Shown here: positions 1 through 64,000 of the stretch, piece after piece
How positions within the stretch are numbered: the stretch's first letter is position 1
How the letters are laid out: every line of letters begins with the position of its first letter
Origin: an uncultured Candidatus Saccharibacteria bacterium
GTDB lineage: Bacteria; Patescibacteriota; Doudnabacteria; UBA920
Reading direction: 5' to 3'
Assembly (NCBI GenBank): GCA_964521955.1
Contig: CAZFTX010000005.1
Coordinates: 804 to 64,803 of the forward strand
DNA: 64,000 nt
Position numbers and translations under genes: made by a program
Notes under the pieces: generated by a model
What the model was told of the DNA's origin: nothing
Databases searched by the model: none
What the model saw: only the letters and a program-made list of their open reading frames with translations

Positions 1-1456
1 AAAAATCATCGGGTTTATTTGCTGAAGTCTTGGCAAAGGCGGGCCAGCCTAAAGTTGAAAAAGTCCAAAGGCCAGAGCTAAACCAAGTATCTAGAGTATC
101 AGGATCTTGCTGCCAATCATTGTCTTTAGGAGTGTCTACTCCGACATATGTTTGACCGTTTTTATACCAAACAGGAATTCTGTGACCGTACCAAATTTGC
201 CTTGAAATACACCAGTCTCTAAGATTGTCTACCCAATGGAAATAGATTTTTTCAAAATGTTGAGGAATAATTTTAATCAAACCTTCCTGGACTGTGTGAC
301 GCATGAGTTGTTTTAAAGTCACCATGTCACCAGGATTAATACCGGGAATTTCCGAGTGTTTCATGGCAAATTCGCGGTTTACGTCTATAAACCACTGTTC
401 TTTTATTTGTGGTTCAATTATTCCGCCGCCGCGTGAGTTTGTGGCGATGCGGTGGGTATAGTTTTCATCAATTTTTTCAATTAAACCTTTGCTTTGAAGT
501 TTTTTTATAATTGCCGCCCGAGCTTTTTTAATGTGCTGGCCGGCGAATTCACCAGCAATAGGTAGGAGCACTCCGCGTTCGTCAATAATTTGTTCTTTGT
601 CTAAGCCGTGTCTTTGGGCAATTTCAAAGTCTATAGCATCATGCCATGGAGTAATGGTCATGGCTCCCGTTCCAAATTCCATGTCCACGCTTTCGTCTTT
701 GATAACTGTGGCAGTAATTTTACCGTTGATCCACTCAACTTCGATTTTTTGATTGTGTTCGTATTGTAAAAAGCGTGGATCTTTAGGATGCATAACTACG
801 TATTTGTCGCCGAACTTAGTTTCAGGGCGAGCCGTGGCAATGGTGAAAGGTCCATACTTTAAATAGTAGAAGGCAGATTTTTCTTCTTTCCATTCAATTT
901 CGTCGTCTGAAACTGTGGTTTTAAGTTTGGGATCCCAATTTACAATTCTAGCTCCGCGGTAAATTATTTTGTCTTCGTACATATGTTGAAAAGCCAAACG
1001 AACTGCCAGGGTTCTTTTTTCGTCCAAAGTATAAGCCTCTCTGCTCCAGTCGGCAGAAGCACCTAAGCGTTTGAGTTGGGTAAGTATTGTGTCATGACTT
1101 TTTTGGGCGAAATCTTCAACCATTTTCAAAAATTCTTCTCGAGAAAAGTCAAAGCGTGTTTTATTTTCTTTTTTGTAAAGTTCTGCTTCTACTTTTGACT
1201 GAGTGGCTATGGCAGCATGGTCAGTACCCGGTAGCCATAAGGCTTTTCGGCCTTGCATTCTGCGCCAACGAATTAAAATATCTTGAATGGTTGTACCTAA
1301 TGCATGGCCAATGTGAAGAGTGCCTGTAACATTTGGCGGCGGCATAATTATTGTGTAGGGCTCGCCATTTAGCTTGTCAGGATTAAAGTAACCTGAATTT
1401 TCCCAGGTTTTGTAAATTTCACTTTCTACTTTTGTGTGATCGTAGGCTTTTTCCAT
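1..1456 (-). CDS. valS: valyl-tRNA synthetase, N-terminal ~485 aa (gene continues beyond window start)
   Basis: Minus-strand frame is open from position 1 to an ATG at 1456. Its translation is MEKAYDHTKVESEIYKTWENSGYF...IIMPPPNVTGTLHIGHALGTTIQDILIRWRRMQG...TWFSSGLW, with the class I HIGH motif in the PPPNVTG context typical of ValRS. It is absent from the ORF track because it runs off the edge. Confidence 0.9.
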   Translation of the reverse strand, partial: MEKAYDHTKVESEIYKTWENSGYFNPDKLNGEPYTIIMPPPNVTGTLHIGHALGTTIQDILIRWRRMQGRKALWLPGTDHAAIATQSKVEAELYKKENKTRFDFSREEFLKMVEDFAQKSHDTILTQLKRLGASADWSREAYTLDEKRTLAVRLAFQHMYEDKIIYRGARIVNWDPKLKTTVSDDEIEWKEEKSAFYYLKYGPFTIATARPETKFGDKYVVMHPKDPRFLQYEHNQKIEVEWINGKITATVIKDESVDMEFGTGAMTITPWHDAIDFEIAQRHGLDKEQIIDERGVLLPIAGEFAGQHIKKARAAIIKKLQSKGLIEKIDENYTHRIATNSRGGGIIEPQIKEQWFIDVNREFAMKHSEIPGINPGDMVTLKQLMRHTVQEGLIKIIPQHFEKIYFHWVDNLRDWCISRQIWYGHRIPVWYKNGQTYVGVDTPKDNDWQQDPDTLDTWFSSGLWTFSTLGWPAFAKTSANKPDDF

Positions 1457-1741
1457 ATCGCTAATCTTCTTGCGGATCGCTACGCAAATATTCGCGCTGA
1501 TCTGCAATTTAAAAATAAAAAGAACACAAAATGTGTTCTCACAATTCCCCCTAAAGGGGAAGGTACCATCGTGAAAGTTGCTTAGTTCACTGCTTTAACG
1601 GGCAGTCTCCGGCTAGGTCTACATCGTGAATGTCACGGGTTCTTCTAGCATCTCTACCGTTTGCCAGTTGGCCGAGGTGAGCCGGGTGACGCCCGGCATT
1701 AGATTTGTAAATATTATAACTTGATAGTGAACAAGTGACAA
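1457..1741 (-). promoter_or_regulatory. valS leader: sigma70-like promoter (TTGTCA-17-TATAAT at 1741..1713 on minus) plus ~245 nt structured leader, candidate T-box-like attenuator
   Basis: Read on the minus strand, the leader has -35 TTGTCA and -10 TATAAT with exact 17 nt spacing. It contains AGAGA (in GGUAGAGAUG), an F-box-like CCGUUA, a GUC-A in a GC hairpin loop and a GAUGGUACC (UGGU) element. It ends in a hairpin plus U-run about 60 nt before the valS ATG. Confidence 0.35.
1508..1541 (-). terminator. intrinsic terminator/attenuator hairpin inside valS leader
   Basis: Minus-strand reading is GAGAACACAUUUUGUGUUCU followed by UUUUAUUUUU, a 7 bp stem plus U-run. Confidence 0.5.
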
Positions 1742-1751
1742 GTCTGTAGTT

Positions 1752-2813
1752 TTAAAGCTCTAAATTAGAGTCGGCTTTGACTTGTTTAAAGTTTTTTGGT
1801 TTAAAACCGTTGTGGAGCATAAAGCTGGCAGCTAGGCCAATCATTTCCGCGTTGTCACCACTTAAGCTTAAAGGAGAGGGGAGGAACTTAACTTTTGACA
1901 ATTGACAATTAACTTTTAACATTTCACGCAGTGAGCGGTTTGCGGACACGCCTCCAGATAGACTTACAGACTTGGCTTTGTATTCTTTTACGGCACGCAT
2001 TGTTTTTTGCACTAATACATCCACAACTGCCGCTTGAAAACTGGCACAGACATCAGCTTTTAGTTTGTAGCTTTTAGCTGTTAGGGGATTATCGCGTAAA
2101 TAATATAAGACAGCAGTTTTAAGACCAGAAAAAGAGAAGTTATAGTTTTTGTGAGTTAGCATGGGTCTGGGAAAAGCAATTGCGTTTGGGTTGCCTTGTT
2201 CTGCCAATTTAGAAACCTCCGGACCGCCCGGGTAAGGTAGTTTTAAAAGTTTGGCTACCTTGTCAAAAGCTTCGCCTGCGGCATCGTCTACTGTTTGTCC
2301 TATTACTTTATATTTTTTTTTATTTTCCATTACAACAATCATAGTATGTCCACCGGAAACTATTAGAGCAATATTTGGAAAAACCTTTTCGCTAATCGGC
2401 TGATCAGCTGATTGGCTGAAAGCAGAGTAAAGGTGTCCGGCCATGTGGTTAACGGGAATGAGTGGTTTGTTTAAAGCCAAAGCAAGCCCTTTGGCAAACT
2501 CCACTCCGACTAAAAGTGAAGGCATGAGTCCCGGGCCGGCAGTGACAGCAATATAGCTTATAGCTTCTAGCTTATAGCTTGAATCTTTGAGGGCTTTTTC
2601 TACGACCGGACGAATGTTTTTTATGTGAGCCCTGGCAGCGGTTTCAGGCACTACGCCACCCATTTTGGAATGTAAAGCAATTTGAGATTTAACCACTGAA
2701 GACAGAGTAGTTATTTGTGGCCATTTTTCCCGGCTAAGATTAACGCTTAAAACCGCAGCCGCGGTTTCATCACACGAGGTTTCAATAGCTAGGATGTTAA
2801 TGCCTTTGTTCAT
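1752..2813 (-). CDS. tsaD: tRNA N6-adenosine threonylcarbamoyltransferase TsaD (Kae1/Gcp family)
   Basis: 353 aa; N-terminus MNKGINILAIETSCDETAAAV, internal HMAGH and GVSANR motifs typical of TsaD. Confidence 0.9.
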   Translation of the reverse strand: MNKGINILAIETSCDETAAAVLSVNLSREKWPQITTLSSVVKSQIALHSKMGGVVPETAARAHIKNIRPVVEKALKDSSYKLEAISYIAVTAGPGLMPSLLVGVEFAKGLALALNKPLIPVNHMAGHLYSAFSQSADQPISEKVFPNIALIVSGGHTMIVVMENKKKYKVIGQTVDDAAGEAFDKVAKLLKLPYPGGPEVSKLAEQGNPNAIAFPRPMLTHKNYNFSFSGLKTAVLYYLRDNPLTAKSYKLKADVCASFQAAVVDVLVQKTMRAVKEYKAKSVSLSGGVSANRSLREMLKVNCQLSKVKFLPSPLSLSGDNAEMIGLAASFMLHNGFKPKNFKQVKADSNLEL

Positions 2814-2850
2814 TTAACCACTATAGCAAATACTGCTTGTTGCTGAAAGT

Positions 2851-3783
2851 ATGTGTTATAATTTGAAAATGCAAACAGAACTTTTAATTCTTTTTGGGAT
2901 AGTTGTGGTGGGGTTTTTAATAGCAGATTTAGGGTTTTTTAATCGTAAGGCTCATAAGATTGGGTTTAAGTCAGCTTTTTTGCAATCCGCTTTTTGGGTT
3001 GCTGTCTCTTTGGTTTTTGGCGGACTTGTTTATTTTTACATGGGCAAAGTTCCTGCTACGGAGTTTTTAAGCGCATACATTACGGAAAAAATGCTCTCAG
3101 TAGATAATTTGTTTGTTATTTTACTTTTGTTTAGTTTTTTTAAGTTGGATGAAAAATATCATCATAGGGTACTTTTTTGGGGAATTTTGGGGGCGATAGT
3201 TTTTAGGGCTTTGTTTATTGTTGCGGGAGGGTTAATTATTGGTCAGTTTCACTGGGTGCTGTATATTTTTGGTGCGGTATTAGTTTATACTGGGATTCGC
3301 TTGTTTACTGACAAAAAAGAAGAGCATATAAATTTTCATGACAACAGAGTATTTAAGTTGGCTGCCAAGTATTTACCTTTTACCACCAAAGAGCATAATG
3401 GCCATTTTTGGCTAAAGGAAAATGGCAAGCTGTATTTTACAATTTTGTTCATGATATTAATTTTGGTGGAAACTACCGATATTGTTTTCGCAGTAGATTC
3501 CATACCTGCAGCATTTGCTATTTCTCAAAATCCTTATATAGTGTTTACTTCAAATATTTTTGCTGTGATGGGTTTAAGAGCGCTTTTCTTTTTAATTGAA
3601 AATGTTTTGCATAGGTTTCACCATTTACAAAAAGGGCTTTCATTTATACTTTTGTTTATTGGGGCAAAAATGCTTTTGGGAATTTTTGGCGTTCATGTTG
3701 AATCTTTTTGGAGTTTTGCAATAATAATGTTGGCTTTGGTTTTATCTTTAATTTTATCAGTAATATTTCCTAAGAAAATATAA
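2851..3783 (+). CDS. TerC family integral membrane protein
   Basis: 310 aa polytopic membrane protein with SVDNLFV and ETTDIVFAVDSIPA motifs characteristic of TerC. Confidence 0.7.
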   Translation: MCYNLKMQTELLILFGIVVVGFLIADLGFFNRKAHKIGFKSAFLQSAFWVAVSLVFGGLVYFYMGKVPATEFLSAYITEKMLSVDNLFVILLLFSFFKLDEKYHHRVLFWGILGAIVFRALFIVAGGLIIGQFHWVLYIFGAVLVYTGIRLFTDKKEEHINFHDNRVFKLAAKYLPFTTKEHNGHFWLKENGKLYFTILFMILILVETTDIVFAVDSIPAAFAISQNPYIVFTSNIFAVMGLRALFFLIENVLHRFHHLQKGLSFILLFIGAKMLLGIFGVHVESFWSFAIIMLALVLSLILSVIFPKKI

Positions 3784-3784
3784 A

Positions 3785-4741
3785 ATGACTTACGTATTAT
3801 TTATAATTGGATTTGTTTTTCTAATTAAAGGCGCAGGTTTTTTAGTCGACGGAGCTTCTTCTTTGGCAAAAAAACTTCGGGTGTCAAATCTGGTAATTGG
3901 CTTAACTATTGTGGCTTTTGGTACTAGCGCACCGGAATTGTTTGTAAACTTGTATGCTTCTTTTAAAGGCGCAACAGATATTGCTATTGGTAACATAGTA
4001 GGAAGTAATATTGTAAATATTTTGTTTATTCTTGGAATTTCTGCAATTATTTTCCCTTTAAAAGTTAGTTCCAGTACTGTATGGAAGGAAATTCCTTTAA
4101 GTTTGCTGGCTGCGGTATTGGTTTTGGTTATGGCTAACGACAAACTGGTGGACGGATTAGGCTTTAACTCTTTGACAAGAAGTGACGGATTAGCATTAAT
4201 TGCATTTTTTATTATTTTTCTTTATTACACTTTTGGCATAGCCAAGATTGAAAATGGTGAACAGGAAACAGACACAGTGAAACTGTATTCAACTTGGAAG
4301 TCTGTGGGTTTGATAGTTTTGGGTTTAGCCGGGTTAGTGTTAGGCGGGCAGTGGATTGTATCTGGAGCTGTGGAAATTGCAAATTATTTCGGTATGAGTG
4401 ACGCACTTATTGGGCTTACTATAGTGGCTGTTGGTACTTCTTTGCCGGAGTTGGCAACTTCTGCGGTTGCCGCGTATAAGAAAAATTCTGATATAGCGGT
4501 AGGGAATATAGTGGGTTCAAATATATTTAATATTTTTTGGATATTGGGTGTAAGCGGGATTATTGCCCCTTTGGCTTTTAAGCCGGAATTGAATTTTGAT
4601 TTATTGGTTTTAGTAGGAACCAGTGTTTTACTTTTCGTTTGGATGTTTTTGGGTAAAAAACATACATTAGAAAAGTGGCAGGGTGCAGTTTTTGTTTTAC
4701 TTTATATTGCTTATATAGCGGCTATTGTTTCCAGAGGGTAG
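3785..4741 (+). CDS. Na+/Ca2+ exchanger (CaCA/YrbG) family membrane protein
   Basis: 318 aa; duplicated alpha-repeat motifs GTSAPELFV and GTSLPELATS. The start overlaps the TerC stop (TAAAATG). Confidence 0.8.
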   Translation: MTYVLFIIGFVFLIKGAGFLVDGASSLAKKLRVSNLVIGLTIVAFGTSAPELFVNLYASFKGATDIAIGNIVGSNIVNILFILGISAIIFPLKVSSSTVWKEIPLSLLAAVLVLVMANDKLVDGLGFNSLTRSDGLALIAFFIIFLYYTFGIAKIENGEQETDTVKLYSTWKSVGLIVLGLAGLVLGGQWIVSGAVEIANYFGMSDALIGLTIVAVGTSLPELATSAVAAYKKNSDIAVGNIVGSNIFNIFWILGVSGIIAPLAFKPELNFDLLVLVGTSVLLFVWMFLGKKHTLEKWQGAVFVLLYIAYIAAIVSRG

Positions 4742-4763
4742 GGTTAAAATTAAAAATTATAAA

Positions 4764-4797
4764 TAAAAAATATCCCAAATATTTGGGATATTTTTTA
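4764..4797. terminator. bidirectional intrinsic terminator
   Basis: AAAAAAUAUCCCAAAUAUUUGGGAUAUUUUUU palindrome flanked by A and T runs, between convergent genes. Confidence 0.6.
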
Positions 4798-4827
4798 TAG
4801 GACCTTAAGTTTATTGAATAAGCAAAT

Positions 4828-5529
4828 TTATTTAACCAAAACCCCAACAACCAACCCAACTATTAGCGCAATGCCGCCTACTACTAACATTTTTACACCG
4901 GACTTTATTATCGGTTGTTTAGTAAATTTAGTGGCAAACGCTCCAATACCAAATAGGCCAATTAATGTAAGAACAATAGAAGTTGGGATAGCGTTATTAA
5001 TTGGTAAAAATAAATAAGAAACTAGAGGTAATAAACCTCCTACAATATAGGAGCCAAACATATACAGGCCGCCTTTTATAGATACTGAATTATTTGAGGG
5101 GAAAATTTTAAGTTCCCTTAAAGCCATTTCTTTAAGCATGAGATTTGGATTTTGGGAAACCGTCTCTGACATTTCTTGCGCCAGTTTTGTTGGCCAGCCG
5201 TCTTCAACATACATTTGTCTTAACTCCTCTTTTTCTTCCAAAGGATAGTTGCTAATTTCGCTTTTTTCTTCAGCTAATTTTCTGTCCAGAACTTCTTCCT
5301 CAGATCGATTGGAAAGGTAAGAGCCAATACCCATGGAAATGGACTCAACGGCGATAATTACCAGCCCGGCTAAAACGACGGTAGAATGGTTGCCACTACC
5401 TACGGCGATTCCTGTTACAGAACCTAAAGTTGAAACCATGCCATCTTCCATACCAAAAACCACTTCTCGTATTACTCCTTCAAGTGAGGAAGTTGTGTGT
5501 TGAATTTTGTATCCTTTTTGTTGTTCCAT
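4828..5529 (-). CDS. VIT1/CCC1 family membrane protein (iron/manganese transporter-like)
   Basis: 233 aa; N-terminus VVFGMEDGMVSTLGSVTGIAVG followed by several TM helices, typical of the VIT family. Confidence 0.65.
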   Translation of the reverse strand: MEQQKGYKIQHTTSSLEGVIREVVFGMEDGMVSTLGSVTGIAVGSGNHSTVVLAGLVIIAVESISMGIGSYLSNRSEEEVLDRKLAEEKSEISNYPLEEKEELRQMYVEDGWPTKLAQEMSETVSQNPNLMLKEMALRELKIFPSNNSVSIKGGLYMFGSYIVGGLLPLVSYLFLPINNAIPTSIVLTLIGLFGIGAFATKFTKQPIIKSGVKMLVVGGIALIVGLVVGVLVK

Positions 5530-5651
5530 AAAAATAATTATATACCTAATACGTAAAAATTCCTATTTTTTAAATATCATAAAATTACCTTTTTGCTAAT
5601 TGTATCAAGGTTAAAAGAAGTCTGTGAAAATTAATTGCCCAAAACCGCTGG

Positions 5652-6179
5652 TTACGGTTTTGGGCTTTTGCTTGGTGTTGACGGCAACAATTCCACAACT
5701 GGACCGTTCGCCTCAATTCTGTTGCAAAGGTCGTCGAGTTTGCTTGCCGTGTGGACAGTTGCTGGTCGGAGCATGGGTCCGAGGCTGGACCCGGTGTAGG
5801 AGCGTTCGCAGGGTTGGGGGACTCCATTCATGGCACACTCCACTTGCCAGAGGGTTCTGCGAAGCTCCTCGCTGAGCGGTTGTTTAGGTGTAGAGGCTGG
5901 TTCAGTGGGTGAAACTAGAACTTTAAGCCATTCTGACGCTTCTTCGGCGTTTGGGACTGACTGCACAGAGCTTTTCTTAAATATGCTTCTTAGTTTGCGG
6001 CACAAACCGTTGTGTTTGGAATGAACCAACACGAACGGCGCCGCCTCTAGTGCTGTAACTGTGTTAGCAGAAACACTGAGTATTTCCGGGTGCCCTAGGT
6101 AAGCTCTCAGGGATTTGCACTGGAAGCTAAAACCAACAACAATTACGGTAGGTCCTTGGTTCATGAATCCTCTTTTCAA
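5652..6179 (-). CDS. hypothetical protein in GC-rich module
   Basis: 175 aa ORF in a ~600 bp block of roughly 55% GC within AT-rich surroundings. A TATAAT and AAGAGGA lie upstream, and a hairpin terminator overlaps the stop (5638..5668). No recognisable domain. Confidence 0.45.
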   Translation of the reverse strand: MKRGFMNQGPTVIVVGFSFQCKSLRAYLGHPEILSVSANTVTALEAAPFVLVHSKHNGLCRKLRSIFKKSSVQSVPNAEEASEWLKVLVSPTEPASTPKQPLSEELRRTLWQVECAMNGVPQPCERSYTGSSLGPMLRPATVHTASKLDDLCNRIEANGPVVELLPSTPSKSPKP

Positions 6180-6260
6180 AAAGGATTATAGCATATACAA
6201 AATAACTTTACTTAGGGTTTAGGAACAGGCTTATTTTTTGGCGTTGGTAGGGAAAAAGGG

Positions 6261-6289
6261 TTGATTTTTCTGCTGTATTATGTTAGAAT
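6261..6289 (+). promoter_or_regulatory. sigma70-like promoter upstream of tRNA-Glu (TTGATT-17-TAGAAT)
   Basis: Hexamers with 17 nt spacing, ~145 nt upstream of the tRNA. Confidence 0.4.
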
Positions 6290-6434
6290 TTACAAAGTTT
6301 TGAGTTATAAAAAAGACTCCCAAAAATTAGGAGCGTAGTCCCAGGCTAAGTTGGAACGAGCACGGATTTTTGGGAAAAAGGAATACTTTATGCAGACTAA
6401 AAAGAATGGCTTTAATTCTTGAAAGTTGAAATGA

Positions 6435-6509
6435 AGTATGACGCGGCGCTATCGTCTAATGGTTAGGACAAGTGGTTTTCATCCACTAAATCGGGGTTCG
6501 ATTCCCCGT
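6435..6509 (+). tRNA. tRNA-Glu (anticodon UUC), CCA encoded
   Basis: Cloverleaf by hand: acceptor GGCGCUA/UAGCGCU, anticodon stem AGUGG/CCACU with loop UUUUCAU (anticodon UUC), T-arm CGGGG-UUCGAUU-CCCCG, discriminator A and CCA. Confidence 0.85.
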
Positions 6510-6653
6510 AGCGCTACCAACAAAAGTTCCCGACCTTACGTCGGGACTTTTTGTTGGTATGCCGTGAGGTGGAATTCCCCGCCGAAGCGAAGCGTAGGTC
6601 CCGACTTTACGTCGGGGTAGCGCTACCAACAAAAGTTCCCGACCTTGTGTCGG
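6498..6653 (+). repeat. ~47 bp direct repeat of tRNA-Glu 3' end plus terminator hairpin (copies 6498..6545 and 6607..6653), att-site-like
   Basis: GTAGCGCTACCAACAAAAGTTCCCGACCTTACGTCGGGACTTTTTG is repeated with 2 substitutions (TAC to TGT in the loop). A third related hairpin (GGTCCCGACTTTACGTCGGGG) lies between the copies. Confidence 0.7.
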
Positions 6654-6755
6654 GACTTTTTGTATGATTATAATAAAGGTACCTGACACCTTTTCTTTTC
6701 CATTATTATAATAGCGGTCAATTTATTAAAGTGAACATTTAACAACTACGGTTTA

Positions 6756-6980
6756 CTACTCTTGAGAGTTGCCTTGCAGTTCAAACAGCTTGTCGTAATA
6801 GGCCTTGTAATAGGCGCTGTAGTAGGCTCGGTAGTATTCGCTACCATAGCCGCCAACCTCGTTTGCCGCCGCCTCTGCCTGTGCTTCTGCATAAGCGGTA
6901 GCTTGTTGCTCCAACTCCTGTTGGTCTCTGCTCACTTGCTTCCTCCTGTCAGGATTCACCTGAACAAGAAATACTACCAT
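6756..6980 (-). CDS. small Tyr/Ala-rich hypothetical protein
   Basis: 74 aa with the repeat YYRAYYSAYYKAYY; GGAG lies ~10 nt upstream. The region is GC-rich. Weak call. Confidence 0.3.
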   Translation of the reverse strand: MVVFLVQVNPDRRKQVSRDQQELEQQATAYAEAQAEAAANEVGGYGSEYYRAYYSAYYKAYYDKLFELQGNSQE

Positions 6981-7190
6981 AAAAACCCACTCCGGTCAAT
7001 ACTCGGCTGGTTAACCAAAGGTAAAATTGGAAAACTAATCCGGCTGTAATAAAAGAGTTTTCCAAAAGCCACTTGCTCAAGCAAAGGGAACTGGAAAACT
7101 TTTTTGTTTTATTTAATTGAAGTTTTAGGTATAATTATGCCATATCCATAGGAACACCCTATAACTAATCAAAATTCAGTAATAAAATCC

Positions 7191-8291
7191 ATGAAACCAG
7201 AACAACCACATGATTCCTCGGAGGTGTCTCCGGAATTAGAAGCCGCTATAACTCAAGATATTAATCTTTATATAGAACAAATTAGTCACCATGGTAGCGG
7301 TAGGCCGAATTTTAAATTCGTTAAACGTGGTGACAAAAGAGTGGTGGACTACTGGATTGAAAGAATTTCACAAAGGATCGAAAATTATAATTTTTCAACC
7401 ACATCTCTGATTTTTGATTACTTAAGCGATTTAAGTGACGACCAGCAGAGAGCAGGTGGTTACAATGGATTAATGGGTCCAGAGGGTGATGTACAGGAAT
7501 TAAGATTTAAGCTTTTACAAAAATTACAATCATTTAAAAGTCCTTCTCTGCAGGCTACCGATGAAGAGGGTGCCGTTGACCCGCAAGCTTATATTTCAAA
7601 ATTTGAGAGACTTTTTACCAGAGGGGTGGGAATGGCCAAAAGCGAGGTATTTCGCAAATCGAACCGGGACAATGGATACACCGAACCATCACGCAACCCT
7701 TATTTGAGCCTTTCACCGGACACAAGACATGAACTAATGCAAAAATTCATAGAGAAAACTTTAAAAGAGATTGAGAGCATAAGACAGGGGCAGACTTCAG
7801 AGTCACAAGCGGTAAATTGGCTGCAGGAAATTGCAAATGCTGAACCTGACATAGAATGGGCCACTTATATTCCAGAAAAATCTTACGGAGTGGTGATATC
7901 CCTACCTCACGAATGTACTATTTCGGGAACGTTGAATATCCAAGACGACGGCAGCAGAACGATGAAGATTGACATATTTCAGGTAAATGAAAAATTAAGG
8001 AGCAAAGGCGCGGGAACAGGAAGTGGTATTGGCACACGTTTATTAGAGGCTTTAGTACGAGAATCAAAAAAATATGAAGTCTCAACACTTTTTGGACATA
8101 TAACCAGTAAGTCAGCACTGGCAACAAGAGCAAAAGTTTGTGGTAAAAAAAATTTGGAGTTTTATAATCATCATACTGGCGAAAAACTAAACAAAGCTTA
8201 CGACGAGATCATGTCAGAAAAAAGTAACACCGAAGAAGAAAATTTAGATTACGATGTGGCCGTAGATTTAACTAAAGTTAAACTGGAATAA
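7191..8291 (+). CDS. hypothetical protein with C-terminal GNAT-like acetyltransferase fold
   Basis: 366 aa; C-terminal RSKGAGTGSGIGTRLLEAL resembles GNAT motif A (R/Q-x-x-G-x-G/A). Confidence 0.5.
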   Translation: MKPEQPHDSSEVSPELEAAITQDINLYIEQISHHGSGRPNFKFVKRGDKRVVDYWIERISQRIENYNFSTTSLIFDYLSDLSDDQQRAGGYNGLMGPEGDVQELRFKLLQKLQSFKSPSLQATDEEGAVDPQAYISKFERLFTRGVGMAKSEVFRKSNRDNGYTEPSRNPYLSLSPDTRHELMQKFIEKTLKEIESIRQGQTSESQAVNWLQEIANAEPDIEWATYIPEKSYGVVISLPHECTISGTLNIQDDGSRTMKIDIFQVNEKLRSKGAGTGSGIGTRLLEALVRESKKYEVSTLFGHITSKSALATRAKVCGKKNLEFYNHHTGEKLNKAYDEIMSEKSNTEEENLDYDVAVDLTKVKLE

Positions 8292-8435
8292 ATCTCTCTA
8301 ACCAAAGCCAAATAAGTTTTCCCATATACCATGTAGAGTATATGACACCGCACCCATACATAGCGGGTCTACCATTAGTTTGCAATATCGAGGGATCCTG
8401 ATGGATCTGAGTATAAGATAGCGCCAACTGATTAA

Positions 8436-8462
8436 ATTGCGACCTGCAAGGGTCGTGTTTTT
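8436..8462 (+). terminator. intrinsic terminator
   Basis: GCGACCUGCAAGGGUCG followed by UGUUUUUG. Confidence 0.5.
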
Positions 8463-8498
8463 GTTTAATTTACAAAACACCCGACCACCCCCTAAATT

Positions 8499-8891
8499 TC
8501 AAGGGGTAGTCGGGCCAGAAAAGATGCGTCTGGTAACGAAGTAGCTGGCGACCGTCAATACGACGGTTACGATCACTTGCGCGCCGAGGTACCAAATATG
8601 GACATACTCCACCAGAGCATACAACAGTAGCAGGTTTGATACAAACAAGACAGCCGCCATGACCGCATAGCTTACTGCTTGCCAACGGATATCTCTTGCG
8701 TCCTTGTTTTGGAATGTCCAATACTTCTGCAGTACGAAGTTGGAGGCCCAGTTGACTAACGATGCGATTATGGCCGAGGCGATATACCACATCCCGAAAA
8801 GATCGGTAAAGGTATAAAGTATCAGATAGTAAAGGGAGACACCCAGCCCCCCGGCACTCAAAAATCGGATAATGCGCAGAGCTTGAAACAC
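8499..8891 (-). CDS. GtrA-family membrane protein (polysaccharide synthesis/translocation accessory)
   Basis: 130 aa with 4 predicted TM helices and GtrA-like layout. It has a GTG start with AGGAGG 8 nt upstream and a TTGAAA-17-TATTAT promoter on the minus strand. The GC-rich module also has a hairpin terminator at 8463..8515. Confidence 0.6.
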   Translation of the reverse strand: MFQALRIIRFLSAGGLGVSLYYLILYTFTDLFGMWYIASAIIASLVNWASNFVLQKYWTFQNKDARDIRWQAVSYAVMAAVLFVSNLLLLYALVEYVHIWYLGAQVIVTVVLTVASYFVTRRIFSGPTTP

Positions 8892-9224
8892 TTGTTTTCC
8901 TCCTGTCTGCTCGCACTATAATAACAGTAACTAAGCCTTGTTTCAAGCAATTGCACTTGTCCAACTCGCAACTTGATGCGTTAACTGTCCTCTGGAAAGA
9001 TGCCCTAAAATCGCTTGAAAGACCCTCTGGTACCAAGTCCCAGACGCCAGTGCGCTACCACTAACAACCTCATTCCCCCGAATGGGGTTTTTAGTTTGCT
9101 TCTATTGATGCGGATTTAGTTTTCCAAAATTTTGGTCTGATGGTAGTAATTTTCAATTTGCCTTATAATTAAGGTAAATTAGTTTTCATTATCTAGAGAT
9201 TACTCAATTAATAATTCCAAATTT

Positions 9225-9908
9225 ATGAAAGATATTAGTAAAGATTATTTTGACTGTCCTGTCTGTGGGGTAAAGAACGTTATGTATAAAATTGAGAGCG
9301 AAGACTTTGAAGAATACAAGGTAGATAATACCGAAGGAAAGCAAATTGGCGGTATAGTGCCGGAATGGATATTGTATGAAGTAAAGCACTTAATTTTACG
9401 TTGTAAGAGAACTGCTTGCGAAAGGCTGTCTTATTTTAAGGTTATTATAAAACTCACAGTACCAGGAACAGGTTTATTTCCGGACGAACTAATTTTTCAG
9501 TATCCAGCAGATCAAGTTGAGCTGCCAAATTATATACCAAACAATCTAAGAAAATATTTTAAAGAAGCCGTGGAAGCGTTTTCATTTGGCTTGCTGAACT
9601 CAGCTTCCGTGATGTGCCGAAAAGTCGTTTACGAGCTGTGTGATAAAAAAGCTGTTTCTGAGGATGATTACAAACAGAAAATATCTAATTTAGGGCTGGA
9701 TAAAAGAATAACAGACCCACTCCTAAACATAAAAAATATCGGTGACGAAACAGTTCATGCACAAGGATGGGATGCGGTTACAATAGGCAAGGCCATTGAG
9801 GCATTAAGAATTATATTGGACATGATATACATTCAAGAAGAAAGAATTAAAGATTTTACCAAGCATTATTCAAAGGAAAATCAAACAAGAAAACAAAATG
9901 AAACCTAG
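9225..9908 (+). CDS. Zn-ribbon plus DUF4145-like domain protein
   Basis: 227 aa; N-terminal CPVCG...CKRTAC zinc-ribbon-like motif and a C-terminal segment resembling DUF4145, which is often seen next to restriction/abortive-infection genes. Confidence 0.5.
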   Translation: MKDISKDYFDCPVCGVKNVMYKIESEDFEEYKVDNTEGKQIGGIVPEWILYEVKHLILRCKRTACERLSYFKVIIKLTVPGTGLFPDELIFQYPADQVELPNYIPNNLRKYFKEAVEAFSFGLLNSASVMCRKVVYELCDKKAVSEDDYKQKISNLGLDKRITDPLLNIKNIGDETVHAQGWDAVTIGKAIEALRIILDMIYIQEERIKDFTKHYSKENQTRKQNET

Positions 9909-10066
9909 TGAGTAAGCTTGTTATAAACTCCCCTTACCAACCTCCTTCGTCAAGACTTCGGACGGTCAAGAAGCCATCCAACTTCGCCTTCGTATAAAGC
10001 TATGGCGGATCTTCGAAAAGTTTCGGTAGGGCATTGTCGACTTTTACCGGGTCAAGGCCTAGAGCC

Positions 10067-10095
10067 TTGACATTAGGTGTAATTTAGTGTAAAAT
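10067..10095 (+). promoter_or_regulatory. sigma70-like promoter TTGACA-17-TAAAAT with ~125 nt leader before 10221 gene
   Basis: Consensus-like hexamers with 17 nt spacing; the -35 overlaps a GC-rich hairpin GTCAAGGC-CTAGA-GCCTTGAC. Confidence 0.45.
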
Positions 10096-10220
10096 ACAGG
10101 CGAAAAATATGTAATATATAAATAAAATTTTTATGCGGCATGAAGCCGTTTTCTTTTTGGGGAAATGACTTTTTGCGGCCTAAAGATTTTCGTGGTAAAT
10201 GGCCGACTTAAGGAGGCTGA

Positions 10221-10436
10221 ATGAAGAAGTTGTTCGCGTTGGGAGTAATAGTGGCGTTTCTGCTTTTGTACTATGGGGTGGCAATGCCATGGTTAATGCA
10301 CCTGGACGACGCTCCCCAGTTTGGGGAGTTGCATAAGGTCGCGAACTTTTGGGGGACGGTCATGCTAAGCCTTCTCCCGCTATTGGGAGCGTTGGCGGTG
10401 GTTGCCTGTCGGAAGTTTTACAGGCCAGTGAAGTAA
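10221..10436 (+). CDS. small membrane protein (2 TM), GC-rich module
   Basis: 71 aa; AGGAGG RBS; followed by terminator CCGGACAAC...GCUGUCCGG plus U7 at ~10470..10512. Confidence 0.45.
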   Translation: MKKLFALGVIVAFLLLYYGVAMPWLMHLDDAPQFGELHKVANFWGTVMLSLLPLLGALAVVACRKFYRPVK

Positions 10437-10577
10437 ACCACTCGTTCCCGCTGACCCAATTTGGCAAGTACCGGACAACACGCAAGTTCAAGCGGCTGTC
10501 CGGTTTTTTTATGTTAAGTTGTTGAATATGAATAAAAAAGGTATATAATTGAAATATAAATTAACGAAAGGGGTTTT

Positions 10578-10802
10578 ATGTGGGAAGGTTATCAAGCGTT
10601 GCCGTTGAATCCGCAAACAACCGTCCTGCTAGGTATCCTGGTTATTTGGAGCCTAGTTTGGAAAGGGATTGCTTTGTGGCGAGCGGCACGCAACGGCCAT
10701 AAGGCTTTCTACGTTATAATACTAATTGTAAATACAGTTGGTATTCTAGAAATAATTTACCTTTTAACCAAAGGTAAAAAACAATCTTCAGACATGGTCT
10801 GA
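10578..10802 (+). CDS. small membrane protein (2 TM)
   Basis: 74 aa hydrophobic ORF with Lys-rich tail; AGGGG lies upstream. Confidence 0.4.
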   Translation: MWEGYQALPLNPQTTVLLGILVIWSLVWKGIALWRAARNGHKAFYVIILIVNTVGILEIIYLLTKGKKQSSDMV

Positions 10803-10898
10803 GTTAGAAGTGTTGTTGGTTAAAAAAATACTCTATGCTTAAAAAGCGGAGTATTTTTTTAACTTGAAAAACAGCCTAAACTGGAACATACTATAAAT

Positions 10899-12005
10899 AT
10901 GAATTTTTTTAAGGTTTTGTATAAATATGTTTTTAAGCCTGTGGCGTTTAGGTTTGACCCGGAGTTAGTTCATGATTTAGTTGTAAGTTTAGGTGTGCGT
11001 TTAGGTAAACATAAGCTTACGAAAAAGACGGTGAGCTGGCTTTTTAAATATTCTTCGCCAGTTTTACAGCAGACATTGTTAGGTATTTCTTTTCCAAACC
11101 CAATTGGCTTAGCCGCAGGGTTTGACAAAAACGCCCAGCTGATAGAAATTTTGCCCGAAGTGGGTTTTGGCTTTGCAGAGTTAGGTTCTGTTACTGGTGA
11201 ATTTTGTGTAGGTAATCCCAAACCTAGACTTTGGCGTTTGCCTAAGTCAAAATCTTTACTGGTATATTATGGTTTAAAGAATGACGGTGCGGAAAAAATT
11301 GCCGTAAGAATAAAAGAACAGCTTGCAAGTAAGCAAGCTAAAATTCCTTTTGGAATTAGCGTGGCTAAAACCAATTCGCCAAGTACAGTTAGTTTGGTTG
11401 GTGGAATAAATGATTACATTAAAGCTTTTCGCAGCTTTGTAGAAATTGGCAGTTTTACAACCGTGAACATAAGTTGTCCAAATGCTTTTGGAGGACAGCC
11501 TTTTACAGAACCTGATATGTTGGAAGCCTTGCTTTTAAAGCTTGAAGAAATTCCCACAACAAAACCTACTTTTGTGAAATTTTCACCGGACTTGGATTTT
11601 AAAAAAATTGACGAACTTTTGGAAGTAATTGGACGGCATAAAATTCAAGGTATAATTTGCTCCAATTTAACAAAGAACAGAAATAACAAAAATATTTTGG
11701 AAACCAGTCCGTCCCAGCATGGCGGGTTTAGCGGTAAAGTTGTGGAAAGTTTGGCAAATGAACTGGTGGCATACGTTTACAAAAAAACTAAAGGCAAATA
11801 TGTGGTAGTGGGGTGTGGTGGGGTATTTTCTGCCGAAGATGCTTATAAAAAAATTAGACTAGGTGCTTCTTTAATACAGTTAATTACAGGTATGGTTTAC
11901 GAAGGTCCTCAAGTGGTAGGGGAAATAAATGCCGGTTTGGTAAAACTTTTGTTGAGAGATGGTTTTAAAAATATTTCAGAAGCAGTGGGTGTAGACAGTA
12001 GGTAA
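10899..12005 (+). CDS. pyrD: dihydroorotate dehydrogenase (quinone-type)
   Basis: 368 aa; GLAAGFDKNAQ, FGFAELGSVT and the C-terminal TIM-barrel motif GCGGVFSAEDAYKKIRLGASLIQL. Confidence 0.85.
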   Translation: MNFFKVLYKYVFKPVAFRFDPELVHDLVVSLGVRLGKHKLTKKTVSWLFKYSSPVLQQTLLGISFPNPIGLAAGFDKNAQLIEILPEVGFGFAELGSVTGEFCVGNPKPRLWRLPKSKSLLVYYGLKNDGAEKIAVRIKEQLASKQAKIPFGISVAKTNSPSTVSLVGGINDYIKAFRSFVEIGSFTTVNISCPNAFGGQPFTEPDMLEALLLKLEEIPTTKPTFVKFSPDLDFKKIDELLEVIGRHKIQGIICSNLTKNRNNKNILETSPSQHGGFSGKVVESLANELVAYVYKKTKGKYVVVGCGGVFSAEDAYKKIRLGASLIQLITGMVYEGPQVVGEINAGLVKLLLRDGFKNISEAVGVDSR

Positions 12006-12040
12006 AATTTGTTCTTTGGCCATGGTATAATACACTTTGT

Positions 12041-12913
12041 ATGGATATGAAAAAACCAAGTATAGATGGAATAAAAAAACCGCATATAAAAAAGACTTTT
12101 TTGGTTAAAAAACCACAAAAGTTTTTAAAAAAGCTGAGCATGGACGGTATTGGCAGATCCGTGAATTTGGCTAAGGCCAAAACAGTTTTAAAGAAAAAAA
12201 CTATAGTTAAAAGTGTTGTCCAGTCGGCAAAAATTAAGTTAAGTTGGAAGCAGTCTTTTAAACGCTTGCCGGTGGCAGTTACTGCCGTTTTAATGTTTGT
12301 TGCATTTAGTTTTGGTGTTTGGATAACAGTACAAACACCGAAGAGCGAGGCTCAGAGTAAAGAAGTTGTAACCCAAAGTCCGGCAGCGGGTATTGTGCCT
12401 TTACCAAGCGAACCGCCAGTAACTTTGGGTCCTATTGCTAGTGTGCCAAACGACGTACTATTTAACCTTTCTTTGGAACAGTTAGAAGCTTACCTTGTTA
12501 GTATTTCCAAAACTCCCGAAATGAAAGAAGCGGAAAGGTTGGCTGATAGAAAAAAGAAACTTAAAGAATATTTAGCTGAAAAGAAATCTCCTTTTGTGGC
12601 AATTGTCGATACCATAGCAGAGCTCAAACATTGGAAAATGGTTTTAGCCATTTCTAATTCAGAAAGTACTTTAGGTAAAAGATGTCATAGCAATAATTGC
12701 AGCGGTATTGGGGTGGAGCCTGGGCATCCCTTATGGCGGGAGTACCCCTCTACTAGGGAGTGGGCAAAGGACTTAGACAAGCTTTTAGAAAGACGTTACA
12801 AGGACTGGACTTTGGAAAAAATGAACGGTGTTTACAATCAGCCAGGTAGCAGTAATTGGCTCTTGGCTTCCAAGCAAATATTGGAAGAATTGCAGGAAAG
12901 AGATATAGAGTAG
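12041..12913 (+). CDS. hypothetical membrane-anchored protein
   Basis: 290 aa with a Lys-rich N-terminus, one TM and a C-terminal Cys/His/Trp-containing domain of unknown family. Confidence 0.5.
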   Translation: MDMKKPSIDGIKKPHIKKTFLVKKPQKFLKKLSMDGIGRSVNLAKAKTVLKKKTIVKSVVQSAKIKLSWKQSFKRLPVAVTAVLMFVAFSFGVWITVQTPKSEAQSKEVVTQSPAAGIVPLPSEPPVTLGPIASVPNDVLFNLSLEQLEAYLVSISKTPEMKEAERLADRKKKLKEYLAEKKSPFVAIVDTIAELKHWKMVLAISNSESTLGKRCHSNNCSGIGVEPGHPLWREYPSTREWAKDLDKLLERRYKDWTLEKMNGVYNQPGSSNWLLASKQILEELQERDIE

Positions 12914-13017
12914 CAAATGAACAAAAATGACCATAAATGATCAAGAATGACAAAAATTAATGCAGTTTAAATTTTGATTAATCATTAAATTTTTATTTAA
13001 TCCTGGACAATTATTTT

Positions 13018-14073
13018 ATGAAAAATATTTTGAAATTAGTTGGTGTTGGAGGACTTTTAGCGATTTTGTTTTTTTCAACTCAAAGTTTTAGCCAAAATGT
13101 AAAACTTAATCCAATTTTACCTGGAGTTAAAAGTTCGGGAACAATAACAGACGAACAGCAAGGAATTTTAGCTGTCCGTAAAATTAAGCCTTCGGTTGTA
13201 AATATTGTGGGGGAAAAAACCGGACCTTTTGCCGAGAGTACTATTTTTGGTACCGGATTTGTTTATACTAGTGATGGTTATATTATTTCTAACAATCACG
13301 TGGTTTCGGATTCTGAGAAAAAATATTATGTAGTTTTTGCCGATGGTAGTGAGTATGATGCCAGGGTTGTGGGTTTGGACAAGTTTAACGACGTAGCATT
13401 AATTAAAATAGAAAAGAAAGGCCTTACACCAGCAGTTTTAGGCAACTCAGATATTTTAGAAACCGGACAAACTGTTTTTGCCGTTGGAAATTCTTTGGGT
13501 AAGTATCAAAATACAGTTTCAAAAGGTGTAGTTTCCGGTTTAGACAGGGCTTTGGAAGTTGGGACCAGTTATGACCCCAAGCCGAGAATGTTAAATTTAA
13601 TACAGACAGACGCAGCAATTAACCCGGGTAATTCCGGCGGGCCCTTAATTAACATGGCAGGGGAAGTAGTGGGTATGAATACGCTCATTGACCAAGAGGG
13701 TAGGGGCTTGGGTTTTGCAGTGCCAGTAACGATTATTAAACAGAGCGTTGAACAGCTTAAAGCTTTTGGTAAAGCTTCCCGAGCTTACATGGGAGTGCAA
13801 TATGTAACTGTTAATAAAAGCATTCAGGCTTTACGTAGCTTAAGCACAAGTGACGGAGCATTTATTTCTTTTGTTGCACCAAACGCGCCTGCGAGTTTAG
13901 CCGGAATACAGCCGGGCGACGTTATTGTTGAAATTAACAGAGAAAAACTTACACAGCAAAGAGAATTAGATACCATAGTTTCAAAGTTTAAAGCCGGGGA
14001 CCAAATACTTATAGCATTAATGCGGAGTACGGAGAAAATAGAAACAACAGTAATTTTAGTTGAATACAAATAG
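13018..14073 (+). CDS. htrA: trypsin-like serine protease HtrA/DegP family with PDZ domain
   Basis: 351 aa; signal peptide, catalytic His (SNNHVV), GNSGGPL serine motif and a C-terminal PDZ-like segment. Confidence 0.85.
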   Translation: MKNILKLVGVGGLLAILFFSTQSFSQNVKLNPILPGVKSSGTITDEQQGILAVRKIKPSVVNIVGEKTGPFAESTIFGTGFVYTSDGYIISNNHVVSDSEKKYYVVFADGSEYDARVVGLDKFNDVALIKIEKKGLTPAVLGNSDILETGQTVFAVGNSLGKYQNTVSKGVVSGLDRALEVGTSYDPKPRMLNLIQTDAAINPGNSGGPLINMAGEVVGMNTLIDQEGRGLGFAVPVTIIKQSVEQLKAFGKASRAYMGVQYVTVNKSIQALRSLSTSDGAFISFVAPNAPASLAGIQPGDVIVEINREKLTQQRELDTIVSKFKAGDQILIALMRSTEKIETTVILVEYK

Positions 14074-14081
14074 TAGAATTT

Positions 14082-14270
14082 ATGCACCGTAGTTTTAGTC
14101 ACGGGCAAAGCCCGATGTCAAAAAACTACTCTGACCAATTTTCACTAAGTGACCTCTTCGGGGCTTTGTTAAAATATTCCGGTTTTTCTCACCGTACTAT
14201 AGTACGCCTCGAAACATCCTCATATTTTGCCTCGAATTTGGTGCAATGCTTAAATTCTATTCGGGGTTTA
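14082..14270 (+). repeat. dispersed structured repeat element, copy A
   Basis: Near-identical to 19441..19630, with a shared core CTTTGACCAATTTTCACTAAGTGACC[T/C]CTTCGGGGCTTTGTTAAAATATTCCGGT... Hairpins are CGGGC-AAA-GCCCG and CGTACTA-TAGTACG. Confidence 0.6.
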
Positions 14271-14290
14271 TAAAATTATATTTAAAGAGA

Positions 14291-14324
14291 AAACCGGCGC
14301 ATCTGTAGCAGATGGCCGGTTTTC
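14291..14324. terminator. bidirectional intrinsic terminator
   Basis: AAAACCGGCGCAUCUG-UAG-CAGAUGGCCGGUUUU, a long palindromic hairpin flanked by A and T runs. Confidence 0.55.
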
Positions 14325-14375
14325 GTTTCAGGAGTCAGCGCGAGCAAATATGACTGAGTTTGTATGATGGCGAAA

Positions 14376-14648
14376 TTAGTGAAGCTCGCTGTCCGTTCCT
14401 GATTTGCTGGCCACAATAACTGCTAGAAGCAGTAAAGCGGCCGTGACTGTAACAATGGATGCATGTTCGACTACGCGAACAAGTTCAGTAGCTTGCGCTA
14501 CCAAAACTAGCATGCTCACTGCCCTGGAAGCTAAGGTTAGCCTTCCGGTTTTCTGTAGTACTTTGTGGTTAGTAGCCTTGGTGGCTTTAAAACTCACAAA
14601 CAGAATCCCGAAAGCCACAGCTCCCAAGAAAATCAGGAACAGGTTCAT
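14376..14648 (-). CDS. small membrane protein, GC-rich module
   Basis: 90 aa with 2-3 TM helices; roughly 50% GC. Confidence 0.4.
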   Translation of the reverse strand: MNLFLIFLGAVAFGILFVSFKATKATNHKVLQKTGRLTLASRAVSMLVLVAQATELVRVVEHASIVTVTAALLLLAVIVASKSGTDSELH

Positions 14649-14714
14649 ATGACTCCTTTCTTCGCGCTTTTGTGAGGCGCAAAGAGGTATGAGAACCCCC
14701 TGTTAATTGTAAAG

Positions 14715-14900
14715 TTCAGTATTTAGTACCGCTACTTTTAGGTCTGGCAAAGCCAGCCCCCAAAAGTAGCTTTGGCCAATTTCTTTGTTAAAATGCTTTC
14801 GTTGATTCTCACCGTAGATCCACTACGGCTCGAATCATCCGCGCATTTTGTCGCGAACTTGGCTCAATGCCTAAATCCTGAAAATACGTTCCGCTATTCG
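14715..14900 (+). repeat. dispersed structured repeat element, divergent copy C
   Basis: Shares CTGGC-AAA-GCCAG, CCAATTTC-TTTGTTAAAAT, CTCACCGTAG-ATCCA-CTACGG and CGAACTTGGCTCAATGCCTAA with copies A/B. It lacks the CACTAAGTGACCCCTTCGGGGC insert. Confidence 0.5.
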
Positions 14901-15012
14901 GCGGAAGAAGCGAGTCCCTTTAATCGACATCGTCAACGCGGGGGACCTTGCAGTTTAATTAAATTTCTATGGGTTGTCAAACGCCCGTTTTAAGTGTTAA
15001 AATCTATTTAAT

Positions 15013-15948
15013 ATGTCTAAACAAAATGTGAGAAAAGTTATTATTATTGGTAGTGGTCCGGCAGGTTTAACCGCTGCTCTTTATGCAGCTCGCGCAGAGT
15101 TAAAACCTTTAGTTTTAGCAGGGCTTAACCCGGGTGGACAGCTTATGCAAACTACAGAGGTGGAAAATTTTCCCGGTTTCCCTCAAGGAATTATGGGTCC
15201 TGACTTAATGCAAAATATGATTAAGCAGGTTGAAAGGTTTGGTACGGAAATTTTAGCGGAAAATGTTGTAAAAGTAGACTTTGTAAATAGGCCATTTACC
15301 GTAACAACTGAAAAAGGTGAGTACAAGTGTGAGTCTGTAATTATTGCTACAGGCGCTGAGGCAAACTGGTTAGGTTTGCCAAATGAACAAAAACTTCGCG
15401 GTAAAGGGGTTTCTGCTTGTGCTACATGTGACGGGTTTTTCTTTAAAGGTAAGGACTTGGCTGTTATTGGCGGAGGAGACTCTGCAATGGAAGAAGCAAT
15501 GTTTTTAACTAAGTTTGCAAACAAGGTTACCGTGGTGCACAGAAGACACGAATTTAAAGCTTCTAAAATCATGTTAACTAAAGCTAAAGCCAATTCTAAA
15601 ATAGATTTTGTAACTAATGTTTTTGTGGTAGACGTGCTTGGAGAAACTGCTGTCTCGGGTTTAAAAATAAAAGACAATGAAACAGGACAAGAAAGAGACC
15701 TAGCTGTTCAAGGTGTGTTTTTGGCTATTGGTCACACCCCTGCCAGCAAGATTTTTAAAGAAGTGGGTTTGGAAACTGATGAGCGGGGTTATATGAAAGT
15801 TACTAACTATACCCATACTAGTATTCCGGGTGTTTTTGTTGCGGGCGACGTTTACGACTCTCGGTATCGTCAGGCGGTTTCAGCTGCCGGTTTGGGGTGC
15901 ATGGCTGCCTTAGACGCGGAAAAGTACCTGGCTTCACTGGAAGGATAA
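15013..15948 (+). CDS. trxB: thioredoxin-disulfide reductase
   Basis: 311 aa; GSGPAGLTAALYAARA FAD motif, CATCDG redox-active disulfide, GGGDSAMEEA NADPH motif. Confidence 0.9.
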   Translation: MSKQNVRKVIIIGSGPAGLTAALYAARAELKPLVLAGLNPGGQLMQTTEVENFPGFPQGIMGPDLMQNMIKQVERFGTEILAENVVKVDFVNRPFTVTTEKGEYKCESVIIATGAEANWLGLPNEQKLRGKGVSACATCDGFFFKGKDLAVIGGGDSAMEEAMFLTKFANKVTVVHRRHEFKASKIMLTKAKANSKIDFVTNVFVVDVLGETAVSGLKIKDNETGQERDLAVQGVFLAIGHTPASKIFKEVGLETDERGYMKVTNYTHTSIPGVFVAGDVYDSRYRQAVSAAGLGCMAALDAEKYLASLEG

Positions 15949-15950
15949 AA

Positions 15951-16400
15951 ATGAATAAAGAATTAGGAATTAAAATAACCGGTAAGGTTGTTAAGGGCAT
16001 GGGGTATGGAAAAATTTTAGGTTTTCCAACGGCAAATTTAGACCGCAGGGGTTACGTTTTAAAAAAATTAAAAGTTAAGCTTGGCATCTGGTCTGGTGAA
16101 GCAGTAATTTTACCACCCCGCCGCAAGCGGCCCTCCCCTCCTAAATTAGGAGGGGAAAGAAGGAAGGTCTATCAGGCAGCGATAGTTATTGGTCCTTTGG
16201 ACAAAAACAACCTGCCTAAAATAGAAGCGCATTTAATAGGGTTTAAAGGCAATTTATACGGAAAAAAAGTTGAATTGGTTTTAAAAAAATATTTACGCCC
16301 GTTTAAGAAGTTTAAAAATGTTGAAGATTTAAAAAAACAAATTATGTTAGATATAAAACAAATTAACCCCCGTTCGACCTGGTTTCGTCCGGGCAGGTAA
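15951..16400 (+). CDS. riboflavin kinase domain protein (RibF C-terminal domain-like)
   Basis: Start chosen at MNKELGIK (AAGGA RBS), 149 aa. The GFPTANL motif is typical of riboflavin kinase, and a basic insert PPRRKRPSPPKLGGERRK is present. Confidence 0.6.
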   Translation: MNKELGIKITGKVVKGMGYGKILGFPTANLDRRGYVLKKLKVKLGIWSGEAVILPPRRKRPSPPKLGGERRKVYQAAIVIGPLDKNNLPKIEAHLIGFKGNLYGKKVELVLKKYLRPFKKFKNVEDLKKQIMLDIKQINPRSTWFRPGR

Positions 16401-16431
16401 TTATTCTAAAAAGAATTAAGAAATAAAATAT

Positions 16432-17355
16432 ATGAAGCGCTTGGGACCTTACCTTATTTTTTTAGCCGCAATGCTTTGGGCAACTGACGCCCCCTTTAGA
16501 GTTCATTTAACCAAAGACTTAAACAGCAGCTTTATTGTTTTAGTGGAGCATTTTTTTGACGTTTTGGTAGTCTTGCCTATTTTACTATTTAATTTAAAAA
16601 CTCTTAAAACTTTTAAACTTAAGCAGTGGTTGGCGGTTTTGTTTATTGCTGTTGGCGGTTCGGCCCTAGCCAGCATAGCTTTTACCCAAAGTTTTAGTTT
16701 TGTAAATCCTTCGGTAGCAATTCTGTTGCAGAAACTTCAGCCTTTAATTGCAATTGGTTTAGCTTCTACTTTGTTGGGTGAGAGAGCAGGGAAACATTTT
16801 TGGATTTTTGCAGGCCTTGCTATGGCTGGGGCTTACCTAATTTCGTTTCCGGGACTTAAGCCTGAAATTTTTCCGGGCGAACAGTTTAACCCCAACCTTT
16901 GGGGTGTAGGCTTAGCTTTAGTTGCAGCGGTTTTGTGGGGAGCCTCTACGGTTTTGGGTCGTTACATGCTTTCAAAAGTGGATTTTAAAGTTATGACAAC
17001 TTTAAGGTTTTCCTTAGCTTTTGTGTTTTTGTTGCTACTTAACCTTTACAACAAAACCATTCCAGAACTTTCGAGCGTCTCAGGTAAGGACTGGTTTTAT
17101 CTATTTATAATTGCCGTAACTTCAGGTGTGGTTTCTTTATTTATCTATTACAAAGGTTTGGCTTTTACAAAAGCTTCCATTGCCACTTTAGCAGAACTTG
17201 GCTTTCCCATGGCCGCAGTTTTAGTGAACTGGATATTTATTCCGGGCTCAGCTTTGGTTAAAGTTCAAATTTTAGGCATGGCAATTTTACTTTTGGCAGT
17301 ATTCAACTTAAGTCGGGAAAACAACAACACCCCGGATGAACTGAGATTACCATAA
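16432..17355 (+). CDS. EamA/DMT family transporter
   Basis: 307 aa, ~10 TM, two EamA-like halves. Confidence 0.6.
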   Translation: MKRLGPYLIFLAAMLWATDAPFRVHLTKDLNSSFIVLVEHFFDVLVVLPILLFNLKTLKTFKLKQWLAVLFIAVGGSALASIAFTQSFSFVNPSVAILLQKLQPLIAIGLASTLLGERAGKHFWIFAGLAMAGAYLISFPGLKPEIFPGEQFNPNLWGVGLALVAAVLWGASTVLGRYMLSKVDFKVMTTLRFSLAFVFLLLLNLYNKTIPELSSVSGKDWFYLFIIAVTSGVVSLFIYYKGLAFTKASIATLAELGFPMAAVLVNWIFIPGSALVKVQILGMAILLLAVFNLSRENNNTPDELRLP

Positions 17356-17521
17356 AAATTAATTTACATGAGATTTCTGTGAATTAATGATTTAGTGATT
17401 GAGAAATCCAAAAATCAATGAATCAATATAATCAGAAAATTATATTGGTGGGTTTGACAATGACCGTAAAAGAGGGATAAAATGTAATGTTGATACACTT
17501 TTAAACATTAAATTTACAAAT

Positions 17522-19441
17522 ATGAAATATATAAAAACAGGCCTTTTATTTGGACTTTTTGTAGTAGTTGGTGTTTTAAGTCAAACTGATCAGGCACAAG
17601 CGCAATATTATGGGGGATACGATTATAACTATAACTATTACAATAACTATAATTACGGTAGAACCCCCAGTTTAAGCGTTGTTCGTGAAAACAATTTTGA
17701 CAGTTATAACGTTACGGTTTCAAATGCAGACATTAACTCAAGAGTGGTTTTGTATGCCCGTTTGCAAGGTAGTACTTTATGGTCCACTACAATTGACCCA
17801 ATTGGTTATACTGACCAGTCTGGTTATTTAAGAACGACTGTTTCAAATTTAGGTTTAAATAACAACAATGTAGAATTTAAGATTTCGGTAAATGGTACAG
17901 AGTCAACGGTTGTAAGTTCAGGCAATTACGGTGGGTGTAATTATAATTGCGGAAGCCCAACAGGTTTGTCTTTAAGCCAAAATACTTTAACTCTTGCTGT
18001 TGGTCAGACACAAACAGTTACAATCAATAATAACTATAATTACAACTATAATAATAACTTTTATATTGCTTCCAATTCAAACTCTTCAGTAGTTTCAGCA
18101 AATGTGTCCGGGAGCCAAATAAATTTGTATGGGTTAACAAATGGTAACAGCACAATTTCTGTGTGTGTCAGTGGTAATATTTATTTAAACCAAGGCTGTG
18201 CCACTTTGTATGTTACTGTTTCGGGTGGTGTTGTAGTTGGAAATATTACTTTCAGTCAAAATAATATAAATTTAAGCGTCAATCAAAATACTAACGTAAG
18301 CATTTACCATAGTGTTTTCGGTGATGGTGCGTTTTATATATCTTCAAATTCCAACTATCAAGTTGTAGAAGCAAGTATTTCCGGGAGTACTCTATATTTA
18401 ACCGGTAAGTCGCAAGGTTCTGCTACTTTGAGTGTGTGTAAATATAACACTGTTGCTTGCGGACAACTTTATGTCATGGTCAATAGTAGTGGTAGCGGAA
18501 ATTATGGTTATTTAACTTTTTCACCAAGTAACCCTACTGTTTCAGTAGGTCAGACGCAAACGGTGACAATCTATAATAACAATAACTATTACAATAACAG
18601 CTATTATATTTCTAATAACACCAGCCAAGCAGCCGTCACCGCTTCGGTTTCCGGCAATATTTTGAGCCTTTACGGTTTAAATGCTGGCAATGCTAATATT
18701 ACAGTTTGTCAAACTTCAGGGAATATGAATTGTTCAGTCATTTACGTTACAGTGACAGGCAGTGGACAAGGCTACGGCAGTTTGTATTTTTCAACTACTT
18801 ACTTACCTCAACCGTCAATTGGACAGTATTACAGTCAGCAGTTAGTTGTAAGTGGTGGCAATTCTCCTTATAGCTATACTTTAACCAGTGGTAGTTTGCC
18901 TCCAGGTTTGTATCTTTCAACTTCAGGACAAATATACGGTACACCTCAAAGTAACGTTTTTTCCACTTTCTCAGTCAGGGTTTCAGACATTTACGGACGT
19001 AGTGCTACTCAAACTTTACTTCTAAATCCAATAGGAGGCAGTGGTGTTTTGGGTAGTAGTACATATCGTAACGGACAGTTAATTTCTGAAAATGGTACGG
19101 TCTATATAGTTTATAAAAACACTAAAACCGGATTTATTTCCGCGTATGTATTTAACGGTTTGGGCTATAGTTTCAACCAAGTGGTAAATGTTGGTTATAC
19201 AGGTTTGTTGGACAGTGGTTATACAGTTTCTTCTAAAGACGCTTCTCATCCTTGGGGCGCTTGGATTAAAAGCGGACACACTGTTTACTTTGTCCATGAA
19301 CTTGGACTTATTCCCGTTCCATCTTATGACGTATTTTTAAACAACAATGGTCAGGATAACTTGGTTGTTTCTGCAAATTCTTACGACTTTGTAAGACCAA
19401 TGCTTTCTCCTATGGTGTATAACGATTCTCGACTTAGGTAA
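17522..19441 (+). CDS. secreted surface protein with tandem Ig-like (Big_2-type) modules and Asn/Tyr-rich linkers
   Basis: 639 aa; signal peptide. A module of the form LSQNTLTLAVGQTQTVTINNN...YIASNSNSSVVSANVSGSQINLYGLTNGNSTISVC is repeated four times, with a C-terminal putative-Ig segment SGGNSPYSYTLTSGSLPPGLYLSTSGQIYGTP. Confidence 0.6.
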   Translation: MKYIKTGLLFGLFVVVGVLSQTDQAQAQYYGGYDYNYNYYNNYNYGRTPSLSVVRENNFDSYNVTVSNADINSRVVLYARLQGSTLWSTTIDPIGYTDQSGYLRTTVSNLGLNNNNVEFKISVNGTESTVVSSGNYGGCNYNCGSPTGLSLSQNTLTLAVGQTQTVTINNNYNYNYNNNFYIASNSNSSVVSANVSGSQINLYGLTNGNSTISVCVSGNIYLNQGCATLYVTVSGGVVVGNITFSQNNINLSVNQNTNVSIYHSVFGDGAFYISSNSNYQVVEASISGSTLYLTGKSQGSATLSVCKYNTVACGQLYVMVNSSGSGNYGYLTFSPSNPTVSVGQTQTVTIYNNNNYYNNSYYISNNTSQAAVTASVSGNILSLYGLNAGNANITVCQTSGNMNCSVIYVTVTGSGQGYGSLYFSTTYLPQPSIGQYYSQQLVVSGGNSPYSYTLTSGSLPPGLYLSTSGQIYGTPQSNVFSTFSVRVSDIYGRSATQTLLLNPIGGSGVLGSSTYRNGQLISENGTVYIVYKNTKTGFISAYVFNGLGYSFNQVVNVGYTGLLDSGYTVSSKDASHPWGAWIKSGHTVYFVHELGLIPVPSYDVFLNNNGQDNLVVSANSYDFVRPMLSPMVYNDSRLR

Positions 19442-19630
19442 AACTTAAGCATCACTATTTTTCTGGCCTGGCAGAGCCAGAGCCTAAAAAATAGCTTTGA
19501 CCAATTTTCACTAAGTGACCCCTTCGGGGCTTTGTTAAAATATTCCGGTCTTTCTCACCGTACTAAAGTACGCCTCAAAATATCCTCATATTTTGCCTCG
19601 AACTTGGTTCAATGCTTAAGCTTTACGTGT
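19441..19630 (+). repeat. dispersed structured repeat element, copy B
   Basis: Starts at the stop codon of the surface-protein gene. Hairpins are CTGGC-AGA-GCCAG and CGTACT-AA-AGTACG, with a ~90% identical core to copy A. Confidence 0.6.
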
Positions 19631-19692
19631 TAATGTAAATGAGTTAAAACCCCACCCTGTACAGGGTGGGGCGGGATTGTTAAAATATATAA

Positions 19693-20493
19693 ATGCAAAT
19701 AAAACTGGTTCAGTTAAACATTTGGGCAGGGGAGCTTTTAGACAATTCAACAGCTTGGCTTAAAGAACAAGATCCGGACATTCTGTGTTTACAAGAAGTA
19801 TACAACGAAACCAATGAAAGTTTTCCGGAAAAGTTTCGTCTTCTTTCAAAAGTACAGAAAGAATTAGGAATGCCTTTTGTAAGTTTTGCGCCGGCCATGG
19901 AATATGTAACTTTAGAAGGCAAGTTTGTTCAGGGTAATGCCATACTTTCAAAATTTCCCATCGCTTCTTTTAAGGCGCATTTTTTTGACGTGCCTTTTAA
20001 AGAATTTAAAAAAACTGACAACCCTGAGTATACACCCAGAAACGTACAAGAAGCACAAATAGACTTAAAGGGGAAAGTCTTAAATGTCTTTAATTTACAC
20101 GGTATTTGGGGTAAGCACGGGGACGACACAGAAAGGCGCTTGTCCATGGTAGAAAAGATTTTAATGCTTATGAAAGACAAAACACCAAGTGTTTTGTGTG
20201 GGGATTTTAACGTTAACGAAAGAGTTTTGCTAAATCCGGAAAGTTTTGAAACTGAAGGATATAGGTGGAAAAAGACCCAAGCCATTCAAAATTTAGAAAA
20301 ACATTTGGTTAATGTTTTTAGAGAAGAAAGAACCAGTTCTTTTAATTTATTGCATAAGGCTACCAACACAGGTTACGCTTTCGCGGTGGTGGATATGGTT
20401 TTTGTAAGCCCGGATTTAAAAGTTGTGTCCCACGCATGTCCCGATGTAAATGTCTCGGACCATTTACCCACAGTGGTTATATTTGAAATATAA
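19693..20493 (+). CDS. endonuclease/exonuclease/phosphatase (EEP) family protein
   Basis: 266 aa; DPDILCLQEV near the N-terminus, SDHLP near the C-terminus. Confidence 0.75.
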   Translation: MQIKLVQLNIWAGELLDNSTAWLKEQDPDILCLQEVYNETNESFPEKFRLLSKVQKELGMPFVSFAPAMEYVTLEGKFVQGNAILSKFPIASFKAHFFDVPFKEFKKTDNPEYTPRNVQEAQIDLKGKVLNVFNLHGIWGKHGDDTERRLSMVEKILMLMKDKTPSVLCGDFNVNERVLLNPESFETEGYRWKKTQAIQNLEKHLVNVFREERTSSFNLLHKATNTGYAFAVVDMVFVSPDLKVVSHACPDVNVSDHLPTVVIFEI

Positions 20494-20553
20494 TAAATTC
20501 TTTATAAACAGTATTAGTTTAGGGTACTTAGTATAATTAGAATAAGTTCAATT

Positions 20554-20583
20554 AAAAAAATCCCCAAAAAGGGGATTTTTTTA
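20554..20583. terminator. bidirectional intrinsic terminator
   Basis: A7-UCCCC-AAAAA-GGGGA-U7 between convergent EEP gene and efp. Confidence 0.6.
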
Positions 20584-21141
20584 ATTTGTGGCTCTTTCTA
20601 CGTACTCTCCGGTGCGAGTGTCTATTCTTAAAACATCGCCTTCTTTTATAAACATAGGGACGTCTACAGAAAGTCCGGTTTCCATAATTACAGGTTTGGT
20701 AACGTTACCACCACTGTTGCCTTTGGTGTCAGGTGGGGCTTCTTTAACTTTAAGTTCTACTTTAATTGGGAGTTCAACTGAAACTGGCTTGCCGTTGAAG
20801 CGCACAATTTGGACTTCAAAACTTTCTTTTAAAAACTCTTCCTGGTCTTGGGTAATTTCTTTAGGCATGTCTACGGTTTCAAAAGTTTCCTGGTTCATGA
20901 AGTGGGTGCCGTCCGTGTCTGCATAAAGGAAAGTTGCTTTTTCTTTGGTGACGTCAGCTTCGGTAACTTTTTCACCAAATTTAAAAGAATATTCTATTAC
21001 TTTGCCGGTAATAATGTTTCTTAATTTGGTCTGCATGACTGGTTTTCTTTGAGCGGTACGCATGCGGTTGGACCAAATTATTTGCCAAGGCTCATTGTTG
21101 TACATGAGTATGGTGCCGAGTTTGAGGTCAGAAATATCCAT
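20581..21141 (-). CDS. efp: elongation factor P
   Basis: 186 aa; MDISDLKLGTILMYNNEPWQII...KPVMQTKLRNI with EF-P KOW/OB layout. Confidence 0.9.
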   Translation of the reverse strand: MDISDLKLGTILMYNNEPWQIIWSNRMRTAQRKPVMQTKLRNIITGKVIEYSFKFGEKVTEADVTKEKATFLYADTDGTHFMNQETFETVDMPKEITQDQEEFLKESFEVQIVRFNGKPVSVELPIKVELKVKEAPPDTKGNSGGNVTKPVIMETGLSVDVPMFIKEGDVLRIDTRTGEYVERATN

Positions 21142-21302
21142 AAATTAATTTAATGATTGACCAAAATTGACATGATTGAATGATTTAAATCAATCAAATC
21201 AGTAGCTGCCGAGCAGAACGAATTTACTTCGGCTGCGAGGCAACAAATGAAAGGAAGGTGGGGATTGGGAAGGGGAAACCTTGGTTTCCACTCCCAGGAA
21301 GC

Positions 21303-21542
21303 TTATGCTGCAACAAAAGGTAAAAGTGCCATATGCCTGGCTCTTTTTAAAGAAGCCGTCACCATTCTCTGGTGCTTTGGGCAGGTGCCGGTGCGGTTAT
21401 GGCTTAAGATTTTAGCATGAGGTGACATAAACCTTCTTAGGGTTTGAGTGTCTTTGTAATCAACTGTAGAAAGTTTATTTGAGCAGAAGTAGCACTGTTT
21501 TTTTACTTGAGGTTGGGAGGTGTTGTTATTATTTGGACGCAT
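21303..21542 (-). CDS. rpsR: 30S ribosomal protein S18
   Basis: 79 aa; CYFCSNK...VDYKD...LRRFMSPHAKILSHNRTGTCPKHQRMVTASLKRARHMALLPF. Confidence 0.9.
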   Translation of the reverse strand: MRPNNNNTSQPQVKKQCYFCSNKLSTVDYKDTQTLRRFMSPHAKILSHNRTGTCPKHQRMVTASLKRARHMALLPFVAA

Positions 21543-21660
21543 AAGTTAAATGAACATAAATAATTAAAATTAAGTAAAATTGCACATAAATTGAGGATCC
21601 AAAATTTTATTTAATTCTGGCAATTATGTCAATTTTGTTCAATTCCTTTTTAAACAAAGT

Positions 21661-22164
21661 TTAAAAAGGAATGTCTTCCACGTTAATGTCTTCGCCTTGT
21701 TGAATAGTTGGAAGTTCGTCAACAACTGTGTTTGAAGCTTGGGACATAGAGCCGTTGTCAGAGAAGTTTGAAGCGGCGACAGGTTTAGTGCTTGGGGAAG
21801 TGGCTTGAAAACCGCCTCCGGAGCTACTGCTAGAATTTGAGTCTAGCATAATCATGTTGTCGCAAACTATTTCTGTACGGTTTTTCTTTTGACCGTCTTG
21901 TCCGTCCCAGGTGCGAGTTTGGAGTCTGCCTTCAACATAAACCCTGCGGCCTTTTTTTAGGTATTGAGCTGCAATTTCGGCAAGTTTTCTCCAGAGTACT
22001 ACGTTGTGAAATTCCACTTGTTCTACTTTTTGACCCGTGGCTTGGTTGGTGTAGACGTAGTTGGTGGCTATTCCCAAAGTGCAGACTGCGGCTCCGGCCG
22101 GGGTGTTGCGTAGTTCAGGGTCGCGAGTTAAGCGGCCAATAATCATGACTTTGTTTAAATCCAT
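21661..22164 (-). CDS. ssb: single-stranded DNA-binding protein
   Basis: 167 aa; OB-fold N-terminus MDLNKVMIIGRLTRDPELR, a Ser/Gly-rich linker and an acidic C-terminal DIPF tail. Confidence 0.9.
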   Translation of the reverse strand: MDLNKVMIIGRLTRDPELRNTPAGAAVCTLGIATNYVYTNQATGQKVEQVEFHNVVLWRKLAEIAAQYLKKGRRVYVEGRLQTRTWDGQDGQKKNRTEIVCDNMIMLDSNSSSSSGGGFQATSPSTKPVAASNFSDNGSMSQASNTVVDELPTIQQGEDINVEDIPF

Positions 22165-22240
22165 ATGTTTAAGAAATTTTTAATAATTAATTTCTAATTT
22201 TTAAATAATTTATAAAATTATAAAATTAAAAATTCAAAAA

Positions 22241-22723
22241 TTACTTTGTTAGGTCTTCTGACAAAGCGGCTTCAATTTTTTCTTCTAAAGCTTTTTCGTC
22301 TAACTCAACTACTGGCATGACAGGCTTCTTGTTTTCTGTAGGTTTACTTTCGGTTTTGCCTTCAACACTTTCCGGAATATTGCGTTTGCCCATTTTAGCC
22401 TGAGCAATTTTGTCTTTTTCCATTCTTTCAAAGTGCTCTTCCAGGTTAATTAAAATGTAGCGCACAATGTTCTGATCTTGGGTGCGAATTTTTGCGTCTA
22501 GTGCGTTTACTTTATTAGCCGGAATAGAAAAATTCACCACAACATAGTGACCGTTGCGGGTTTTCTTAATTGGATAGGCTAATTTCTTTTTTCCTAACTG
22601 CTCTTCTTTGACTTCAGTGCCGCCAAAGTCTTCTACGAACTTTAGAATTTGGCTGGTGATGGCTGGTACGTCCGGGTCAGCAATGTGGCTGCCCAAAATG
22701 TACATAAGCTCATATCGTGGCAT
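22241..22723 (-). CDS. rpsF: 30S ribosomal protein S6 (with C-terminal extension)
   Basis: 160 aa; MPRYELMYILGSHIAD...; lies in the conserved rpsF-ssb-rpsR arrangement. Confidence 0.85.
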   Translation of the reverse strand: MPRYELMYILGSHIADPDVPAITSQILKFVEDFGGTEVKEEQLGKKKLAYPIKKTRNGHYVVVNFSIPANKVNALDAKIRTQDQNIVRYILINLEEHFERMEKDKIAQAKMGKRNIPESVEGKTESKPTENKKPVMPVVELDEKALEEKIEAALSEDLTK

Positions 22724-22825
22724 AGAAAGTTTCCCTTTCTATCCCTAAGGCTAAAAGGCTTTAGGGAATATGTTAAAGCTATTAAATTTCCCTTATTTTA
22801 CTACATATTCTTGAATCTGTCACTA

Positions 22826-22854
22826 TTGACTAAATGTAAAATTTTAGGTATAAT
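22826..22854 (+). promoter_or_regulatory. sigma70-like promoter TTGACT-17-TATAAT
   Basis: Near-consensus hexamers with exact 17 nt spacing, ~30 nt upstream of an AAAGGAGGG RBS and the ATG of the 22884 ORF. Confidence 0.55.
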
Positions 22855-22883
22855 ATTCAGTCATCAAAGGAGGGTGACGGACA

Positions 22884-23189
22884 ATGAGTGAAGAAAGGCT
22901 TTTTAGGAATTATCAGGCAAGGCAGCGTGCAAAGGACGAAATGTGGGCAGCTGATCGCGCTGTAAGAGCATGGCGGGATAATCAGGATCCCAGTGGTTTT
23001 TTGGATCTTCGACTTTATCTTGCAACCAAGACGTCTTTCGGAAAGTGGGAGGACTATAGCGTTTCCGGGTGGGGGTGTGTGTTGAGCCCTGCTTTGACCG
23101 CCCAAGAATACGCGGCCATGAAAGCGGCGTGGCTGGAAACGGAGGCCGGGAAGGCTTGCACTTGGAGAATCGAGTCAGATTGGCTATAG
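22884..23189 (+). CDS. hypothetical protein (GC-rich self-contained module)
   Basis: 101 aa Trp/Arg-rich ORF at roughly 55% GC, with its own promoter, SD and terminator. No recognisable family. Confidence 0.5.
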   Translation: MSEERLFRNYQARQRAKDEMWAADRAVRAWRDNQDPSGFLDLRLYLATKTSFGKWEDYSVSGWGCVLSPALTAQEYAAMKAAWLETEAGKACTWRIESDWL

Positions 23190-23314
23190 GCCGCGCTTGC
23201 CGGAACTATCGTGCAGTTGGGCAATAATCGACGAGCTCCGCTGCAGACGACGGGTGCGCCGACGGTTCAAGGAGGGCCGGTCCCAATGAGGCGCGAAGTC
23301 ATCAAAGAATCATA

Positions 23315-23355
23315 GAGCAACGTTCAACCTGGTTTCAGGTGGCGTTGCTCTTTTT
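23315..23355 (+). terminator. intrinsic terminator
   Basis: GAGCAACG...CGUUGCUC hairpin followed by UUUUUC. Confidence 0.5.
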
Positions 23356-23376
23356 CTATGCTAATTTTTTACAGTC

Positions 23377-24459
23377 TTAGTTATTAAACAAAAAGTGAAC
23401 TACATCACCATCGTTGATGATGTATTCTTTGCCTTCAACTCTTAACCAGCCTTTACTTCTTGCGCCGGGGTAGCCGTTTGCTTCCAGGAGTTTGTCCCAA
23501 GAAACTACTTCTGCGCGAATAAAACCTTTTTCAAAGTCTGTATGAATTTTACCTGCCGCCTGGGGAGCTTTGGTACCTTTTTTACAGGTCCATGCTTTAG
23601 ACTCTTTAGGTCCGGCGGTAATAAAAGTAACCAGGCCTAAAGTTTCGTAGGCTTTTTTTATAATTTTATCTAAGCCGGATTCCGGCAGTCCAAGTTCTTT
23701 TAAATATTCCGCTCTTTCTTCGTCTGTCAGTTGTGCAAGTTCGGATTCCAGTTGAGCGTCAATGTTAATTGATAATTTGCTGATTGGCTGATTTTCTGAT
23801 TGGTTGTTAAATTGTTTTGTTGTTAAATCAAACTGGCTATTGGCAACAAAAAGCATGGGTTTAGTTGTGAGTAGCTCAATGTCTTTACTTGCTTCCTTTT
23901 CTTCTTCAGTTAAGCTTACGGTGCTGGCCATTTCACCTTTTTCTAAAACTACTTTGTATTTTTCTAGAACTTGTTTTTTTACAATCATTTCTCTGTCGCC
24001 GGAGCGGGCGTTTCTGGAAACTGTTTCTAAGCGTTTGTCCACGTTTTGTAAGTCTGCTAGTTGGAGTTCTATTGCAATAGTTTCCATATCCCTTTGCGGG
24101 TCAACCGAACCGTTTACGTGAATAATGTCTTTGCTTTCAAAAAACCTTACTACTTCTAAAATAGCATCTACTTCGCGAATATGGCTTAAAAATTTATTAC
24201 CTAAACCTTCACCAGTTGAAGCGCCTTTAACTAAGCCGGCTATGTCTACGAATTCTATAGTAGTAGGCACGACTTTTTCACTATTTTCTAACACAGCTAA
24301 TTTAGCCAGTCTTTCGTCCGGCACAGCCACCACTCCCACGTTGGGGTCAATGGTAGCAAAAGGGTAGTTGGCGGCTTCTACCTGGGATTTAGTTATGGCG
24401 TTAAAGAGTGTGGACTTGCCTACGTTAGGTAGACCTACAATTCCGATTTTGAATGACAT
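23377..24459 (-). CDS. ychF: redox-regulated ATPase YchF/Ola1
   Basis: 360 aa; GIVGLPNVGKSTLFNA P-loop and a C-terminal TGS-like domain. It carries a low-complexity insert (QFNNQSENQPISKLSINIDAQ) encoded by an ATCAG-periodic DNA repeat. Confidence 0.9.
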   Translation of the reverse strand: MSFKIGIVGLPNVGKSTLFNAITKSQVEAANYPFATIDPNVGVVAVPDERLAKLAVLENSEKVVPTTIEFVDIAGLVKGASTGEGLGNKFLSHIREVDAILEVVRFFESKDIIHVNGSVDPQRDMETIAIELQLADLQNVDKRLETVSRNARSGDREMIVKKQVLEKYKVVLEKGEMASTVSLTEEEKEASKDIELLTTKPMLFVANSQFDLTTKQFNNQSENQPISKLSINIDAQLESELAQLTDEERAEYLKELGLPESGLDKIIKKAYETLGLVTFITAGPKESKAWTCKKGTKAPQAAGKIHTDFEKGFIRAEVVSWDKLLEANGYPGARSKGWLRVEGKEYIINDGDVVHFLFNN

Positions 24460-24852
24460 GAGACTACAAGATTAATACACTTAACAATTTACAATTGACT
24501 TTTGACTGTTTATTAACAGTAGGCAGTATACAGGAAAAAGTATGGAGTGGGAACAGGGTTGTTGTCAGGTTGACTAAGCATGAGTTTAGTCGTAGTATTG
24601 GTAATTAGGAGGCAGGCTAAGGCTTGTCGACAATTTGAAAGAGAGGACAGAATCCATGACGAACCTGGCTGATGTAATGATCAGCGGCGCTGTGCGCCAG
24701 AGGTTTTCTTTTCATCTGAGGGAGGTAGGCCGTAATAAGATCTGCGCGGGCTTTCCTGTCCGTGCTCGTCTGAACCGTACCGGCTGTCAGCGCCGACGGC
24801 ACCATCATAAGTGTGATCTCCGGACTCGCCATAACCGGAAGTAGGGGAGCAT

Positions 24853-25059
24853 ATGAACGCTGACAGAGCAAATGCTGCGTCGTTCATGGCGCGGTATCGA
24901 TCCGATCGGATCGATGGTGACGCTGCAAACAATCATCGCCCTGTGACAACACCGGTGACACAGGCCGCCGCTCGGAATGCTTTTCATGATCTCTTCCGAG
25001 AAAGGCCTTCGTTTACGCCTCCCTTGAAAGGGGGGAACGGCAAACCAGCTGGCAAGTAG
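24853..25059 (+). CDS. hypothetical small protein in GC-rich insert (coding status uncertain)
   Basis: 68 aa with AGGGGAG 4 nt upstream and a hairpin terminator at ~25088..25125. Several overlapping ORFs on both strands exist in this 58% GC block, so the frame choice is tentative. Confidence 0.25.
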   Translation: MNADRANAASFMARYRSDRIDGDAANNHRPVTTPVTQAAARNAFHDLFRERPSFTPPLKGGNGKPAGK

Positions 25060-25150
25060 CCCGACATGAGCTTGTGAGGCTCCGAGGGGTAGTAACGCGC
25101 GCGTTGCTGCCCCTTTTTCTATTAACCTAAATTTTGGTATTATTACCTAT

Positions 25151-26518
25151 ATGAATATAGACACAAAGATTTTTAAAGCCTATGACATTCGGGGTATTTA
25201 CCCAACCCAAATAAACGGAGAATTGGTCTACGAAATTGCCCAAGCTTACGCCCATTTTTTAAAGCCTAAAACCGTGGTGGTGGGCAGGGACATGAGGCTT
25301 TCCGGAGAAGAATTTCGTGACCAAATAATTAAAGCTTTAACCGACGCAGGGGTGAATGTTATAGACATTGGCCTGGTTTCAACTGACCAGTTGTATTTTG
25401 CGGCCGCTACTTTAAAAGTAGACGGAGGGATTCAAATTACAGCCAGTCATAACCCAAAAGAATATGCAGGCATGAAAATGGTTAGGGAAAAAGGCATGCC
25501 TATTTCGGGAGACAGTGGAATTTACGAAATTAGAGACATGGTAGTAAGTGGAAAGTCCCGAAGGGGACCCTTTGGGTTCCAAAGTGAAAAGAAAGGGACC
25601 ATAGAAACTAAAGAAATTTATGAAGATTATTACACTTACGTTTTAAAGCATTTTGAATATCAAAATTTTAAACCTTTAACCATAGTTGCTAACACCAACT
25701 TTGGCATGGCTAATCCGGCAGTGGAATATTTGCAAAAGGTTTTGCCTGTAAAGTTTTTAAAAATAGTTAATAACACCATCGACGGTACTTTTCCTAAAGG
25801 CAGGCCGGACCCGCTAGTTTCAGAAAACCGGGGAGAAACAATTGAAGAAATAAAAACTTTAAAGCCGGACTTAGGTGTAGCTTGGGACGCCGACGCTGAC
25901 AGGTGTTTCTTTTTTGACGAACAGGGTAAGTTTGTCACCCCGGCTTACATTAACGCACTTCTTTCTAAGTATTACATAGAGAAATTTTCCGGCGGAAAAG
26001 TTATTCATGACACCAGGGTGGTTAGGGTCATTCAAAAAGCAGTTAAGCAGGCTGGGGGAGAAGCGGTTATGAATAAAGCGGGGCACTCTTTTATTAAAGA
26101 ACGCATGATAAAAGAACAGGCAGTCTTTGGTTCAGAGACTTCCGGACATTATTATTTTAAAGATAATTTTTATTTGGATAACGGACTTTTTCCTTTTTTA
26201 GCAGTGTTGGACATGCTTTCAAAGGAAAATAAAACTTTCAGCGAAGTTTTAAAACCCATGCGTGAGAAGTTTTTTGTTTCAGAAGAAATAAATTTTAAAG
26301 TACAAACAGAAAATATTTTAGAAGAGTTAAAACAAAGCTATAAAGACGCAGAGGTAGACTCAACTGACGGGTATAGTTTTAACTACCCAGATTGGCGGTT
26401 TAACGTGAGAAAGAGTAATACGGAAAATTTACTTAGAATAAATATAGAAGCAGACAGTGAAAAGTTGCTTGAAGAAAAAACTAAAGAAGTAAGTTTGTTA
26501 ATAAAAAAATTAGGCTAG
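25151..26518 (+). CDS. phosphomannomutase/phosphoglucomutase (alpha-D-phosphohexomutase family)
   Basis: 455 aa; KAYDIRGIY N-terminus, TASHNP active-site serine loop, four-domain layout. Confidence 0.85.
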   Translation: MNIDTKIFKAYDIRGIYPTQINGELVYEIAQAYAHFLKPKTVVVGRDMRLSGEEFRDQIIKALTDAGVNVIDIGLVSTDQLYFAAATLKVDGGIQITASHNPKEYAGMKMVREKGMPISGDSGIYEIRDMVVSGKSRRGPFGFQSEKKGTIETKEIYEDYYTYVLKHFEYQNFKPLTIVANTNFGMANPAVEYLQKVLPVKFLKIVNNTIDGTFPKGRPDPLVSENRGETIEEIKTLKPDLGVAWDADADRCFFFDEQGKFVTPAYINALLSKYYIEKFSGGKVIHDTRVVRVIQKAVKQAGGEAVMNKAGHSFIKERMIKEQAVFGSETSGHYYFKDNFYLDNGLFPFLAVLDMLSKENKTFSEVLKPMREKFFVSEEINFKVQTENILEELKQSYKDAEVDSTDGYSFNYPDWRFNVRKSNTENLLRINIEADSEKLLEEKTKEVSLLIKKLG

Positions 26519-26527
26519 AAAAGGCGA

Positions 26528-26563
26528 AACGGACAACCCTGTGCAGGGGTTGTCCGTTTTTTG
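26528..26563 (+). terminator. intrinsic terminator
   Basis: AACGGACAACCCUGUGCAGGGGUUGUCCGUUUUUUGG. Confidence 0.6.
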
Positions 26564-26565
26564 GC

Positions 26566-26838
26566 TCACGAAGCCTGGTGAAGGAGAGCCTTTCGGCTTA
26601 CAACGCTAATGGCGAGGTGGCCATTTTCAGCTTCGGGTTGGTTCCCTTTTTTGTTTTTGGCGATGGCAGTGACTGCGTCCCCAGACACTTTCACTGATCC
26701 GGGAATCATCCAAAATCCGTTCCATGGTCTGCCTTCGGAGATGCGAGACCGTATTTCGCACGCCAGTTGTTTTGCCCGGATGGATCCGTCCGATACGACG
26801 GTAACTTCAAACATTTCCGGCCATTGAAACAATTCCAT
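26566..26838 (-). CDS. hypothetical protein (GC-rich module)
   Basis: Start taken at MELFQWPEM with GGAGGGGG 6 nt upstream, 91 aa; roughly 55% GC; no family recognised. Confidence 0.4.
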   Translation of the reverse strand: MELFQWPEMFEVTVVSDGSIRAKQLACEIRSRISEGRPWNGFWMIPGSVKVSGDAVTAIAKNKKGNQPEAENGHLAISVVSRKALLHQAS

Positions 26839-26880
26839 TTTACCCCCTCCTCTCTCAAACAAACAATCGGCACGCTATGT

Positions 26881-27858
26881 TTATAGCAGGCCGATTTTTT
26901 GTTTGACTTCCAAAAGTGTTGTTTGGGCAACGGCGCGGGCTTTTTCTGCACCCTCGCCTAAGACTTCTGCAATGTAGTTTGGTTTTGCTAGCAGTTCTTT
27001 TTTCTTTTCCCTGAATTCTGCAAAGTATTCAATAATATTTTTAGCCAAAGTTTCTTTGAGTTCGCTGTATTTTAACTTACCAGAATTTTGAGCTTCACTG
27101 AAGTATTTTACACTTTCTGCTGAACCAAAATGCGAAAGTAAAAACATTAGGTTTTCTTCACCGGGTGACTTCTTGCCGACTTCAGAAGCGGTTACTGCTT
27201 TTTTTATTTTACGGGAAATTTCTGTAGGGGAGTCGTCTAACATTAAAGCTTCGTCACCTGTTTTACTCATTTTTTTCGTAGGCTCGGTTAAGGACATAAT
27301 CCTTAAAGATTTTTTTAAAAAGGTGTGAGGTTCAGGAAAAGTTTGACCAAAGCGGTTGTTAAACTTTCTTGCTACTACTCGGGCAAGTTCTACGTGTTGG
27401 GTTTGATCCTCGCCCACGGGGACTGACTCCGGTTTGTAAATGAGAATGTCAGCAGCCATTAACGAAGGGTAGGTTAAAAGCCCGGCGTTGATATTTTTGG
27501 CGTTTTGTTTAGACTTGTCTTTAAACTGGGTCATTCTTTCCAGTTCAGATATTGGGGTTAAGCAGTTAAACAGCCAGGCTAAAGTCGCGTGTTCTAAAAC
27601 GTGGTTTTGTAAAAAGAAAGTACTTTTTTTAGGGTCAATGCCTGAGGCCAGGTATTCTGCCGCAACTTCAAGTGTAGTTTTTTTAAGCTCTTTAGGTTCA
27701 AAAGGCGTGGTAAGGGCGTGTAAGTCGGCAATAAAGAAAAAACAGTTAGTTTGGCTGTCTGCTTGGATTTCTACAAACTGTTTTAAGGCTCCTAAGTAGT
27801 TGCCAACATGTAAGTTTCCTGTAGCTCTTATACCGGAAAGAATGGTTTTTTGCTTCAT
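26881..27858 (-). CDS. trpS: tryptophanyl-tRNA synthetase
   Basis: Start at MKQKTILSGIRATGNLHVGNYLGAL (HIGH-type motif) and a KMSKT motif; ~325 aa. Confidence 0.9.
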   Translation of the reverse strand: MKQKTILSGIRATGNLHVGNYLGALKQFVEIQADSQTNCFFFIADLHALTTPFEPKELKKTTLEVAAEYLASGIDPKKSTFFLQNHVLEHATLAWLFNCLTPISELERMTQFKDKSKQNAKNINAGLLTYPSLMAADILIYKPESVPVGEDQTQHVELARVVARKFNNRFGQTFPEPHTFLKKSLRIMSLTEPTKKMSKTGDEALMLDDSPTEISRKIKKAVTASEVGKKSPGEENLMFLLSHFGSAESVKYFSEAQNSGKLKYSELKETLAKNIIEYFAEFREKKKELLAKPNYIAEVLGEGAEKARAVAQTTLLEVKQKIGLL

Positions 27859-27874
27859 ATAAAAATAGTATATC

Positions 27875-27910
27875 AAAAAATCCCGCCCCTCGTAAGAGGC
27901 GGGATTTTAT
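27875..27910. terminator. palindromic hairpin terminator between rnj and trpS
   Basis: AAAAUCCCGCCCCUCGUAAGAGGCGGGAUUUU. Confidence 0.5.
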
Positions 27911-29767
27911 TTAGATTTCTATGATTACGGGAAGGATCATTGGCCGTCTCTCTGTTTTTTGGTAGAGATATTCGCCAACTTCGTCGCGAATGACGTTTCG
28001 TAGGTAAGCCCAGTTTGGTTCTAACTTTTCTTTACCTTTGGATTCAACAAGTTTTCTAACTTCATGTTTGACTTCACGAATTAGGTCATCGTTTCCTTTC
28101 ATGTAAATAAAGCCACGAGAAATAATATCCGGTTGGTTAATAAGTTTACCACTCCTGCGGTCTAGGGTTAGTATTATTACAAACATACCGTCTTGTGCCA
28201 TGACTTGTCGGTCGCGGATAACTACTTCACCTACGTCGCCAATTCCCAGTCCGTCAATAAACACGTAACCGGAAGCAATTTTACTGTCTTCAACAATTTT
28301 GGCTTCTTGAGCGGTGGTAAGTTCCAAAATTTGTCCGTTGTCTAAAGCAAAGACTTGGTTTTCAGGAATACCCATAACTTTACCCAGTTCAGCGTGAGCG
28401 GCAATCATGTAGTGTTCTCCATGAATTGGCATGAAAAACTTAGGCTTGGTTAAAGACATCATGAGTTTTAGTTCTTCTTGGTGGGCGTGTCCGGAAGTGT
28501 GAATGTCTAAAATTTTGCTGTAAATAACATGAGCGCCTAAACGGGTGAGGTTGGAAAGTACAACACCAACAGCGCGTTCGTTACCGGGAATAGGGGAAGC
28601 AGAAACGACAGCGGTGTCACCCTTTTTAATTTTAACGGTTTTGTGGTCGCCTCTGGCAATACGTGAAAGCCCGGCGGCTTCTTCGCCTTGGCTACCGGTG
28701 GTTAAAACAACAATTTGGTTGTCAGGGAATTTTTTAGCAACTTCTGACTTAATTACTATTTTGGGTTGGATTTTTAAATAACCCAAAGACAAAGCAGTTT
28801 CAATGGTGTTAACCATGCTTCTGCCGGTTACTATAACTTTGCGGTTAAACTTAGCCGCGGAGTTAAAGAGTTGTTGGATACGGGAAACGTTGGTGGAAAA
28901 AGTTGCAAAAACTATTCTACCTTTGGCTTCTGCAAAAATTCGGTCAATGGTATTTCCCAATTCGCGCTCGCTCACACAGTAACCGGGCTTGGTGGCGTTA
29001 GTGGAGTCAGACATTAAAAGCAAAACGCCTTCTGCGCCAAATTTGGAAATTTTGTCGAACTCGGTTGGTTTGCCGTCGGCAGGGGTGTGGTCAAACTTCC
29101 AGTCAGTCGCGTAAATAATTTGTCCAACCGGAGTAGTAATTGAAAGACCCATGCTGTCAGGAATGTTATGGTTAAGTCTAAAGAAACGAATTTTAAAACT
29201 GCCTAAAGACAAAATGTCGTCTTTTGCCAGTACGTTTATTTTAGTTCTGCCTAAAAGTCCAAATTCTTCCAAACGCTTTTTAATAAACCCTGCAGTAAGT
29301 GGCATGGTGTAAATTGGCGGGTCACCAATTTTTGGAATTATGTAAGGGATTGCACCAATGTGGTCCAAGTGACCGTGGGTAATAATTACACCGCGAATTC
29401 TTCGTTTGTTTTCTTCCAGCCATTTGGTGTCGGGAATAATGTAGTCAATACCGGGCATAGTGTCGTCCGGGAAGGCTAGGCCCATGTCAATAACTATGAG
29501 GTCGTCGCCATACTCTAAGACAGTCATGTTTTCACCGACTTCTTCTACTCCACCCATTGGAATAATCCTCAAATTTTGCCTGGAAGCAGTGTGCCTGCTG
29601 GTAGGGTTAATTTGAATTCCGACTGGTTTTTTTTCTTCGCTAGTAAAGGTAGCGTTGTCTATGAGCCGTTCTAAACGGTCTTCGTCACGGCCTAAAGGGG
29701 CTTTGTGCCCGGCAGGTCTTTGGTTTCTATGACCGCTTTTAGGGTCAAATGTGTGTTTCTTAATCAT
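27911..29767 (-). CDS. rnj: ribonuclease J (metallo-beta-lactamase/beta-CASP) with ~70 aa basic N-terminal extension
   Basis: 618 aa; HGHLDHIGAIPY metal-binding motif, beta-CASP and C-terminal domain. Confidence 0.85.
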   Translation of the reverse strand: MIKKHTFDPKSGHRNQRPAGHKAPLGRDEDRLERLIDNATFTSEEKKPVGIQINPTSRHTASRQNLRIIPMGGVEEVGENMTVLEYGDDLIVIDMGLAFPDDTMPGIDYIIPDTKWLEENKRRIRGVIITHGHLDHIGAIPYIIPKIGDPPIYTMPLTAGFIKKRLEEFGLLGRTKINVLAKDDILSLGSFKIRFFRLNHNIPDSMGLSITTPVGQIIYATDWKFDHTPADGKPTEFDKISKFGAEGVLLLMSDSTNATKPGYCVSERELGNTIDRIFAEAKGRIVFATFSTNVSRIQQLFNSAAKFNRKVIVTGRSMVNTIETALSLGYLKIQPKIVIKSEVAKKFPDNQIVVLTTGSQGEEAAGLSRIARGDHKTVKIKKGDTAVVSASPIPGNERAVGVVLSNLTRLGAHVIYSKILDIHTSGHAHQEELKLMMSLTKPKFFMPIHGEHYMIAAHAELGKVMGIPENQVFALDNGQILELTTAQEAKIVEDSKIASGYVFIDGLGIGDVGEVVIRDRQVMAQDGMFVIILTLDRRSGKLINQPDIISRGFIYMKGNDDLIREVKHEVRKLVESKGKEKLEPNWAYLRNVIRDEVGEYLYQKTERRPMILPVIIEI

Positions 29768-30018
29768 TTTTTAAACACAAAAAACTTTCCGACCTAAATT
29801 TGCGTTTTTTAGGTCAATTAATTTATTGCCAAAACATTTTTGGCGTAAGCTCTAACGAGTGGCTTGTTCAGCCGACCTGTAAGAGTGTGCTTCGCAATTA
29901 GCAAATAAAAACTTAAAAATATTTTTTAGGCTTTTATTTGTAAACTGTTTAAGTTGCTTAAAGCTTACTCATTTCTGTTATTATATCACACCCTCCAAAC
30001 TTTGTCAAAGTTTTATAT

Positions 30019-30093
30019 TGGTGGGCGTAGAGAGACTCGAACTCTCACGGCCGTTAGGCCACACGTACCTGAAACGTGCGCGCCCCGCACAAG
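30019..30093 (-). tRNA. tRNA-Leu(CAG)-like partial copy (3' two-thirds) or D-arm-less tRNA-like element
   Basis: Minus strand reads CACGU-UUCAGGU-ACGUG (anticodon CAG), variable arm GGCC-UAAC-GGCC, T-arm GAGAG-UUCGAGU-CUCUC, then UACGCCC-A-CCA. Only 15 nt (CUUGUGCGGGGCGCG) separate it from the upstream tRNA, so no D-arm is present. GGGCGCG could pair 6/7 with the 3' acceptor strand. Confidence 0.4.
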
Positions 30094-30180
30094 TGGTGCC
30101 GAAGGAGGGACTTGAACCCTCACGATCTTGCGATCATACGCACCTGAAGCGTACGTGTATGCCAATTTCACCACTTCGGC
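30094..30180 (-). tRNA. tRNA-Leu (anticodon CAG), CCA encoded
   Basis: 87 nt: acceptor GCCGAAG/CUUCGGC, D-arm GUG-AAAUUGGCAUA-CAC, anticodon arm UACGC-UUCAGGU-GCGUA, long variable arm UGAUCGCAAGAUCGU, T-arm GAGGG-UUCAAGU-CCCUC, discriminator A and CCA. Confidence 0.85.
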
Positions 30181-30318
30181 CCCAACTGTGCGGGGTAAAT
30201 ATACCAGCTTCTCCGCCGTAACTTTAGTGAAGGCTGAGCTCCGCCACATGCCTGAATTGTTCCAGAACTTGCCGAGACTGAGTAAATTTAAAAGATTTTA
30301 TCTGTGCTATTAGTGTGT

Positions 30319-30349
30319 CAGAAAAGATCCCTGCCTGCCGGCAGGCAGG
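30319..30349 (-). terminator. intrinsic terminator after SBP gene
   Basis: CCUGCCUGCCGGCAGGCAGG palindrome followed by GAUCUUUUC on the minus strand. Confidence 0.5.
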
Positions 30350-30357
30350 TGCGGTTA

Positions 30358-32103
30358 TTATTTCCAAACTCTTCGCTCTTCAATATACCATTCATTTACT
30401 CCAAAAAACCTGTAACTAGGCTCAAGCAGGGAAGTTCTTTGGAAGTTTTTGACTTTAGTGTCTAGAAAATAAACATATTGGGCCTGGGTAATAAACACAG
30501 CCGGGGTTTTGCTTAAAAACAAGCTGTAAAATTCTTCGTATTTGTTTTTTCTAATTTGAGTATTTGTTGTTGTTCTACCTTCAGTTAAAAGTTTGTCTAT
30601 TTCTGAGTCTTCCAGTCCCGTGATGTTAATACCGGGATCTTTAATCTGACTGGAATGCCAGAGTACAAAAGGATCCGGGTCTTCGCTGAATTTTTGGGAA
30701 AGGATGAGCGTGTCAAATTGACGAGGGCGAATAACTTCCTCTGAAATTTGTTTGCTTGGTAAAACTTGGAGATTTACTTTTATATTCAGACTTTGCCAGG
30801 CATTAGAAATTATTTCCGCAGTTTTAACGTTTGCAGACAGGTCATTAGTGGTTAGGTTAAGTTCTAAAGTCTCATTTTTTTTGGTTCGAAAACCAGTGCT
30901 CGGGTCAACTATCCAGCCTAAAGTTTCCAATTCGTTCTTGGCGGTTTCCAATTCAAAGTTTGAGCTTAAGTCTAACTCTAAGCTTAAGTTTTTAAATACT
31001 GACAGGTTAGGCTTTTGAGCTTGAGAATTAAAAGCTGTAGAAATAATTTTGTCTTGGTCAATAGTTTTTGAAAGTACTTGTCTTAGACTAATGTCCTTTA
31101 AAAACTTATTGTTTAAGTTAAAATACAGCATTTGGTATTGAGGTATGGCCAAAGTAATTTTGCCCGATTCAGACCCTTTTTTTGTATCAGTTTTTAATTC
31201 TCCTGTACCCGTAAAACCAAAACCTTGAATTTGTCCGCTGTGAAGTGCGTTAAATAAACCTTCGTCCGAGTCAAAGAATTTAAAGGTCAAAGTGTCTATT
31301 TTTGACTTTCCTTCAAAGTAGTTAGAGAAAGAATTTAAACTAATACTTTGAATTTCACCGTTTGATTTTTTTATTTCTTTAATTAGGTATGGTCCCGTGC
31401 CTATTGCTTTGAGATTGTTTTCTGAAAGAGGGAAGCTGGCAGAGTCCGTTTTGTTCCAAACAAATTTGGGAAGTATTGGTTGAGTAAGGTTGGGTAAAAA
31501 GGGTCCCGCAACGTCTTTTGTAGTAAATCTGACAACGAAATCAGAAAGTTTTTCTACATTGGTAGAAAGCCAAGTATTTCTGTTGGGGCTTTTAAAACTA
31601 GGATCTTTTAAAATTTGAAAAGTGAAAATAACATCTTCAGCGGTAAAAAGTCTGTCATTATGCCATTTAACATTCTTTTTTAAGTTTACGGTATACTGTT
31701 TTTGATCCTCGGAAATTTCCGGTAGGCTTTCTGCTAAGTCAGGAACAAGTGAGCCTTCGGCATTGTATTTATAGAGCCCAGAATAAACTAATCGAGTTAA
31801 ACTTAAGTCAGTTTCGGAAAAAGCCAATACCGGGTTTATGTATACTGGTTGACCTTTAAGTCCTTCTGTATAATTTCCACCGAAATCTGGGGCGGTTAAA
31901 GTTTGGTTATAGTAAGCGTTGCGTAAAGAAACATAAAAAGTAATTAAAGCAAGCAAGGCAAGAACGCTTAAAACAATTTTTTCTTTTTTGCTCATTAAAG
32001 AAAAAACTTTCCTGAAGGAGGAAAGGCGGGCGGTTTTAAGTGCTTTGGTTCCTGCTAAGATTTGCTTACCAAAGCTGAAAAAATTGTTGGTAGTTCCGTT
32101 CAT
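30358..32103 (-). CDS. ABC transporter substrate-binding protein, family 5 (oligopeptide/nickel type)
   Basis: 581 aa (a shorter start at MSKKEK is possible); N-terminal TM anchor and an SBP_bac_5-like core (GGNYTEGLKGQPVYINPVLA..., WHNDRLFTAEDVIFTF). Confidence 0.7.
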   Translation of the reverse strand: MNGTTNNFFSFGKQILAGTKALKTARLSSFRKVFSLMSKKEKIVLSVLALLALITFYVSLRNAYYNQTLTAPDFGGNYTEGLKGQPVYINPVLAFSETDLSLTRLVYSGLYKYNAEGSLVPDLAESLPEISEDQKQYTVNLKKNVKWHNDRLFTAEDVIFTFQILKDPSFKSPNRNTWLSTNVEKLSDFVVRFTTKDVAGPFLPNLTQPILPKFVWNKTDSASFPLSENNLKAIGTGPYLIKEIKKSNGEIQSISLNSFSNYFEGKSKIDTLTFKFFDSDEGLFNALHSGQIQGFGFTGTGELKTDTKKGSESGKITLAIPQYQMLYFNLNNKFLKDISLRQVLSKTIDQDKIISTAFNSQAQKPNLSVFKNLSLELDLSSNFELETAKNELETLGWIVDPSTGFRTKKNETLELNLTTNDLSANVKTAEIISNAWQSLNIKVNLQVLPSKQISEEVIRPRQFDTLILSQKFSEDPDPFVLWHSSQIKDPGINITGLEDSEIDKLLTEGRTTTNTQIRKNKYEEFYSLFLSKTPAVFITQAQYVYFLDTKVKNFQRTSLLEPSYRFFGVNEWYIEERRVWK

Positions 32104-32187
32104 TTTTATCCGATAAAATTTCTAAAGAAATTTTTACTTATACTGGCTTTTTTGAATTCGGATGTTTCAAAAAAGGATTGTTCGGGC

Positions 32188-32406
32188 TTATTTTACAAAT
32201 AAAAAGCTAATGTTAATACTAATAAAAAGAATGCCGGAGACAATTGTTGCGTAAAAGAGCCATTTTTCAAACCCGCGTCTAGTTTGGACTATATTACCTG
32301 CGCCACCAAAAACATTGGAAAGACCGGAGGATTTGTTTTGTAAGGAAACAAAAATAATCAGTAAAACCATGACTAGAATGTTTGCAAACTGCAAGATTTG
32401 ACGCAT
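32188..32406 (-). CDS. secG: preprotein translocase subunit SecG
   Basis: 72 aa, two TM helices with central GLSNVFGGAGN...RRGFE motif. Confidence 0.7.
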   Translation of the reverse strand: MRQILQFANILVMVLLIIFVSLQNKSSGLSNVFGGAGNIVQTRRGFEKWLFYATIVSGILFISINISFLFVK

Positions 32407-32576
32407 AAATTGAAAGTTTTTTACTTGGAATTCTAACTGGTGAATTATAACTAAAATTACCGGTTTAAGTCAAGAAGCAAGACAGAATTAACCTAATCTC
32501 TAATTGTCCTAATTATTCAAAAAAATGCAAAGAAAGTTTTTAGGTTAATTAGTAATTAGGTCAATTAGAATAATTT

Positions 32577-34511
32577 TTAAAGGTTTTGTTTAATAGTGAG
32601 AGCGAGTTTTTCTCCCACCACTGCTTTTAGTTCTTCTAAAGAAGCCTTTTTTATTTCAGCAACTGTTCCAAATTTGGTTTTAAGTATCTTTTTAGTTTTT
32701 GGTCCTACACCTGGTAAGGTATCCAGGGCAGAAGTATAAGCTTGTTTGCTTCTTAAGTTTCTGTGGAAAGTTATTCCAAACCTGTGAGCTTCGTCCCTAA
32801 GTCTTTGTAGAAGCTGTAGGGCCGGTTGGTCGTGTGAAAGTATAATGGGTTGTTTTTTCCCCGGAACAAAAATTTCTTCCAAGCGTTTTGCCAGTCCTAT
32901 AACTTTTAACTTTTCACTTTCTTGCCCTGAGCTTGTTGAATGGGCAACTTTCAACTTGCTTAATGCGGCTAATGCCGCATTAAGCTGACCCTTGCCTCCG
33001 TCTACTACTATTAAATCCGGCAATGGCCACTTACTAAGCTGGTCAGGCTGATTAGCTGATCTGCTGATCAGGCTGTGTGTGAGTCTTCGAGTAATAATTT
33101 CACGCATCATACTAAAGTCGTCAGGAGTCTCTTTAATTTGGACTTTAAATTTTCTATATTCTGACTTTGCTGCTAGTCCGTTTTTAAAAACCACCATACT
33201 GGCAACCGGATTAGTACCTTGGGTGTTGGAAATATCAAAACATTCAATTCTTTCGGGAATTTTTTTAAGACCTAAGACCTCTTGAAGTTGTTTTAAAGCG
33301 CGGCCAATTTTGTCTAAGTGGCCTGCTCTTTCTGTTAACCAGTTTTTCAAATGTTCTTTAGCATTAAGAGCGCTGGTTTTTAAAAGACTTAATGCTTTAC
33401 CTTTTTTAGGTACAGAAATTTTAACACTCTTACCAAAACGTGCTTTTAACAAATTTTTAACAACTTCGACATTGCTAACTGGTAGATTTAAATAAATTTC
33501 TTTAGGAATGTCGCTAGTTTCTAAGTAGTATTGTTCTAAAAAGGTTTCTAGAATCACTTGTTCTTTGTTACTTTCATTTTCTTTAGTTTGCTTTGAGTCA
33601 TAAACAAAATTTTCTTTGCCTACAAGCTTACCTTCTCTGACTTTGAGTAAGTTTACACAGTAAAAACCTTCGTCGGAGCTAAAGGAGGCAAGGTCCCAAT
33701 TAACTTTATTTGCAAAAATTACGCTTTGCTTTTCGCTTAAAAGTTTTAGGCTTAAAAATTGGTTTCTAAGTCTTGCTGCGGTTTCAAAACGTTTTTTTTT
33801 GGCGGCGCTGAGCATTTCTTTTTTTAAGTCATGCATGGCGCCGGCAATGTTACCGGAGAGAAATTGTTTAATTCTTTCTAAGTGAGTTTTATATTCGTCT
33901 AAGCTAATTTTGCCGAAGCATACACCAGGACAACGGTGGAGGTGGTAGTAAAAACAAGGTTTTTGGGAAACTTTTTCAGCGCTACAGTAAGGGAAGATTC
34001 TTCTTACGGTTTGGAGAGTTTCTCGGATTTTCAGTGCAGATGTGTACGGTCCAAAATAATCAGACTTGTTGTTTGTTATTTTTGATCTGGAATTGGCTTT
34101 GTATTTGATATCTGCCTGCCCGCCGAAGCCTTGGCGAAGGAGGGGTTCTTGGATTCTTCTTGTTATGTTGATTTGAGGGATTTGGGTGGAGTAGTCTAAA
34201 ACAATAAACGCGTAAGATTTGTCGTCTTTAAGTTCAATGTTGTATTTAGGCTTGTGGTTTTGGATTAGGGTTCTTTCTAAATACAAACTTTCCAATTCGG
34301 TGTGGACTACAGTGTAGTCTAAGTCAGTTGCCTCGTTAATTAAAAAAGGAATTTGAACCCTGGTGTCAGTACCCTTAAAATACTGGTTAACTCGGTTTTT
34401 AAGGTTTTTAGCTTTGCCAATATAAATAACCTCACCGGATTTGTTTTTAAAAAAATACACTCCGGGCTGGGTGGGTATAGACTTTAGTTTTAGAGTTATA
34501 AGGTTTTTCAA
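32577..34511 (-). CDS. uvrC: excinuclease ABC subunit C
   Basis: 644 aa; GIY-YIG N-terminus (GVYFFKNKSGEVIYIGKAKNLKNRVNQYF), UvrBC, endonuclease V-like and HhH domains. It contains an ATCAG-periodic insert (SANQPDQLSKW). Confidence 0.9.
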   Translation of the reverse strand: MKNLITLKLKSIPTQPGVYFFKNKSGEVIYIGKAKNLKNRVNQYFKGTDTRVQIPFLINEATDLDYTVVHTELESLYLERTLIQNHKPKYNIELKDDKSYAFIVLDYSTQIPQINITRRIQEPLLRQGFGGQADIKYKANSRSKITNNKSDYFGPYTSALKIRETLQTVRRIFPYCSAEKVSQKPCFYYHLHRCPGVCFGKISLDEYKTHLERIKQFLSGNIAGAMHDLKKEMLSAAKKKRFETAARLRNQFLSLKLLSEKQSVIFANKVNWDLASFSSDEGFYCVNLLKVREGKLVGKENFVYDSKQTKENESNKEQVILETFLEQYYLETSDIPKEIYLNLPVSNVEVVKNLLKARFGKSVKISVPKKGKALSLLKTSALNAKEHLKNWLTERAGHLDKIGRALKQLQEVLGLKKIPERIECFDISNTQGTNPVASMVVFKNGLAAKSEYRKFKVQIKETPDDFSMMREIITRRLTHSLISRSANQPDQLSKWPLPDLIVVDGGKGQLNAALAALSKLKVAHSTSSGQESEKLKVIGLAKRLEEIFVPGKKQPIILSHDQPALQLLQRLRDEAHRFGITFHRNLRSKQAYTSALDTLPGVGPKTKKILKTKFGTVAEIKKASLEELKAVVGEKLALTIKQNL

Positions 34512-34694
34512 GTTATAAAGTTATTTAACAATTATTCTAATTATAGTAGGCTTGTAAATAAAAATCCAAAGCGACACTAAAATACGAATTACATGCGAAT
34601 GACACTAATACTTAAATACTCTTCACAAAAGTCATGTTTTAAGCTAATATTGCAGGCAAGAATAGAGGTTGTTTAACAACCGGAAAGAGGGAAT

Positions 34695-34844
34695 ATGGAC
34701 AGTAGGTTTGAGGGTAACAACGTATGTGTTGGCGGGGCGCTGGTTTGTGGTCTCGTCGTGGTTGGTCTGTTTCTTTGCGCACTGTACTTCGGCGCAAAGT
34801 TCGTTGGACAGTTGGGCATGAGCCACCCGTTCGCGGGATTGTAG
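34695..34844 (+). CDS. small single-TM protein (49 aa), GC-rich two-gene cassette, gene 1
   Basis: AAAGAGGG RBS 6 nt upstream of the ATG; MDSRFEGNNVCVGGALVCGLVVVGLFLCALYFGAKFVGQLGMSHPFAGL. Below the ORF-track size cutoff. Confidence 0.3.
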   Translation: MDSRFEGNNVCVGGALVCGLVVVGLFLCALYFGAKFVGQLGMSHPFAGL

Positions 34845-34856
34845 AGAGGTGCTGGC

Positions 34857-35072
34857 ATGGAAAACAGATCTTGGCGGATTTTTTTGTGGGTTGTGGTTGT
34901 GGTTACGGTTTTGGCGCTGGTATTTATGTCAGTCGCTTTGGCAAAGAATAATGAAGGCAGGCTCTTTCTCCTGTGCTTCAAAGTCCTTGCTGTGGTGACT
35001 GGCTACTTTGGGGAAGCTAATTGGCGACAGGGCAGTGGTAACAGCGCTCAGTCTCGTGACGGCAAACAGTGA
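34857..35072 (+). CDS. small membrane protein (71 aa), GC-rich cassette, gene 2
   Basis: GAGAGG RBS; hydrophobic core WRIFLWVVVVVTVLALVFMSVALA; followed by hairpins at ~35100..35190. Confidence 0.4.
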   Translation: MENRSWRIFLWVVVVVTVLALVFMSVALAKNNEGRLFLLCFKVLAVVTGYFGEANWRQGSGNSAQSRDGKQ

Positions 35073-35420
35073 GAGCTTGGCAAAACAGAAATCTATTTCC
35101 AGCAGTAATCCGGAGCCCCAGCGGGGCGGTTCGGATTAGCCGGGTGAGCAGCGCGCTACGAGCGCGATGTTTACCCGGTTTAATTTTGTCTTGTTTCTAA
35201 GTATTTCAATTATTTCTCTTATTTCTGGAGCGGGATAAACCTATTTTCCTTATAAGCTAAGAGCTATTGTCTATAAGCTGTCTTAGGCTCTTGCTCAACC
35301 CGTATTTTTGTGGTAGACTTTTTATCAGTTTGTTTTTTCTACAGAAACAAACATTACTTTACAGATATCTGCAGATTTTTATTTGAGTTTAGTTTTTTTA
35401 GAATAATTAGAACAATTTTT

Positions 35421-38261
35421 ATGCGTGATGTTATCTCCATTCGCGGTGCGCGAATGCACAATTTAAAAAATATTAACGTAGACTTGCCTCGTAACAAACT
35501 TATTGTTATGACCGGACTTTCCGGGAGTGGCAAGTCTTCTTTGGCTTTTGACACTATTTATGCAGAAGGTCAAAGGCGCTATGTAGAAAGCTTGTCCGCT
35601 TACGCCAGGCAGTTTATTGGGCTTATGGACAAGCCCGACGTGGACAAGATAGAAGGTTTGTCTCCGGCTATTTCCATTGACCAAAAGTCTGCTTCTCACA
35701 ACCCGCGTTCAACTGTGGGCACGGTTACGGAAATTTACGACTACATGCGTCTTTTGTGGGCGCGTATTGGCGTACCTCACTGTCCGGTTTGCGGCAAAAA
35801 AATTCACGGTCAAACTTTGCAGGCTATGACCGACCAGCTTTTGGCTTTGCCTTCAGGTACAAAATTGGTTTTGCTTGCCCCGTTTATTAAAGATCAAAAA
35901 GGGGAGCATAAACATATCTTTGAACAAATAAAAAAGGCCGGTTTTGCCCGTGTTCGAGTTGACGGGACTGTTATGGATCTTTTTGAAGCCATGGGTCTTA
36001 GTTTAGACAAACAAAAAAAGCATAGTATAGAAGTCGTGGTTGACCGGGTGACAGTTTCCACTGAAGAAAAGGGGCGTTTGGCGGAAAGTTTGGAAAAGGC
36101 GGCTGACTTGGGCGACGGTTTGGTTTTAGTTTCCAAAACAGACAGTAAGGACGCTGACATTGTGCTTTCCCAAAAATATGCCTGTCCGGACGGACATGTG
36201 CAGTTAGCCGAACTTGATCCTAGGGATTTTTCTTTTAACAGTCCTCACGGTGCTTGTCCTGAGTGTAAAGGTTTGGGTACCAAGCTTACAGTTGAGCCTG
36301 ACTTGGTTATACCTAACCCAAAACTGACTTTGGCTGAAGGCGCGGTCAGGCCTTGGAGTAAAACCACTTCTAGGCAAAGCTGGTACATGAAAATTTTAGA
36401 GTCTGTAGCCAGGGAGTTTGGCTTTTCTTTAAATACGCCTGTAAAAGATTTACCGAAAAAATATTTAGATATTGTGCTTTATGGTACCGGAGATAAAAAA
36501 GTACACATGGTTATTGAGTCCACCACCAGTAATTCTAAAATAGACACTTATACTCCCTTTGAAGGCGTACTTTCTTATTTAGAGCGAAGATATTTGGAAA
36601 CCGACTCAGACTACATGCGCAGCGAAATAGAAAACTATATGCGGATTCGTCCTTGTCCGGTGTGTAAAGGTAAAAGGCTGAAAGCGGAAGTTTTGGCTGT
36701 GACTGTTGGTCAAAAGGGCATAGTGGACGTTTCGGGTATGACCATAGAATCTGCCAGCAAATATTTTACCGAACTTTTAAAACAGCTTTCTCAAAAAGAC
36801 CAGGCCATAGCTAAGCAGGTGTTAAAAGAAATTAACGCCAGGCTTTCTTTTTTGCTGAACGTTGGCCTTTCTTATCTTTCTTTGGACCGTACCGCCGACA
36901 CGCTTTCCGGTGGGGAAGCTCAGCGCATACGCTTGGCCACGCAAATCGGCAGTGGACTGACTGGCGTTTTGTATATATTAGACGAACCTTCTATTGGGTT
37001 GCACCAACGCGACAATGGCAGGCTGCTTAAAACTTTAAAAGATTTAAGAGACTTAGGGAATACGGTTATAGTAGTAGAGCATGACGAAGAAACTATTCGT
37101 GAAGCTGATTGGGTCGTAGACATTGGCCCCGGTGCGGGCAAGCACGGTGGGGAATTGGTTGGCGAAGGTACCCCAAAAGATATTGAAAAAAATAACAAGA
37201 GTTTTACTGGATTGTATTTGTCAGGGAAAGAAAGTATAGAAGTACCTAAGCGCAGAAAACCGGGTAACGGCAAAAAACTTTCCATAATCGGTGCTGAAGA
37301 ATTTAACTTAAAAAATGTAAACGTAGAAATTCCTTTAGGGAAGTTCGTTTGTGTTACCGGTGTTTCCGGCAGCGGCAAGTCCACTTTGTTAAACGATATT
37401 TTAGCACGGGCTTTAAACCGGCATTTTTGGGGAACCAAAGAAGAACCCGGCAAGCACAAGAAAATTTTAGGCTTGGAACATTTAGACAAAATTATTAACA
37501 TTGACCAAAGCCCAATTGGTAGAACGCCCAGAAGTAACCCTGCTACTTACACAGGATTGTTTACACCTATTCGCGAACTGTTTGCCGAAACTAGGGAAGC
37601 CCGCATGCGCGGTTACAAAGCCGGCAGATTTAGTTTTAACGTAAAAGGCGGGCGTTGTGAAAAGTGCGCCGGTGACGGGGTTATTCAAGTGGAAATGAAC
37701 TTCTTACCTGACGTGTACATTACTTGTGAAGAATGTAAAGGTAAGCGTTATAACCGCGAAGCTTTGGAAATACATTATAAAGAAAAAACCATTGCCGATG
37801 TTTTGGAAATGACGGTGGATGAAGCTAAAGTTTTTTTTGCCAGTATTCCCCAACTTTATAAAAAAGTGGAAGTGCTTTCCCAAGTGGGTTTGGGCTATAT
37901 GCACTTAGGTCAAAATGCCACCACACTTTCCGGGGGTGAAGCTCAGCGTATAAAGTTAGCCACTGAACTGTCACGTGCTTCTACCGGCAGAACTTTGTAT
38001 TTGTTGGACGAGCCTACTACGGGTTTACATTTTGCGGACGTAAAAAGGCTGATTCACGTACTTAATAAGCTTGTAGAAAAAGGCAACACTGTTGTAGTTA
38101 TTGAGCATAACTTAGATATGATTAAAACTGCAGACTGGATAGTAGACATGGGTCCCGAAGGCGGGGATAAGGGTGGTACTTTGGTAGCCGCCGGAACGCC
38201 GGAAGACGTGGCAAAAGTTAAGTCGAGTTATACGGGACAGTATCTTAAAAAAATATTATAG
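35421..38261 (+). CDS. uvrA: excinuclease ABC subunit A
   Basis: Start at [45 protein letters not shown]. The ORF-track N-terminal extension from 35310 was rejected. Two ABC ATPase modules with Walker [10 protein letters not shown] and the zinc-finger insertions are present. Confidence 0.95.
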
Positions 38262-38330
38262 AATTATTCTAAGTACGCTAATTACTCTAATTATTCTAAA
38301 ATAGATTTAGGACAATTAGAACAATAAAAA

Positions 38331-38378
38331 ACAGCCCGGACACCTCTGGAGTGAACCAGAGGGCCGGGTTGTTTTGTT
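38331..38378. terminator. bidirectional terminator between uvrA and PEP-CTERM gene
   Basis: CAGCCCGGACACCUCUGG...CCAGAGGGCCGGGUUGUUUUGUUG. Confidence 0.45.
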
Positions 38379-38404
38379 GCACGCGGCCAAAAGTTGGCCG
38401 CGTG

Positions 38405-38617
38405 CTACTTCTTGCGGTTCTTCCGCCACGCGGCAAACCCAATTGCCGCCACGCCGGCGCCCATGAGGCCGATGGTGGCCGGTTCGGGCACTTCGGAAGG
38501 GGTGCTGCCGTCGGTCGGTGCGCAGTTGTTGTCACTGCAGTCGGTGGCTTGGGCGAAATTCACGGAGCTAAGCAGAATCGTCAATGCGGTTGTGAGGAGA
38601 AGTTTCCTCATAGACAC
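38405..38617 (-). CDS. mini PEP-CTERM protein (signal peptide + ~20 aa Cys-containing mature region + PEP-CTERM sorting signal)
   Basis: 70 aa: MSMRKLLLTTALTILLSSVNFAQA/TDCSDNNCAPTDGSTPSE/VPEPATIGLMGAGVAAIGFAAWRKNRKK; roughly 60% GC. Confidence 0.7.
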   Translation of the reverse strand: MSMRKLLLTTALTILLSSVNFAQATDCSDNNCAPTDGSTPSEVPEPATIGLMGAGVAAIGFAAWRKNRKK

Positions 38618-38746
38618 CTCCTAGTGTCGGCTGGAACAACGCCATTTTTTAGGGCTTGCGATGAAACATGCAAGACCTTTTGACCCACAAGAAAATGAGT
38701 CCCTCTTTATGATTGATTTCGTATTCTACTACTTTTAGGGGTGGGT

Positions 38747-38868
38747 GTCAACCCAGTAATACAACATTTGATATTTAATAAAAAAATAGTGTTATGAAAT
38801 ATTAAGCTTTGTATAAGCATGTGTTTTTGTATAAATATAAAATCAAATGTTGATATACTGGGTCAACC
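38747..38868. repeat. 122 bp palindromic (MITE-like) element with ~25-30 bp terminal inverted repeats, copy 1
   Basis: GTCAACCCAGTAATACAACATTTGAT...ATCAAATGTTGATATACTGGGTCAACC. It is 97% identical to 39797..39917 and lies ~130 bp upstream of the minus-strand PEP-CTERM gene start. Confidence 0.7.
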
Positions 38869-38965
38869 TTCTTATGTTAAAAGAAAAGAGCGAACCGTCA
38901 CGTGACTGCGGTTCGCTCTTTTTGCGTTGTTAGGCGCTCTTGTTACTCCCGCATGGAGCGGAAGT

Positions 38966-39658
38966 CTAGAGCTTGTTGTTGCGTCGACGTCGGTGGAGGA
39001 ACAGCAGGCCTCCGAGACCTGCGCCCATGAGTACGTACGTGCCGGGCTCCGGAACTTCGCCCGGACGTTCATCGCCAAACAGGTACTGAGTGAATGTCAC
39101 AGAGTTGAGCCTTGTTTGACCGTTGCTGCGTACGCGAAGAAGCGTTTGTTCCCATGCTCCGAAAGCGCCGACGTTGTCGCGTAGAAACGTTCCCGCCGCG
39201 TAAGTGTTGTCGTACCAGTGATCCACGGATCCGTCGCCGTGAAGCAGGGTTTCCACCGTATGTGGTGTTCCGGCAACGCGCGGAGTGAGGTCAAAGAACA
39301 CAAACGTTTCAATCGCCGGTGCGTTGCTGTAGCGTTCGTAGCCGAGCAGAGAAGCGCCGAACAAGGATCCGTTTTGTGTACGCGGGTTGAGACCGTTGCT
39401 CAAGTTCTGCTGGAACATGTCGATGTTGGCGTTGGGATTGTCTTCGTAGCTCACCGACGCATAGGTTGAGCCGCTGTTGATGAAGATGCCGACCTCGGTG
39501 TTGGAATTCTGGGTGATGGTGATTGTGCCGTCGCCGTTGTCGGTAAACGTGCCGTCGCCGTATGTGGTCCACGTAAGACCACCGAAGTCAATGGTCGCGG
39601 CGTTGGCCGAGAGGGCCGCAACGGTCGCGAGAATCAAGAGAACGAGAAATTGCTTCAT
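38966..39658 (-). CDS. PEP-CTERM domain secreted protein
   Basis: 230 aa; signal peptide, Gly/Thr/Asn-rich body, C-terminal EVPEPGTYVLMGAGLGGLLFLHRRRRNNKL; GGAGG RBS; GC-rich codons. Confidence 0.8.
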   Translation of the reverse strand: MKQFLVLLILATVAALSANAATIDFGGLTWTTYGDGTFTDNGDGTITITQNSNTEVGIFINSGSTYASVSYEDNPNANIDMFQQNLSNGLNPRTQNGSLFGASLLGYERYSNAPAIETFVFFDLTPRVAGTPHTVETLLHGDGSVDHWYDNTYAAGTFLRDNVGAFGAWEQTLLRVRSNGQTRLNSVTFTQYLFGDERPGEVPEPGTYVLMGAGLGGLLFLHRRRRNNKL

Positions 39659-39796
39659 GACACCTCCGTGATGTGTCGGTTAGCACTACGCCTATTTTAG
39701 CCTTGCCTAAAAAATCCAAAGCAAGACTTTTTGCCTAACTAGTTATTAGGCCTCCTTATATAACGACTTATTAGTTTATAGTATTTCGGGCATGGG

Positions 39797-39917
39797 GTCA
39801 ACCCAGTAATACAACATTTGATATTTAATAAAAAATAGCGTTGTGAAATATTAAGCTTTGTATAAGTATGTGTTTTTGTATAAATATAAAATCAAATGTT
39901 GATATACTGGGTCAACC
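39797..39917. repeat. 122 bp palindromic (MITE-like) element, copy 2
   Basis: Near-identical to 38747..38868; ~140 bp upstream of the start of the 38966..39658 gene. Confidence 0.7.
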
Positions 39918-40194
39918 TTGTTAGGTAAATAAAAAAAGCCCCACGCAAATCGACGATTTCGATATTGGTGGGTAACTTTTTCGTTTGGAACTCCTAAGGT
40001 TCCTCCTGGTTGTGTCGCGTGTGAGTTTGCTTCGCACCCAAGCTCGTCTTAACGACGAACGGGAATTAGCCCCAAAGGGGCCAGTGGCTTTACATTCAAC
40101 CCTTTTTTAAAAGGATCTCCTCTACACACAACGGTTGTGGTTGTAAGATGCGTTTTCGGCGGTGCTCGCCTTGCGCACCTCATGATCTTGTTCC

Positions 40195-41520
40195 TCAAGC
40201 CTGCGCGGCTCGGGTGTCAATCACTTGTTGCGCGGCCTCCGAAGGGGGCGTGCTTGCGATGAGCCAGACTCGGCCGTTGGGATTGCTTGAATAACGGATG
40301 TTCAAACCCCTCCAGCCAAGACTTTCCATGCTCCTCCGAAGATCTTGGGCCTGTTCCAAGCCTTGTTTGCCGGCGCCGATTTGGACTTCTGCCGCGCCAG
40401 TTGTTCGGTCAATGTTCGGTTCTCGGTCAATCCCTTGTGAAAGCAGAAACTCCCTGAACTTTCCAACGAGCTCGTTTGGGGAATTCGCTTCAATTGGGAT
40501 AACCTTGTTTATTCTGGAAGGCAGTTTCGCCTGTTGTGGTCGCTTGTTTTCCTTGGAGTGTGCCCAAAGGCAGTATCCGAGTATAACAAGCAGAAAGAAG
40601 CAAGCGCCGCCCACTATTGAGCCAACCAGAATGAGGTTGTTGGTGGGTTGTTTTGTTACCACTTTCGCTTCGCCCTTCGCGAGACCGTTGCTGTCCTTGG
40701 CCGGAGCTTCTTCACAGTCAGCCGATGCGGCTGACATGATGTCAAAGCTCATGGAACCGTTTGGACTATTTGGCCTTTGGAAGCAGGGCATTTTGCTTTG
40801 CGGAATGGGCAGGGGCCCACGCCGGACAGCAGTTTGCGCAGGCGGGGGAGGAAGGGCTTTCGCAACTTGGGGTTTTGCCTGTTTCTGAACTGGTTGTTCA
40901 ACCTTAGGCGTTACTTTGGTTGCTATTTGCTTTTTCTCTTTTGCCGCCGTCGGCACTTTTGCCACTCCTGCCGGTTTCGGGGTTGCTTTCACCGCGACCT
41001 TGGCCGGAGCCTTGGGCGCGAGTGGTTTCGGAGCTGTTGCGACAACAGCCTTGGGGGCTGGAGCGGATTTCTTCACGGGAGTCGGGACAGCGGCCTTGGC
41101 CACTGCCGGCGACTTTTTGGCTGGGGTTCTGGTTTGGAGTGCGGGCTTCTTCGTGCCAATTGGTTCGGGCACGGGAGTCATTGCAGCCACGCCACTGTTG
41201 ACGTCGCTGACCACGTACTTGCCGGTTGGCATGTAGCGCCAAACTTCGGCGCGACAATTGCCGACAAACGCAACCTCGCTTCCAACTTCCGCCTTCGGGA
41301 AGTTGACTCGGATGAGCTTTTGGTTTTCCGGCGTTACCGTGACAGTGAACACCAGCTTTTCAACTTCGCAAAAGGCTCCGCGGAACATGCGAGCGAAGTG
41401 GCTCGCAGTTTGTCCGGGTGCCAAAATCACTTCCTGTGGCAACTTAACTTTCTCTTCTTGGGCAAGCCCAAGAGAGGAGAGAGCTGCTGCAAGAAGCAAA
41501 AGCCGAGATGTGTTAAACAT
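40195..41520 (-). CDS. Pro/Ala/Lys-rich membrane protein (signal peptide, PAK low-complexity region, TM, C-terminal globular domain)
   Basis: 441 aa; MFNTSRLLLLAAALSSLGLA signal, ~120 aa of AP/AK/PK repeats, TM LILVGSIVGGACFFLLVILGYCLW, then a 110 aa C-terminal domain. GC-rich. Confidence 0.55.
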   Translation of the reverse strand: MFNTSRLLLLAAALSSLGLAQEEKVKLPQEVILAPGQTASHFARMFRGAFCEVEKLVFTVTVTPENQKLIRVNFPKAEVGSEVAFVGNCRAEVWRYMPTGKYVVSDVNSGVAAMTPVPEPIGTKKPALQTRTPAKKSPAVAKAAVPTPVKKSAPAPKAVVATAPKPLAPKAPAKVAVKATPKPAGVAKVPTAAKEKKQIATKVTPKVEQPVQKQAKPQVAKALPPPPAQTAVRRGPLPIPQSKMPCFQRPNSPNGSMSFDIMSAASADCEEAPAKDSNGLAKGEAKVVTKQPTNNLILVGSIVGGACFFLLVILGYCLWAHSKENKRPQQAKLPSRINKVIPIEANSPNELVGKFREFLLSQGIDREPNIDRTTGAAEVQIGAGKQGLEQAQDLRRSMESLGWRGLNIRYSSNPNGRVWLIASTPPSEAAQQVIDTRAAQA

Positions 41521-41842
41521 CTTTTTTGGCCTCCTCTTCAGTTGTGAATCTAACTAAACTTCAGACCAAAAACTTCTGGTCCTGAAAAAAATCTAACTAG
41601 GTAGTAGCTTGTTAGCTAGTAGCTTTTTAGATACCTATCAGCAAAAGAAGTTTTTTTGATTTTTAGAACAATTAGGTAAATTAGAACAATTAGAATAATT
41701 CAGTATTTTTTCTTTTTTGACTTTACACTTTAACATTTTCTTTGATTTTTGTCAATGTATATTTTGCAGATTCTAATCTAAAGCGGGACCAGCTCCGTTA
41801 GAGGTTGGTTATTTTAAAAATAACCGTAAGCTCTAAGCGGGG

Positions 41843-41971
41843 GTTGACCCAGTAGAGCTACATTGCAAATATGTTTTTGTTTTATTCAGTATAAATAAGA
41901 GCATTTTTTTATAAAACGTTTAATTAGGAATTCAATTGCAATGTGATTCTACTGGGTTGACAATTTCTCTC
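41843..41971. repeat. palindromic (MITE-like) element, variant copy 3 (GTTGACCCAGTAGAG...CTACTGGGTTGAC)
   Basis: Shares the CCCAGTA terminal core and a CAxCATTGxAA inner arm with copies 1/2. It lies ~175 bp upstream of the third PEP-CTERM gene. Confidence 0.55.
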
Positions 41972-42146
41972 TTATATATTACGATGTTTGGTGCTACAGG
42001 GGTCGATTTTTTGATCCCTGTTTGTACGTTGTGTGTACACACTACGGTAGTTGGACAGCACTGCGCTGTCACAACTTACCGTCAACCGCGGTTCTTTAGA
42101 CCCCACCTTGAAGAGGGTGGGACAAATCCACGGAGGATTGAGTACC

Positions 42147-42854
42147 ATGAAGTTTAAGAGGAAGAAGCCCCAGACCATTGTGTCATGGGGTAAAATGATG
42201 TTTGCGATCGCTCTGATTGCCATGTTGGCCGGCCTCACGGCCGCGCCGGCGAACGCGGCGGTGATTGGACCAGGTGGATCTGGAGTGGCGTCTGATTTCG
42301 GAGTCATTTCCGGCACCGTCTTGGTGGAAACTACTGTGCTCGGGGTCGTGGGTGTTCCCACGGCAACCTTTACCGGTGATTACGCATACTCTGTGATTGA
42401 CGAGGGTGGCGGGATTCTCGCGTTTCTGTACCAGTTCAGCAACTGGGCCAGTTCCGATGATCCGGTGCTTCGCACGACTCATAGCTCATTCACCGGGTTC
42501 GTTACCGACGTTGGCTACACCACAGTCGTACCGGTTGGTACCACGGTGTTCAGCGCCGGCGGCGTAGCCTCGACGGATGTCTCGCGCAGTGGCAGTGGCA
42601 GTGTGGTTCGGTATGACTATGATGCGGGTGTGGATCCGGGTACGTTTACCTACATCATGGCCATTCGTGTCACTGCTGATTACTGGTCGCGTGGTGGTTC
42701 ATTCACGGCTCAAGATGGAAGCGTGGGAGCCGTGACGGCAGCTAATCCCGAATCGGTTCCCGAGCCCGGCACGTACGCGCTCATGGGCGGCGGCCTGTTG
42801 GCCCTCGCTGCCCTGCGTCGGCGCAACAAGGGAGGTGACGACACCTCCAACTAG
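42147..42854 (+). CDS. PEP-CTERM domain secreted protein
   Basis: Start at MKFKRKKP (GGAGG RBS; the ORF-track 42051 start was rejected). Signal/TM, Gly/Ser/Thr/Val-rich body, C-terminal SVPEPGTYALMGGGLLALAALRRRNKGGDDTSN. Confidence 0.75.
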   Translation: MKFKRKKPQTIVSWGKMMFAIALIAMLAGLTAAPANAAVIGPGGSGVASDFGVISGTVLVETTVLGVVGVPTATFTGDYAYSVIDEGGGILAFLYQFSNWASSDDPVLRTTHSSFTGFVTDVGYTTVVPVGTTVFSAGGVASTDVSRSGSGSVVRYDYDAGVDPGTFTYIMAIRVTADYWSRGGSFTAQDGSVGAVTAANPESVPEPGTYALMGGGLLALAALRRRNKGGDDTSN

Positions 42855-43098
42855 CGGTCTTCTGCTGACTGAGCCGAACCCCCGTTCGTAAGGGGTGTCG
42901 GACCGGCTCATGAAGCGGACGGGGAGAAGGGTTACCACGGCTCTTCTCCCTACGATTTCAAGCAGTGTTTAGTTTTGAGTTCGACCTGTACGCTGGTGGC
43001 GCAAGCTATCAATCGCGTTTGGGTCGCGCTGGTCGCAACTTATTGGTTACGGTCGCCCATCTCCAGTGGCGGTTGTTTCCTGGTTGCGGTCAGTATTT

Positions 43099-43139
43099 AG
43101 CGGGCGGGTCTCCACCAGAGACCCCCCGCCTCTTTTTTT
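43099..43139 (+). terminator. intrinsic terminator
   Basis: GCGGGCGGGUCUC-CACCA-GAGACCCCCCGCC followed by UCUUUUUUUA. Confidence 0.5.
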
Positions 43140-43179
43140 ATTCAACACCATTTTTTGACTATTTTTCCTTTACCTCGAC

Positions 43180-43213
43180 CACTATGATACTGTCCAGTAT
43201 CATAGTGGTTTTA
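43180..43213. repeat. 34 bp perfect palindrome AACCACTATGATACTGTCCAGTATCATAGTGGTT, copy 1
   Basis: Identical copy at 53576..53609; followed by TTTATTTTTT. Confidence 0.6.
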
Positions 43214-43980
43214 TTTTTTAAGTTTAATTGTTTGAATTTTAAAATATAATTGTTCGATGTTTTTTTGTTTCTATGTTTGAATGCTCGCATGCTCAAATGC
43301 TTGTATGTTTTTACGAAAGTCATGCTCTAGACAGGTTTGGGGGATTGTGATATTCTGCTTTTTACAAAAAGGGGGAGAAATAACAAAGAATTTTGGTCTT
43401 GGTCGCAGGGTACTTTGGGGAAGTGGTTTTCCTTAGGCCTTGTGACTTAGGGGTGGCAGGCGTTTTGTAAGAAGCGCAGTTTGTAAGACAGAGCCGCGCT
43501 GGTGAAGCTTGCGAGCGCCTGCTTAACCTTTTGGTCTTCCCGGACTCCAGACCCCTCTATGGGTACCGGGATTGGGCGGCGGGGTTGTTTCCCTCCATCC
43601 TCGCCGCTCCAAAATTTCTTCAAGCTCCCTTGCCCGCTCATGTGGGAGTCCATGAGTGCCGTAGCAGGGAAAAGTCCGGGTGAGTTGCCCCCAGCAGGCA
43701 CCACCCGGATCTTATTTATCCAGCACCATTTTTTGACTCCAGAAAATAATGCTGGATTTATCTAAAATTATTGTTCTTTTTAGAATAATTAGGTAAATTA
43801 GAATAATTTATTGGTGTTTATAAACCCTCTTTCCACATATTTTGTCCACATTTGGTGGATAAATACCCCTTTTACCCCCGCTATAGGCGGGCTTTTTTAT
43901 TTGCTAAAGTAATCCTACAAGTGTTTTAGTAATAGTTTTTAGAAACAAAATTTTAAAGAACCAAGGCTTTTTAAAAAAGC

Positions 43981-45204
43981 ATGTCCCAACTCAAGTCTAA
44001 AATCGAAGCAGAGCTTCAAAAAAATACTGACGTTTCTATTATTTCTTTGGTTCAAGACTTGGTTGTTTACGCTCACGAAACCCGCGCTTCAGACATTCAC
44101 ATAGACCCGGTGGAAAAATTTGTCAGAGTTCGTTTAAGAGTTGATGGAGTTCTGTTGGAAAGTTTTAAGTTTCCAAAAAACATTCACTCTGAAGTTGTTA
44201 CCAGAATTAAAATTCTTTCCGGATTAAGGACAGACGAACATCAAGCTGCACAGGACGGACGTTTTCGTATAGACAAAGTTGAAGGGGAGAGGCCGCTGGA
44301 TGTTCGTGTTTCTATTACTCCCACTTACTTTGGAGAGAACGCAGTTTTAAGACTTTTGTCAGACAAAGAAGAAGGTCACACTTTAGACACATTGGGTTTT
44401 TCTAAAAGTAACCAGCAGAAGATTTTAAAAGCAATTAAGCGTCCGTTTGGAATGATACTAGCAACAGGTCCTACCGGCTCGGGTAAAACCACTACGCTTT
44501 ATACGCTTATACAAATGTTGAACAATCCGGAAGTAAACATTGTAACCATTGAAGACCCGGTAGAGTACGCAGTGGAAGGTGTTGAGCAAATTCAGGTGAA
44601 CCCCAGAACTGGTTTAACTTTTGCAAATGGCTTACGCTCCATACTCAGACAAGATCCGAACATAATTATGGTAGGGGAAATCCGCGACTCAGAAACTGCA
44701 GGCATAGCTATAAATGTGTCCTTGACCGGACACTTGCTCTTTTCCACTCTCCATACTAACGACCCGGCAACTACTTTGCCTAGACTACTAGATATGGGTA
44801 TAGAAGCTTATCTTGTGGCTTCAACTGTAAATTTGGCCATTGGTCAAAGACTGGTCAGGAAAATTTGCAGTTCCTGTAAAAAAGAAAAAGTTTTTACTTC
44901 GGCTGAAACCAAAAGTCTTTCCGAACATATCCCTTCAAGTGTTTTAAAAAAGTTTAAAAACTTTTACGAAGGCAAAGGCTGTGAAGCCTGTAATAACACC
45001 GGCTACAAAGGTAGAGTCGCTATACACGAAGTTTTAGAAATAGACGAAGCGGTTAAGGAAGCAATTTTAAAAAAATCTACAGCAACAGAAATTAAAGAAA
45101 TTGCCATGAAAAATGGAATGATTCCTATGGGTCAAGACGGACTCCTGAAAGCTGCTGCCGGAATAACCACCATACAAGAAGTTTTACGCGTTTCTCATGA
45201 ATAG
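43981..45204 (+). CDS. pilB: type IV pilus assembly ATPase, GspE/PilB family (short form)
   Basis: 407 aa; Walker A GPTGSGKTT, Asp box, His box and C-terminal CxxC...CxxC zinc motif (CSSCKK...CEACNNTG). Confidence 0.85.
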   Translation: MSQLKSKIEAELQKNTDVSIISLVQDLVVYAHETRASDIHIDPVEKFVRVRLRVDGVLLESFKFPKNIHSEVVTRIKILSGLRTDEHQAAQDGRFRIDKVEGERPLDVRVSITPTYFGENAVLRLLSDKEEGHTLDTLGFSKSNQQKILKAIKRPFGMILATGPTGSGKTTTLYTLIQMLNNPEVNIVTIEDPVEYAVEGVEQIQVNPRTGLTFANGLRSILRQDPNIIMVGEIRDSETAGIAINVSLTGHLLFSTLHTNDPATTLPRLLDMGIEAYLVASTVNLAIGQRLVRKICSSCKKEKVFTSAETKSLSEHIPSSVLKKFKNFYEGKGCEACNNTGYKGRVAIHEVLEIDEAVKEAILKKSTATEIKEIAMKNGMIPMGQDGLLKAAAGITTIQEVLRVSHE

Positions 45205-45252
45205 TGGTGAATTATTCTAAGTACCCTAATTGATCTAATTATTCTAAAAGGG

Positions 45253-45612
45253 ATGCAAGATGAAAAAAATACAAAATATGACTTAGAAGAAAGAACAGCA
45301 AAGTTTGGTGAAGAAATTATTAGATTTTGTGTTCAATTACCAAGAAATGAAGTTACTAAGCCATTAATAAATCAGTTAGTGAAGTGCGGAACAAGTGTTG
45401 GTGCAAACTATTCAGAGGCAGACGACGCAGAAAGTCCTAAAGATTTTAAGCACAAGATTGGGATATGTAAGAAAGAGTCTAGGGAATGTAAGCATTTTTT
45501 AAGAATGTTATCGGTAGCAACTCCGGAAAAGACCGAACTAATTAGAGTTTTATGGAACGAAGCAAAAGAGTTACATTTAATTTTCAACGCAATTTATAGA
45601 AAGATTAATTAA
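45253..45612 (+). CDS. four-helix-bundle protein (23S rRNA intervening-sequence protein family)
   Basis: 119 aa; LVKCGTSVGANYSEADDAESPKDFKHKIGICKKESRECKHFLRML matches the family signature. Confidence 0.7.
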   Translation: MQDEKNTKYDLEERTAKFGEEIIRFCVQLPRNEVTKPLINQLVKCGTSVGANYSEADDAESPKDFKHKIGICKKESRECKHFLRMLSVATPEKTELIRVLWNEAKELHLIFNAIYRKIN

Positions 45613-45665
45613 TTGGGATTTATTTAGGTTAATTAGAGTAATTAGAACAATTAGAATAATTCAGT

Positions 45666-46730
45666 ATGTCATTTTTCTCCCCAAGCTTTTCTACAAAAGA
45701 ACAAACGCTCTTTGCCAAACGACTTTCTTTTCTCATGCGTGCAGGTGTGCCAATTTTAGAAAGTTTAAATTTGCTGAAAAAGCAAATGCGCACGAAAAGT
45801 TCAGTAAAGATTTTTGAGTCCATAATTACAGACGTTTCCAACGGCAATTTTTTGTCTTCTGCACTCGCAAAGTTTAAAGGCGTGTTTGGGGAATTTGCGG
45901 TTAACATTATTAAAGTTGGGGAAGAGGGCGGAATTTTAAGCGAAAACTTACACTATTTAGCAGAAGAGTTAAAGAAAAAACAGGCTTTAAAGAAAAAAGT
46001 TATTTCCGCACTCATTTATCCGGTGTTTATAGTCGTTGCCACTTTAGGAATTGTTGGGGTACTGACCGTGTTCGTGTTTCCAAAAGTCATGCCAATTTTT
46101 TCCAGCATTAACGTGCCTTTGCCTTTAACCACCCGAGCTTTAATTGTTATTAGTCGTTTTCTTATTGCATACGGTTTTTGGGTACTCTTGGGTTTTATAC
46201 TTTTGGTCTTTGCTGTTTCTATAATTTTAAAACAAGTTAAGCCATTCCGCTTTAGGGTTCAACAACTTTTGTTAAGACTTCCAATTGTCGGGAAAATTTC
46301 ACGGGATTATTACTTAGCAAACTTTTGTAGAACTTTAGGACTACTTTTAAGAGGGGATGCCAGACTTTACGAAGCTATTTTAACCACAGCGAAAACAACA
46401 GAAAATTTGGTTTATAAAAATGAGTTTGTGGGAATTTCTAAAGCAGTAAACAAAGGTGAAAGGATTTCTGCATACATGGCTAGGCGCACGCAGTATTTTC
46501 CGGAAATTACCGGACACATGGTAGCAATTGGGGAGACGGCCGGCAATTTGAGTGAAACTTTTATGTATTTGGCGGAAATGTACGAAAATGAAGTGGATGA
46601 AACTACCAAGAACCTTTCCAGTTTAATAGAGCCGGTGTTAATGGTGTTTATGGGGCTCTTGGTTGGGTTTGTGGCTATTTCAATTATCACCCCAATTTAT
46701 TCTGTGACGCAGAAACTAACCCCTAAATAA
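45666..46730 (+). CDS. pilC: type IV pilus assembly platform protein, GspF/PilC family
   Basis: 354 aa (short form) with three TM segments and two GspF-like repeats. Confidence 0.8.
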   Translation: MSFFSPSFSTKEQTLFAKRLSFLMRAGVPILESLNLLKKQMRTKSSVKIFESIITDVSNGNFLSSALAKFKGVFGEFAVNIIKVGEEGGILSENLHYLAEELKKKQALKKKVISALIYPVFIVVATLGIVGVLTVFVFPKVMPIFSSINVPLPLTTRALIVISRFLIAYGFWVLLGFILLVFAVSIILKQVKPFRFRVQQLLLRLPIVGKISRDYYLANFCRTLGLLLRGDARLYEAILTTAKTTENLVYKNEFVGISKAVNKGERISAYMARRTQYFPEITGHMVAIGETAGNLSETFMYLAEMYENEVDETTKNLSSLIEPVLMVFMGLLVGFVAISIITPIYSVTQKLTPK

Positions 46731-46762
46731 TAAAAAATTGATCCCGAAATAACTGACCAAAA

Positions 46763-47206
46763 ATGATCAAAATTGACATGAATGACAAGAATGAAAAAAA
46801 CTATGGATTCACTTTAATGGAGATATTGGTGGTAATGGGAATTATGGTGGTGCTTTCTACTTTAGGACTTTTGGTGGGATTGGATTTTTACAAGAGCTAC
46901 GCTTTTAATTCCGAAAGAGACTTAGTGGTAAGCATGTTACAGAAAGCCAGAAACCAGTCATTGGCAAACATAAATCAGAAAGAACATGGGTTTAGAGTAG
47001 TAGGTAATAATTATGAAATTTATGAAGTTGGCGGTGGTGATGTACAGACTTTTCAAAAGCATCCAGGGATTAATTCTGCTGATGTCGATGTAAGATTTGA
47101 ACAGCTTTCAGGGGATTCGTATATTTTTTCAGGGAATATTGTTTTAGATGATGGGAAAAGGGCAGCGACTATTTCTGTAAACTCTGAGGGAAGAATTAAT
47201 TGGTAG
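46763..47206 (+). CDS. type IV pilin-like protein (prepilin-type N-terminal cleavage/methylation domain)
   Basis: Leader ...NEKNYG / FTLMEILVVMGIMVVL with Gly(-1), Phe(+1), Glu(+5). Confidence 0.8.
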   Translation: MIKIDMNDKNEKNYGFTLMEILVVMGIMVVLSTLGLLVGLDFYKSYAFNSERDLVVSMLQKARNQSLANINQKEHGFRVVGNNYEIYEVGGGDVQTFQKHPGINSADVDVRFEQLSGDSYIFSGNIVLDDGKRAATISVNSEGRINW

Positions 47207-47251
47207 AAAAAATTAACCTAATTATTCTAATTTCTAATTAACCTAAAATTT

Positions 47252-48712
47252 ATGAAAATAAAAAATTTGTTTAAAAGGTCGCAAGGAGGATATACCACTG
47301 CAGAAATGCTAATTGCTTTTTTCATTATGACCGTGGCTATTTCCGGAGTTAGTACTATTGCTTTTGGAAACCAGTCAGTTTCTGTGGACACTGAAAAAAA
47401 CAGTGAAGCTTTGCGTATTGCCCAAGCTGTAGCAGAAGACAAAAGAGCCATGGCAAAAACTAACTTCGACAGTTTACAAACTTCAGACTGCGACACTGCC
47501 GGGTATGAGTGTGAAGTTTTGGTTTCCAGTCCTCAGCAGAACTTAAAACAAATTACCACAACGGTTTCTTGGGTAGAAGGTAACAGGCCGCAAAGCGTGG
47601 TTTTAAAAAGCCGAGTGGCAAACTTAGAGGAAGAAGAAGCAACCGGCGGAACCGAAGGTGGTGGTAACAGAGAAAGTTCAGGGGGTGACGACGGAGGAGA
47701 TGATGGTACGGGAAGTGGTGGGGGTAGTGGAGGAAGTAATGGTTTTTGTCCAACGGTTAATAATATTTTCTCTCAAGACACTACAGCTAGTTTGGCTGGT
47801 AAAACTACCGGATTGGACGTTGTTAATAATTTAATATACCTAAGTTTAGATACGAGTGGAGATAATACTTTAAGTGATTTTGTTATTCTCGATTCAAATA
47901 ATTTAAATAAAATTGTAAAAATTTCAGAACTCAAAACTCAATCCGGAGGCTTAAATGCTATAGATATTGCAAATGGGTACGCGTATACTGTGGGGAAAAA
48001 GTTGGGAGCACAGTTAGAAATAATAAATGTTTCGAGTTCTACTAGTCCAAGTTTAGAAAGTTTTTTAGATTTATCATCCGCTGGGCTTAGTATATTTTAT
48101 AGGGACAATAAAGTTTATGCAGGTACCGAAAACAATCCCAGTGGCCCAGAGTTTTATGTAATAGATGTGACTGATTCCAGTTTGCCTTCGGTTTTAGGTA
48201 GTTTTGAAATTGGTGGGGGAGTTAATCAAATTGTGGTTCGGGGAAATACAGCCTATCTTGCAACTACTCACGGAGCTAAGGATATTGTAGTATTAGACGT
48301 TTCAAATCCTACCAGTATTTTAGAGACAAGAGTTTACAATAATTCCTATGCTGCAGCTGCACAGAGTTTGTATTTCTATGATAGTAAAATTTTTGCAGGT
48401 TCAAATCCTAACCTATTAGTCTTGGACCCAAGCACTAATCCAGTGAATTTAACTGCTTCAAATTCCATGCCTATGAATATTAATGATATTGTTATTTCTG
48501 GAAACTTAGGTTTTCTTGGAACAGATTTGGCAAATAAACGTTTTCAAATATGGGATATGAGTAATTTATCCGACATGAAATATTGCACAAGTTCAGATAA
48601 TATTAGTCCTTTGTTTAACGCTCCGGTTACAGGGATAATTTATCAAAACGGTTTGGCTTATGTTGCCATGTATAAAAATGGAATATCGGTTCGTGTTGTA
48701 AAGTTGAATTAA
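47252..48712 (+). CDS. pilin-like protein fused to Gly/Asp-rich linker and LVIVD-repeat beta-propeller-like domain
   Basis: 486 aa; prepilin-like N-terminus SQGG/YTTAEMLIAFFIM (Glu+5), then an EEEATGGTEGGGN...GSGGGSGGSNG linker. Repeated motifs follow: LEIINVSSSTSP, FYVIDVTDSSLP, DIVVLDVSNPTS, LLVLDPSTNPV, FQIWDMSNLSD. Confidence 0.55.
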   Translation: MKIKNLFKRSQGGYTTAEMLIAFFIMTVAISGVSTIAFGNQSVSVDTEKNSEALRIAQAVAEDKRAMAKTNFDSLQTSDCDTAGYECEVLVSSPQQNLKQITTTVSWVEGNRPQSVVLKSRVANLEEEEATGGTEGGGNRESSGGDDGGDDGTGSGGGSGGSNGFCPTVNNIFSQDTTASLAGKTTGLDVVNNLIYLSLDTSGDNTLSDFVILDSNNLNKIVKISELKTQSGGLNAIDIANGYAYTVGKKLGAQLEIINVSSSTSPSLESFLDLSSAGLSIFYRDNKVYAGTENNPSGPEFYVIDVTDSSLPSVLGSFEIGGGVNQIVVRGNTAYLATTHGAKDIVVLDVSNPTSILETRVYNNSYAAAAQSLYFYDSKIFAGSNPNLLVLDPSTNPVNLTASNSMPMNINDIVISGNLGFLGTDLANKRFQIWDMSNLSDMKYCTSSDNISPLFNAPVTGIIYQNGLAYVAMYKNGISVRVVKLN

Positions 48713-48713
48713 T

Positions 48714-49163
48714 ATGAAAAAAGCAAAGGACAGCAAACAAGAAGCATTCACTTTAATTGAAACTTTAATTTACATTGCTTTTTTTGCGGTGCTGGTTGGC
48801 AGTTTGCTTGGAATTACTTTTCAAACCATAGACAATTCTGCCAGACTTTCAAAGAAAATAACCATTCAGCAAGAAGCAAACTTTATTTTAAGAAAAATAG
48901 AATGGGCAATTAACAGCGGGGAAGTTGTATCTTCAGCCGGGGATGTTTTAACTGTTACTTTGTACGACGGTGGTGGAATTGTAGAGTTTAAGCGTGACGG
49001 AGACAATATGGTAATAGTTAGGGGAACAGAAATAAAAGAACTGAACAGTGAAAATGTTAAAGTGACAGACGTGTCTATACAAAATCCTACCGCAAGTGAA
49101 TTTAAAATTTCTTTAAACGTTGAAGGTGAAAATTTTCAATTAACTAAATTCCTTCGTAAGTAA
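48714..49163 (+). CDS. pseudopilin-like protein
   Basis: 149 aa; KQEAFTLIETLIYIAFFAVLVG N-terminal helix with Glu+5 (Ala at the -1 position instead of Gly). Confidence 0.5.
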   Translation: MKKAKDSKQEAFTLIETLIYIAFFAVLVGSLLGITFQTIDNSARLSKKITIQQEANFILRKIEWAINSGEVVSSAGDVLTVTLYDGGGIVEFKRDGDNMVIVRGTEIKELNSENVKVTDVSIQNPTASEFKISLNVEGENFQLTKFLRK

Positions 49164-49193
49164 CAAGTCTAAAGTAAAAAGTTAAAAGCTTGA

Positions 49194-49637
49194 ATGAAAT
49201 TTAAAAATTATAAAAATATTCTTTGCCCTAAACCCTTAGCACTTAGCGCTGGCTATATCGCCATCACTTCTGTAATGATTATTTCTCTATTACTTATAAC
49301 CATTACTGTGGCATTAAGTACAAGTAACTATTTTAGTCGGTTTAACATTTTAGAAAGTGAGTATAAAACCAGAAGTTTAGGTTTAGCAGAAGCATGTGTT
49401 GACCAAGCACTTTACAGGTTGGTACAAAAATTAGACACGCCAAATAATTTTAACGTAAACATAGGAAACAGCCAGTGTAAAATTGTTTCCATAAGTCCTG
49501 CAGGAGCAGCTAGAACCATAAAAACTCAAGGAGAGTTTCAGAAAAGCTTTTCAAATATTAAAGTGGTAGTAAATACTCCGGGGTATACAGTCAGTTCTTG
49601 GCAGGAATGTAAAACAGAAAATGACCCTTGCCAGTAA
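49194..49637 (+). CDS. membrane-anchored hypothetical protein, possible minor pilin
   Basis: 147 aa with N-terminal TM LALSAGYIAITSVMIISLLLITITVAL; placement between pilin genes. Confidence 0.35.
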   Translation: MKFKNYKNILCPKPLALSAGYIAITSVMIISLLLITITVALSTSNYFSRFNILESEYKTRSLGLAEACVDQALYRLVQKLDTPNNFNVNIGNSQCKIVSISPAGAARTIKTQGEFQKSFSNIKVVVNTPGYTVSSWQECKTENDPCQ

Positions 49638-49702
49638 GTACTGGTAGGTGTATAAATAATGAAAGTTAATTAACAATAATTTTAATAAGTAAAGGAAAAT
49701 AT

Positions 49703-50188
49703 ATGAATAAAGAGAAAGAACAGAGTGGATTTACACTCATAGAAATTTTGGTGGTTATTGGTATTATTGCCATTTTGGCAGTTATAGTGCTCATAGCCAT
49801 TAACCCAGGCAGACAGTTTGCTCAGTCTAGAGACACTCAAAGGACTAGTAATGTGAATGCTTTACTAAATGCTATTGGTCAACGTATGGCAGATAATAAA
49901 GGTGTGTTTGAAGGAAGTTTTTTTGATGGGACTAGTACAACAACTTGTCCTATTATTACCACAGGAGCTGATTTATCTATTTTGAGCGGTGGAACTGCTG
50001 GTAGTGGAGAGGTAAATCTTTCCTGTCTTGTGCCAACATATATTCCAGCTTTGCCAACTGATCCTAAGCATACAAGTAGTAATGGTAATGATACTTTGTA
50101 TGACATTTTTGTTAACTCTTCAACAAAAAGAACAACTGTAAAAGCTCCATTAGCAGAAATTAATAAACCAATAGAAATCGAGCGCTAG
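49703..50188 (+). CDS. type IV pilin (major pilin candidate)
   Basis: 161 aa; MNKEKEQSG/FTLIEILVVIGIIAILAVIVLIAINP class III signal with Glu+5. Confidence 0.85.
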   Translation: MNKEKEQSGFTLIEILVVIGIIAILAVIVLIAINPGRQFAQSRDTQRTSNVNALLNAIGQRMADNKGVFEGSFFDGTSTTTCPIITTGADLSILSGGTAGSGEVNLSCLVPTYIPALPTDPKHTSSNGNDTLYDIFVNSSTKRTTVKAPLAEINKPIEIER

Positions 50189-50202
50189 TATTTTATTTTT
50201 TA

Positions 50203-50238
50203 AACCCCGCTTTGGAAATTCCAAAGCGGGGTTTTTGT
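50203..50238 (+). terminator. intrinsic terminator after major pilin
   Basis: AACCCCGCUUUGG-AAAUU-CCAAAGCGGGGUU followed by UUUGUU. Confidence 0.6.
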
Positions 50239-50253
50239 TATGCTAAAACAGGC

Positions 50254-50282
50254 TTGATTTTCAAATTTTGGCATTATATAAT
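50254..50282 (+). promoter_or_regulatory. sigma70-like promoter TTGATT-17-TATAAT for PEP-CTERM gene
   Basis: Hexamers with 17 nt spacing, ~45 nt upstream of the AAGGAGG RBS. Confidence 0.45.
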
Positions 50283-50324
50283 AGGTAGTCGCAGCTAGAA
50301 GTACGCTAGCGACCACAAGGAGGA

Positions 50325-50993
50325 ATGCGCATGGTTTATTTGCGCTTTCGTGTAGTTTTGCTCGGAGCTCTTCTGGGCATCTTGCCAATTTCTCAGGCCT
50401 TCGGAGCCACGTTGACGTACGATTCTCTCACGGGAAGCACGGAAACGATTGGAACTTGGGGAGCACAAGCAACTGAGAAGTATGGTCAGACGACTACTGT
50501 ACCAGTCACACACACGCTTCTGACATCGTTTGCTTTTTCAATGAATTTCAACGGCGACAGCGCCGCGAGTGCAAACCTTCAGGTGCATGTGTACGGCTGG
50601 GACGGCAGCGCGCCAACAGGGGCGGCCCTTTGGTCCAGTGGCGTGTTGAACGCTTCCGGCGCCGGGTTCATTGACCAGTCTTTGAACATCGGTCTGAATT
50701 TGGTGGGTGGCCAGAACATTGTCTTGTACGTTGAGGCTCTTTCTGGTGACATTGCCGTATTCAAACGGCCGGGAATTTCACAACCGCTCATTGGGGTCGA
50801 CGTTTTTCCCGGAGGGTTTGTATTCCAGAATGGCATTGAGCCGTGGGTTCAAGATTTCATGGGTACTGACACCGACCTGGGCGTCATTCTCACATGGGAT
50901 CAAACGGAGGGCGGCGGCGGGGAAGTTCCTGAACCTTCTACGGTCGCTCTTGTCGGCGCTGGTGTTGCGGCGTTGTTGTTTCGCCGGCGCTAA
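50325..50993 (+). CDS. PEP-CTERM domain secreted protein embedded in pilus locus
   Basis: 222 aa (start may be the second ATG at 50331); signal peptide, then a C-terminal GGGGEVPEPSTVALVGAGVAALLFRRR; roughly 55% GC. Confidence 0.8.
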   Translation: MRMVYLRFRVVLLGALLGILPISQAFGATLTYDSLTGSTETIGTWGAQATEKYGQTTTVPVTHTLLTSFAFSMNFNGDSAASANLQVHVYGWDGSAPTGAALWSSGVLNASGAGFIDQSLNIGLNLVGGQNIVLYVEALSGDIAVFKRPGISQPLIGVDVFPGGFVFQNGIEPWVQDFMGTDTDLGVILTWDQTEGGGGEVPEPSTVALVGAGVAALLFRRR

Positions 50994-51227
50994 CGGTAAG
51001 CTCGCCACTTCGTGGCATCGTGGTCCGGGACCTGTACTCTTTAGGGGGTATGGGTTCCGGGCTGTTTTTTTAAACACAATATCAACAATGCGGAAATTTT
51101 CAATATTTATTCTCTTATTTAAGCCACTTTTTATTTGAAATTTTGTGTAGAATTTAAGTATTTTGTTTGCTAAACTTAAGGAAGTAAAAAATACTGTTTA
51201 GAAATAAAACTAAATATAAAAATATAT

Positions 51228-52361
51228 ATGAAAGTTAAAGTAAAGGTTGTTACCAACAATATTAATAGTAATAAAAAGTTTTTGAAAAAAAATTTGCTTT
51301 ATAAAGCAACAGCGTTTTTATGTATAGTTACTTTGGTTTTTTCTTTAATGTCTTCTAAAGACAAAGTTGTTGCAGCTGACTATCCTACTGCTACTTTGAT
51401 TGTGAAGAAAATTGTTGAAAACAATAATGGCGGTACCAAAGTTTCCTCTGACTTTACTATGTATGTAATTGGTTTGTCCGGAGTTCCTGGACCTGTAGCA
51501 ACACCTGACACTTATTCAACATCTTTTCCTGGTGACGCTTTTGGAACGCCAATCCTTTTAGGAGTAGGGAACTATCAAGTCACAGAAACTGTTTTGCCGG
51601 GTTATGCTGTAACTTACTCTGACGAATGTAGGAGTTCTACAGGCGGAATTCTAGAAGAAAACGTTGAAAGAACTTGTATAGTTACCAACTCAGACATTCC
51701 TGCAAAATTAAACGTAGTAGTGCAGGTGTTAAACGATAACGGTGGAAGTAAAGTGCCAGGTGACTTTAATGTTGTTGTAACTGGCGGTAATGCCAACCCA
51801 AGAAATTTTCCCGGAGATGAAAGCGGTACAGAAGTAGTCATGCACTCCGGAGTATATTCTGTAGACGTAGATCCTGACAGTAATTACGACATTACTTATT
51901 CTCCTGAATGTGCGGACAGTTTAGCTTTAGCTGAAAGTGTGACTTGTACTGTGAATATAAACGACATTGAACAAACAGGTGGTGGAGGTACTGGTGGTGA
52001 TGGGGAAGACGAAGAAGAAACACCCCCTCCTGGTGGTGGCGGTGGAAATTCGAGCGGTGGTGGCGCAGGTGGCCCAACTCCAACAGGTCCAGGATCTTCG
52101 GGAGGTGGCGGAACTTCTTCCGGCGGCAGCGGAATTCCAACCCCACCAACTCAGCCTAGTGACGGTGAAGTTTTAGGAGTTTCTACTACCAATGTCCCAA
52201 GTATTTCCATGCCCACAGACGGTGGTATACAGCCCGAGGGACAAGTATTAGGAGCTTCAACTGAATTGCCAAGAACCGGTACAAATGCTATGAGTGTTGT
52301 TATTTCCTTACTTGCTGGACTTTTGGTTTTTGTTCCCAAAATGAAGTTAAAGTTCAAGTAA
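51228..52361 (+). CDS. LPXTG-type cell-wall-anchor protein with two tandem beta-sandwich (prealbumin/Cna-B-like) domains
   Basis: 377 aa; N-terminal TM/signal; repeats ATLIVKKIVENNNGGTKVSSDFTMYV and AKLNVVVQVLNDNGGSKVPGDFNVVV; Gly/Ser/Pro-rich stalk. The C-terminus is LPRTG followed by a hydrophobic stretch and KMKLKFK. Confidence 0.75.
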   Translation: MKVKVKVVTNNINSNKKFLKKNLLYKATAFLCIVTLVFSLMSSKDKVVAADYPTATLIVKKIVENNNGGTKVSSDFTMYVIGLSGVPGPVATPDTYSTSFPGDAFGTPILLGVGNYQVTETVLPGYAVTYSDECRSSTGGILEENVERTCIVTNSDIPAKLNVVVQVLNDNGGSKVPGDFNVVVTGGNANPRNFPGDESGTEVVMHSGVYSVDVDPDSNYDITYSPECADSLALAESVTCTVNINDIEQTGGGGTGGDGEDEEETPPPGGGGGNSSGGGAGGPTPTGPGSSGGGGTSSGGSGIPTPPTQPSDGEVLGVSTTNVPSISMPTDGGIQPEGQVLGASTELPRTGTNAMSVVISLLAGLLVFVPKMKLKFK

Positions 52362-52416
52362 TTTTAAAAATTCCGGGTCGCCAGTTTAGGCACTCGGAAT
52401 TTTTGTTTTTATCAAA

Positions 52417-53001
52417 ATGAATAAGTTTAAAAAACCATTATTAGCAATTTTAGTTTTTACTATGGTTTTTATTGCGCTTAACTTTTCTTTTTTTAAGAAC
52501 AAATTTAACTTTACTTTTGAAGGTAGAAAAAGCATATACAAATCCCCGGCAGTTATACCCGTGATAAAAAAAGTTACGCCGAATTTTTTAACGATTGAAA
52601 CTTTAAACATAAAAGCCCCTATAGTTTATGTGGGAGAAAATAAAGAAGAAGTTTTTCAAACTGCCTTGCAAACCGGTGTAGTGCATTTTCCAGGGACTGC
52701 AAAACCCGGAGAATATGGAAATGTTTACATACTAGGACATAGTTCAGACTATGCTTGGGCTAAAGGGGAGTTTAAAACCGTTTTTGCAAGTTTACCTGAG
52801 ATTCAAAAAGGTGTGGAAATTACTGTGAGTGATTCTGAAGGCAACCCTTTTACTTACACAGTTACAGGCACTAAAATTGTTGCCCCGGAGGAGCTTTCGG
52901 TTTTAGACCAAGACTTTAAAAAGAAAACTTTAACTTTGCAAACTTCTTACCCCCTAGGCACTGCTTTAAAACGTTTTATAGTAACTGCCGAATTGAAATA
53001 A
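52417..53001 (+). CDS. sortase-family protein with Ser in place of the catalytic Cys
   Basis: 194 aa; N-terminal TM; VYILGHSS (His motif); KKTLTLQTSYP aligns with sortase QLTLITCDDY but has TCT (Ser) where TGT (Cys) is expected; KRFIVTAEL carries the conserved Arg. Confidence 0.65.
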   Translation: MNKFKKPLLAILVFTMVFIALNFSFFKNKFNFTFEGRKSIYKSPAVIPVIKKVTPNFLTIETLNIKAPIVYVGENKEEVFQTALQTGVVHFPGTAKPGEYGNVYILGHSSDYAWAKGEFKTVFASLPEIQKGVEITVSDSEGNPFTYTVTGTKIVAPEELSVLDQDFKKKTLTLQTSYPLGTALKRFIVTAELK

Positions 53002-53081
53002 CTTGACTTAAGTACGCGGGTTTATGGTAAAATAAGTCCATAAAGTATTCCCTTAAGAAATCAAAAACTAAAATTAAATAT

Positions 53082-53573
53082 ATGACAAAACTTTCTCGGA
53101 GGTCTTTAGACCCTAGTCAGTTGGGCTACTTAGTTAATAACTTGTGGTCGGCTTTTACTTTAATGAGCACCAAGGAAGACATTCGTCTTTTGTTTAAAGA
53201 TGTATTAACTCAGACTGAAATAAGAATGATTGCTAAACGTTTAGAAATAGTGAGGAGACTTTTAAAACAAGAGTCTTATGAGAATATTCAGAAAGAATTA
53301 AAAGTAACTTCCGGTACTATTAATGCAATAGGCAATATTTTAAAATTGAGAGGCGATGGTTTTCGTAAGGTATGTTTAAAGTTGGACGGTTTGGAAGAAA
53401 AATACATTAAACAACAAAGAGAAATAACAAAAAATCTTGAGAATCCATTTAGGAAGAAAACTCAAAGAAAAACATTATTGGGAGAAGTAATTAAGGCAGG
53501 TATTAGTGCCTTAGATAAAAAGATTATTCAGACTCAAAAGCATAATTCTGCCAAAAAAGTATTGCCTTCCTAA
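53082..53573 (+). CDS. TrpR/YerC-YecD family helix-turn-helix protein
   Basis: 163 aa; LFKDVLTQTEIRMIAKRLEIVRRLLKQESYENIQKELKVTSGTINAIGNILK matches the YerC/Trp-repressor-like fold; Lys-rich C-terminal tail. Confidence 0.6.
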   Translation: MTKLSRRSLDPSQLGYLVNNLWSAFTLMSTKEDIRLLFKDVLTQTEIRMIAKRLEIVRRLLKQESYENIQKELKVTSGTINAIGNILKLRGDGFRKVCLKLDGLEEKYIKQQREITKNLENPFRKKTQRKTLLGEVIKAGISALDKKIIQTQKHNSAKKVLPS

Positions 53574-53575
53574 CC

Positions 53576-53609
53576 ACTATGATACTGTCCAGTATCATAG
53601 TGGTTTAAA
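53576..53609. repeat. 34 bp perfect palindrome AACCACTATGATACTGTCCAGTATCATAGTGGTT, copy 2
   Basis: Identical to 43180..43213. It sits between the yerC-like stop and the start of the next pilin-like gene. Confidence 0.6.
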
Positions 53610-53610
53610 T

Positions 53611-55026
53611 TTGGGGATTTTTATGAAGAAGGTAAGAATTAAAGTAGAAAGTTACTTAGGGGGTTATGTGGCTATGGAAATGATTTTAGCCTTGTTTGTT
53701 TTTGCTCTCTTGGTTCCGGCTGCAGTGGTTTTAATTTTTTCAAACCAATTTGCAATTATAGACACTGAAAACAACCATACAAGTTTAATTTTAGCTAAAG
53801 AAGTTTTTGAAGAAACTCAAGCAGTTGGTAGGAGTAATTTTAGTTCACTCTCACCTTTAGCGGAGATTCCCGAAGGTGATTTTTTCAAAGACAATTATTT
53901 AGAAGAAATTTCAGACTATGCCTTTTTTTCTGACAGTCGTTCCTGGCATAAAAACTATACTTTAAAAAAAGTTGAACTGCCAACCGCATTTATAGACTGG
54001 AAAAACGCTCTAGGAAAAGACAGTTGTGCTTTAAGTTTTTCCGACAGTTGGGGATCACCGGTTTTAAAAGGAAGTATGAATTTGGGTTTAGGAAACGAAG
54101 CTTTAGATTTAGATGTTCATAATAAAAAAGTTTATATTACCGCTAATTTCTCTCCGGTCTCACAGAGAGATTTTTTTATAGTTGAGGTTACAGATCAAAA
54201 TACTCCTTTTCTTATTTCTTCGCTTCATTCTGGACCTGGGTTATCTGCTGTGCATGTTGCAGGTGATTATGCTTATGTTGCAAATGCAACCCTGACCAAT
54301 CAGTTTCAAGTAATAAGTATTGCAGATAACAATAATCCTATTTTAGTTAAGACTTACAAAATACCGGGGGTTACAGGCACCGGTGGAGCTGGTGTTGGTA
54401 AAAGTATTTTTTATTTAAATAAAAAAATTTATATTGGACTTACAAAAGCCACCGGCCCAGAGTTTCATATTCTTGATGTTGCAATTCCAAACTCGCCGGT
54501 GTTGCTTGGTGCTTTTGAAACTAACACAGTTGTTAGCAGTATTTTTGTAAAAGATGGACTCGCTTATCTGGCAACTGGGGAAGGGGATCAGTTTAGAATT
54601 TTGGACGTAAGTAATCCGAGTAATATTTTTGAACTTGGTAGTTTAGGTTGGCTTAGCCAGTCAGGCCAAAGTGTTACTGTTTTAGGTAATCAAGTAGTTT
54701 TTGGAAGAGCAGGAGGACTTTCTAACTCAGGGCAGCATGAACTTTTTTTGTTAGATGTTAAAAACAAAACATTACCCACATCAGTTTTTTCTTCAGATTT
54801 AAATTTTAGTATTAGGGATATTTTTTGGAGAGATGGATTGGTGTTTTTAGCGACTAACAAAGCTGGGGCGGAATTTCAAGTGTTTGAAAAGTTGGGTAAT
54901 GTATTGGTTTTTAAATCAGGCTTGGATTTAGGCAGTCCGGCTACAGCTTTAGACTGTGAAGATGAAAGCATATTTGTGCTTTCAGAAAATGGTAAATTGA
55001 GCATACTTAATCCGGGTTCTTATTGA
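53611..55026 (+). CDS. pilin-like protein fused to LVIVD-repeat beta-propeller-like domain (paralog of 47252..48712)
   Basis: 471 aa; prepilin-like SYLGG/YVAMEMILALFVFALLV (Glu+5); repeats FFIVEVTDQNTP, FQVISIADNNNP, FHILDVAIPNSP, FRILDVSNPSN, LFLLDVKNKTLP. Confidence 0.55.
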   Translation: MGIFMKKVRIKVESYLGGYVAMEMILALFVFALLVPAAVVLIFSNQFAIIDTENNHTSLILAKEVFEETQAVGRSNFSSLSPLAEIPEGDFFKDNYLEEISDYAFFSDSRSWHKNYTLKKVELPTAFIDWKNALGKDSCALSFSDSWGSPVLKGSMNLGLGNEALDLDVHNKKVYITANFSPVSQRDFFIVEVTDQNTPFLISSLHSGPGLSAVHVAGDYAYVANATLTNQFQVISIADNNNPILVKTYKIPGVTGTGGAGVGKSIFYLNKKIYIGLTKATGPEFHILDVAIPNSPVLLGAFETNTVVSSIFVKDGLAYLATGEGDQFRILDVSNPSNIFELGSLGWLSQSGQSVTVLGNQVVFGRAGGLSNSGQHELFLLDVKNKTLPTSVFSSDLNFSIRDIFWRDGLVFLATNKAGAEFQVFEKLGNVLVFKSGLDLGSPATALDCEDESIFVLSENGKLSILNPGSY

Positions 55027-55045
55027 TTTGTGATATTATATAGGT

Positions 55046-55567
55046 ATGAATAAATTTTTAGACCAAATGCCGGCAAATATGAAACCGGCAAATTTTCAAG
55101 GAAATCCGGAAGAGCAAAAACAACTAAATAAAAAACTTAAATCCATGCAGAAAAAGAACAGGCCTTGGGGTAAGTTTTTAGCTTTTTTGTTAATTTTGGG
55201 TGGTGTAATTTACGCAACACACTATTTTGAAATTTGGGCTATTTATGAAGCAAAAATTGAAGTTGTATCAAAAGAGCAGAAGGTGGACGGTGGGTTTGAT
55301 GGGCAAGTTTTAGACTTTGGAAGAATTTCAGAAAATGAGATGAGTCAGGTGAATTTATCTTTTGAAAATAAGTCTAAATATGTACAAGCAGTTTATGTTT
55401 ATAAAACAGGAAAAATTGCTCCTCATGTAAAGTTTAGCCAGGAGCAGTTTTTAGTCGCTAGAAACGAGGTTAAAACAATTTTTGCTTATACTTTAGCTGG
55501 TAGTTATGATCTTTACGGTAAGTATACCGGTAGGATAATAGTTTTCAGAATTCCAAAACTTTGGTAG
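55046..55567 (+). CDS. membrane-anchored hypothetical protein
   Basis: 173 aa; Lys-rich N-terminus, one TM, C-terminal beta-rich domain; last gene of the pilus cluster. Confidence 0.4.
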   Translation: MNKFLDQMPANMKPANFQGNPEEQKQLNKKLKSMQKKNRPWGKFLAFLLILGGVIYATHYFEIWAIYEAKIEVVSKEQKVDGGFDGQVLDFGRISENEMSQVNLSFENKSKYVQAVYVYKTGKIAPHVKFSQEQFLVARNEVKTIFAYTLAGSYDLYGKYTGRIIVFRIPKLW

Positions 55568-55626
55568 AAAAATTTGGTTAAAAGACTTCCAATAATTTAG
55601 CGGTTGGCTGAGGAAGTTTTTTTAAT

Positions 55627-55665
55627 TTATCATTATCACTTGACTACCTAGAGTGATAATGATAA
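55627..55665 (+). promoter_or_regulatory. CIRCE-like operator (HrcA binding site variant) immediately upstream of hrcA
   Basis: TTATCATTATCACT-TGACTACCTA-GAGTGATAATGATAA inverted repeat. The core TTATCACT-N10-GAGTGATAA resembles CIRCE TTAGCACTC-N9-GAGTGCTAA. Confidence 0.55.
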
Positions 55666-55674
55666 AATCATTTT

Positions 55675-56424
55675 ATGAATGAGATTCAAGAATTAAGCCA
55701 TAGACAAGCCAAAATATTGGCAGCTATAGTCAAAGAGCATTGTGATACTAGTCTGCCAGTAGGTAGCCAGGATTTGGTGGAGAAGTATAATTTTGAAGTC
55801 TCTGCTCCTACTATTCGTAATGAAATGCAGTCTTTGGAAAAGATGGGTTATATAGCTCAGCCTTATACTTCGGCCGGTAGGGTGCCTACCGATAAAGGTT
55901 TTCGCTATTTTGTAAACCAGTTAATGGACAGGGTGAGTTTGGGTATGGAAGAACAGACTCGGTTGAAAAAAGAAATGATAAAATTACAGATGGCGCATGT
56001 GGAAATGGGAAGACGTTTAGCAAAACTGCTTTCAGATCACAGTCAACAGGCCAGCTTTGCTATTTTTCCCGAAGAAGTTTCAACTACAGGGATTTCAAAT
56101 ATTTTAAATACACCTGGATTGCCAGCAGAAGACGCGAAGGAAATTGCTAAATTTTTTGATGACATAGATCAGTACGCAGAAAAAATGATGACTGAATACG
56201 CTCAGGAAGACTCACCTAAAACTTTTATTGGTAAAGAAATTCAACTTTCTCCAAAATCCGGTTACTCTATGATTGTTTCAAGATTGAGTTTGCCTTCTGG
56301 TAAAAAAGGAGTTATTGGTCTAGTTGGTCCTAAGTCCATGCAGTATGAAAAGAATTTGAGTTTATTGGAATATATTTCAAAGTTAATAGGTGGGACTTCT
56401 GTAATTCTTGTTTTATTTTTTTAG
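55675..56424 (+). CDS. hrcA: heat-inducible transcription repressor HrcA (short form)
   Basis: 249 aa; N-terminal winged-helix LSHRQAKILAAIVKEHCDTSLPVGSQDLVEK...APTIRNEMQSLEKMGYIAQPYTSAGRVPTDKGFRYFV. Confidence 0.8.
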   Translation: MNEIQELSHRQAKILAAIVKEHCDTSLPVGSQDLVEKYNFEVSAPTIRNEMQSLEKMGYIAQPYTSAGRVPTDKGFRYFVNQLMDRVSLGMEEQTRLKKEMIKLQMAHVEMGRRLAKLLSDHSQQASFAIFPEEVSTTGISNILNTPGLPAEDAKEIAKFFDDIDQYAEKMMTEYAQEDSPKTFIGKEIQLSPKSGYSMIVSRLSLPSGKKGVIGLVGPKSMQYEKNLSLLEYISKLIGGTSVILVLFF

Positions 56425-56527
56425 TTATTATGAGTAATAATTAATCTAATTTCTAATTAACCTAATTTACCTAAAACTCTCAATTATTTAGAACAATTAG
56501 AGTAAATAGAATAATTTTTTAATATTT

Positions 56528-57055
56528 ATGGACGAGCAAGATCAAGGCACAAATTTGGTTAGTGAGGTAGACAGTGAAAAATTACAAGCAGATTTAGACA
56601 AAGCGTTAGATTCTTGGAAAAGAACAGCAGCAGATTTTGAAAATTTTCGCAGACGAAAAGAGGAAGAAAACAAAGAACTGGTAGAATTTGCCAGAGAAGT
56701 CACAATTGCAAAACTTTTACCCACTTTGGATTCTTTGGAACAAGCTTTAAAACATATGCCTGAAATGAATCTTGAATCTGGAAGTATGAATCAAGAGTTT
56801 GAAAAACAGTACAAAAACTGGCAAACGGGCGCAAACGGGATTGTTTCGCAGTTAGATAAAGTTTTGGAAGAATTGGGTGTGAAAAAAATACAAGCATTGG
56901 GTAATAAATTTGACCCGCATTTACACGAAGCTTTAAGAGAAGAGGAAAGTGAAAAAGAAGCTGGGACTGTAACGCAAGAAATTCAGACTGGGTTTGAGTT
57001 AAACGGTAAAGTTGTTCGCCCAAGTCAAGTGGTGATTAGTAAGGGAAATAGTTAA
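56528..57055 (+). CDS. grpE: nucleotide exchange factor GrpE
   Basis: 175 aa; DFENFRRRKEEENKELVEFAREVTIAKLLPTLDSLEQAL. Confidence 0.85.
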   Translation: MDEQDQGTNLVSEVDSEKLQADLDKALDSWKRTAADFENFRRRKEEENKELVEFAREVTIAKLLPTLDSLEQALKHMPEMNLESGSMNQEFEKQYKNWQTGANGIVSQLDKVLEELGVKKIQALGNKFDPHLHEALREEESEKEAGTVTQEIQTGFELNGKVVRPSQVVISKGNS

Positions 57056-57077
57056 ATATTAAAGTTAATATAAATAT

Positions 57078-57467
57078 ATGGGAAAAATAAATCCGGAAAA
57101 TCATCCAAATCAACAAGAAGTGAATGACGATAAAAGCGCCAGAGCATACTTAGACGCAACGACACCTCCAATTGAATTTCGTTTTCATAACGATATGTAC
57201 AAAAAGCAGGTAATGGAAATGATTAACGACTTGTCTAGCGGATATTTTTTACAAAGCCCGAATGAATTTGAGGATGGAGAGTATAAAGTAGTTTTGGAAC
57301 ATGGTAAAACAGGTCAAACAAAAAATTATTTTTTTGAAGTTCCTTTACCCCTTGAATCATTAGCCAAAGTTAGACGAGAAGCAAAAGAGCAAAAGCAAAG
57401 CCTTGAAGATGTTAAAGATTTAGAAAATGAGCATTTAATAGAGTTACTAGAAAGTTGGATTAAATAA
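57078..57467 (+). CDS. hypothetical protein inserted between grpE and dnaK
   Basis: 129 aa, acidic, no recognised domain. Confidence 0.45.
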   Translation: MGKINPENHPNQQEVNDDKSARAYLDATTPPIEFRFHNDMYKKQVMEMINDLSSGYFLQSPNEFEDGEYKVVLEHGKTGQTKNYFFEVPLPLESLAKVRREAKEQKQSLEDVKDLENEHLIELLESWIK

Positions 57468-57582
57468 TTAATTATGAAATATTAACCTCAATTCAGCTCT
57501 CTCCTGTTTACCCCATTCCTGCAAAGCAGAAGAATGGGGGAATTCCAATCTCAAGAGAGGGAGGTAATAAGGAATTACTATT

Positions 57583-59463
57583 ATGTCAAAAATTATTGGT
57601 ATAGATTTAGGAACTTCAAACTCCGCAGCTTCAGTTGTTGAAGGCGGTACCCCTGTAATTATTCCGGCAGCGGAAGGGGCTTCTTTGGGAGGTAAAGCTT
57701 TTCCTTCTTATGTGGCTTTTACCAAAGATTCACAGCTTTTGGTTGGTGAGCCTGCAAGAAGACAAGCCGTAACAAATCCTGAAGGCACAATTTTTGAAGC
57801 CAAAAGAAAAATGGGTACTAATTTTAAGTATTCGGTGTTTGGCAAAGATTATTCCCCGGAACAAATTTCAGCTTTTATTTTGCAAAAAATTAAAAAAGAT
57901 GCCGAAAGTTTTTTGGGTCAACCTGTAACCAAAGCAGTAATTACTGTTCCAGCTTATTTTGACGATACACAAAGGCAGGCAACAAAAAACGCAGGTGAAA
58001 TTGCCGGCTTGGAAGTAGTTAGGGTGATCAATGAGCCTACTGCAGCAGCTTTTGCTTATGGTTTGGACAAGACCGGAGGTAAAGACCAAAAGATTTTGGT
58101 TTTTGACTTAGGTGGTGGAACTTTGGATGTAACTATTATGGATTTTGGCGAACACGACGGCCAGGCAACTTTTGAAGTGCTTTCTACTTCTGGGGACACT
58201 CAATTAGGTGGTAAAGACATGGATAAAGCATTAATTGATTTTATAGTTGGTCGGTTTAAAGACGAAAATGGAGTAGATATTTCAGTTGATAAAATGGCAA
58301 TGAACCGTGTAAGAGAGGCTGCAGAAAAAGCGAAAATTGAACTTTCTACAGTGCTTGAAACCGAAGTTAATTTACCGTTTATAACTGCTGATCAAAATGG
58401 TCCAAAGCATTTACAGTTAAAAATTACCCGTGCTAAGTTAGAAGAATTGATTAAACCAATTACAGAGCGCATGCATAAGCCTGTAGAGCAGGCAATTACA
58501 GACGCGAAGCTAACCCCTGATAAAATAGACAAAATTATTTTGATTGGTGGACCAACTCGTATGCCTGCTGTTAAGAGTTTTGTTGAAAATTATATTGGTA
58601 AAAAAGTAGAAGGTGGTGTTGATCCAATGGAAGCAGTGGCTAAAGGCGCTGCAATACAGGCAGGGATTTTAGGCGGTGATATTAAAGATAAAGAAATTTT
58701 ACTTTTGGATGTAACGCCTTTAACTTTAGGTTTAGAAACTTTAGGTGGGGTTAGAACTCCGCTTATTGAAAGAAACACAACAATCCCAACTTCTAAGAGT
58801 CAAGTTTTTTCAACAGCAGCTGATAACCAGACCAGCGTGGAAATTCACGCTTTACAAGGTGAGAGAGAATTTGCAAAAGACAACAAATCTTTAGGTAGGT
58901 TTATTTTGGACGGGATTCCTCCTGCCCCACGCGGTGTACCTCAAGTTGAAGTTACTTTTGACATAGATGCTAATGGAATTTTAACTGTTAAAGCTAAAGA
59001 CAAGGCTACGGGTAAAGAGCAGCATATTACTATTCAAGGCTCTTCTAACCTTTCAAAAGACGAAATAGAGAGAATGAAAAAAGAAGCTGAAGCTCATGCT
59101 TCTGAAGATCGCAAGCGTAAGGAAACTATTGATACGAGAAACCAAGCTGATACTTTAATCTCAGTAAGTGAGAAAACCTTAAAGGATGCCGGGGACAAAG
59201 CACCTGAGGCTGATAAGAAGGTGGTAGAAGAAAAAATACAAGCTTTAAAGGATATTAAAGATAAAGAAGATATTGATGCGATTAAAAAAGCAATGGATGA
59301 GCTTTCTGAGGCTGTTCAAAAAGTTGGGGCGGCTATGTATTCAGCTCCTGCTGGCGGAGCGGCCGAAGGACAGGCAAATTCAGGACAAACATCTTCTGAA
59401 GAAAAAAAAGACAATGATTCCGTAGATGCTGAATTTAAAGAAGTACCTAAGGATCAAGCTTAA
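57583..59463 (+). CDS. dnaK: molecular chaperone DnaK (Hsp70)
   Basis: 626 aa; [26 protein letters not shown], and a C-terminal lid with an acidic tail; GGGAGG RBS. Confidence 0.95.
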
Positions 59464-59467
59464 TTTT

Positions 59468-60199
59468 ATGAAAAATTTCCTTGCCATTGTCTTTGTTATT
59501 TTTGCCGCAATATTTTTCTATTTATTGTTGCAGACAAGAGGTGATTTAAATAGTGAGTTTAACCGTACAACTCGGTTTACTTTAGGTAAGTATTCTTGGG
59601 CAAGGAAAATTTTTCAATTACATAACCCCGGTGATGCACGTAAGTATTATTTAACCGGTAATGGTTCTTTAATTGTGGAAATAGTTACTGCTGACGGTAC
59701 GGCATTTTCCGAAACAATGTTAAATGAATTTAAAGCGGAGGTAAAAAGGTTAATTGGTAGAGAAGTGGAGGTGTTTAACGAGGATCGTATTGGCGGTGAA
59801 AGTTTAAGTAATGCTGAAATTTCTGAAATTATAAAGACTAAAAGACGCAGGTTTTTACCTGGTCAACCTAATCTTTTTATTATTTATGCTTCAGATTATA
59901 ACTTTCGTGGGGAGGAAGCCTCAAGAACTTTATGGGAATATGGTATTTTGGTTTCGGACCAAAGAGCTACTGAGTTAGCTGCTCGTTATGGGACACCTAA
60001 AGATAAGTTTTTAAAGTCTAGCTTGCTTCATTTTTTTGGCAAGCAAATGGGTCTTTCTAACAACGATAATCAGTCTTGTGTAATGTATAGAAAAGTTGCA
60101 GAAGTAGACATGCAAGGTAAAGTTGACCCAGGGTTTACTGCAAGCGAATACTGCGATTCTGAAATAGAAGAATTAGGAGTAATTAAAAAAAGTTTTTAA
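59468..60199 (+). CDS. membrane-anchored hypothetical protein inserted between dnaK and dnaJ
   Basis: Start at MKNFLAIVFVIFAAIFFYLLL (243 aa); an N-terminal TM followed by a soluble domain containing two Cys. Confidence 0.5.
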   Translation: MKNFLAIVFVIFAAIFFYLLLQTRGDLNSEFNRTTRFTLGKYSWARKIFQLHNPGDARKYYLTGNGSLIVEIVTADGTAFSETMLNEFKAEVKRLIGREVEVFNEDRIGGESLSNAEISEIIKTKRRRFLPGQPNLFIIYASDYNFRGEEASRTLWEYGILVSDQRATELAARYGTPKDKFLKSSLLHFFGKQMGLSNNDNQSCVMYRKVAEVDMQGKVDPGFTASEYCDSEIEELGVIKKSF

Positions 60200-60226
60200 T
60201 ATCACCGGTGTAGCGACAGAAATTTC

Positions 60227-61360
60227 ATGAGTAAAAATTATTATGACATTTTAGGTGTGGCTAAAGGCGCTTCTGAAGAAGAGATAAAGCGAGCTTTTAG
60301 AAAAAAAGCCCACGAACATCATCCCGACAAAGGTAACGGTAATCCGGAAAAATTCAAAGAAGTGAACGAAGCCTATCAAGTTTTATCTGACTCTCAAAAA
60401 AGGCAACAATACGATACTTTTGGTGAAAATTTTTCACAGTATCAGAGCGGTGCCGGCCAGTCCGGCGGTGGTTATCAATGGCAAGGCGGGAATCCATTTG
60501 GTGGTTTTAACCCTTCTGATTTTGGGGGTTTTGGGGATATATTTTCAGATATTTTTGGCAGTCAAGAAGAGCGTAGTACTCGTAGAAATCGAGGTATAGA
60601 TTTAGAAATGGTCTTGGAGATAGACTTTCAAGAAGCGGTTTTTGGGGTTGAAAAAAATATTTCTATAGAAAAACAGGACGTATGTAAAATTTGTTCTGGA
60701 AGTGGAGCGAAACCCGGGACAAAAGTTTCCACATGCTCAAAGTGTCACGGACAAGGTCAGGTAGTTACTACTAGAAATACTATTTTTGGACAAGTCCAAT
60801 CAAGAGTTTCTTGTCCAACTTGCGAAGGTTTGGGTAAGGTTCCGGAAATTCCTTGCGAGACTTGCAAGGGTAGAGGAGTGCTTAAACAGAAAAAAACTTT
60901 GGAAGTTAAAATTCCCGCAGGTATAGACGATGGTCAAAGAATTCGCATTCCTAAAGAAGGTGAAGCCGGTTATAGGGGTTCTGCTCCGGGAGACTTGTTT
61001 TTAGTCATGTCAGTAAGACCTTCTAAGGAATTTGTTCGTGATGGGTTTAATTTATACAGAGAACTTCCTGTTAGTTTTTCACAAGCAGCTTTAGGAGATA
61101 AAATTATTGTAAAAACTTTAGATGGGGATATTGAACTGAAAATTCCTAACGGCACACAAAGTAGCACCATGCTTAAAGTTAAGGACAGAGGGGTACCGCA
61201 TATTAACGGTAAAGGAAGGGGGGATTTAATTTTTACTGTTAGAGTTGTAGTGCCAAAAAAACTTTCTAAAAAAGAAAAAGAATTACTCAAAGAGCTGGCT
61301 AAAGAACAAGGACAGACTGTCAAAGTTGATGAAGGCTTTTGGGACTCTTTTAAAGCTTAA
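60227..61360 (+). CDS. dnaJ: molecular chaperone DnaJ
   Basis: 377 aa; J domain with HPD (HHPDKG), G/F-rich region, four CxxCxGxG zinc-finger repeats. Confidence 0.95.
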   Translation: MSKNYYDILGVAKGASEEEIKRAFRKKAHEHHPDKGNGNPEKFKEVNEAYQVLSDSQKRQQYDTFGENFSQYQSGAGQSGGGYQWQGGNPFGGFNPSDFGGFGDIFSDIFGSQEERSTRRNRGIDLEMVLEIDFQEAVFGVEKNISIEKQDVCKICSGSGAKPGTKVSTCSKCHGQGQVVTTRNTIFGQVQSRVSCPTCEGLGKVPEIPCETCKGRGVLKQKKTLEVKIPAGIDDGQRIRIPKEGEAGYRGSAPGDLFLVMSVRPSKEFVRDGFNLYRELPVSFSQAALGDKIIVKTLDGDIELKIPNGTQSSTMLKVKDRGVPHINGKGRGDLIFTVRVVVPKKLSKKEKELLKELAKEQGQTVKVDEGFWDSFKA

Positions 61361-61475
61361 GAAGCGCCCCGAACTTGGCTCAATTCTTAAACTTAAAAAT
61401 TTTGTAGTTAACTGAGATATTTGATATAATAAAAAGGTAAAAGTCTTCAGATTTTGAAATAAATACCTAAAAATT

Positions 61476-62015
61476 GTGTCAGAAATACTAAACTTAGCAA
61501 AAGCATTTAATTGGCAAAATCCTTCCTGGGATTTGTTCATTTTTTTGTTTTGGACAGTTGCCAGTGTAATTTATGCTTTTACTTCGGGTAGGGGAAGAAT
61601 TATAAACATTTTGTTTAGTGTATATATTGCAAAATTACTTACTTTAGAAGCGCCTTTTTTAACCACAGCCATAGAAAATAAATTACCTGAAAATTTAGCC
61701 TCAGTTCAACAATTGGTTTCTTTTGTAATTTTGTTTTTAGCGCTTTTCTTTTTTTTAGGTAGGTTCGCTTTTAGAACTTCTGCAGACGGCAGGCATTTGG
61801 GTTCTTTAGTTTTTGGTTTAATTTTTGCAGTTTTACAAATAGGTTTGTTAATAAACATTATTTTAACTTTCTTGCCTGCAGATATTCAGCAAAACTTTGG
61901 TGAATTGGTTAGAGTTTTGTTTATTGGTCAAACAGCCAGTTTTGTTTGGCTTTTGGCGCCTTTAGGTTTTTTGATTGTTTTAGGCAGACATATTTCTGAC
62001 GGAAATGAGATTTAA
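61476..62015 (+). CDS. CvpA-like small membrane protein
   Basis: 179 aa, 4 TM, layout similar to the colicin V production (CvpA) family. Weak. Confidence 0.4.
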   Translation: MSEILNLAKAFNWQNPSWDLFIFLFWTVASVIYAFTSGRGRIINILFSVYIAKLLTLEAPFLTTAIENKLPENLASVQQLVSFVILFLALFFFLGRFAFRTSADGRHLGSLVFGLIFAVLQIGLLINIILTFLPADIQQNFGELVRVLFIGQTASFVWLLAPLGFLIVLGRHISDGNEI

Positions 62016-62059
62016 AAATGATCAAAAGTGATCAGAATTGACCATAATTGATCAAGATT

Positions 62060-62440
62060 ATGAAACCAGCCGATTTACAAATAAGAACCAAAACTTTTGC
62101 TTTACGAGTAATTAAGGTAGCTGAATTTTTGCAAAGACATCCTATTGGTAAATTTATTGCTAATCAAATATTTCGTTCAGGTACTTCAGTAGCGGCAAAT
62201 TTATAGAGCGGCTTGTAGAGCTAGGTCGGCAAAAGATTTTATTGCAAAACTTGGAATAGTTATTGAGGAAGTTGACGAAACAGCTTTTTGGTTAGAGTTA
62301 TCAGGTGAGTCAGGCTTTTTGAAGTCAGAACAAATTATTGATTTATTTAAGGAAGCAAATGAGATTACTGCAATTATGGTAGCTTCAAAAATTCGACAAT
62401 TAAAAATCAAAAGCGAAAGTAAATTTTGGTCAATCTTTTA
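62060..62440 (+). pseudogene. four-helix-bundle (23S rRNA IVS protein family) gene disrupted by a frameshift
   Basis: Frame 1 gives MKPADLQIRTKTFALRVIKVAEFLQRHPIGKFIANQIFRSGTSVAANL then TAG. A +1 frame continues YRAACRARSAKDFIAKLGIVIEEVDETAFWLELSGESGFL...KIRQLKIKSESKFWSIF. Together they match the family (compare the 45253 paralog). Confidence 0.55.
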
Positions 62441-62474
62441 AATCTTATTTAATTTTGGTCAATTAATATATTTT

Positions 62475-62858
62475 ATGAAAAAACATATAATTTTAATTAT
62501 TGATGACGATGCTTTAATCGTTGATACTTTAAGAAAGAAATTTTCAGTTTTGGGCACAGAAGTTTACACTGCCAATGGTCCGGAGAAAGCCAAGGAAATT
62601 TTAGAAAAGGTTTTTCCAGAAATTGTGATCTTAGACTTGCTTTTGACCAAAGACGACGGTAGTCAAGGTATTTTAGACTACATGAAAAGCAAACCGGCAT
62701 TAGAAAATGTGCCAGTGATTGTTTTAACAAATATGGACAAACCGGAAATAAAAAGCCTCTTACTCTCTCAAGGGGTAAAAGAATATTTAATAAAAGGATC
62801 TTTGAGTTTAGATGAAATTTATAAAAAAGTTTTTAGCTATCTTGAACCGCAGGGATAA
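62475..62858 (+). CDS. stand-alone response-regulator receiver (CheY-like) protein
   Basis: 127 aa; ILIIDDD, phospho-acceptor Asp in IVILDL, T (LTNMD) and K (IKG) positions conserved. Confidence 0.8.
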   Translation: MKKHIILIIDDDALIVDTLRKKFSVLGTEVYTANGPEKAKEILEKVFPEIVILDLLLTKDDGSQGILDYMKSKPALENVPVIVLTNMDKPEIKSLLLSQGVKEYLIKGSLSLDEIYKKVFSYLEPQG

Positions 62859-62934
62859 AGAAACTTATTACCTTTAATTGATAACTTATAACATATAAAA
62901 ACAAAGTTAGTAGTTAAAAATTAATTGTTATTAG

Positions 62935-63876
62935 TTAGTTCAATGACCATCTTGTAAAAATTCCGGTAGATATTAATCTTCCGGTTTTTTTATGGGGATG
63001 TTTTAAACAGAGTTCCCCGAATTCTATTTTTCCAGCGCGGTCTTTTAGGGAATCTTGTAACAAATTGTTTAAAGCTAAAGCCGAGGAGTTGGTTGCGTAA
63101 GCGTTGACAATTAAAAATTTTGCGTTTTGTGAAAGTAGTGAAATGCAGTCGCTGAGTAAGTCAGGTAAGTCTTGGTTAAATCTCCAAGTTTTTCCGGTTG
63201 GGGAGTGGCCGAAAGCGGGTGGGTCCATGATTATACCTTCATATTGTGCGCCTCTTTTAAGTTCGCGTTTTACAAATTTTGCTGCGTCGTCGAGTATCCA
63301 CCTAACAGAGTCTTTAGGTAGGTTGTTAAGTTTGTGGTTTTCGTTCGCCCAAGTTAATGTAGGCTTAGAAGCGTCTACGTGGGTTACCAAGGCCCCAGCT
63401 TTGGCTAAAACTACAGTTGCCCCACCGGTGTAACCAAATAAATTTAGTACTTTAAATTTATTTGGAGTTATAAAGTTATCAGGTTGAAAGTTTTTCAAGT
63501 TTTGACTCTTTATAACTTTATGACTTGATGAACTTGATAACTGTTTAGTCATCCAATCCCAGTTGGCTGCTTGTTCAGCAAACAGACCCGTATGTTTAAA
63601 TGGAGAGAGCTTAAGCTTAAAAACAGTGTTTTTAAACTTAATACTCCAGTTATGAGGGATATTTTTTTTAATTTTCCAAGAACCTTTTTCTTTGTCTTTG
63701 TCAGTTGTAAAAACCGCCCAAGCTTTGTTCCATTCAGACTCAGGTAGTGTTCTTTCCCAAATAATTTGAGGGTCAGGCCTTTGCAAAATTACTTCACCCC
63801 ATTTTTCTAAACGAAAACCAGACCCCGTGTCCAAAAGTTCAAAGTCCCAGGGTTGGTCGTAAAATTCTAAAAGCAT
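62935..63876 (-). CDS. class I SAM-dependent RNA methyltransferase (RlmI/YccW-like)
   Basis: 313 aa; LNLFGYTGGATVVLAKAGA SAM motif, IIMDPPAFGHSP (DPPxF) catalytic motif, N-terminal PUA-like region. Confidence 0.7.
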   Translation of the reverse strand: MLLEFYDQPWDFELLDTGSGFRLEKWGEVILQRPDPQIIWERTLPESEWNKAWAVFTTDKDKEKGSWKIKKNIPHNWSIKFKNTVFKLKLSPFKHTGLFAEQAANWDWMTKQLSSSSSHKVIKSQNLKNFQPDNFITPNKFKVLNLFGYTGGATVVLAKAGALVTHVDASKPTLTWANENHKLNNLPKDSVRWILDDAAKFVKRELKRGAQYEGIIMDPPAFGHSPTGKTWRFNQDLPDLLSDCISLLSQNAKFLIVNAYATNSSALALNNLLQDSLKDRAGKIEFGELCLKHPHKKTGRLISTGIFTRWSLN

Positions 63877-64000
63877 ATTATAAAATGATCAAAAATGACA
63901 CAATTGACCAAAATTGATCAAAAATAGTTAATAAATAAATTATCACTAATCACTATTTCGCGACTATGTCACCTAGGCGGAAAACTTCCAAAGTTCCTTC

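Follow-up and report, generated by a model that had tools for sequence, protein, structure and literature searches.

The 64-kb stretch of DNA analysed here, referred to below as the window, carries three full copies (A, B, and C) and a 42-nt deletion derivative (D) of a non-coding repeat of 130–195 bp, all in the plus orientation; the repeat is present in several genomes of the Patescibacteria (candidate phyla radiation, CPR). A sequence-only reading of this DNA had proposed four homologous loci, and an nhmmer profile built from A, B, and C recovered all four, with E-values of 1e-47 to 1e-67 for the full copies and 0.0016 for the dnaJ fragment D, and revealed no further credible copies in the 64 kb. 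The shared motifs quoted in that reading were found in the copies, apart from a single mismatch in A (TTGGTGCAATGC) and another in D (CAATTC), and the boundaries given there were refined to those reported below.

Copies in the window

Copy A (14074–14259, plus strand, including TA dinucleotides at 14074–14075 and 14258–14259) begins immediately 3' of the htrA stop codon TAG (14071–14073). Its terminal helix, P1, is formed by GAATTTATGCA and TGCTTAAATTC, its 5' hairpin, P2, occupies 14089–14130, and its long hairpin comprises P3–P6. A 22-nt insert common to A and B lies at approximately 14142–14165 in A, with the hairpins CACTAAGTG and CCTCTTCGGGG. Copy B (19439–19625, plus strand) has TA dinucleotides at 19439–19440 and 19624–19625, and the TAA that ends the gene of a 639-aa Big_2 surface protein is made up of this left TA and the initial A of the element. 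Copies A and B are approximately 93% identical in the 3' domain and only approximately 55–60% identical in the P1-5'/P2 part. Two hairpins predicted from the sequence are neighbours of these copies and lie outside the repeat: a bidirectional intrinsic terminator hairpin (14293–14325, AAAACCGGCGCATCTGTAGCAGATGGCCGGTTTTC) that separates copy A from the convergent 90-aa gene, and a GC-rich hairpin on the minus strand (19650–19672, CCCCACCCTGTACAGGGTGGGG) that adjoins copy B and has a T-run on the minus strand only.

Copy C (14715–14882, plus strand) lies between the divergent 90-aa membrane protein gene (14376–14648, minus strand) and the trxB promoter (14974–15003). Its P1 is TTCAG-T-ATTTAG/CTAAAT-C-CTGAA, and it lacks the 22-nt insert. 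Copy D (61353–61394, plus strand) is internally deleted, so that P1 (AAGCTTAAGAA/TTCTTAAACTT) flanks only the 3' strand of the core (GCGCCCCGAACTTGGCTCAA), and the dnaJ stop codon TAA (61358–61360) lies inside its 5' arm. Stop codons interrupt essentially every frame of most copies, ruling out a coding function; a 63-aa ORF (14082–14273) occurs in copy A only. With lengths of 42–186 nt, the copies are short, non-coding, and multicopy, within the size range of MITEs (below approximately 400 bp).

Secondary structure and covariation

The repeat folds into the terminal helix P1, the optional hairpin P2, and the long irregular hairpin P3–P6, whose interior is an imperfect palindrome. Only seven distinct full copies are known. 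Under this fold, 94% of cells were paired and double compensatory changes occurred in 18 of 37 pairs, and neither shuffled nor slid controls approached the observed covariation. Both compensatory changes described earlier were correct: CGGGC/GCCCG to CTGGC/GCCAG belongs to the inner stem of P2, and CGTAC/GTACG to CCGTAG/CTACGG is P6. The analysis went beyond them in showing that the two termini of the element pair with each other (P1). Covariation was strong in every helix, including the long-range P1 and P3; one position of the outer P2 stem carries three alternative pairs (G-C, U-A, and C-G), and in one copy from another genome AAA/UUU of P4 is flipped to UUU/AAA. A conserved secondary structure is thus strongly supported, and the lack of covariation that the sequence-only reading had named as evidence against it was not observed.

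P2 is variable: of the seven full copies, six have it and L017 does not. The internal loops CUCAC and GCUC are conserved and non-palindromic, and within the insert shared by A and B there is a cUUCGg tetraloop (with U.G pairing in A). Three copies in other genomes (L017, L019, and L022) were found with a pattern requiring both TTTGTTAAAAT and CTCACCGTA (in the case of L022, TCACCGTA alone and TACG); the conservation of those motifs is therefore partly by construction. TTTGTTAAAAT also matches the local extended −10 consensus TGTTAAAAT of the trxB and xth promoters; a promoter was rejected as the cause of its conservation because L028 reads CGTTATTTT with a compensating AAAA on the partner strand. 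An origin of P1 by insertion into a terminator hairpin was likewise rejected, since P1 is AT-rich and has a family consensus and the terminators are separate.

Copies in other lineages and empty sites

Four further copies were found in other Patescibacteria contigs (L017, L019, L022, and L028), that of L028 in the same intergenic region as window copy C. Pattern scans returned 20 loci in genome contigs, of which only two were real, and five in metagenomes, of which one was real; viral contigs yielded nothing real, phages and plasmids gave no blastn match, and approximately 110 kb of DNA from related lineages contained no copies. A covariance-model match at 52362–52412 was an ordinary terminator and was discarded as a false positive.

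Comparison with relatives revealed insertion polymorphism at the level of 80–90% protein identity, which is not strain level. The element follows secY in L048/L049, whereas in L050 and L051, whose SecY is 88–90% identical, secY ends in TAC TAA and is followed by unrelated DNA. Similarly, it follows yidC in L017 and is missing 3' of yidC in L045, L046, and L047 (YidC 80–88% identical to that of L017), where the gene overlaps or abuts the next gene or unrelated DNA follows. The DNA of these relatives past the stop codon was too diverged for an exact empty-site alignment. Among six examples of the htrA/small gene/trxB region, the window and L028 carry a copy and four (L027, L035, L036, and L040) do not; the distance from the element to the ATG of the small gene is 67 nt in the window versus 27 nt in L028, so the insertion points differ. 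Core identity across lineages was 68–83% for most copies and 52–64% for L019, which is high for lineages whose proteins are less than 60% identical and fits horizontal spread. The copies are also mosaic: A and B are alike in the 3' domain but unlike in P2, L017 has no P2, A and B carry the insert, and D is deleted.

Termini and stop codons

P1 constitutes terminal inverted repeats of 10–16 bp in all eight copies (consensus approximately GACTTAnGCA ... TGCnTAAGTC), with a typical length of 11–13 bp, as in MITEs, and its arms covary, something that a fixed transposase site would not call for. On both sides of half of the copies (A, B, L017, and L022), TA is found at a distance of exactly 8 nt outwards from the conserved GCA/TGC. 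The flanks of L019 (TA/TG), L028 (CA/TG), and C (TC/TG) each differ from TA/TA by no more than one substitution per side; D (TT/AA) is not one of these. Because TA is self-complementary, these flanks could merely extend P1 and are not necessarily a target duplication; in L028, CA...TG keeps the pairing and loses the direct repeat. Excision under a target-duplication model accounts for L017 and L019 but sits uneasily with B, where it would leave a protein 4 aa longer than all homologues unless the right TAC is a decayed stop codon.

The earlier observation that three copies sit at stop codons held: A directly follows the TAG of htrA, and B and D overlap theirs. The stop codon upstream of the element consists of TA plus the first purine of the element. 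At secY the stop codon is TAG at the filled site versus TAA in both empty relatives, with a stop-like TGA at the right flank, and L017 has TAG to the left and TAA to the right of the element. The C-termini of HtrA (EYK-stop) and the surface protein (SRLx-stop) coincide with the ends of their homologues. The six copies that follow a gene all share its orientation, five of them starting within 3 nt of its stop codon, and the upstream genes are skewed to secretion and proteostasis (htrA, the surface protein gene, dnaJ, yidC, and secY). The L019/L048 element is preceded by the secY stop codon and followed by the intrinsic terminator of the operon, and that of L022 is flanked by two co-oriented ORFs. 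Copies C and L028 have no plus-strand gene upstream and are placed upstream of the trxB promoter.

A mobile element as the best reading

The defining features of MITEs are terminal inverted repeats, target duplications, and long stem-loops at the RNA level (PMC3184786). The sequence-only reading had left the choice between a 3'-UTR or small-RNA family and a miniature mobile element; the structure on which it relied stands, and the added evidence favours the mobile element, namely the multicopy and mosaic character of the family, the empty sites in relatives, the terminal repeats with TA, and the deleted copy. Its assumption that covariation excludes a simple MITE was mistaken, as compensatory changes also occur in a mobile repeat, bcr1 of Bacillus cereus (PMC3184786). 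A mobile repeat fits the data better than a dedicated RNA gene and is the best reading: with a probability of roughly 0.55, the family is a small non-autonomous, MITE-type structured repeat in Patescibacteria that is co-transcribed into 3' UTRs.

Such an element would land at or beside the TA of stop codons, where the left TA and its terminal G or A would rebuild the stop codon and so leave the length of the upstream protein unchanged. As these genomes have almost no intergenic space, stop-codon sites may be among the few harmless ones. The inserted copy would be transcribed within the 3' UTR of the upstream gene or the intercistronic region and would fold into a long RNA rod. Transposition would presumably depend on a trans-acting transposase, with TA as the target-site duplication; Pfam searches of the approximately 60 window ORFs found no transposase, integrase, or reverse transcriptase, and the search for a parent insertion sequence with matching ends was likewise negative for these ORFs. 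Folding might be selected because folded DNA or RNA is needed for spread or, alternatively, because an unfolded insert would harm the host mRNA. The uniform orientation of the six gene-following copies is not predicted by a cut-and-paste MITE alone, and the long-range compensatory changes between A and B, a young pair, together with the conserved CUCAC and GCUC loops, suggest selection beyond the termini.

Cellular RNA and other explanations

A cellular structured RNA of whatever kind is less likely. One form of it, which we regard as unlikely, is a plus-strand cis-acting RNA, that is, a 3'-UTR or intercistronic module at the stop codon that spread by duplication rather than transposition. Such a module could block 3'-to-5' decay or bind a protein, and its folding could be coupled to translation termination, as a terminating ribosome would cover the P1 5' arm. 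The covariation of all helices, long-range ones included, the conserved internal loops, the cUUCGg tetraloop of the A/B insert, the co-orientation and stop-codon proximity of the gene-following copies, and the skew of the upstream genes are all in its favour, and the position of the element before the operon terminator in L019/L048 and between co-oriented ORFs in L022 makes plus-strand transcription close to certain there. However, close relatives have the same genes without the element, which is therefore needed by none of them, copies C and L028 have no plus-strand gene before them, at several helix positions C.A or A.C mismatches on the plus strand alternate with Watson–Crick pairs (A5 column pairs 17-202, 142-166, and 145-163), and an Rfam match is absent. 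A new structured-RNA class shared across Patescibacteria lineages, with its closing helix at the stop codons of secretion and protein-quality-control genes (htrA, secY, yidC, dnaJ, and the surface protein gene) and its folding gated by the terminating ribosome, is unlikely; it could act as a sensor or effector linking translation to mRNA decay, localisation, or read-through, and mobility would then be secondary or only apparent.

An RNA encoded on the minus strand seems improbable, even though several observations point to that strand; it could be an independent small RNA or, in the case of C and L028, the 5' leader of the gene for the conserved 90-aa membrane protein. The RNAalifold consensus energy was −38.5 on the minus versus −25.7 on the plus strand (−43.2 versus −31.1 with P2 removed), and the 3' domain was more stable on the minus strand in all seven copies. 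There, the invariant CUCAC/GCUC loop becomes tandem G.A/A.G beside a G.U (five copies) or A-U (two) pair, and column pair 142-166 is always a standard pair (C-G, U.G, or U-A). Minus-strand promoters lie approximately 95 nt upstream of C (TTGACA-17-TAAACT) and of the L028 copy (TTGACA-17-TATGAT), with the Shine–Dalgarno sequence of the small gene 27–67 nt past the element, and A, B, and C each come after a terminator-like hairpin whose T-run is on the minus strand. Against this, base-composition-corrected z-scores were nearly equal between strands, transcripts of A, B, D, L017, and L019 would enter the 3' end of a convergent ORF with neither terminator nor regulated gene, and an L022 promoter would need to sit within the downstream ORF. 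Strand comparison by G.U versus A.C counts, consensus energy, and z-scores gave conflicting or weak results: thermodynamics and wobble positions lean slightly towards the minus strand and gene context towards the plus, so the plus-strand assumption made earlier is not established. Over all candidate pairs, plus-only wobbles (27 cells) equalled minus-only wobbles (28 cells), the balance that drift by transitions would produce in a DNA palindrome.

A hairpin element mobilised as single-stranded DNA by an HUH/Y1 enzyme (REP/RAYT or IS200/IS605 'PATE' type), in which covariation would reflect DNA hairpins recognised by shape, is very improbable. The conserved hairpin structure with variable sequence, the placement of all four window copies on one strand, and the equal frequency of G.T-type and A.C-type mismatches would suit it, but the ends pair with each other instead of forming separate subterminal hairpins, the left flanks differ and show no conserved 4–5 nt target, there is no conserved GTAG/CGTC tag (P6 has GTAG in C and GTAC in A and B), one of the two hairpins is missing from L017, and a Y1 transposase is absent from the approximately 60 window ORFs searched against Pfam.

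Known RNA and DNA families were rejected. Rfam 15 covariance models gave nothing at gathering thresholds across the window and, at E up to 10 over 13900–19900, nothing overlapping any copy, with no match to 6S, HEARO and other omega RNAs, Y RNA-like RNAs, or riboswitches. The P3–P4 region is mostly paired (UUC/GAA, G-C), with a loop of approximately 3 × 3 instead of the large central bubble of 6S RNA. Three copies within 5.5 kb are atypical for 6S RNA. A retron msr-msd RNA was rejected on its neighbours (htrA, trxB, surface protein, xth, dnaJ, yidC, and secY) and the absence of a reverse transcriptase domain from the window. Integron attC sites start with R'' RYYYAAC, end with R' GTTRRRY, and lie within cassette arrays; the termini here (CTTAnGC...GCnTAAG) have the opposite polarity, and the context is housekeeping operons. 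An intrinsic terminator does not fit the AT-rich P1, which is followed by no consistent U-run, and separate terminators lie 35–110 nt downstream of A and the L019 copy. P2 looks terminator-like in L019 alone.

Significance and comparison with known repeats

Patescibacteria (CPR) genomes are tiny, tightly packed, and usually described as poor in mobile DNA. Our literature search found no relevant report on CPR MITEs or CPR RNA motifs, and an element of the ERIC/Correia/bcr1 kind is apparently new for Patescibacteria. A repeat spreading between lineages onto stop codons would show where compact genomes still accept insertions, and it may be useful as a marker in strain typing and in following horizontal transfer. 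Long RNA rods added to the 3' ends of essential mRNAs (such as secY, yidC, htrA, and dnaJ) could alter their stability. The family also calls for caution in RNA-motif discovery, since a mobile palindrome can yield very clean covariation; if the rival RNA reading were true, it would represent a new RNA class tied to translation termination.

ERIC and Correia/NEMIS repeats are approximately 105–160 bp long, lie between or 3' of genes, are co-transcribed, and form a long RNA stem-loop, and their copy number varies strongly among related genomes. The Patescibacteria repeat would broadly share these traits, and it resembles them further in its imperfectly palindromic build, its terminal inverted repeats, and, in half of its copies, 5'-TA-3' at each end; TA at both ends is a feature reported for ERIC-type repeats (PMC3184786). 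It differs from ERIC and Correia/NEMIS in having no sequence similarity, another host phylum, no known cognate transposase, and a side hairpin, P2, that gives a three-way structure rather than a simple rod. Whereas ERIC occurs in both orientations, our element is uniform relative to the upstream gene and flush with stop codons. The bcr1 repeat of the B. cereus group is similar in its length of approximately 155 bp, in being transcribed, and in its mobility, seen as positions that are not conserved between related strains; unlike our repeat, which has only TA, it is flanked by a 5-bp direct repeat, and its sequence and hosts are unrelated.

REP/BIME of E. coli are likewise repeated hairpins in 3' UTRs and intercistronic regions, where they stabilise the upstream mRNA, and Liang, Rudd and Deutscher (2015) reportedly found that REPs within approximately 15 nt of a stop codon interfere with terminating ribosomes. 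In contrast to REPs, which are GC-rich single hairpins of 20–40 bp with a GTAG/CGTC tag and RAYT partners, the present element is 130–195 bp, AT-rich, and multi-helix. Rickettsia palindromic elements (RPE) are selfish elements of approximately 100–150 bp tolerated at gene ends in a reduced, host-dependent genome; they are often in frame within ORFs and translated, whereas the Patescibacteria copies are non-coding and lie outside ORFs. The closest analogues of the family are ERIC, Correia, RUP, and bcr1 of B. cereus.

Copies in the window and in other lineages

A profile built from the three full copies (A, B, and C) and searched against the 64-kb window recovered those copies with E values between 1e-47 and 1e-67, as well as fragment D beside dnaJ (E value 0.0016), and gave no credible match beyond these four, so the four loci proposed in the sequence-only reading are real and mutually related. 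With refined boundaries, all on the plus strand, copy A lies at 14074–14259 (after htrA), copy B at 19439–19625 (after a surface protein gene), copy C at 14715–14882 (upstream of trxB), and copy D at 61353–61394. The element is non-coding: an open frame is present in copy A only, and the remaining copies carry stops in nearly all six frames. Rfam 15 gave no match to it over the window at gathering thresholds or over 13900–19900 at E values up to 10.

Pattern scans and synteny walks revealed four further distinct copies on contigs from other Patescibacteria: L017 (99–231, minus strand, after yidC), L019 (915–1103, plus strand, after secY; the same copy as in L048/L049), L022 (143–324, minus strand, between two ORFs), and L028 (11565–11739, plus strand, in the small-gene/trxB spacer that also holds copy C). 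Judged by named protein relatives, all hosts are Patescibacteria, the nearest being Doudnabacteria for the window, Azambacteria/Parcubacteria for L017, and Yanofskybacteria for L019. The L017 and L019 copies came from scan patterns requiring TTTGTTAAAAT and CTCACCGTA, and the L022 copy from one requiring only TCACCGTA plus TACG; because the patterns demanded such fixed motifs, they account for part of the apparent invariance of TTTGTTAAAAT and CTCACCGTA, and the family probably has further members beyond the copies found here. The L028 copy, discovered independently of motif patterns, lacks the first motif.

At 14937–15003, the trxB gene has a promoter (TTGTCA-18-TGTTAAAAT) whose -35 box is common to a divergent minus-strand promoter (TTGACA-17-TAAACT) predicted to serve a conserved 90-aa membrane protein gene. 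This shared arrangement and a nearby GCGGGGGACC-like motif also occur in two further genomes (L028, 11780–11850; L027, 11815–11885). Arrays of a 9-nt periodic motif (TTAGAAYAA / TTAGGTAAA, e.g., AATTAGAACAATTAGGTAAATTAGAATAATT) were seen in both orientations in many intergenic regions of the window (32485–32590, 35388–35417, 38245–38306, 41653–41724, 43770–43832, 45200–45254, 45623–45676, 47208–47268, and 56422–56531). They may serve a global regulator as operator or UP-like arrays, and in L027 a similar TAATTAACCTAATT pair precedes trxB.

Other repeats were also present. A 33-nt palindrome, AACCACTATGATACTGTCCAGTATCATAGTGGT, identical at two distant gene ends (43178–43210 and 53572–53604), is a second, smaller repeated hairpin of this genome. 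At the tRNA-Glu gene (6445–6519), a 47-nt stretch comprising its 3' end and a downstream hairpin (6508–6554) is duplicated 109 nt further on (6617–6663, 96% identity), resembling either an att-type scar or a small duplication. The window also encodes a sortase and three PEP-CTERM proteins whose C-terminal coding segments are nearly identical (ORFs of this region at 38966–39658 on the minus strand and 42051–42854, 50325–50993, and 52417–53001 on the plus strand), and a direct repeat of ~200 nt, 90–93% identical, flanks a PEP-CTERM gene (repeats at 38734–38887/39784–39936 and 39015–39055/42756–42796).

Secondary structure and covariation

The termini of the element pair with each other over 10–16 bp (P1). 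After the 5' strand of P1 comes a side hairpin of 43–60 nt (P2), almost unrelated in sequence among L019, L022, and the other copies, yet folding in every copy that has it; the L017 copy has no P2. The remainder is a long irregular hairpin comprising P3, a mostly paired junction, P4, P5, a conserved internal loop (CUCAC/GCUC), and P6. An insert of 22 nt, containing two mini-hairpins, is present in copies A and B. P2 of L019 (935–978, equivalent to L048 11276–11319) is a perfect terminator-like hairpin with an A-run, CCAGAAGCCCC...GGGGCTTTTCTGG, and a T-run, so that in this copy the module may also terminate transcription of the ribosomal-protein/secY operon.

Single-copy folding z-scores ranged from -4.6 to -7.6. 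Between copies A and B, P1 and P2 show at least five double compensatory changes, and one outer P2 position is G-C in A, U-A in B, and C-G in C. In a model-based alignment of seven copies, standard pairs occupied 94.2% of cells, compared with only 26–44% when the 3' partners were slid by 1–3 columns; 18 of the 37 pairs changed on both sides, none of 500 shuffles reached the observed pairing, pair-count, or covariation score, and P4 is flipped in L028 (UAAAAU/AUUUUG to UAUUUU/AAAAUG). These results leave no reasonable doubt about the secondary structure.

Empty sites, flanks, and mosaicism

Filled and empty sites could be compared at several loci. At secY, the filled site (L019/L048/L049) reads TAC TAG-element-TGA, whereas in L050 and L051 (SecY 88–90% identical) the gene ends TAC TAA and unrelated DNA follows. 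None of three YidC relatives (80–88% identical) has the element after yidC, which overlaps or abuts the next gene or is followed by unrelated DNA. Six lineages share synteny across the htrA / small gene / trxB / ... / efp block. Of these, only the window and L028 have a copy in the small-gene/trxB spacer, and the two copies differ in how far they lie from the small gene (67 and 27 nt, respectively); no copy follows htrA or the surface protein gene in the other syntenic lineages. The most likely reading of these comparisons is that the element is, or was, mobile.

In A, B, L017, and L022, each end of the element has a TA placed exactly 8 nt beyond the conserved GCA/TGC, while the flanking dinucleotides are TA/TG in L019, CA/TG in L028, and TC/TG in C. 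The stop codon of the upstream gene consists of the left TA and the first purine of the element in B, L017, and L019, and the upstream proteins terminate at the same point as their homologues. We favor, with a probability of roughly 0.55, a family of MITE-like structured repeats that is new for Patescibacteria, lands on or next to stop codons, and ends up in 3' UTRs; our literature search turned up no account of such repeats in these bacteria. The element would enter the TA of the original stop codon, the left TA and first purine would rebuild the stop, and the inserted copy would be carried into the 3' UTR. A stop-like triplet in the right flank (TAA in L017, TGA in L019) is expected under such an entry.

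The copies are also mosaics of modules. A and B share ~93% identity in the 3' domain but only ~57% in P2, P2 of B resembles that of C, and D is an internal deletion that retains a paired P1. Core identity is 68–83% between most copies across lineages (52–64% for L019), whereas HtrA of the compared lineages is <60% identical, which suggests horizontal spread.

Alternative readings

A cellular structured RNA, taking both strand versions together, is a serious alternative, albeit a distinctly less probable one. Several observations also speak against a plain MITE. A scan of ~60 window ORFs gave no transposase, integrase, or reverse transcriptase, and to our knowledge the repeat has no parent element; if TA is the target, such a parent would be expected to encode an IS630/Tc1-like DDE transposase. 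Because TA is self-complementary, the TA flanks may merely extend P1; in L028, the change to CA...TG kept pairing and lost the direct repeat. Excising B under a duplication model would leave the surface protein 4 aa longer than four homologues, a mismatch that disappears only if the TAC on the right was once a stop codon. Uniform orientation, long-range compensatory changes, and conserved asymmetric loops imply that selection acts on the folded form.

As a plus-strand cis element, such an RNA is doubtful. Several features nevertheless favor the plus strand: all six gene-following copies are co-oriented with the upstream gene, the L019 element is bounded by the secY stop codon on one side and the terminator of the operon on the other, the ORFs around the L022 copy are co-oriented, and a cUUCGg loop occurs in the A/B insert (a U.G pair in copy A). 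A minus-strand RNA is more doubtful still, although RNAalifold energies were lower on that strand (-38.5 versus -25.7; without P2, -43.2 versus -31.1) and the 3' domain was more stable there in 7/7 copies. At three helix positions, some copies have C.A or A.C on the plus strand and others a Watson-Crick pair, so that G.U forms only on the minus strand, on which the invariant internal loop reads as a tandem G.A motif. Strand z-scores were almost equal once base composition was allowed for, and wobble cells over all candidate pairs numbered 27 plus-only and 28 minus-only, the symmetry that transitions would produce in a drifting DNA palindrome. An HUH-type single-stranded-DNA element is very unlikely.

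The interpretation given in the sequence-only reading is borne out in part. Between its two options, a structured 3'UTR/sRNA family or a hairpin-bearing miniature mobile element, the mobile one fits better; the covariation expected to exclude it is real and does not do so. The features that speak against a plain MITE have precedents: the Bacillus cereus repeat bcr1 is a transcribed mobile element with compensatory changes, and TA is present at each terminus of ERIC-type repeats (PMC3184786).

Follow-up and report, generated by a model that had tools for sequence, protein, structure and literature searches.

The question raised by this stretch of DNA, a window of 64,000 nucleotides, is how proteins with PEP-CTERM sorting signals come to be encoded in a low-GC genome that carries its own sortase, and how their C-terminal tails are used there. 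The genes concerned lie in a GC-rich island between uvrA and pilB, and a further one lies in the nearby pilus locus. We propose that the uvrA–pilB stretch be considered a conserved, strain-variable surface-protein locus, of which the main feature is the swap of mature domains between close strains, together with a position that is conserved across lineages. The same island, with the same gene set, is found in a sister lineage (L102/L103), in which UvrA and PilB are 99% identical to those of the window at the protein level and dS is ~0.4, and in a more distant lineage (L002), for which dS is at least 1 and the synonymous sites are saturated. Orthologues of the first PEP-CTERM gene are present in L002 and L103.

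Four PEP-CTERM genes with an invariant motif

Three genes of the island had been predicted to end in canonical PEP-CTERM signals: gene 1 (38405–38617, minus strand; 70 residues from a GTG start, 68 from the ATG at 38611), gene 2 (38966–39658, minus strand; 230 residues) and gene 3 (42147–42854, plus strand; 235 residues). This is borne out by the model searches, in which genes 1, 2 and 3 all pass TIGR02595 (28.4, 26.7 and 25.1 bits; cutoff 16) and PF07589 (32.2, 28.3 and 28.7 bits; cutoff 20.7). The original prediction had overlooked a fourth gene, gene 4 (50325–50993, plus strand; 222 residues), which is located inside the pilus locus, between the pilin gene and the gene of an LPRTG-ended protein; it was found by a regex scan and then confirmed with the same two models (24.1 and 29.1 bits, respectively). 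The products of all four genes are genuine PEP-CTERM proteins.

The C-termini of the products of genes 1–3 consist of VPEP, a hydrophobic helix and an Arg/Lys cluster, and the N-termini of the PEP-CTERM ORFs, as read from the sequence, are hydrophobic and end in AQA, ANA or AFG, in keeping with signal peptides. In the product of gene 1, the signal peptide is followed by a short, cysteine-containing mature part and then by the VPEPATIGLMGAGVAAIGFAAWRKNRKK tail. When 13 tails from four loci are compared, VPEP.T..L...G is invariant in all 13, while the helix and the basic cluster vary, each tail having a hydrophobic stretch and R/K residues after the PEP motif. The mature parts are diverse, with at most 1–10 relatives found among 5.8 billion proteins, and the relatives of gene 4 found by protein search are near-identical ones only. 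The mature domain of gene 2 is modelled, with moderate confidence, as a jelly-roll of the ConA-like lectin/glucanase type; the structure model of the gene 3 protein gave no usable fold (pLDDT 40).

Possible processing of the tails

Pfam and NCBIfam scans, which covered the unassigned and membrane proteins, detect no exosortase, archaeosortase or EpsI in the 64 kb, nor do tblastn searches that used an XrtA and an EpsI as queries, and neither exosortase nor EpsI is found on the syntenic contigs. The claim that no exosortase is in view is therefore correct for the window, but as evidence this absence weighs little, since the enzyme is as a rule encoded away from the PEP-CTERM genes (Haft et al. 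2006, PMC1569441). Moreover, the window, which comes from a contig of 68,294 nt, probably represents no more than a minor fraction of the genome.

An LPXTG/sortase pair had also been described. The sortase (52417–53001, plus strand) is confirmed by PF04203 (88 bits) and TIGR01076 (51.5 versus 39.35 bits), but its neighbour (51228–52361, plus strand), a SpaA_2-domain protein (PF19403) ending in LPRTG, a transmembrane segment and a basic tail, falls short of the LPXTG model. Together, these two genes (51228–53001), which lie 0.2–2 kb from gene 4, are the predicted native anchoring system of this genome. A monoderm-like CPR cell is suggested by the sortase and the LPRTG protein, by the lack of a secretin in the pilus locus and by the presence of an hrcA-grpE-dnaK-dnaJ operon, and no EPS or outer-membrane genes are seen in the 64 kb. 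The host appears to be a low-GC, CPR/Patescibacteria-like bacterium when judged by gene content and by a promoter element shared with Saccharibacteria-labelled MAGs, rather than by phylogeny. In the 2006 survey, every bacterium with PEP-CTERM proteins possessed EPS genes as well as an outer membrane (Haft et al. 2006, PMC1569441).

It is possible, but rather unlikely, that the tails are used independently of an exosortase-family enzyme, such an enzyme being absent from the lineage, and that the tail is only a C-terminal membrane anchor or is read by another enzyme, such as the local sortase or a protease. A helix with a basic cluster suffices to retain a protein in the membrane. The lack of exosortase and EpsI in the window and on the syntenic contigs also fits this possibility, as do the presence of a resident sortase with an LPRTG substrate 250 bp beyond gene 4 and the finding of no paper, within the library searched, that links exosortase or archaeosortase with Patescibacteria. 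However, VPEPxT is fixed in the 13 tails in spite of saturated synonymous sites and of changes in the adjoining helix residues, and an anchor-only role is disfavoured because it would put no constraint on VPEPxT. Recognition by the sortase is not in agreement with the misfit of the tails to the LPXTG model (TIGR01167, cutoff 15.9), which gives 12.2 bits for the 230-residue protein and no score for the other PEP-CTERM proteins, and with unlinked genes the enzyme would be expected to be missing from 64 kb either way. The invariance of VPEPxT despite the saturated synonymous sites suggests instead that a cognate processing enzyme is encoded elsewhere in the genome.

Transcription units and exchange of mature domains

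Read from the sequence, every PEP-CTERM gene forms a transcription unit by itself: a native promoter of the sigma-70 type, a long and conserved 5'UTR and a Shine-Dalgarno sequence precede the coding sequence, and a terminator follows it. The upstream intergenic regions of the island genes are 350–630 nt long and share a promoter/UTR repeat. For gene 1, the stretch 38618–38868 (minus strand) comprises the 5'UTR, a sigma-70-like promoter at 38751–38723 (TTGACA-17-TAGAAT) and an inverted-repeat element at 38746–38868; for gene 2 (39659–39917, minus strand), the promoter is at 39801–39773 and the element at 39796–39917, this upstream copy being ~90–93% identical to the copy at 38734–38887. Upstream of gene 3 (41842–41985, plus strand), the element spans 41842–41962 and its gene-proximal arm provides the –35 box of the promoter at 41957–41985 (TTGACA-17-TACGAT). 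Gene 3 is followed by a GC-rich 3' untranslated stretch (42855–43135, plus strand) with a predicted hairpin and T-run at its end, which is 91% identical to L102 and 70% identical to L002. Gene 4 likewise has a promoter-like site and Shine-Dalgarno sequence of its own, with flanking hairpins. In MAGs labelled Candidatus Saccharibacteria, rpoB and infC are preceded by the same inverted-repeat element, the inner segment of which has one orientation or the other depending on the genome.

When the window is compared with L099, L102 and L103, replaceable cassettes are delimited in gene 2 (~39062–39594) and gene 3 (42259–42746), which have no similarity to the matching parts of these contigs, whereas the flanks are 82–98% identical. 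For gene 3, an unrelated allele of 208/211 residues is found in L099 and L102, and P0022 is a third allele, the signal peptide and tail being the same in all. Kept across the replacement are the 5'UTR, the signal peptide, the PEP-CTERM tail and the 3'UTR, and the UTRs of the island are conserved at 85–92%. The dN/dS of the island genes is 0.19–0.47 compared with ~0.02 for the flanking genes, and their dN is 20–30 times higher; together with the invariant tail motif, the dN/dS values speak for functional genes. The replaced cassettes show a wholesale exchange, between close strains, of the mature domain for unrelated sequence in two of the PEP-CTERM genes.

Conserved 5' and 3' ends, unrelated centres between close strains and a raised dN are also properties of variable adhesin and pilin loci that undergo exchange by homologous recombination; the present locus differs in that it shows neither silent cassettes nor a recombinase and in that the variable parts have a foreign base composition. 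A dedicated cis-acting diversification mechanism (for example a shufflon, a diversity-generating retroelement or a cassette array like that of an integron) is very unlikely when weighed against homologous recombination that exchanges alleles within the population. Such a mechanism would agree with the conserved ends and variable middles, and with inverted repeats upstream of the genes whose inner segment is found in either orientation, but no reverse transcriptase, recombinase or integrase is present among the window ORFs (read by eye, with 24 ORFs also scanned with Pfam), the alleles have unrelated sequences and do not differ by point mutations, and the inverted repeat, which is located 5' of the –35 box, is found before housekeeping genes as well. 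The retroelement in particular was rejected, as no reverse transcriptase is encoded in the window ORFs and no template/variable repeat pair occurs in 37500–44500, where the repeats are promoters and tails.

The allelic replacement of the mature domains and the conservation of the island at the same position across lineages had both escaped the original prediction.

Base composition and ancestry of the island

The predicted GC-rich character of the island genes is confirmed, their overall GC being 0.55–0.61 and their GC3 0.57–0.76 for the four PEP-CTERM genes (0.76 for gene 1, 0.57 for gene 4) and 0.56 for the gene of a 441-residue membrane protein, as compared with 0.318±0.052 for the native genes (n = 45; z = 4.7–8.5). 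The description of the surroundings as native and AT-rich also holds, because the AT-rich intergenic DNA of the island carries copies of the motif TTAGAAYAATTAG (38278–38319, 41663–41693 and 43780–43792), of which there are 17 in the window versus 0.42 expected, and a palindromic terminator (43177–43210) that recurs at 53573–53602. This palindrome lies in a segment (43161–43711) between 27-nt direct repeats (43134–43160 and 43712–43738), which also holds a GC-rich stretch (~43420–43710) and has no counterpart on the L002 island contig.

The family of gene 3 includes a Sphingomonas rhizophila protein and P0023, which adjoins XrtA (TIGR03109, 216.3 versus 208 bits), EpsI (PF11984) and a TPR protein on L104, a contig of uniformly 54% GC. 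The occurrence of this family beside XrtA/EpsI on a GC-rich contig and in Sphingomonas points to an ancient horizontal origin of the gene 3 mature-domain family. A homologue of gene 2 adjoins a GC-rich transposase. Contrary to a simple ancient transfer followed by amelioration, the resident tails retain a high GC3 (still 0.6–0.9) despite a dS of at least 1 to L002.

The strong compositional deviation and the homologues in GC-rich diderm contexts could also be explained if the genes were newly acquired passenger DNA, nonfunctional in this host and decaying. This is highly improbable and largely refuted, as the island occupies the same position at dS ~0.4 and has a syntenic copy at dS at least 1, no ORF is broken and dN/dS stays below 0.5, the genes have native promoters, Shine-Dalgarno sequences and terminators, the UTRs are conserved to the extent given above, and no close donor is found among 5.8 billion proteins. 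An assembly chimera or contamination by a high-GC contig, as the abrupt GC shifts along the island might suggest, is refuted, since the GC-rich parts correspond to four ORFs that are separated from one another and flanked by AT-rich DNA bearing the genome's own repeats, since the inverted-repeat promoter element typical of the lineage also lies within the island, since both junctions (~38290 and ~43750) and the interior are spanned by contigs from other sequencing runs (L101 joins uvrA to the 68-residue form of gene 1, L100 and L099 join the island to pilB, and L097 reproduces 39890–43196 at 100%), and since the synteny is also seen in JGI and ENA assemblies.

The 441-residue membrane protein and a conserved non-coding stretch

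The Pro/Ala/Lys-rich membrane protein of 441 residues that had been noted in the island is indeed encoded there (40195–41520, minus strand), with a promoter at 41755–41727. It is predicted to be bitopic, with a signal peptide, an outer domain of ~95 residues, a Pro/Ala/Lys-rich stalk, one transmembrane helix and a cytoplasmic domain of ~120 residues. Its gene is found in every island copy, the orthologues having 533 residues in L102/L103, because of a stalk insertion, and 428 residues in L002. The protein has no Pfam, NCBIfam, PHROG or PDB match and one relative among 1.84 billion representatives. Downstream of its gene, a GC-rich stretch with a terminator hairpin at its end (39931–40194, minus strand) has a mean column identity of 87% between the window, L002 and L102, whereas the adjacent 441-residue protein shares 30% identity with the L002 orthologue. 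This stretch reads as non-coding, its ORF being broken by indels; a multi-hairpin fold with two compensatory pairs is predicted by RNAalifold, and there is no Rfam match.

Comparison with known sorting systems and possible function

The PEP-CTERM/exosortase system of diderm EPS producers (XrtA-EpsH) has the same canonical tail, signal peptides and several copies per genome, and in that system, too, the genes are single-gene units with large upstream regions sharing a DNA element and with highly diverse mature parts (Haft et al. 2006, PMC1569441). One mature domain of the present locus is homologous to a protein of a genuine XrtA/EpsI locus. The differences concern the host, a CPR-like bacterium of low GC that bears a sortase and that shows neither outer-membrane or EPS genes nor an exosortase in the window; the promoters, which are sigma-70-like with a lineage-specific inverted repeat instead of sigma-54/PrsR sites; and the arrangement, the genes being clustered at one fixed position with mature domains exchanged between strains. 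Exosortase A and EpsI, adjacent to the PEP-CTERM gene on L104, are absent at this island.

The LPXTG/sortase system of monoderms follows the same logic of signal peptide, C-terminal motif, helix and basic tail, the motif here being VPEPxT and not LPxTG. The PGF-CTERM/archaeosortase ArtA system of archaea is an exosortase-family system that differs in motif and enzyme subfamily, and no archaeosortase-like gene is seen in the 64 kb. ArtA works in single-membrane cells, and an outer membrane is therefore not mechanistically required. Beyond the tail, residues 103–228 of the 235-residue gene 3 protein have a weak likeness to PepA, the flocculation protein of Zoogloea (NF033554, 33.5 bits), as has the 265-residue allele of L103 (30.4 bits), PepA and these products alike being small secreted matrix or surface proteins. 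Membership of the gene 3 product in the PepA family was rejected, the family cutoff being 80 bits.

The island products are best read as domesticated, strain-variable, membrane-anchored adhesin-like proteins. Probably, the uvrA–pilB stretch has long been a native, hypervariable locus for surface proteins in a CPR/Patescibacteria-like lineage, and this locus would have been built from genes that once belonged to diderm bacteria with a PEP-CTERM/exosortase system, and its products would be exported and re-anchored. Sec would export the PEP-CTERM proteins, and their C-terminal helix would keep them at the cell surface; an exosortase-family enzyme from elsewhere in the genome may recognise VPEPxT, cleave the tail and re-anchor the protein. 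Beside the type IV pilus, these proteins could serve as strain-specific adhesins or glycan binders for contact with a host or matrix.

A more far-reaching but doubtful possibility is that a monoderm-like CPR lineage has taken over the diderm PEP-CTERM signal and uses it without an enzyme of the exosortase family, either by a new processing or anchoring route or with the tail as anchor and recombination handle. If the tail is such a handle, host- or matrix-type surface domains would be swapped in from environmental DNA, and this exosortase-free use would also explain why the GC-rich composition has never decayed.

Gene content of the island and its surroundings

The island between uvrA and pilB (~38290-43750) is best read as a strain-variable locus for surface proteins, in which a CPR-like genome with a sortase has domesticated canonical PEP-CTERM proteins. 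The three PEP-CTERM genes named in the original prediction, at 38405-38617(-), at 38966-39658(-) (230 aa) and at 42147-42854(+) (235 aa), are real, each scoring above the curated cutoffs of both PEP-CTERM models, and a six-frame motif scan adds a fourth gene at 50325-50993(+) (222 aa), which lies within the pilus locus and also passes both models. The window has about 38% GC and short genes, and the GC content of third codon positions (GC3) is 0.318±0.052 for the native genes (n=45) versus 0.57-0.76 for the PEP-CTERM genes and 0.56 for the gene of the predicted 441-aa Pro/Ala/Lys-rich membrane protein, which is indeed encoded at 40195-41520(-). The resulting z values of 4.7-8.5 bear out the earlier remark on GC-rich third codon positions. 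The genes uvrC and uvrA precede the island and a type IV pilus locus follows it (pilB, a four-helix-bundle '23S IVP' gene, pilC, pseudopilins and LVIVD-repeat proteins); further along are a sortase, its neighbour with a SpaA_2 domain and an LPRTG end, and hrcA-grpE-dnaK-dnaJ. Both the sortase/LPRTG pair and the pilus locus are present near the PEP-CTERM genes, as had been noticed.

The mechanical ORF of uvrA (35310-38261) begins with a GTG at 35310; the true start is likely the ATG at 35421 (MRDVISIRG…), in agreement with the 945-946-aa UvrA proteins of the related contigs L101 and L102. Two large LVIVD-repeat proteins are encoded in and after the pilus locus (47252-48712 and 53611-55026), and the N-terminal helix of the former is pilin-like.

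The island is native to the genome

The possibility that the island is an assembly chimera or a contamination is ruled out, because of native repeats within the island, a recurring terminator and independent Logan contigs. The TTAGAAYAATTAG motif occurs in 17 copies in the window, versus 0.42 expected, and every copy is intergenic, with copies at both island borders and in the island middle (examples are 32500-32521, 35398-35410, 38278-38319, 41663-41693, 43780-43792, 45226-45247, 45633-45654, 47218-47230 and 56488-56500). The palindromic terminator at 43177-43210 is repeated at 53573-53602. One Logan contig from another run (L097) matches 39890-43196 at 100%, and both junctions, whose support had been in question, are spanned by independent Logan contigs, one joining uvrA with the first PEP-CTERM gene (L101) and two joining the island with pilB (L100, at 99.7%, and L099). 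Phage carriage was also considered and rejected, as viral contigs matched the generic tails only and PHROGs gave no match.

The TTAGAAYAATTAG motif is frequently tandem, as TTAGAAYAATTAGGTAAATTAGAAYAATT; among the fetched loci it is found only in those nearest the window (L097-L102), and not in the more distant relative L002 or in the Saccharibacteria MAG loci. The two terminator hairpins (30-34 nt, nearly identical, followed by a T-run) are REP-like and close two unrelated genes, and Logan contigs break at this hairpin. Near the pilB end of the island, a segment of 550 nt (43161-43711) lies between 27-nt direct repeats (43134-43160 and 43712-43738); it holds an unassigned GC-rich stretch at about 43420-43710 and has no counterpart on the L002 island contig. 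Further GC-rich patches (0.45-0.54) are seen at 5600-6200, 6800-7000, 8400-9036, 10200-10400, 22884-23189 and 34673-34981. Two ORFs in these patches, of 175 aa (5652-6179) and 101 aa (22884-23189), have a GC3 of about 0.5 and no family match, other patches look non-coding, and Rfam matches are not found for any of them; they could be additional foreign genes or structured RNAs of no recognised family.

A conserved locus with exchanged mature parts

The contigs L102 (JGI, 39.7 kb) and L103 (ENA) represent a sister lineage, whose UvrA and PilB are 99% identical to the window proteins (dN 0.007, dS ~0.4). The gene order of L102 is uvrC, uvrA, a 69-aa PEP-CTERM gene, a second gene, a 533-aa membrane protein, a 211-aa PEP-CTERM gene, pilB and pilC. 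L002 is a more distant relative (dS at least 1) with the same four genes, on a contig of 4.5 kb that ends at the island borders, with the flanking genes outside view. When comparing the window with L102, L103 and L099, both UTRs (5' and 3'), the signal peptide and the tail show 82-98% identity, whereas no similarity is detectable between the mature parts: a 208/211-aa allele takes the place of 42259-42746 of the 235-aa allele, with the related protein P0022 being a third allele, and a 265-aa allele takes the place of 39062-39594 of the 230-aa allele. Where the island genes are orthologous, dN/dS is 0.19-0.47, with a dN 20-30 times as high as in the flanking genes. The mature parts are probably functional, fast-evolving and exchangeable surface domains. 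The structure model of the 235-aa protein (pLDDT 40) is unusable.

The 441-aa protein is present in every island copy and its relatives are found only inside the island; searches of Pfam, NCBIfam, PHROGs, PDB sequences and 1.84 billion representatives gave no match. Its signal peptide is followed by a small outer domain and a stalk rich in Pro, Ala and Lys, whose length varies between island copies; a single helix and a cytoplasmic domain (about 120 aa) complete the protein. The non-coding parts of the island are better conserved than the coding parts: the protein identity with the L002 orthologue is 30%, which is below the conservation of the adjacent GC-rich non-coding stretch of 264 nt downstream of this gene (39931-40194(-), 87% mean column identity in three lineages). 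The sole ORF of this stretch is broken by indels, and the predicted fold of the stretch has multiple hairpins and 2 compensatory pairs. The stretch has no Rfam match and may be a structured 3'UTR or a small RNA. For the GC-rich non-coding stretches in general, assignment to known RNA families was rejected, as Rfam gave only hairpin-like chance matches.

Promoters of the island genes

All three island PEP-CTERM genes are preceded, in this order, by an inverted-repeat element of about 120 nt (GTTGAC/CCAGTA…TACTGG/GTTGAC), whose proximal arm provides the TTGACA -35 box, a -10 box, a 5'UTR of 110-185 nt and a GGAGG Shine-Dalgarno sequence. The copies in the window are at 38746-38868, 39796-39917 and 41842-41962; copies elsewhere are at 4995-5117 of L033, 3157-3278 of L068, 2694-2814 of L017 and 4112-4183 of L002, the last being 72 nt long. 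The fourth PEP-CTERM gene lacks this element and has, as read from the sequence, a promoter-like site and a Shine-Dalgarno sequence of its own, with hairpins flanking the gene. When 185,579 species genomes are scanned, the paired-arm element is matched in MAGs labelled Candidatus Saccharibacteria, where it precedes infC and, in three genomes, rpoB. The element is thus associated with promoters across the lineage and was not imported with the PEP-CTERM genes, and the regulation of the island genes is native. PEP-CTERM genes are not found in the 8-kb loci examined of three element-bearing Saccharibacteria MAGs.

The inverted repeat may be a MITE or an invertible switch. As in a MITE, orthologous promoters of L002 are 'empty' (the 'empty site' being AAGGGTTGACAAT) and GTTGAC is found on both sides of every copy. 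The inner segment is found in either orientation, also where it precedes rpoB (two genomes). A sigma-54 site in the 5'UTRs was rejected, with one near-match of wrong spacing when the window copy is inspected by eye. The 5'UTRs of the first two genes share the hairpin GTCTTGC-(10-14 nt)-GCAAG(G/C)C, at 38640-38690 and 39695-39745 of the minus strand, conserved in L002 (3225-3270 and 4245-4290); it is possibly a cis-regulatory RNA element.

Ancestry and composition

Relatives of the island-type proteins are very rare, with 3, 1 and 10 matches for three queries among 5.8 billion proteins. The 235-aa family extends into three contexts outside CPR. P0023, a related protein of this family (32% identity), is encoded on a contig of uniformly 54% GC, with genes for exosortase A, EpsI and a 761-aa TPR protein in the vicinity, together with more PEP-CTERM genes; the family also includes a Sphingomonas rhizophila protein and resembles the PepA flocculation family more weakly, below the family cutoff. 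A homologue of the 230-aa protein adjoins a GC-rich transposase, and a tail that is the same in protein and 86% identical in DNA occurs in a soil bacterium that carries GlnD, PII and sigma-54 genes. Because of these contexts, the PEP-CTERM genes are probably derived from those of GC-rich diderm bacteria. Since both diverged lineages have the island, its origin is probably old. On the non-CPR-like contig L003 (2-370 and 1211-1888), the 230-aa homologue (54% identical) is about 0.8 kb from a DDE-transposase fragment (GC 0.62), so that the genes may have been in mobile surroundings in the putative donors.

The conserved resident tails still have a GC3 of 0.75-0.93, undecayed between lineages at a dS of at least 1. 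A simple old transfer does not predict this composition, which would require either selection for properties of the codons or of the RNA, or that recombination with GC-rich DNA is ongoing.

Possible recognition of the sorting signal

The VPEP.T..L...G pattern is invariant in 13 tails (four loci, three lineages), whereas the helix and the basic residues vary. That it is invariant although synonymous sites are saturated suggests that a cognate enzyme recognises it. That no exosortase is in view, as originally noticed, holds for the 64 kb: no exosortase, archaeosortase or EpsI is detected when the unassigned proteins and the membrane proteins are scanned for families, and tblastn with genuine XrtA and EpsI gives no match. 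This absence says little, because the source contig has only 68,294 nt (the contig L005 reaches about 660 nt past the window end) and because, according to the survey of Haft et al. (2006, PMC1569441), the enzyme is normally unlinked to PEP-CTERM genes. In that survey, PEP-CTERM is found only in outer-membrane bacteria with EPS genes. The searched literature has no exosortase or archaeosortase tied to Patescibacteria, and its co-mention of 'PEP-CTERM' and 'candidate phyla radiation' concerned the host organism only.

An unlinked exosortase-family gene is the favoured reading and, judging from the tails, somewhat probable; use of the signal without an exosortase is the alternative, though rather unlikely. 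The observation of the original prediction is upheld and extended, and its interpretation is supported in part.

Biological implications

The prevailing view of CPR/Patescibacteria is of a life attached to host cells, with a host range set by surface molecules of which few are known. Beside type IV pilus genes, the island encodes natively promoted, predicted exported proteins with lineage-specific exposed domains, and exposed domains that are wholly different between lineages with 99% identical flanking proteins are the signature expected for host recognition or matrix binding. The lasting GC-rich codon usage in a genome of 38% GC is an evolutionary signal in its own right. With this locus, a small genome that bears a sortase has a sorting signal hitherto associated with EPS-producing bacteria that have an outer membrane, which would imply either the first exosortase system in CPR or an exosortase-independent use of the PEP-CTERM signal.

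Follow-up and report, generated by a model that had tools for sequence, protein, structure and literature searches.

A family of palindromic repeats at the -35 hexamers of predicted Patescibacteria promoters

Correia elements (CREE) are present in hundreds of copies in one genus, have a conserved core and duplicate TA, which is able to supply part of a -10 box. REP units are small hairpins themselves, species-specific and abundant, and their doublets (REPIN/REP) are mobilised by RAYT transposases; ERIC/IRU elements measure ~127 bp, and ERIC elements are located in transcribed regions. Insertion-sequence ends that bear outward-facing -35 hexamers, finally, form hybrid promoters. Both CREE and ERIC/IRU-type elements are covered by one review (PMC3184786). 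Very little is known about the promoters, regulation and mobile DNA of the Patescibacteria. What, then, is to be made of three palindromes that precede three PEP-CTERM genes in DNA of these bacteria?

The three imperfect palindromes, 118-121 bp long, lie in the window, i.e. the whole 64-kb stretch of DNA that was analysed (Table 1), and those reported in a preliminary description of this DNA are real. When GTYRACCCAGTA was searched for with at most one mismatch, the window yielded six matches, all with 0 mismatches and located precisely at the six claimed arm ends, against a mean of 0.98 matches in shuffled windows, of which none reached six (0/100 shuffles). The terminal inverted repeats that had been described do pair, over 25 bp interrupted by a 3-nt mismatch block, but the outermost TTGAC is a direct repeat present at each end of the element. 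Read on the minus strand, copy 1 runs from G-TTGAC through CCAGTATATCAACATTTGAT, a 67-nt AT-rich interior and ATCAAATGTTGTATTACTGG to GTTGAC; copy 3, on the plus strand, runs from G-TTGAC and CCAGTAGAGCTACATTGCAA to TTGCAATGTGATTCTACTGG and GTTGAC. In gene direction, the general layout comprises TTGAC, CCAGTA-5 nt-ACATT and ~67 nt of AT-rich, non-conserved DNA on the distal side, followed on the proximal side by AATGT-5 nt-TACTGG, G-TTGAC(A), 17 nt and TAnnnT. The near-identity of copies 1 and 2, previously put at 97%, was confirmed by measurement (Table 1), and their flanks are only ~67% identical to each other; copy 3 shares ~62% identity with either, the likeness being limited to the arms. 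The arm sequence first given, CAACATTTGAT, holds for copies 1 and 2 but not for copy 3, which has CTACATTGCAA, and copy 3 ends at 41961 instead of 41971, the extra 10 nt being the last base of the -35 hexamer and the promoter spacer. A family covariance model finds only these three copies in the window, with no further or degenerate ones.

The three PEP-CTERM genes with elements, at 38.4-42.9 kb, sit in a GC-rich, strain-variable island. For the PilB of the window, every one of the closest named homologues comes from CPR bacteria. In a strain-variant contig (L052), copy 3 is 100% identical although the non-coding flanks differ by 2-8% (P ~0.006 to 0.08), and a mid-gene portion of gene 3 is replaced there. 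One assembly contig (L001) breaks within both copy 1 and copy 2.

Table 1. Palindromic elements, PEP-CTERM genes and predicted promoters of the window
Feature	Positions	Strand	Description
Element copy 1	38747..38867	(-)	Type B arms; GC 23%; covariance model 84.8 bits, E=5e-15
Element copy 2	39797..39916	(-)	Type B arms; 96.7% identity to copy 1 (118/122 aligned columns equal)
Element copy 3	41843..41961	(+)	Type A arms; covariance model 104.6 bits
PEP-CTERM gene 1	38405..38611	(-)	68 aa from ATG, 70 aa from GTG at 38617; PF07589 E=1e-7
PEP-CTERM gene 2	38966..39658	(-)	230 aa; PF07589 E=1.7e-6
PEP-CTERM gene 3	42147..42854	(+)	235 aa; PF07589 E=1.3e-6
Fourth PEP-CTERM gene	50325-50993		TTGATT-17-TATAAT promoter; without element
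Predicted sigma-70-type promoter, gene 1	38723..38751	(-)	TTGACA-17-TAGAAT, 11/12; -35 is the TTGAC direct repeat at the proximal end of copy 1
Predicted promoter, gene 2	39773..39801	(-)	TTGACC-17-TAAACT; -35 is the TTGAC direct repeat at the proximal end of copy 2
Predicted promoter, gene 3	41957..41985	(+)	TTGACA-17-TACGAT; -35 is the TTGAC direct repeat at the proximal end of copy 3
Hairpin terminator	~38888-38919		Follows gene 2, directly before copy 1

Pattern scans of public genomes and metagenomes added 24 elements to the three of the window, giving a family of 27 distinct members, and all 24 lie on Patescibacteria/CPR-type DNA. The genome scan, in which each of 185,579 species was represented by a single genome, returned true hits only in Saccharibacteria, Doudnabacteria, Yanofskybacteria and the 'Patescibacteria group', apart from two MAGs without classification and a 2.9-kb Omnitrophota-binned contig, with 1-2 exact matches per MAG against the three copies of the window itself. 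No arm matches were found in viral contigs. In the full-text literature, the arm sequences retrieved unrelated primers only, and nothing relevant turned up on promoter or inverted-repeat elements of Patescibacteria or on MITEs of CPR bacteria. Judged by their sequences, the palindromes represent a previously undescribed repeat family restricted to the Patescibacteria (CPR bacteria).

Each member of the family is built as a unit CCCAGTA...TACTGGG with an AT-rich interior of ~67 nt that is unconstrained in sequence. The bases to the left of ACCCAGTA were unspecified in the genome scan, yet TTGAC stands there in 11/11 true hits as well as in the three window copies, and it flanks 27/27 elements at both ends in direct orientation. 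The arms (25 bp) are paired in 94.6% of cells across the 27 elements, with 10 pairs that covary, i.e. are changed on both sides (the observed values were reached in 0/500 shuffles), and the two arms of one element differ at the conserved 3-nt block. Two arm types, A and B, are found together in one genome, each element having matched arms. Even distant CPR classes have almost the same arms, which is partly a product of search patterns that demanded intact outer arms, whereas the interiors are unrelated even inside one genome. A recent MITE burst was ruled out, as the interiors of different elements resemble one another at background level only, unless they come from a locus that was sampled twice or from copies 1 and 2 of the window. 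Despite this, interior length is mostly 65-69 nt, and 21/27 elements measure 118-122 bp (outliers 112 and 126-131 bp), so that the family as a whole, 23-42% GC and devoid of ORFs, spans 112-131 bp. Within the interiors, only AT-rich words are enriched among k-mers, and a weak A[AG]GC lies ~-19 from the proximal end in 8/26 elements. One locus (L023) bears two tandem elements with one TTGAC in common, the second unit being the sole decayed copy seen; no degenerate copies were detected by the covariance model in 235 kb, nor in strain-variant loci around pilB.

The elements also keep a fixed place relative to the -35. TAnnnT follows the proximal hexamer by 16-18 nt in 22/27 elements, as compared with 43/448 (9.6%) of the other TTGAC sites of the same DNA (p = 2e-18), and these 22 members have, as their proximal TTGAC, the -35 hexamer of a predicted sigma-70-type promoter; a consensus scan recovered all three promoters of the window. 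At L033, the element occupies a TTGAC 11 nt upstream of the -35 that is paired with TATAAT. Several other arrangements were ruled out: a divergent promoter, as the TTGAC of the distal end belongs to the gene strand and leaves the opposite strand without a -35; a second promoter fired from the distal TTGAC, as a conserved -10 box 17 nt downstream is absent within the arm; a Xer/dif-like site or an invertible promoter, by end sequences, gene content and promoter position; and an integron attC site (RYYYAAC ... GTTRRRY), by the ends TTGAC...GTTGAC and by downstream housekeeping genes that have their own promoters.

This geometry bears on whether the arms matter through base-pairing, be it as an RNA hairpin in the 5' leader, which was one of the original proposals, or as a single-stranded DNA hairpin. 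The window copies fold far better than their shuffled counterparts (3/3, z = -4.7 to -6.2), the arm pairing covaries as described above, and the conserved internal mismatch block looks like a recognition feature. Moreover, the sense-strand fold runs on through TTGAC by G.U pairs in 27/27 elements, and only the gene-sense strand would allow the two invariant G.U pairs involved (TTGA against TTGA). With the predicted promoter at the downstream edge of the element, however, transcription is predicted to start beyond the palindrome (22/27), so that it would not be part of the leader. Ahead of most elements stands the terminator of the preceding gene, and ahead of one a tRNA gene. Flipped elements turn the mismatch block from G.U to A.C, a hairpin loop would not need a conserved length, and a covarying DNA palindrome is equally expected of inverted terminal repeats. 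An Rfam search of 37.5-44.5 kb at E <= 1 gave nothing at the gathering threshold, only two sub-threshold chance hairpin matches, the top one (WsnRNA46) scoring 27.5 bits against a gathering score of 65.3 (E = 0.028). Taken together, we regard a role as a structured nucleic acid as quite improbable.

The genes downstream of the elements are equally telling with respect to a second proposal, namely that the palindrome is the binding site of a dedicated PEP-CTERM/exosortase regulator, by which the genes of the island are co-regulated. The window has three copies only, and these do precede three PEP-CTERM genes, as originally noted, at similar distances (135, 138 and 185 nt from the proximal end to the ATG of genes 1, 2 and 3) and with one shared orientation towards the gene (3/3). 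The assertion that every PEP-CTERM gene of the island has an element, on the other hand, applies to these three and fails for the fourth. None of the 24 distinct elements outside the window lies ahead of a PEP-CTERM gene (0/24). Downstream genes were identified for 12/24 and are housekeeping or regulatory: RpoB (twice), IF-3, S6, IMPDH, MraZ, LexA, NrdR, SecE, a CsoR-type repressor, thioredoxin and KhpA, with rpoB, infC, rpsF, guaB, mraZ, lexA, nrdR, secE, csoR and trx as gene names downstream of the elements; a sigma factor gene follows an element as well. In addition, arm types differ within the island (A at gene 3, B at genes 1 and 2). The PEP-CTERM regulator described in the literature is a sigma-54-dependent response regulator, whereas the promoters of the window are sigma-70-like. 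A dedicated PEP-CTERM operator is thus scarcely credible: because the family sits on the -35 box of ordinary promoters before many unrelated genes, the palindromes are not a PEP-CTERM-specific control site, and their association with PEP-CTERM genes is confined to this genome and does not characterise the family. The tempting inference of a PEP-CTERM-specific regulon is thereby removed, and there is no evidence for such a regulon here. The preliminary description had added that copies unlinked to PEP-CTERM genes and with target-site duplications only would signify an ordinary MITE with coincidental placement; copies unlinked to PEP-CTERM genes and flanked by repeats were indeed found, but their placement is not coincidental, being systematically on -35 hexamers.

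How did the elements come to occupy these hexamers? The rpoB promoter offers a comparison of orthologous sites, where the element is present in 2/8 Saccharibacteria (L011 and L028) and missing from six others (L054-L059) whose RpoB is 82-89% identical to that of L011. Four of the six element-free promoters keep TTGACA-17-TAnnnT and the leader, with 69-76% identity to L011 over 110 nt, and the DNA immediately 5' of their TTGACA is unrelated. Since they can be aligned from the same TTGACA onward, these four count as empty sites. The closest element-free relative (RpoB 89% identical) has upstream DNA that cannot be aligned, and no filled site could be matched to an empty one across the upstream flank; strain-level contigs either matched the window or stopped short of the elements. 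The two rpoB elements carry the inner unit in opposite orientation and have unrelated interiors. Since TTGACA is found even at the empty orthologous sites, the element keeps a -35 and makes no new one, which qualifies the suggestion that it supplies promoter function: its proximal TTGAC does serve as the predicted -35, but the empty sites have one too.

These observations fit best, and in our view with somewhat more than even plausibility, with a family of ~120-bp non-autonomous, MITE-like elements residing in, or directly 5' of, a TTGAC that is the -35 of a sigma-70-type promoter. Insertion at TTGAC would leave a working -35 hexamer: because TTGAC is present on both sides of the element, its downstream copy would still be joined to the original spacer and -10 box, and the promoter would stay intact. 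In the island, three elements hold the -35 positions of three predicted PEP-CTERM promoters. The MITE-like nature surmised at the outset agrees with the inverted arms, the TTGAC direct repeats, the small non-coding body, the variable presence at an orthologous promoter, the inner unit in either orientation and the near-identity of copies 1 and 2 within diverged flanks. The family has presumably spread by transposition, and the predicted promoters are probably in use. The flanking TTGA(C) never varies among 27/27 elements and the empty rpoB promoters have a single TTGACA; a target-site duplication and a TTGAC carried at both element ends look the same when the repeat is invariant, and TTGAC may represent either such a duplication or insertion beside a specific TTGAC. 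Neither a transposase nor a longer element sharing these ends came to light, and the 293 kb of CPR loci and the viral contigs that were examined contained no solo or distant arms. For a MITE, the copies seen are very few.

Several features speak against a mobile element: there are nearly no decayed copies, length is fixed, the inner unit is flipped relative to the promoter in only 5/27 elements (an orientation bias of 22:5, p = 0.0015), and copy 3 is invariant between strains. Neutral transposition relics should decay evenly, yet the arms are nearly invariant and the interiors unrelated, which suggests that the arms are under selection; their conservation and the fixed length leave room for a host function. 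It is conceivable, albeit on balance doubtful, that the palindrome is a host cis-regulatory module, possibly a domesticated mobile element, in which a conserved Patescibacteria protein or RNA polymerase itself binds both arms; a bend or loop of ~95 bp between the arm centres would then set promoter activity from a proximal arm abutting the -35. Besides the features just listed, this would account for the fixed place relative to the -35, for length outliers that lie about one helical turn apart (112, 120 and 130 bp) and for a weak AA/TT periodicity of the interior at lags 7-11 (z up to 2.7). It sits less well with the patchy occurrence at the rpoB promoter, the 1-3 copies seen per genome ahead of functionally unrelated genes, the coexistence of both arm types with arms matched within each element, the compensatory double changes, which a protein of single specificity does not require, and an inner unit found in both orientations. 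A bolder version, to which we give rather little weight, is that of a functional promoter module of Patescibacteria, whose non-identical arms are both recognised by a conserved factor that holds the ~95 bp of AT-rich DNA as a helically phased loop against the -35, and which is itself a portable copy-and-paste cassette homing to TTGAC. If so, PEP-CTERM and other horizontally acquired or hypervariable surface-protein genes would be under the same control as rpoB, infC and rpsF, and bacteria with small genomes and few regulators would possess a portable regulatory cassette.

A CPR-restricted repeat that is conserved between Saccharibacteria and Parcubacteria-type lineages marks the -35 of real-looking promoters to the single base. 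If mobile, the elements would enter promoters without destroying them and would provide a natural marker of promoter position in uncultured genomes; if their arms are bound by a host factor, they would point to a regulatory mechanism common to these bacteria.

Among known systems, the Correia elements of Neisseria (CREE/NEMIS) come close, being likewise short non-coding palindromes of ~100-160 bp with terminal inverted repeats of ~25 bp (PMC2649163; PMC3184786). Both they and the present family have a short fixed flanking repeat, lie beside genes, form a promoter (here a predicted one) from the element end and its flank, and are present or absent according to strain (PMC2649163; PMC3184786). 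There is, however, no apparent sequence similarity between the two, and the present family is set apart from CREE by its flanking repeat, TTGA(C), which coincides with the -35 hexamer, by an interior that has no conserved core, by the mere 1-3 copies seen in each genome and by arms that distant CPR classes have in common. Bacterial MITEs such as MITEAba12 and the Tn3-derived TIMEs resemble it in their terminal inverted and flanking direct repeats, their small, ORF-less bodies and their insertion polymorphism (PMC6382973, PMC4133298), but the present family has no known cognate insertion sequence, an invariant flanking repeat at the promoter, arms conserved without conservation of the interior and a tightly fixed length. 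With REPIN/REP and ERIC/IRU elements, it has in common long imperfect intergenic hairpin units of ~100-130 nt, arms more conserved than the spacer and long persistence; unlike REP units, its arms are not self-complementary. The hybrid promoters of insertion sequences, lastly, are matched by the terminal TTGAC that joins a flanking -10 box at 17 bp, with the difference that here the -35 would be preserved at a site already reading TTGACA, and no new promoter made.

The palindromes reported in a preliminary description ahead of the three PEP-CTERM genes of the GC-rich island are real. Searched with at most one mismatch, the 12-mer GTYRACCCAGTA matches the 64-kb window six times, always exactly and at the six arm ends given in that description, against a mean of 0.98 in dinucleotide-preserving shuffles, none of which (0/100) reaches six; each copy folds more stably than shuffled sequence (z -4.7 to -6.2), and the PEP-CTERM motif PF07589 is found in all three ORFs downstream (E = 1e-7 to 1.7e-6). 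Given the exact arm ends, the folding and the PF07589-bearing ORFs, the earlier observation is therefore correct, small corrections aside: copy 3 ends at 41961; the supposedly common inner arm is shared by copies 1 and 2 (CAACATTTGAT, type B) but is CTACATTGCAA (type A) in copy 3; and of the proposed terminal inverted repeats the arms are indeed inverted, whereas the outermost TTGAC forms a direct repeat at both element ends. Copies 1 and 2 are identical in 118/122 aligned columns (96.7%), the likeness of copy 3 to them is confined to the arms, and all three read in the same direction on the strand of their own gene. A covariance model of the family, run over the whole window, returned no copies beyond these three.

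Positions, layout and genomic setting of the elements, and positions of a second window motif
Feature	Position, sequence or identity	Basis
Copy 1 / gene 1	38747-38867 (-) / 38405-38611 (-)	
Copy 2 / gene 2	39797-39916 (-) / 38966-39658 (-)	
Copy 3 / gene 3	41843-41961 (+) / 42147-42854 (+)	
GTYRACCCAGTA arm ends	38747, 38856-38867, 39797, 39905-39916, 41843, 41950-41961	pattern search of window
Predicted promoter, copy 1 / gene 1	TTGACA-17-TAGAAT (11/12)	consensus scan
Predicted promoter, copy 2 / gene 2	TTGACC-17-TAAACT	consensus scan
Predicted promoter, copy 3 / gene 3	TTGACA-17-TACGAT	consensus scan
Element layout 1, gene direction	TTGAC	
Element layout 2	CCAGTA, 5 variable bases, ACATT + 4-6 further bases	
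Element layout 3	AT-rich DNA, ~67 nt	
Element layout 4	complementary arm, 3' end TACTGG	
Element layout 5	G-TTGAC, A usually next	
Element layout 6	17 nt, then hexamer TAnnnT	
Downstream genes outside window	rpoB (two cases)	
Downstream genes outside window	infC, rpsF, guaB, mraZ, lexA, nrdR, secE	
Downstream genes outside window	csoR-type repressor gene, thioredoxin, khpA	
Downstream genes outside window	sigma factor, decarboxylase	identified by eye only
True loci	five contigs, three Saccharibacteria MAGs	genome scan
True loci	Doudnabacteria, Yanofskybacteria, 'Patescibacteria group'	genome scan
True loci	two unclassified MAGs	genome scan
True locus	2.9-kb contig binned as Omnitrophota	genome scan
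TTAGAAYAATTAG motif	38247-38319, 41648-41715, 43765-43808, 45226-45247, 45633-45654	
TTAGAAYAATTAG motif	16397, 20528, 32500-32521, 35398, 47218, 56488	

A search for copies beyond the window turned up further members, all in DNA of Patescibacteria/CPR type. One genome per species (185,579 species) was scanned with the distal flank, at the end far from the gene, left open in the pattern; of the 35 loci returned, 24 lie in GC-rich or coding DNA and plainly match by chance, and 11, every one from an assembly of that type, have full extended arms. Metagenomes supplied 15 more loci, and removal of duplicates left 27 distinct elements. Exact patterns were used, so that the conserved look of the arms owes something to the search itself; members with altered outer arms are under-sampled, and per-genome copy numbers are lower bounds. 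Judging from its sequence, the window organism is itself of Patescibacteria/CPR type; the window has ~38% GC, and, a strain-level match aside, the only named homologues of its PilB are from Doudnabacteria, Magasanikbacteria, Wolfebacteria and 'Patescibacteria group'. Full-text literature searches returned no description of the motif, nor of MITEs in Patescibacteria.

Across the family, TTGAC is directly repeated at both ends of 27/27 elements, and it is also present in the distal flank in 14/14 cases where the pattern had left that flank open. Arm pairing spans 25 bp and is interrupted by a conserved block of mismatches, which in type A falls at positions 14-16 (GAGCT vs GAATC) and in type B at 12-14 (TATCA vs ATACA), and by which the two arms of each element can be told apart. 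The inner unit (arms and interior between the TTGAC repeats) is thus asymmetric, and relative to the promoter it lies in one orientation in 22 elements and in the opposite one in 5. Total length is 118-122 bp in 21/27 (outliers 112 and 126-131 bp), and interiors are unrelated even for two elements of one MAG. A palindrome in a Clostridia MAG (L035, 3357-3481), with perfect 27-bp arms starting CCCAGTAGTAGACTATT.. and a GC-rich interior, is flanked by AAA/TAAC, not TTGAC; the family model does not match it, and it probably has no relation to these elements.

Where does the element stand with respect to transcription? At the proximal, gene-side end, TTGAC(A) forms the -35 hexamer of a predicted sigma-70-type promoter, so that the palindrome lies upstream of the point where transcription is predicted to begin, and the predicted 5' untranslated regions of the three PEP-CTERM genes are about 100-150 nt long; promoters are predicted throughout, each as a consensus match. 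TAnnnT follows the proximal hexamer at 16-18 nt in 22/27 elements, as opposed to 9.6% of the 448 TTGAC sites that the same DNA has elsewhere (p = 2e-18), and upstream of the element there is usually the terminator of the preceding gene, once a tRNA gene. A hairpin formed in the sense-strand RNA, to which two invariant G.U pairs (TTGA against TTGA) point, is unlikely given where the predicted promoter lies, the terminators found upstream and the existence of flipped elements. Arm covariation (10 pairs altered on both sides; 0/500 shuffles match the observed values) is equally expected for an RNA hairpin, a DNA hairpin and inverted terminal repeats. The 5' UTRs of genes 1 and 2 (38612-38722 and 39659-39772, minus strand) are homologous (~68% identical), with a common GTCTTGC...GCAAG hairpin and a block CCGACAC..GGAGGTGTC ahead of the ATG; they have no Rfam match.

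Is the element an operator dedicated to PEP-CTERM genes, as had been proposed? No PEP-CTERM gene occurs among the identified downstream genes outside the window, and a fourth PEP-CTERM gene (50325-50993) lacks an element, a terminator being followed there by a plain TTGATT-17-TATAAT promoter. With other genes downstream elsewhere and only three copies in the window, the link is therefore local, and these data lend no support to a PEP-CTERM-specific operator. The fourth gene lies within a type IV pilus/pilin cluster, where a relative (L060, PilB 97% identical) has a different PEP-CTERM gene on the opposite strand (6883-7374, 163 aa); its putative promoter is CCTTGACCCAGAGTAGA-...-TAAACT, in which CCTTGACCCAGAGTAGA resembles a distal arm serving as -35.

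The island itself (~38300-43700) holds, besides PEP-CTERM genes, a 441-aa secreted or membrane protein (40195-41520) with no Pfam match; its coding DNA has 50-58% GC against ~38% for the genome, and the intergenic DNA inside it is AT-rich. It is not an assembly chimera, since three independent assemblies (L001, L052, L062) confirm the junctions. In the strain variant L052 (582-1208), gene 3 keeps its promoter and 5' UTR as well as the PEP-CTERM anchor at the C-terminus, but sequence that cannot be aligned takes the place of its middle (~415 nt; 235 aa here, 208 aa in L052), and the product has the look of a hypervariable, cassette-like surface protein. Although the window encodes four PEP-CTERM proteins, a Pfam scan of 20 of its proteins revealed no exosortase (EpsH-type) domain; an outer membrane is generally considered to be absent in Patescibacteria. 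Intergenic too, but unrelated to the element, is the motif TTAGAAYAATTAG, with 17 occurrences in the window (0.42 expected), often in runs of 9-nt period (TTAGAACAA TTAGGTAAA TTAGAACAA ...), with several copies 10-40 nt ahead of start codons and others at gene ends; its clusters bracket and subdivide the island.

Filled and empty sites can be compared at the rpoB promoter, which carries an element in two Saccharibacteria (L011 and L028) and in none (0/6) of six further ones with RpoB 82-89% identical to L011. Four of the six keep the orthologous promoter and leader (TTGACA, 16-17 nt, TAnnnT; 69-76% identical to L011 over 110 nt counted from the -35), with unrelated sequence immediately 5' of TTGACA, at the position of the element in L011. 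The closest element-free relative (RpoB 89% identical) is nearer L011 than L028 is, and the inner units of the two filled sites point in opposite directions, their interiors being unrelated. Such a pattern looks as if the element had been gained independently at the same TTGAC, or gained and then precisely lost several times. Insertion at TTGAC is hinted at further by a tandem pair ahead of rpsF (L023 6035-6300, identical in L043), in which one TTGAC is common to both elements (junction TACTGGGTTGACCCAGTA) and the proximal arm of the second is decayed (GCTGAGTTGACA), so that the covariance model did not pick up this second element; by an element in L033 at a TTGAC 11 nt upstream of the -35 paired with TATAAT; and by a 24-nt GC-rich palindrome, CCCCGCCTCTCGCGAGAAGCGGGG, that stands between two TTGA directly ahead of the element (L003 2655-2694, and L028). 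This palindrome may represent another small unit of its kind associated with TTGA; its reverse complement occurs at the second element of the same Saccharibacteria MAG. The rpoB leaders of L011, L054, L056, L057 and L058 share blocks ..TTGGGGAnGAAGTATTTGT.. and ..CGCTTTAGGCGTAA.. ~30-110 nt past the -35, which suggest a conserved leader RNA or regulatory site.

The best-supported reading, which we consider somewhat probable, is a non-autonomous, MITE-like mobile element sitting at TTGAC. It would enter a promoter at this sequence and, because TTGAC then stands on both sides, leave the promoter intact. Such an element explains why TTGAC is directly repeated, why its position is tied strictly to the -35, why the genes downstream are unrelated, why the inner unit is found in both orientations, why the distribution is patchy and why copies 1 and 2 are near-identical despite flanks just ~67% identical. 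Mobility alone leaves unexplained why arms are near-invariant from class to class although interiors are saturated with change, why length is fixed, orientation biased 22:5 and decayed copies scarce, and why copy 3 is identical in L052, whose non-coding flanks differ by 2-8%. Taken together, these features point to selection that acts on the arms and on the distance between them. Its source could be a transposase for which the element is a very short substrate, or a host factor that binds the two arms in double-stranded DNA. Arm searches in 293 kb of CPR loci and in viral contigs found no transposase or partner element; that the family is instead a host regulatory module, possibly a domesticated one, seems to us rather doubtful.

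Nearest in kind to this MITE-like, putatively mobile family among known elements are the Correia elements of Neisseria, in which the flanking duplication is TA rather than TTGAC. Correia elements are likewise short and palindromic, their ends form promoters together with flanking DNA, and their presence varies between strains (PMC2649163; review PMC3184786). Unlike them, the Patescibacteria family has a flanking repeat that coincides with the predicted -35 hexamer, lacks a conserved core, is present in low copy number and keeps its arms conserved across classes.
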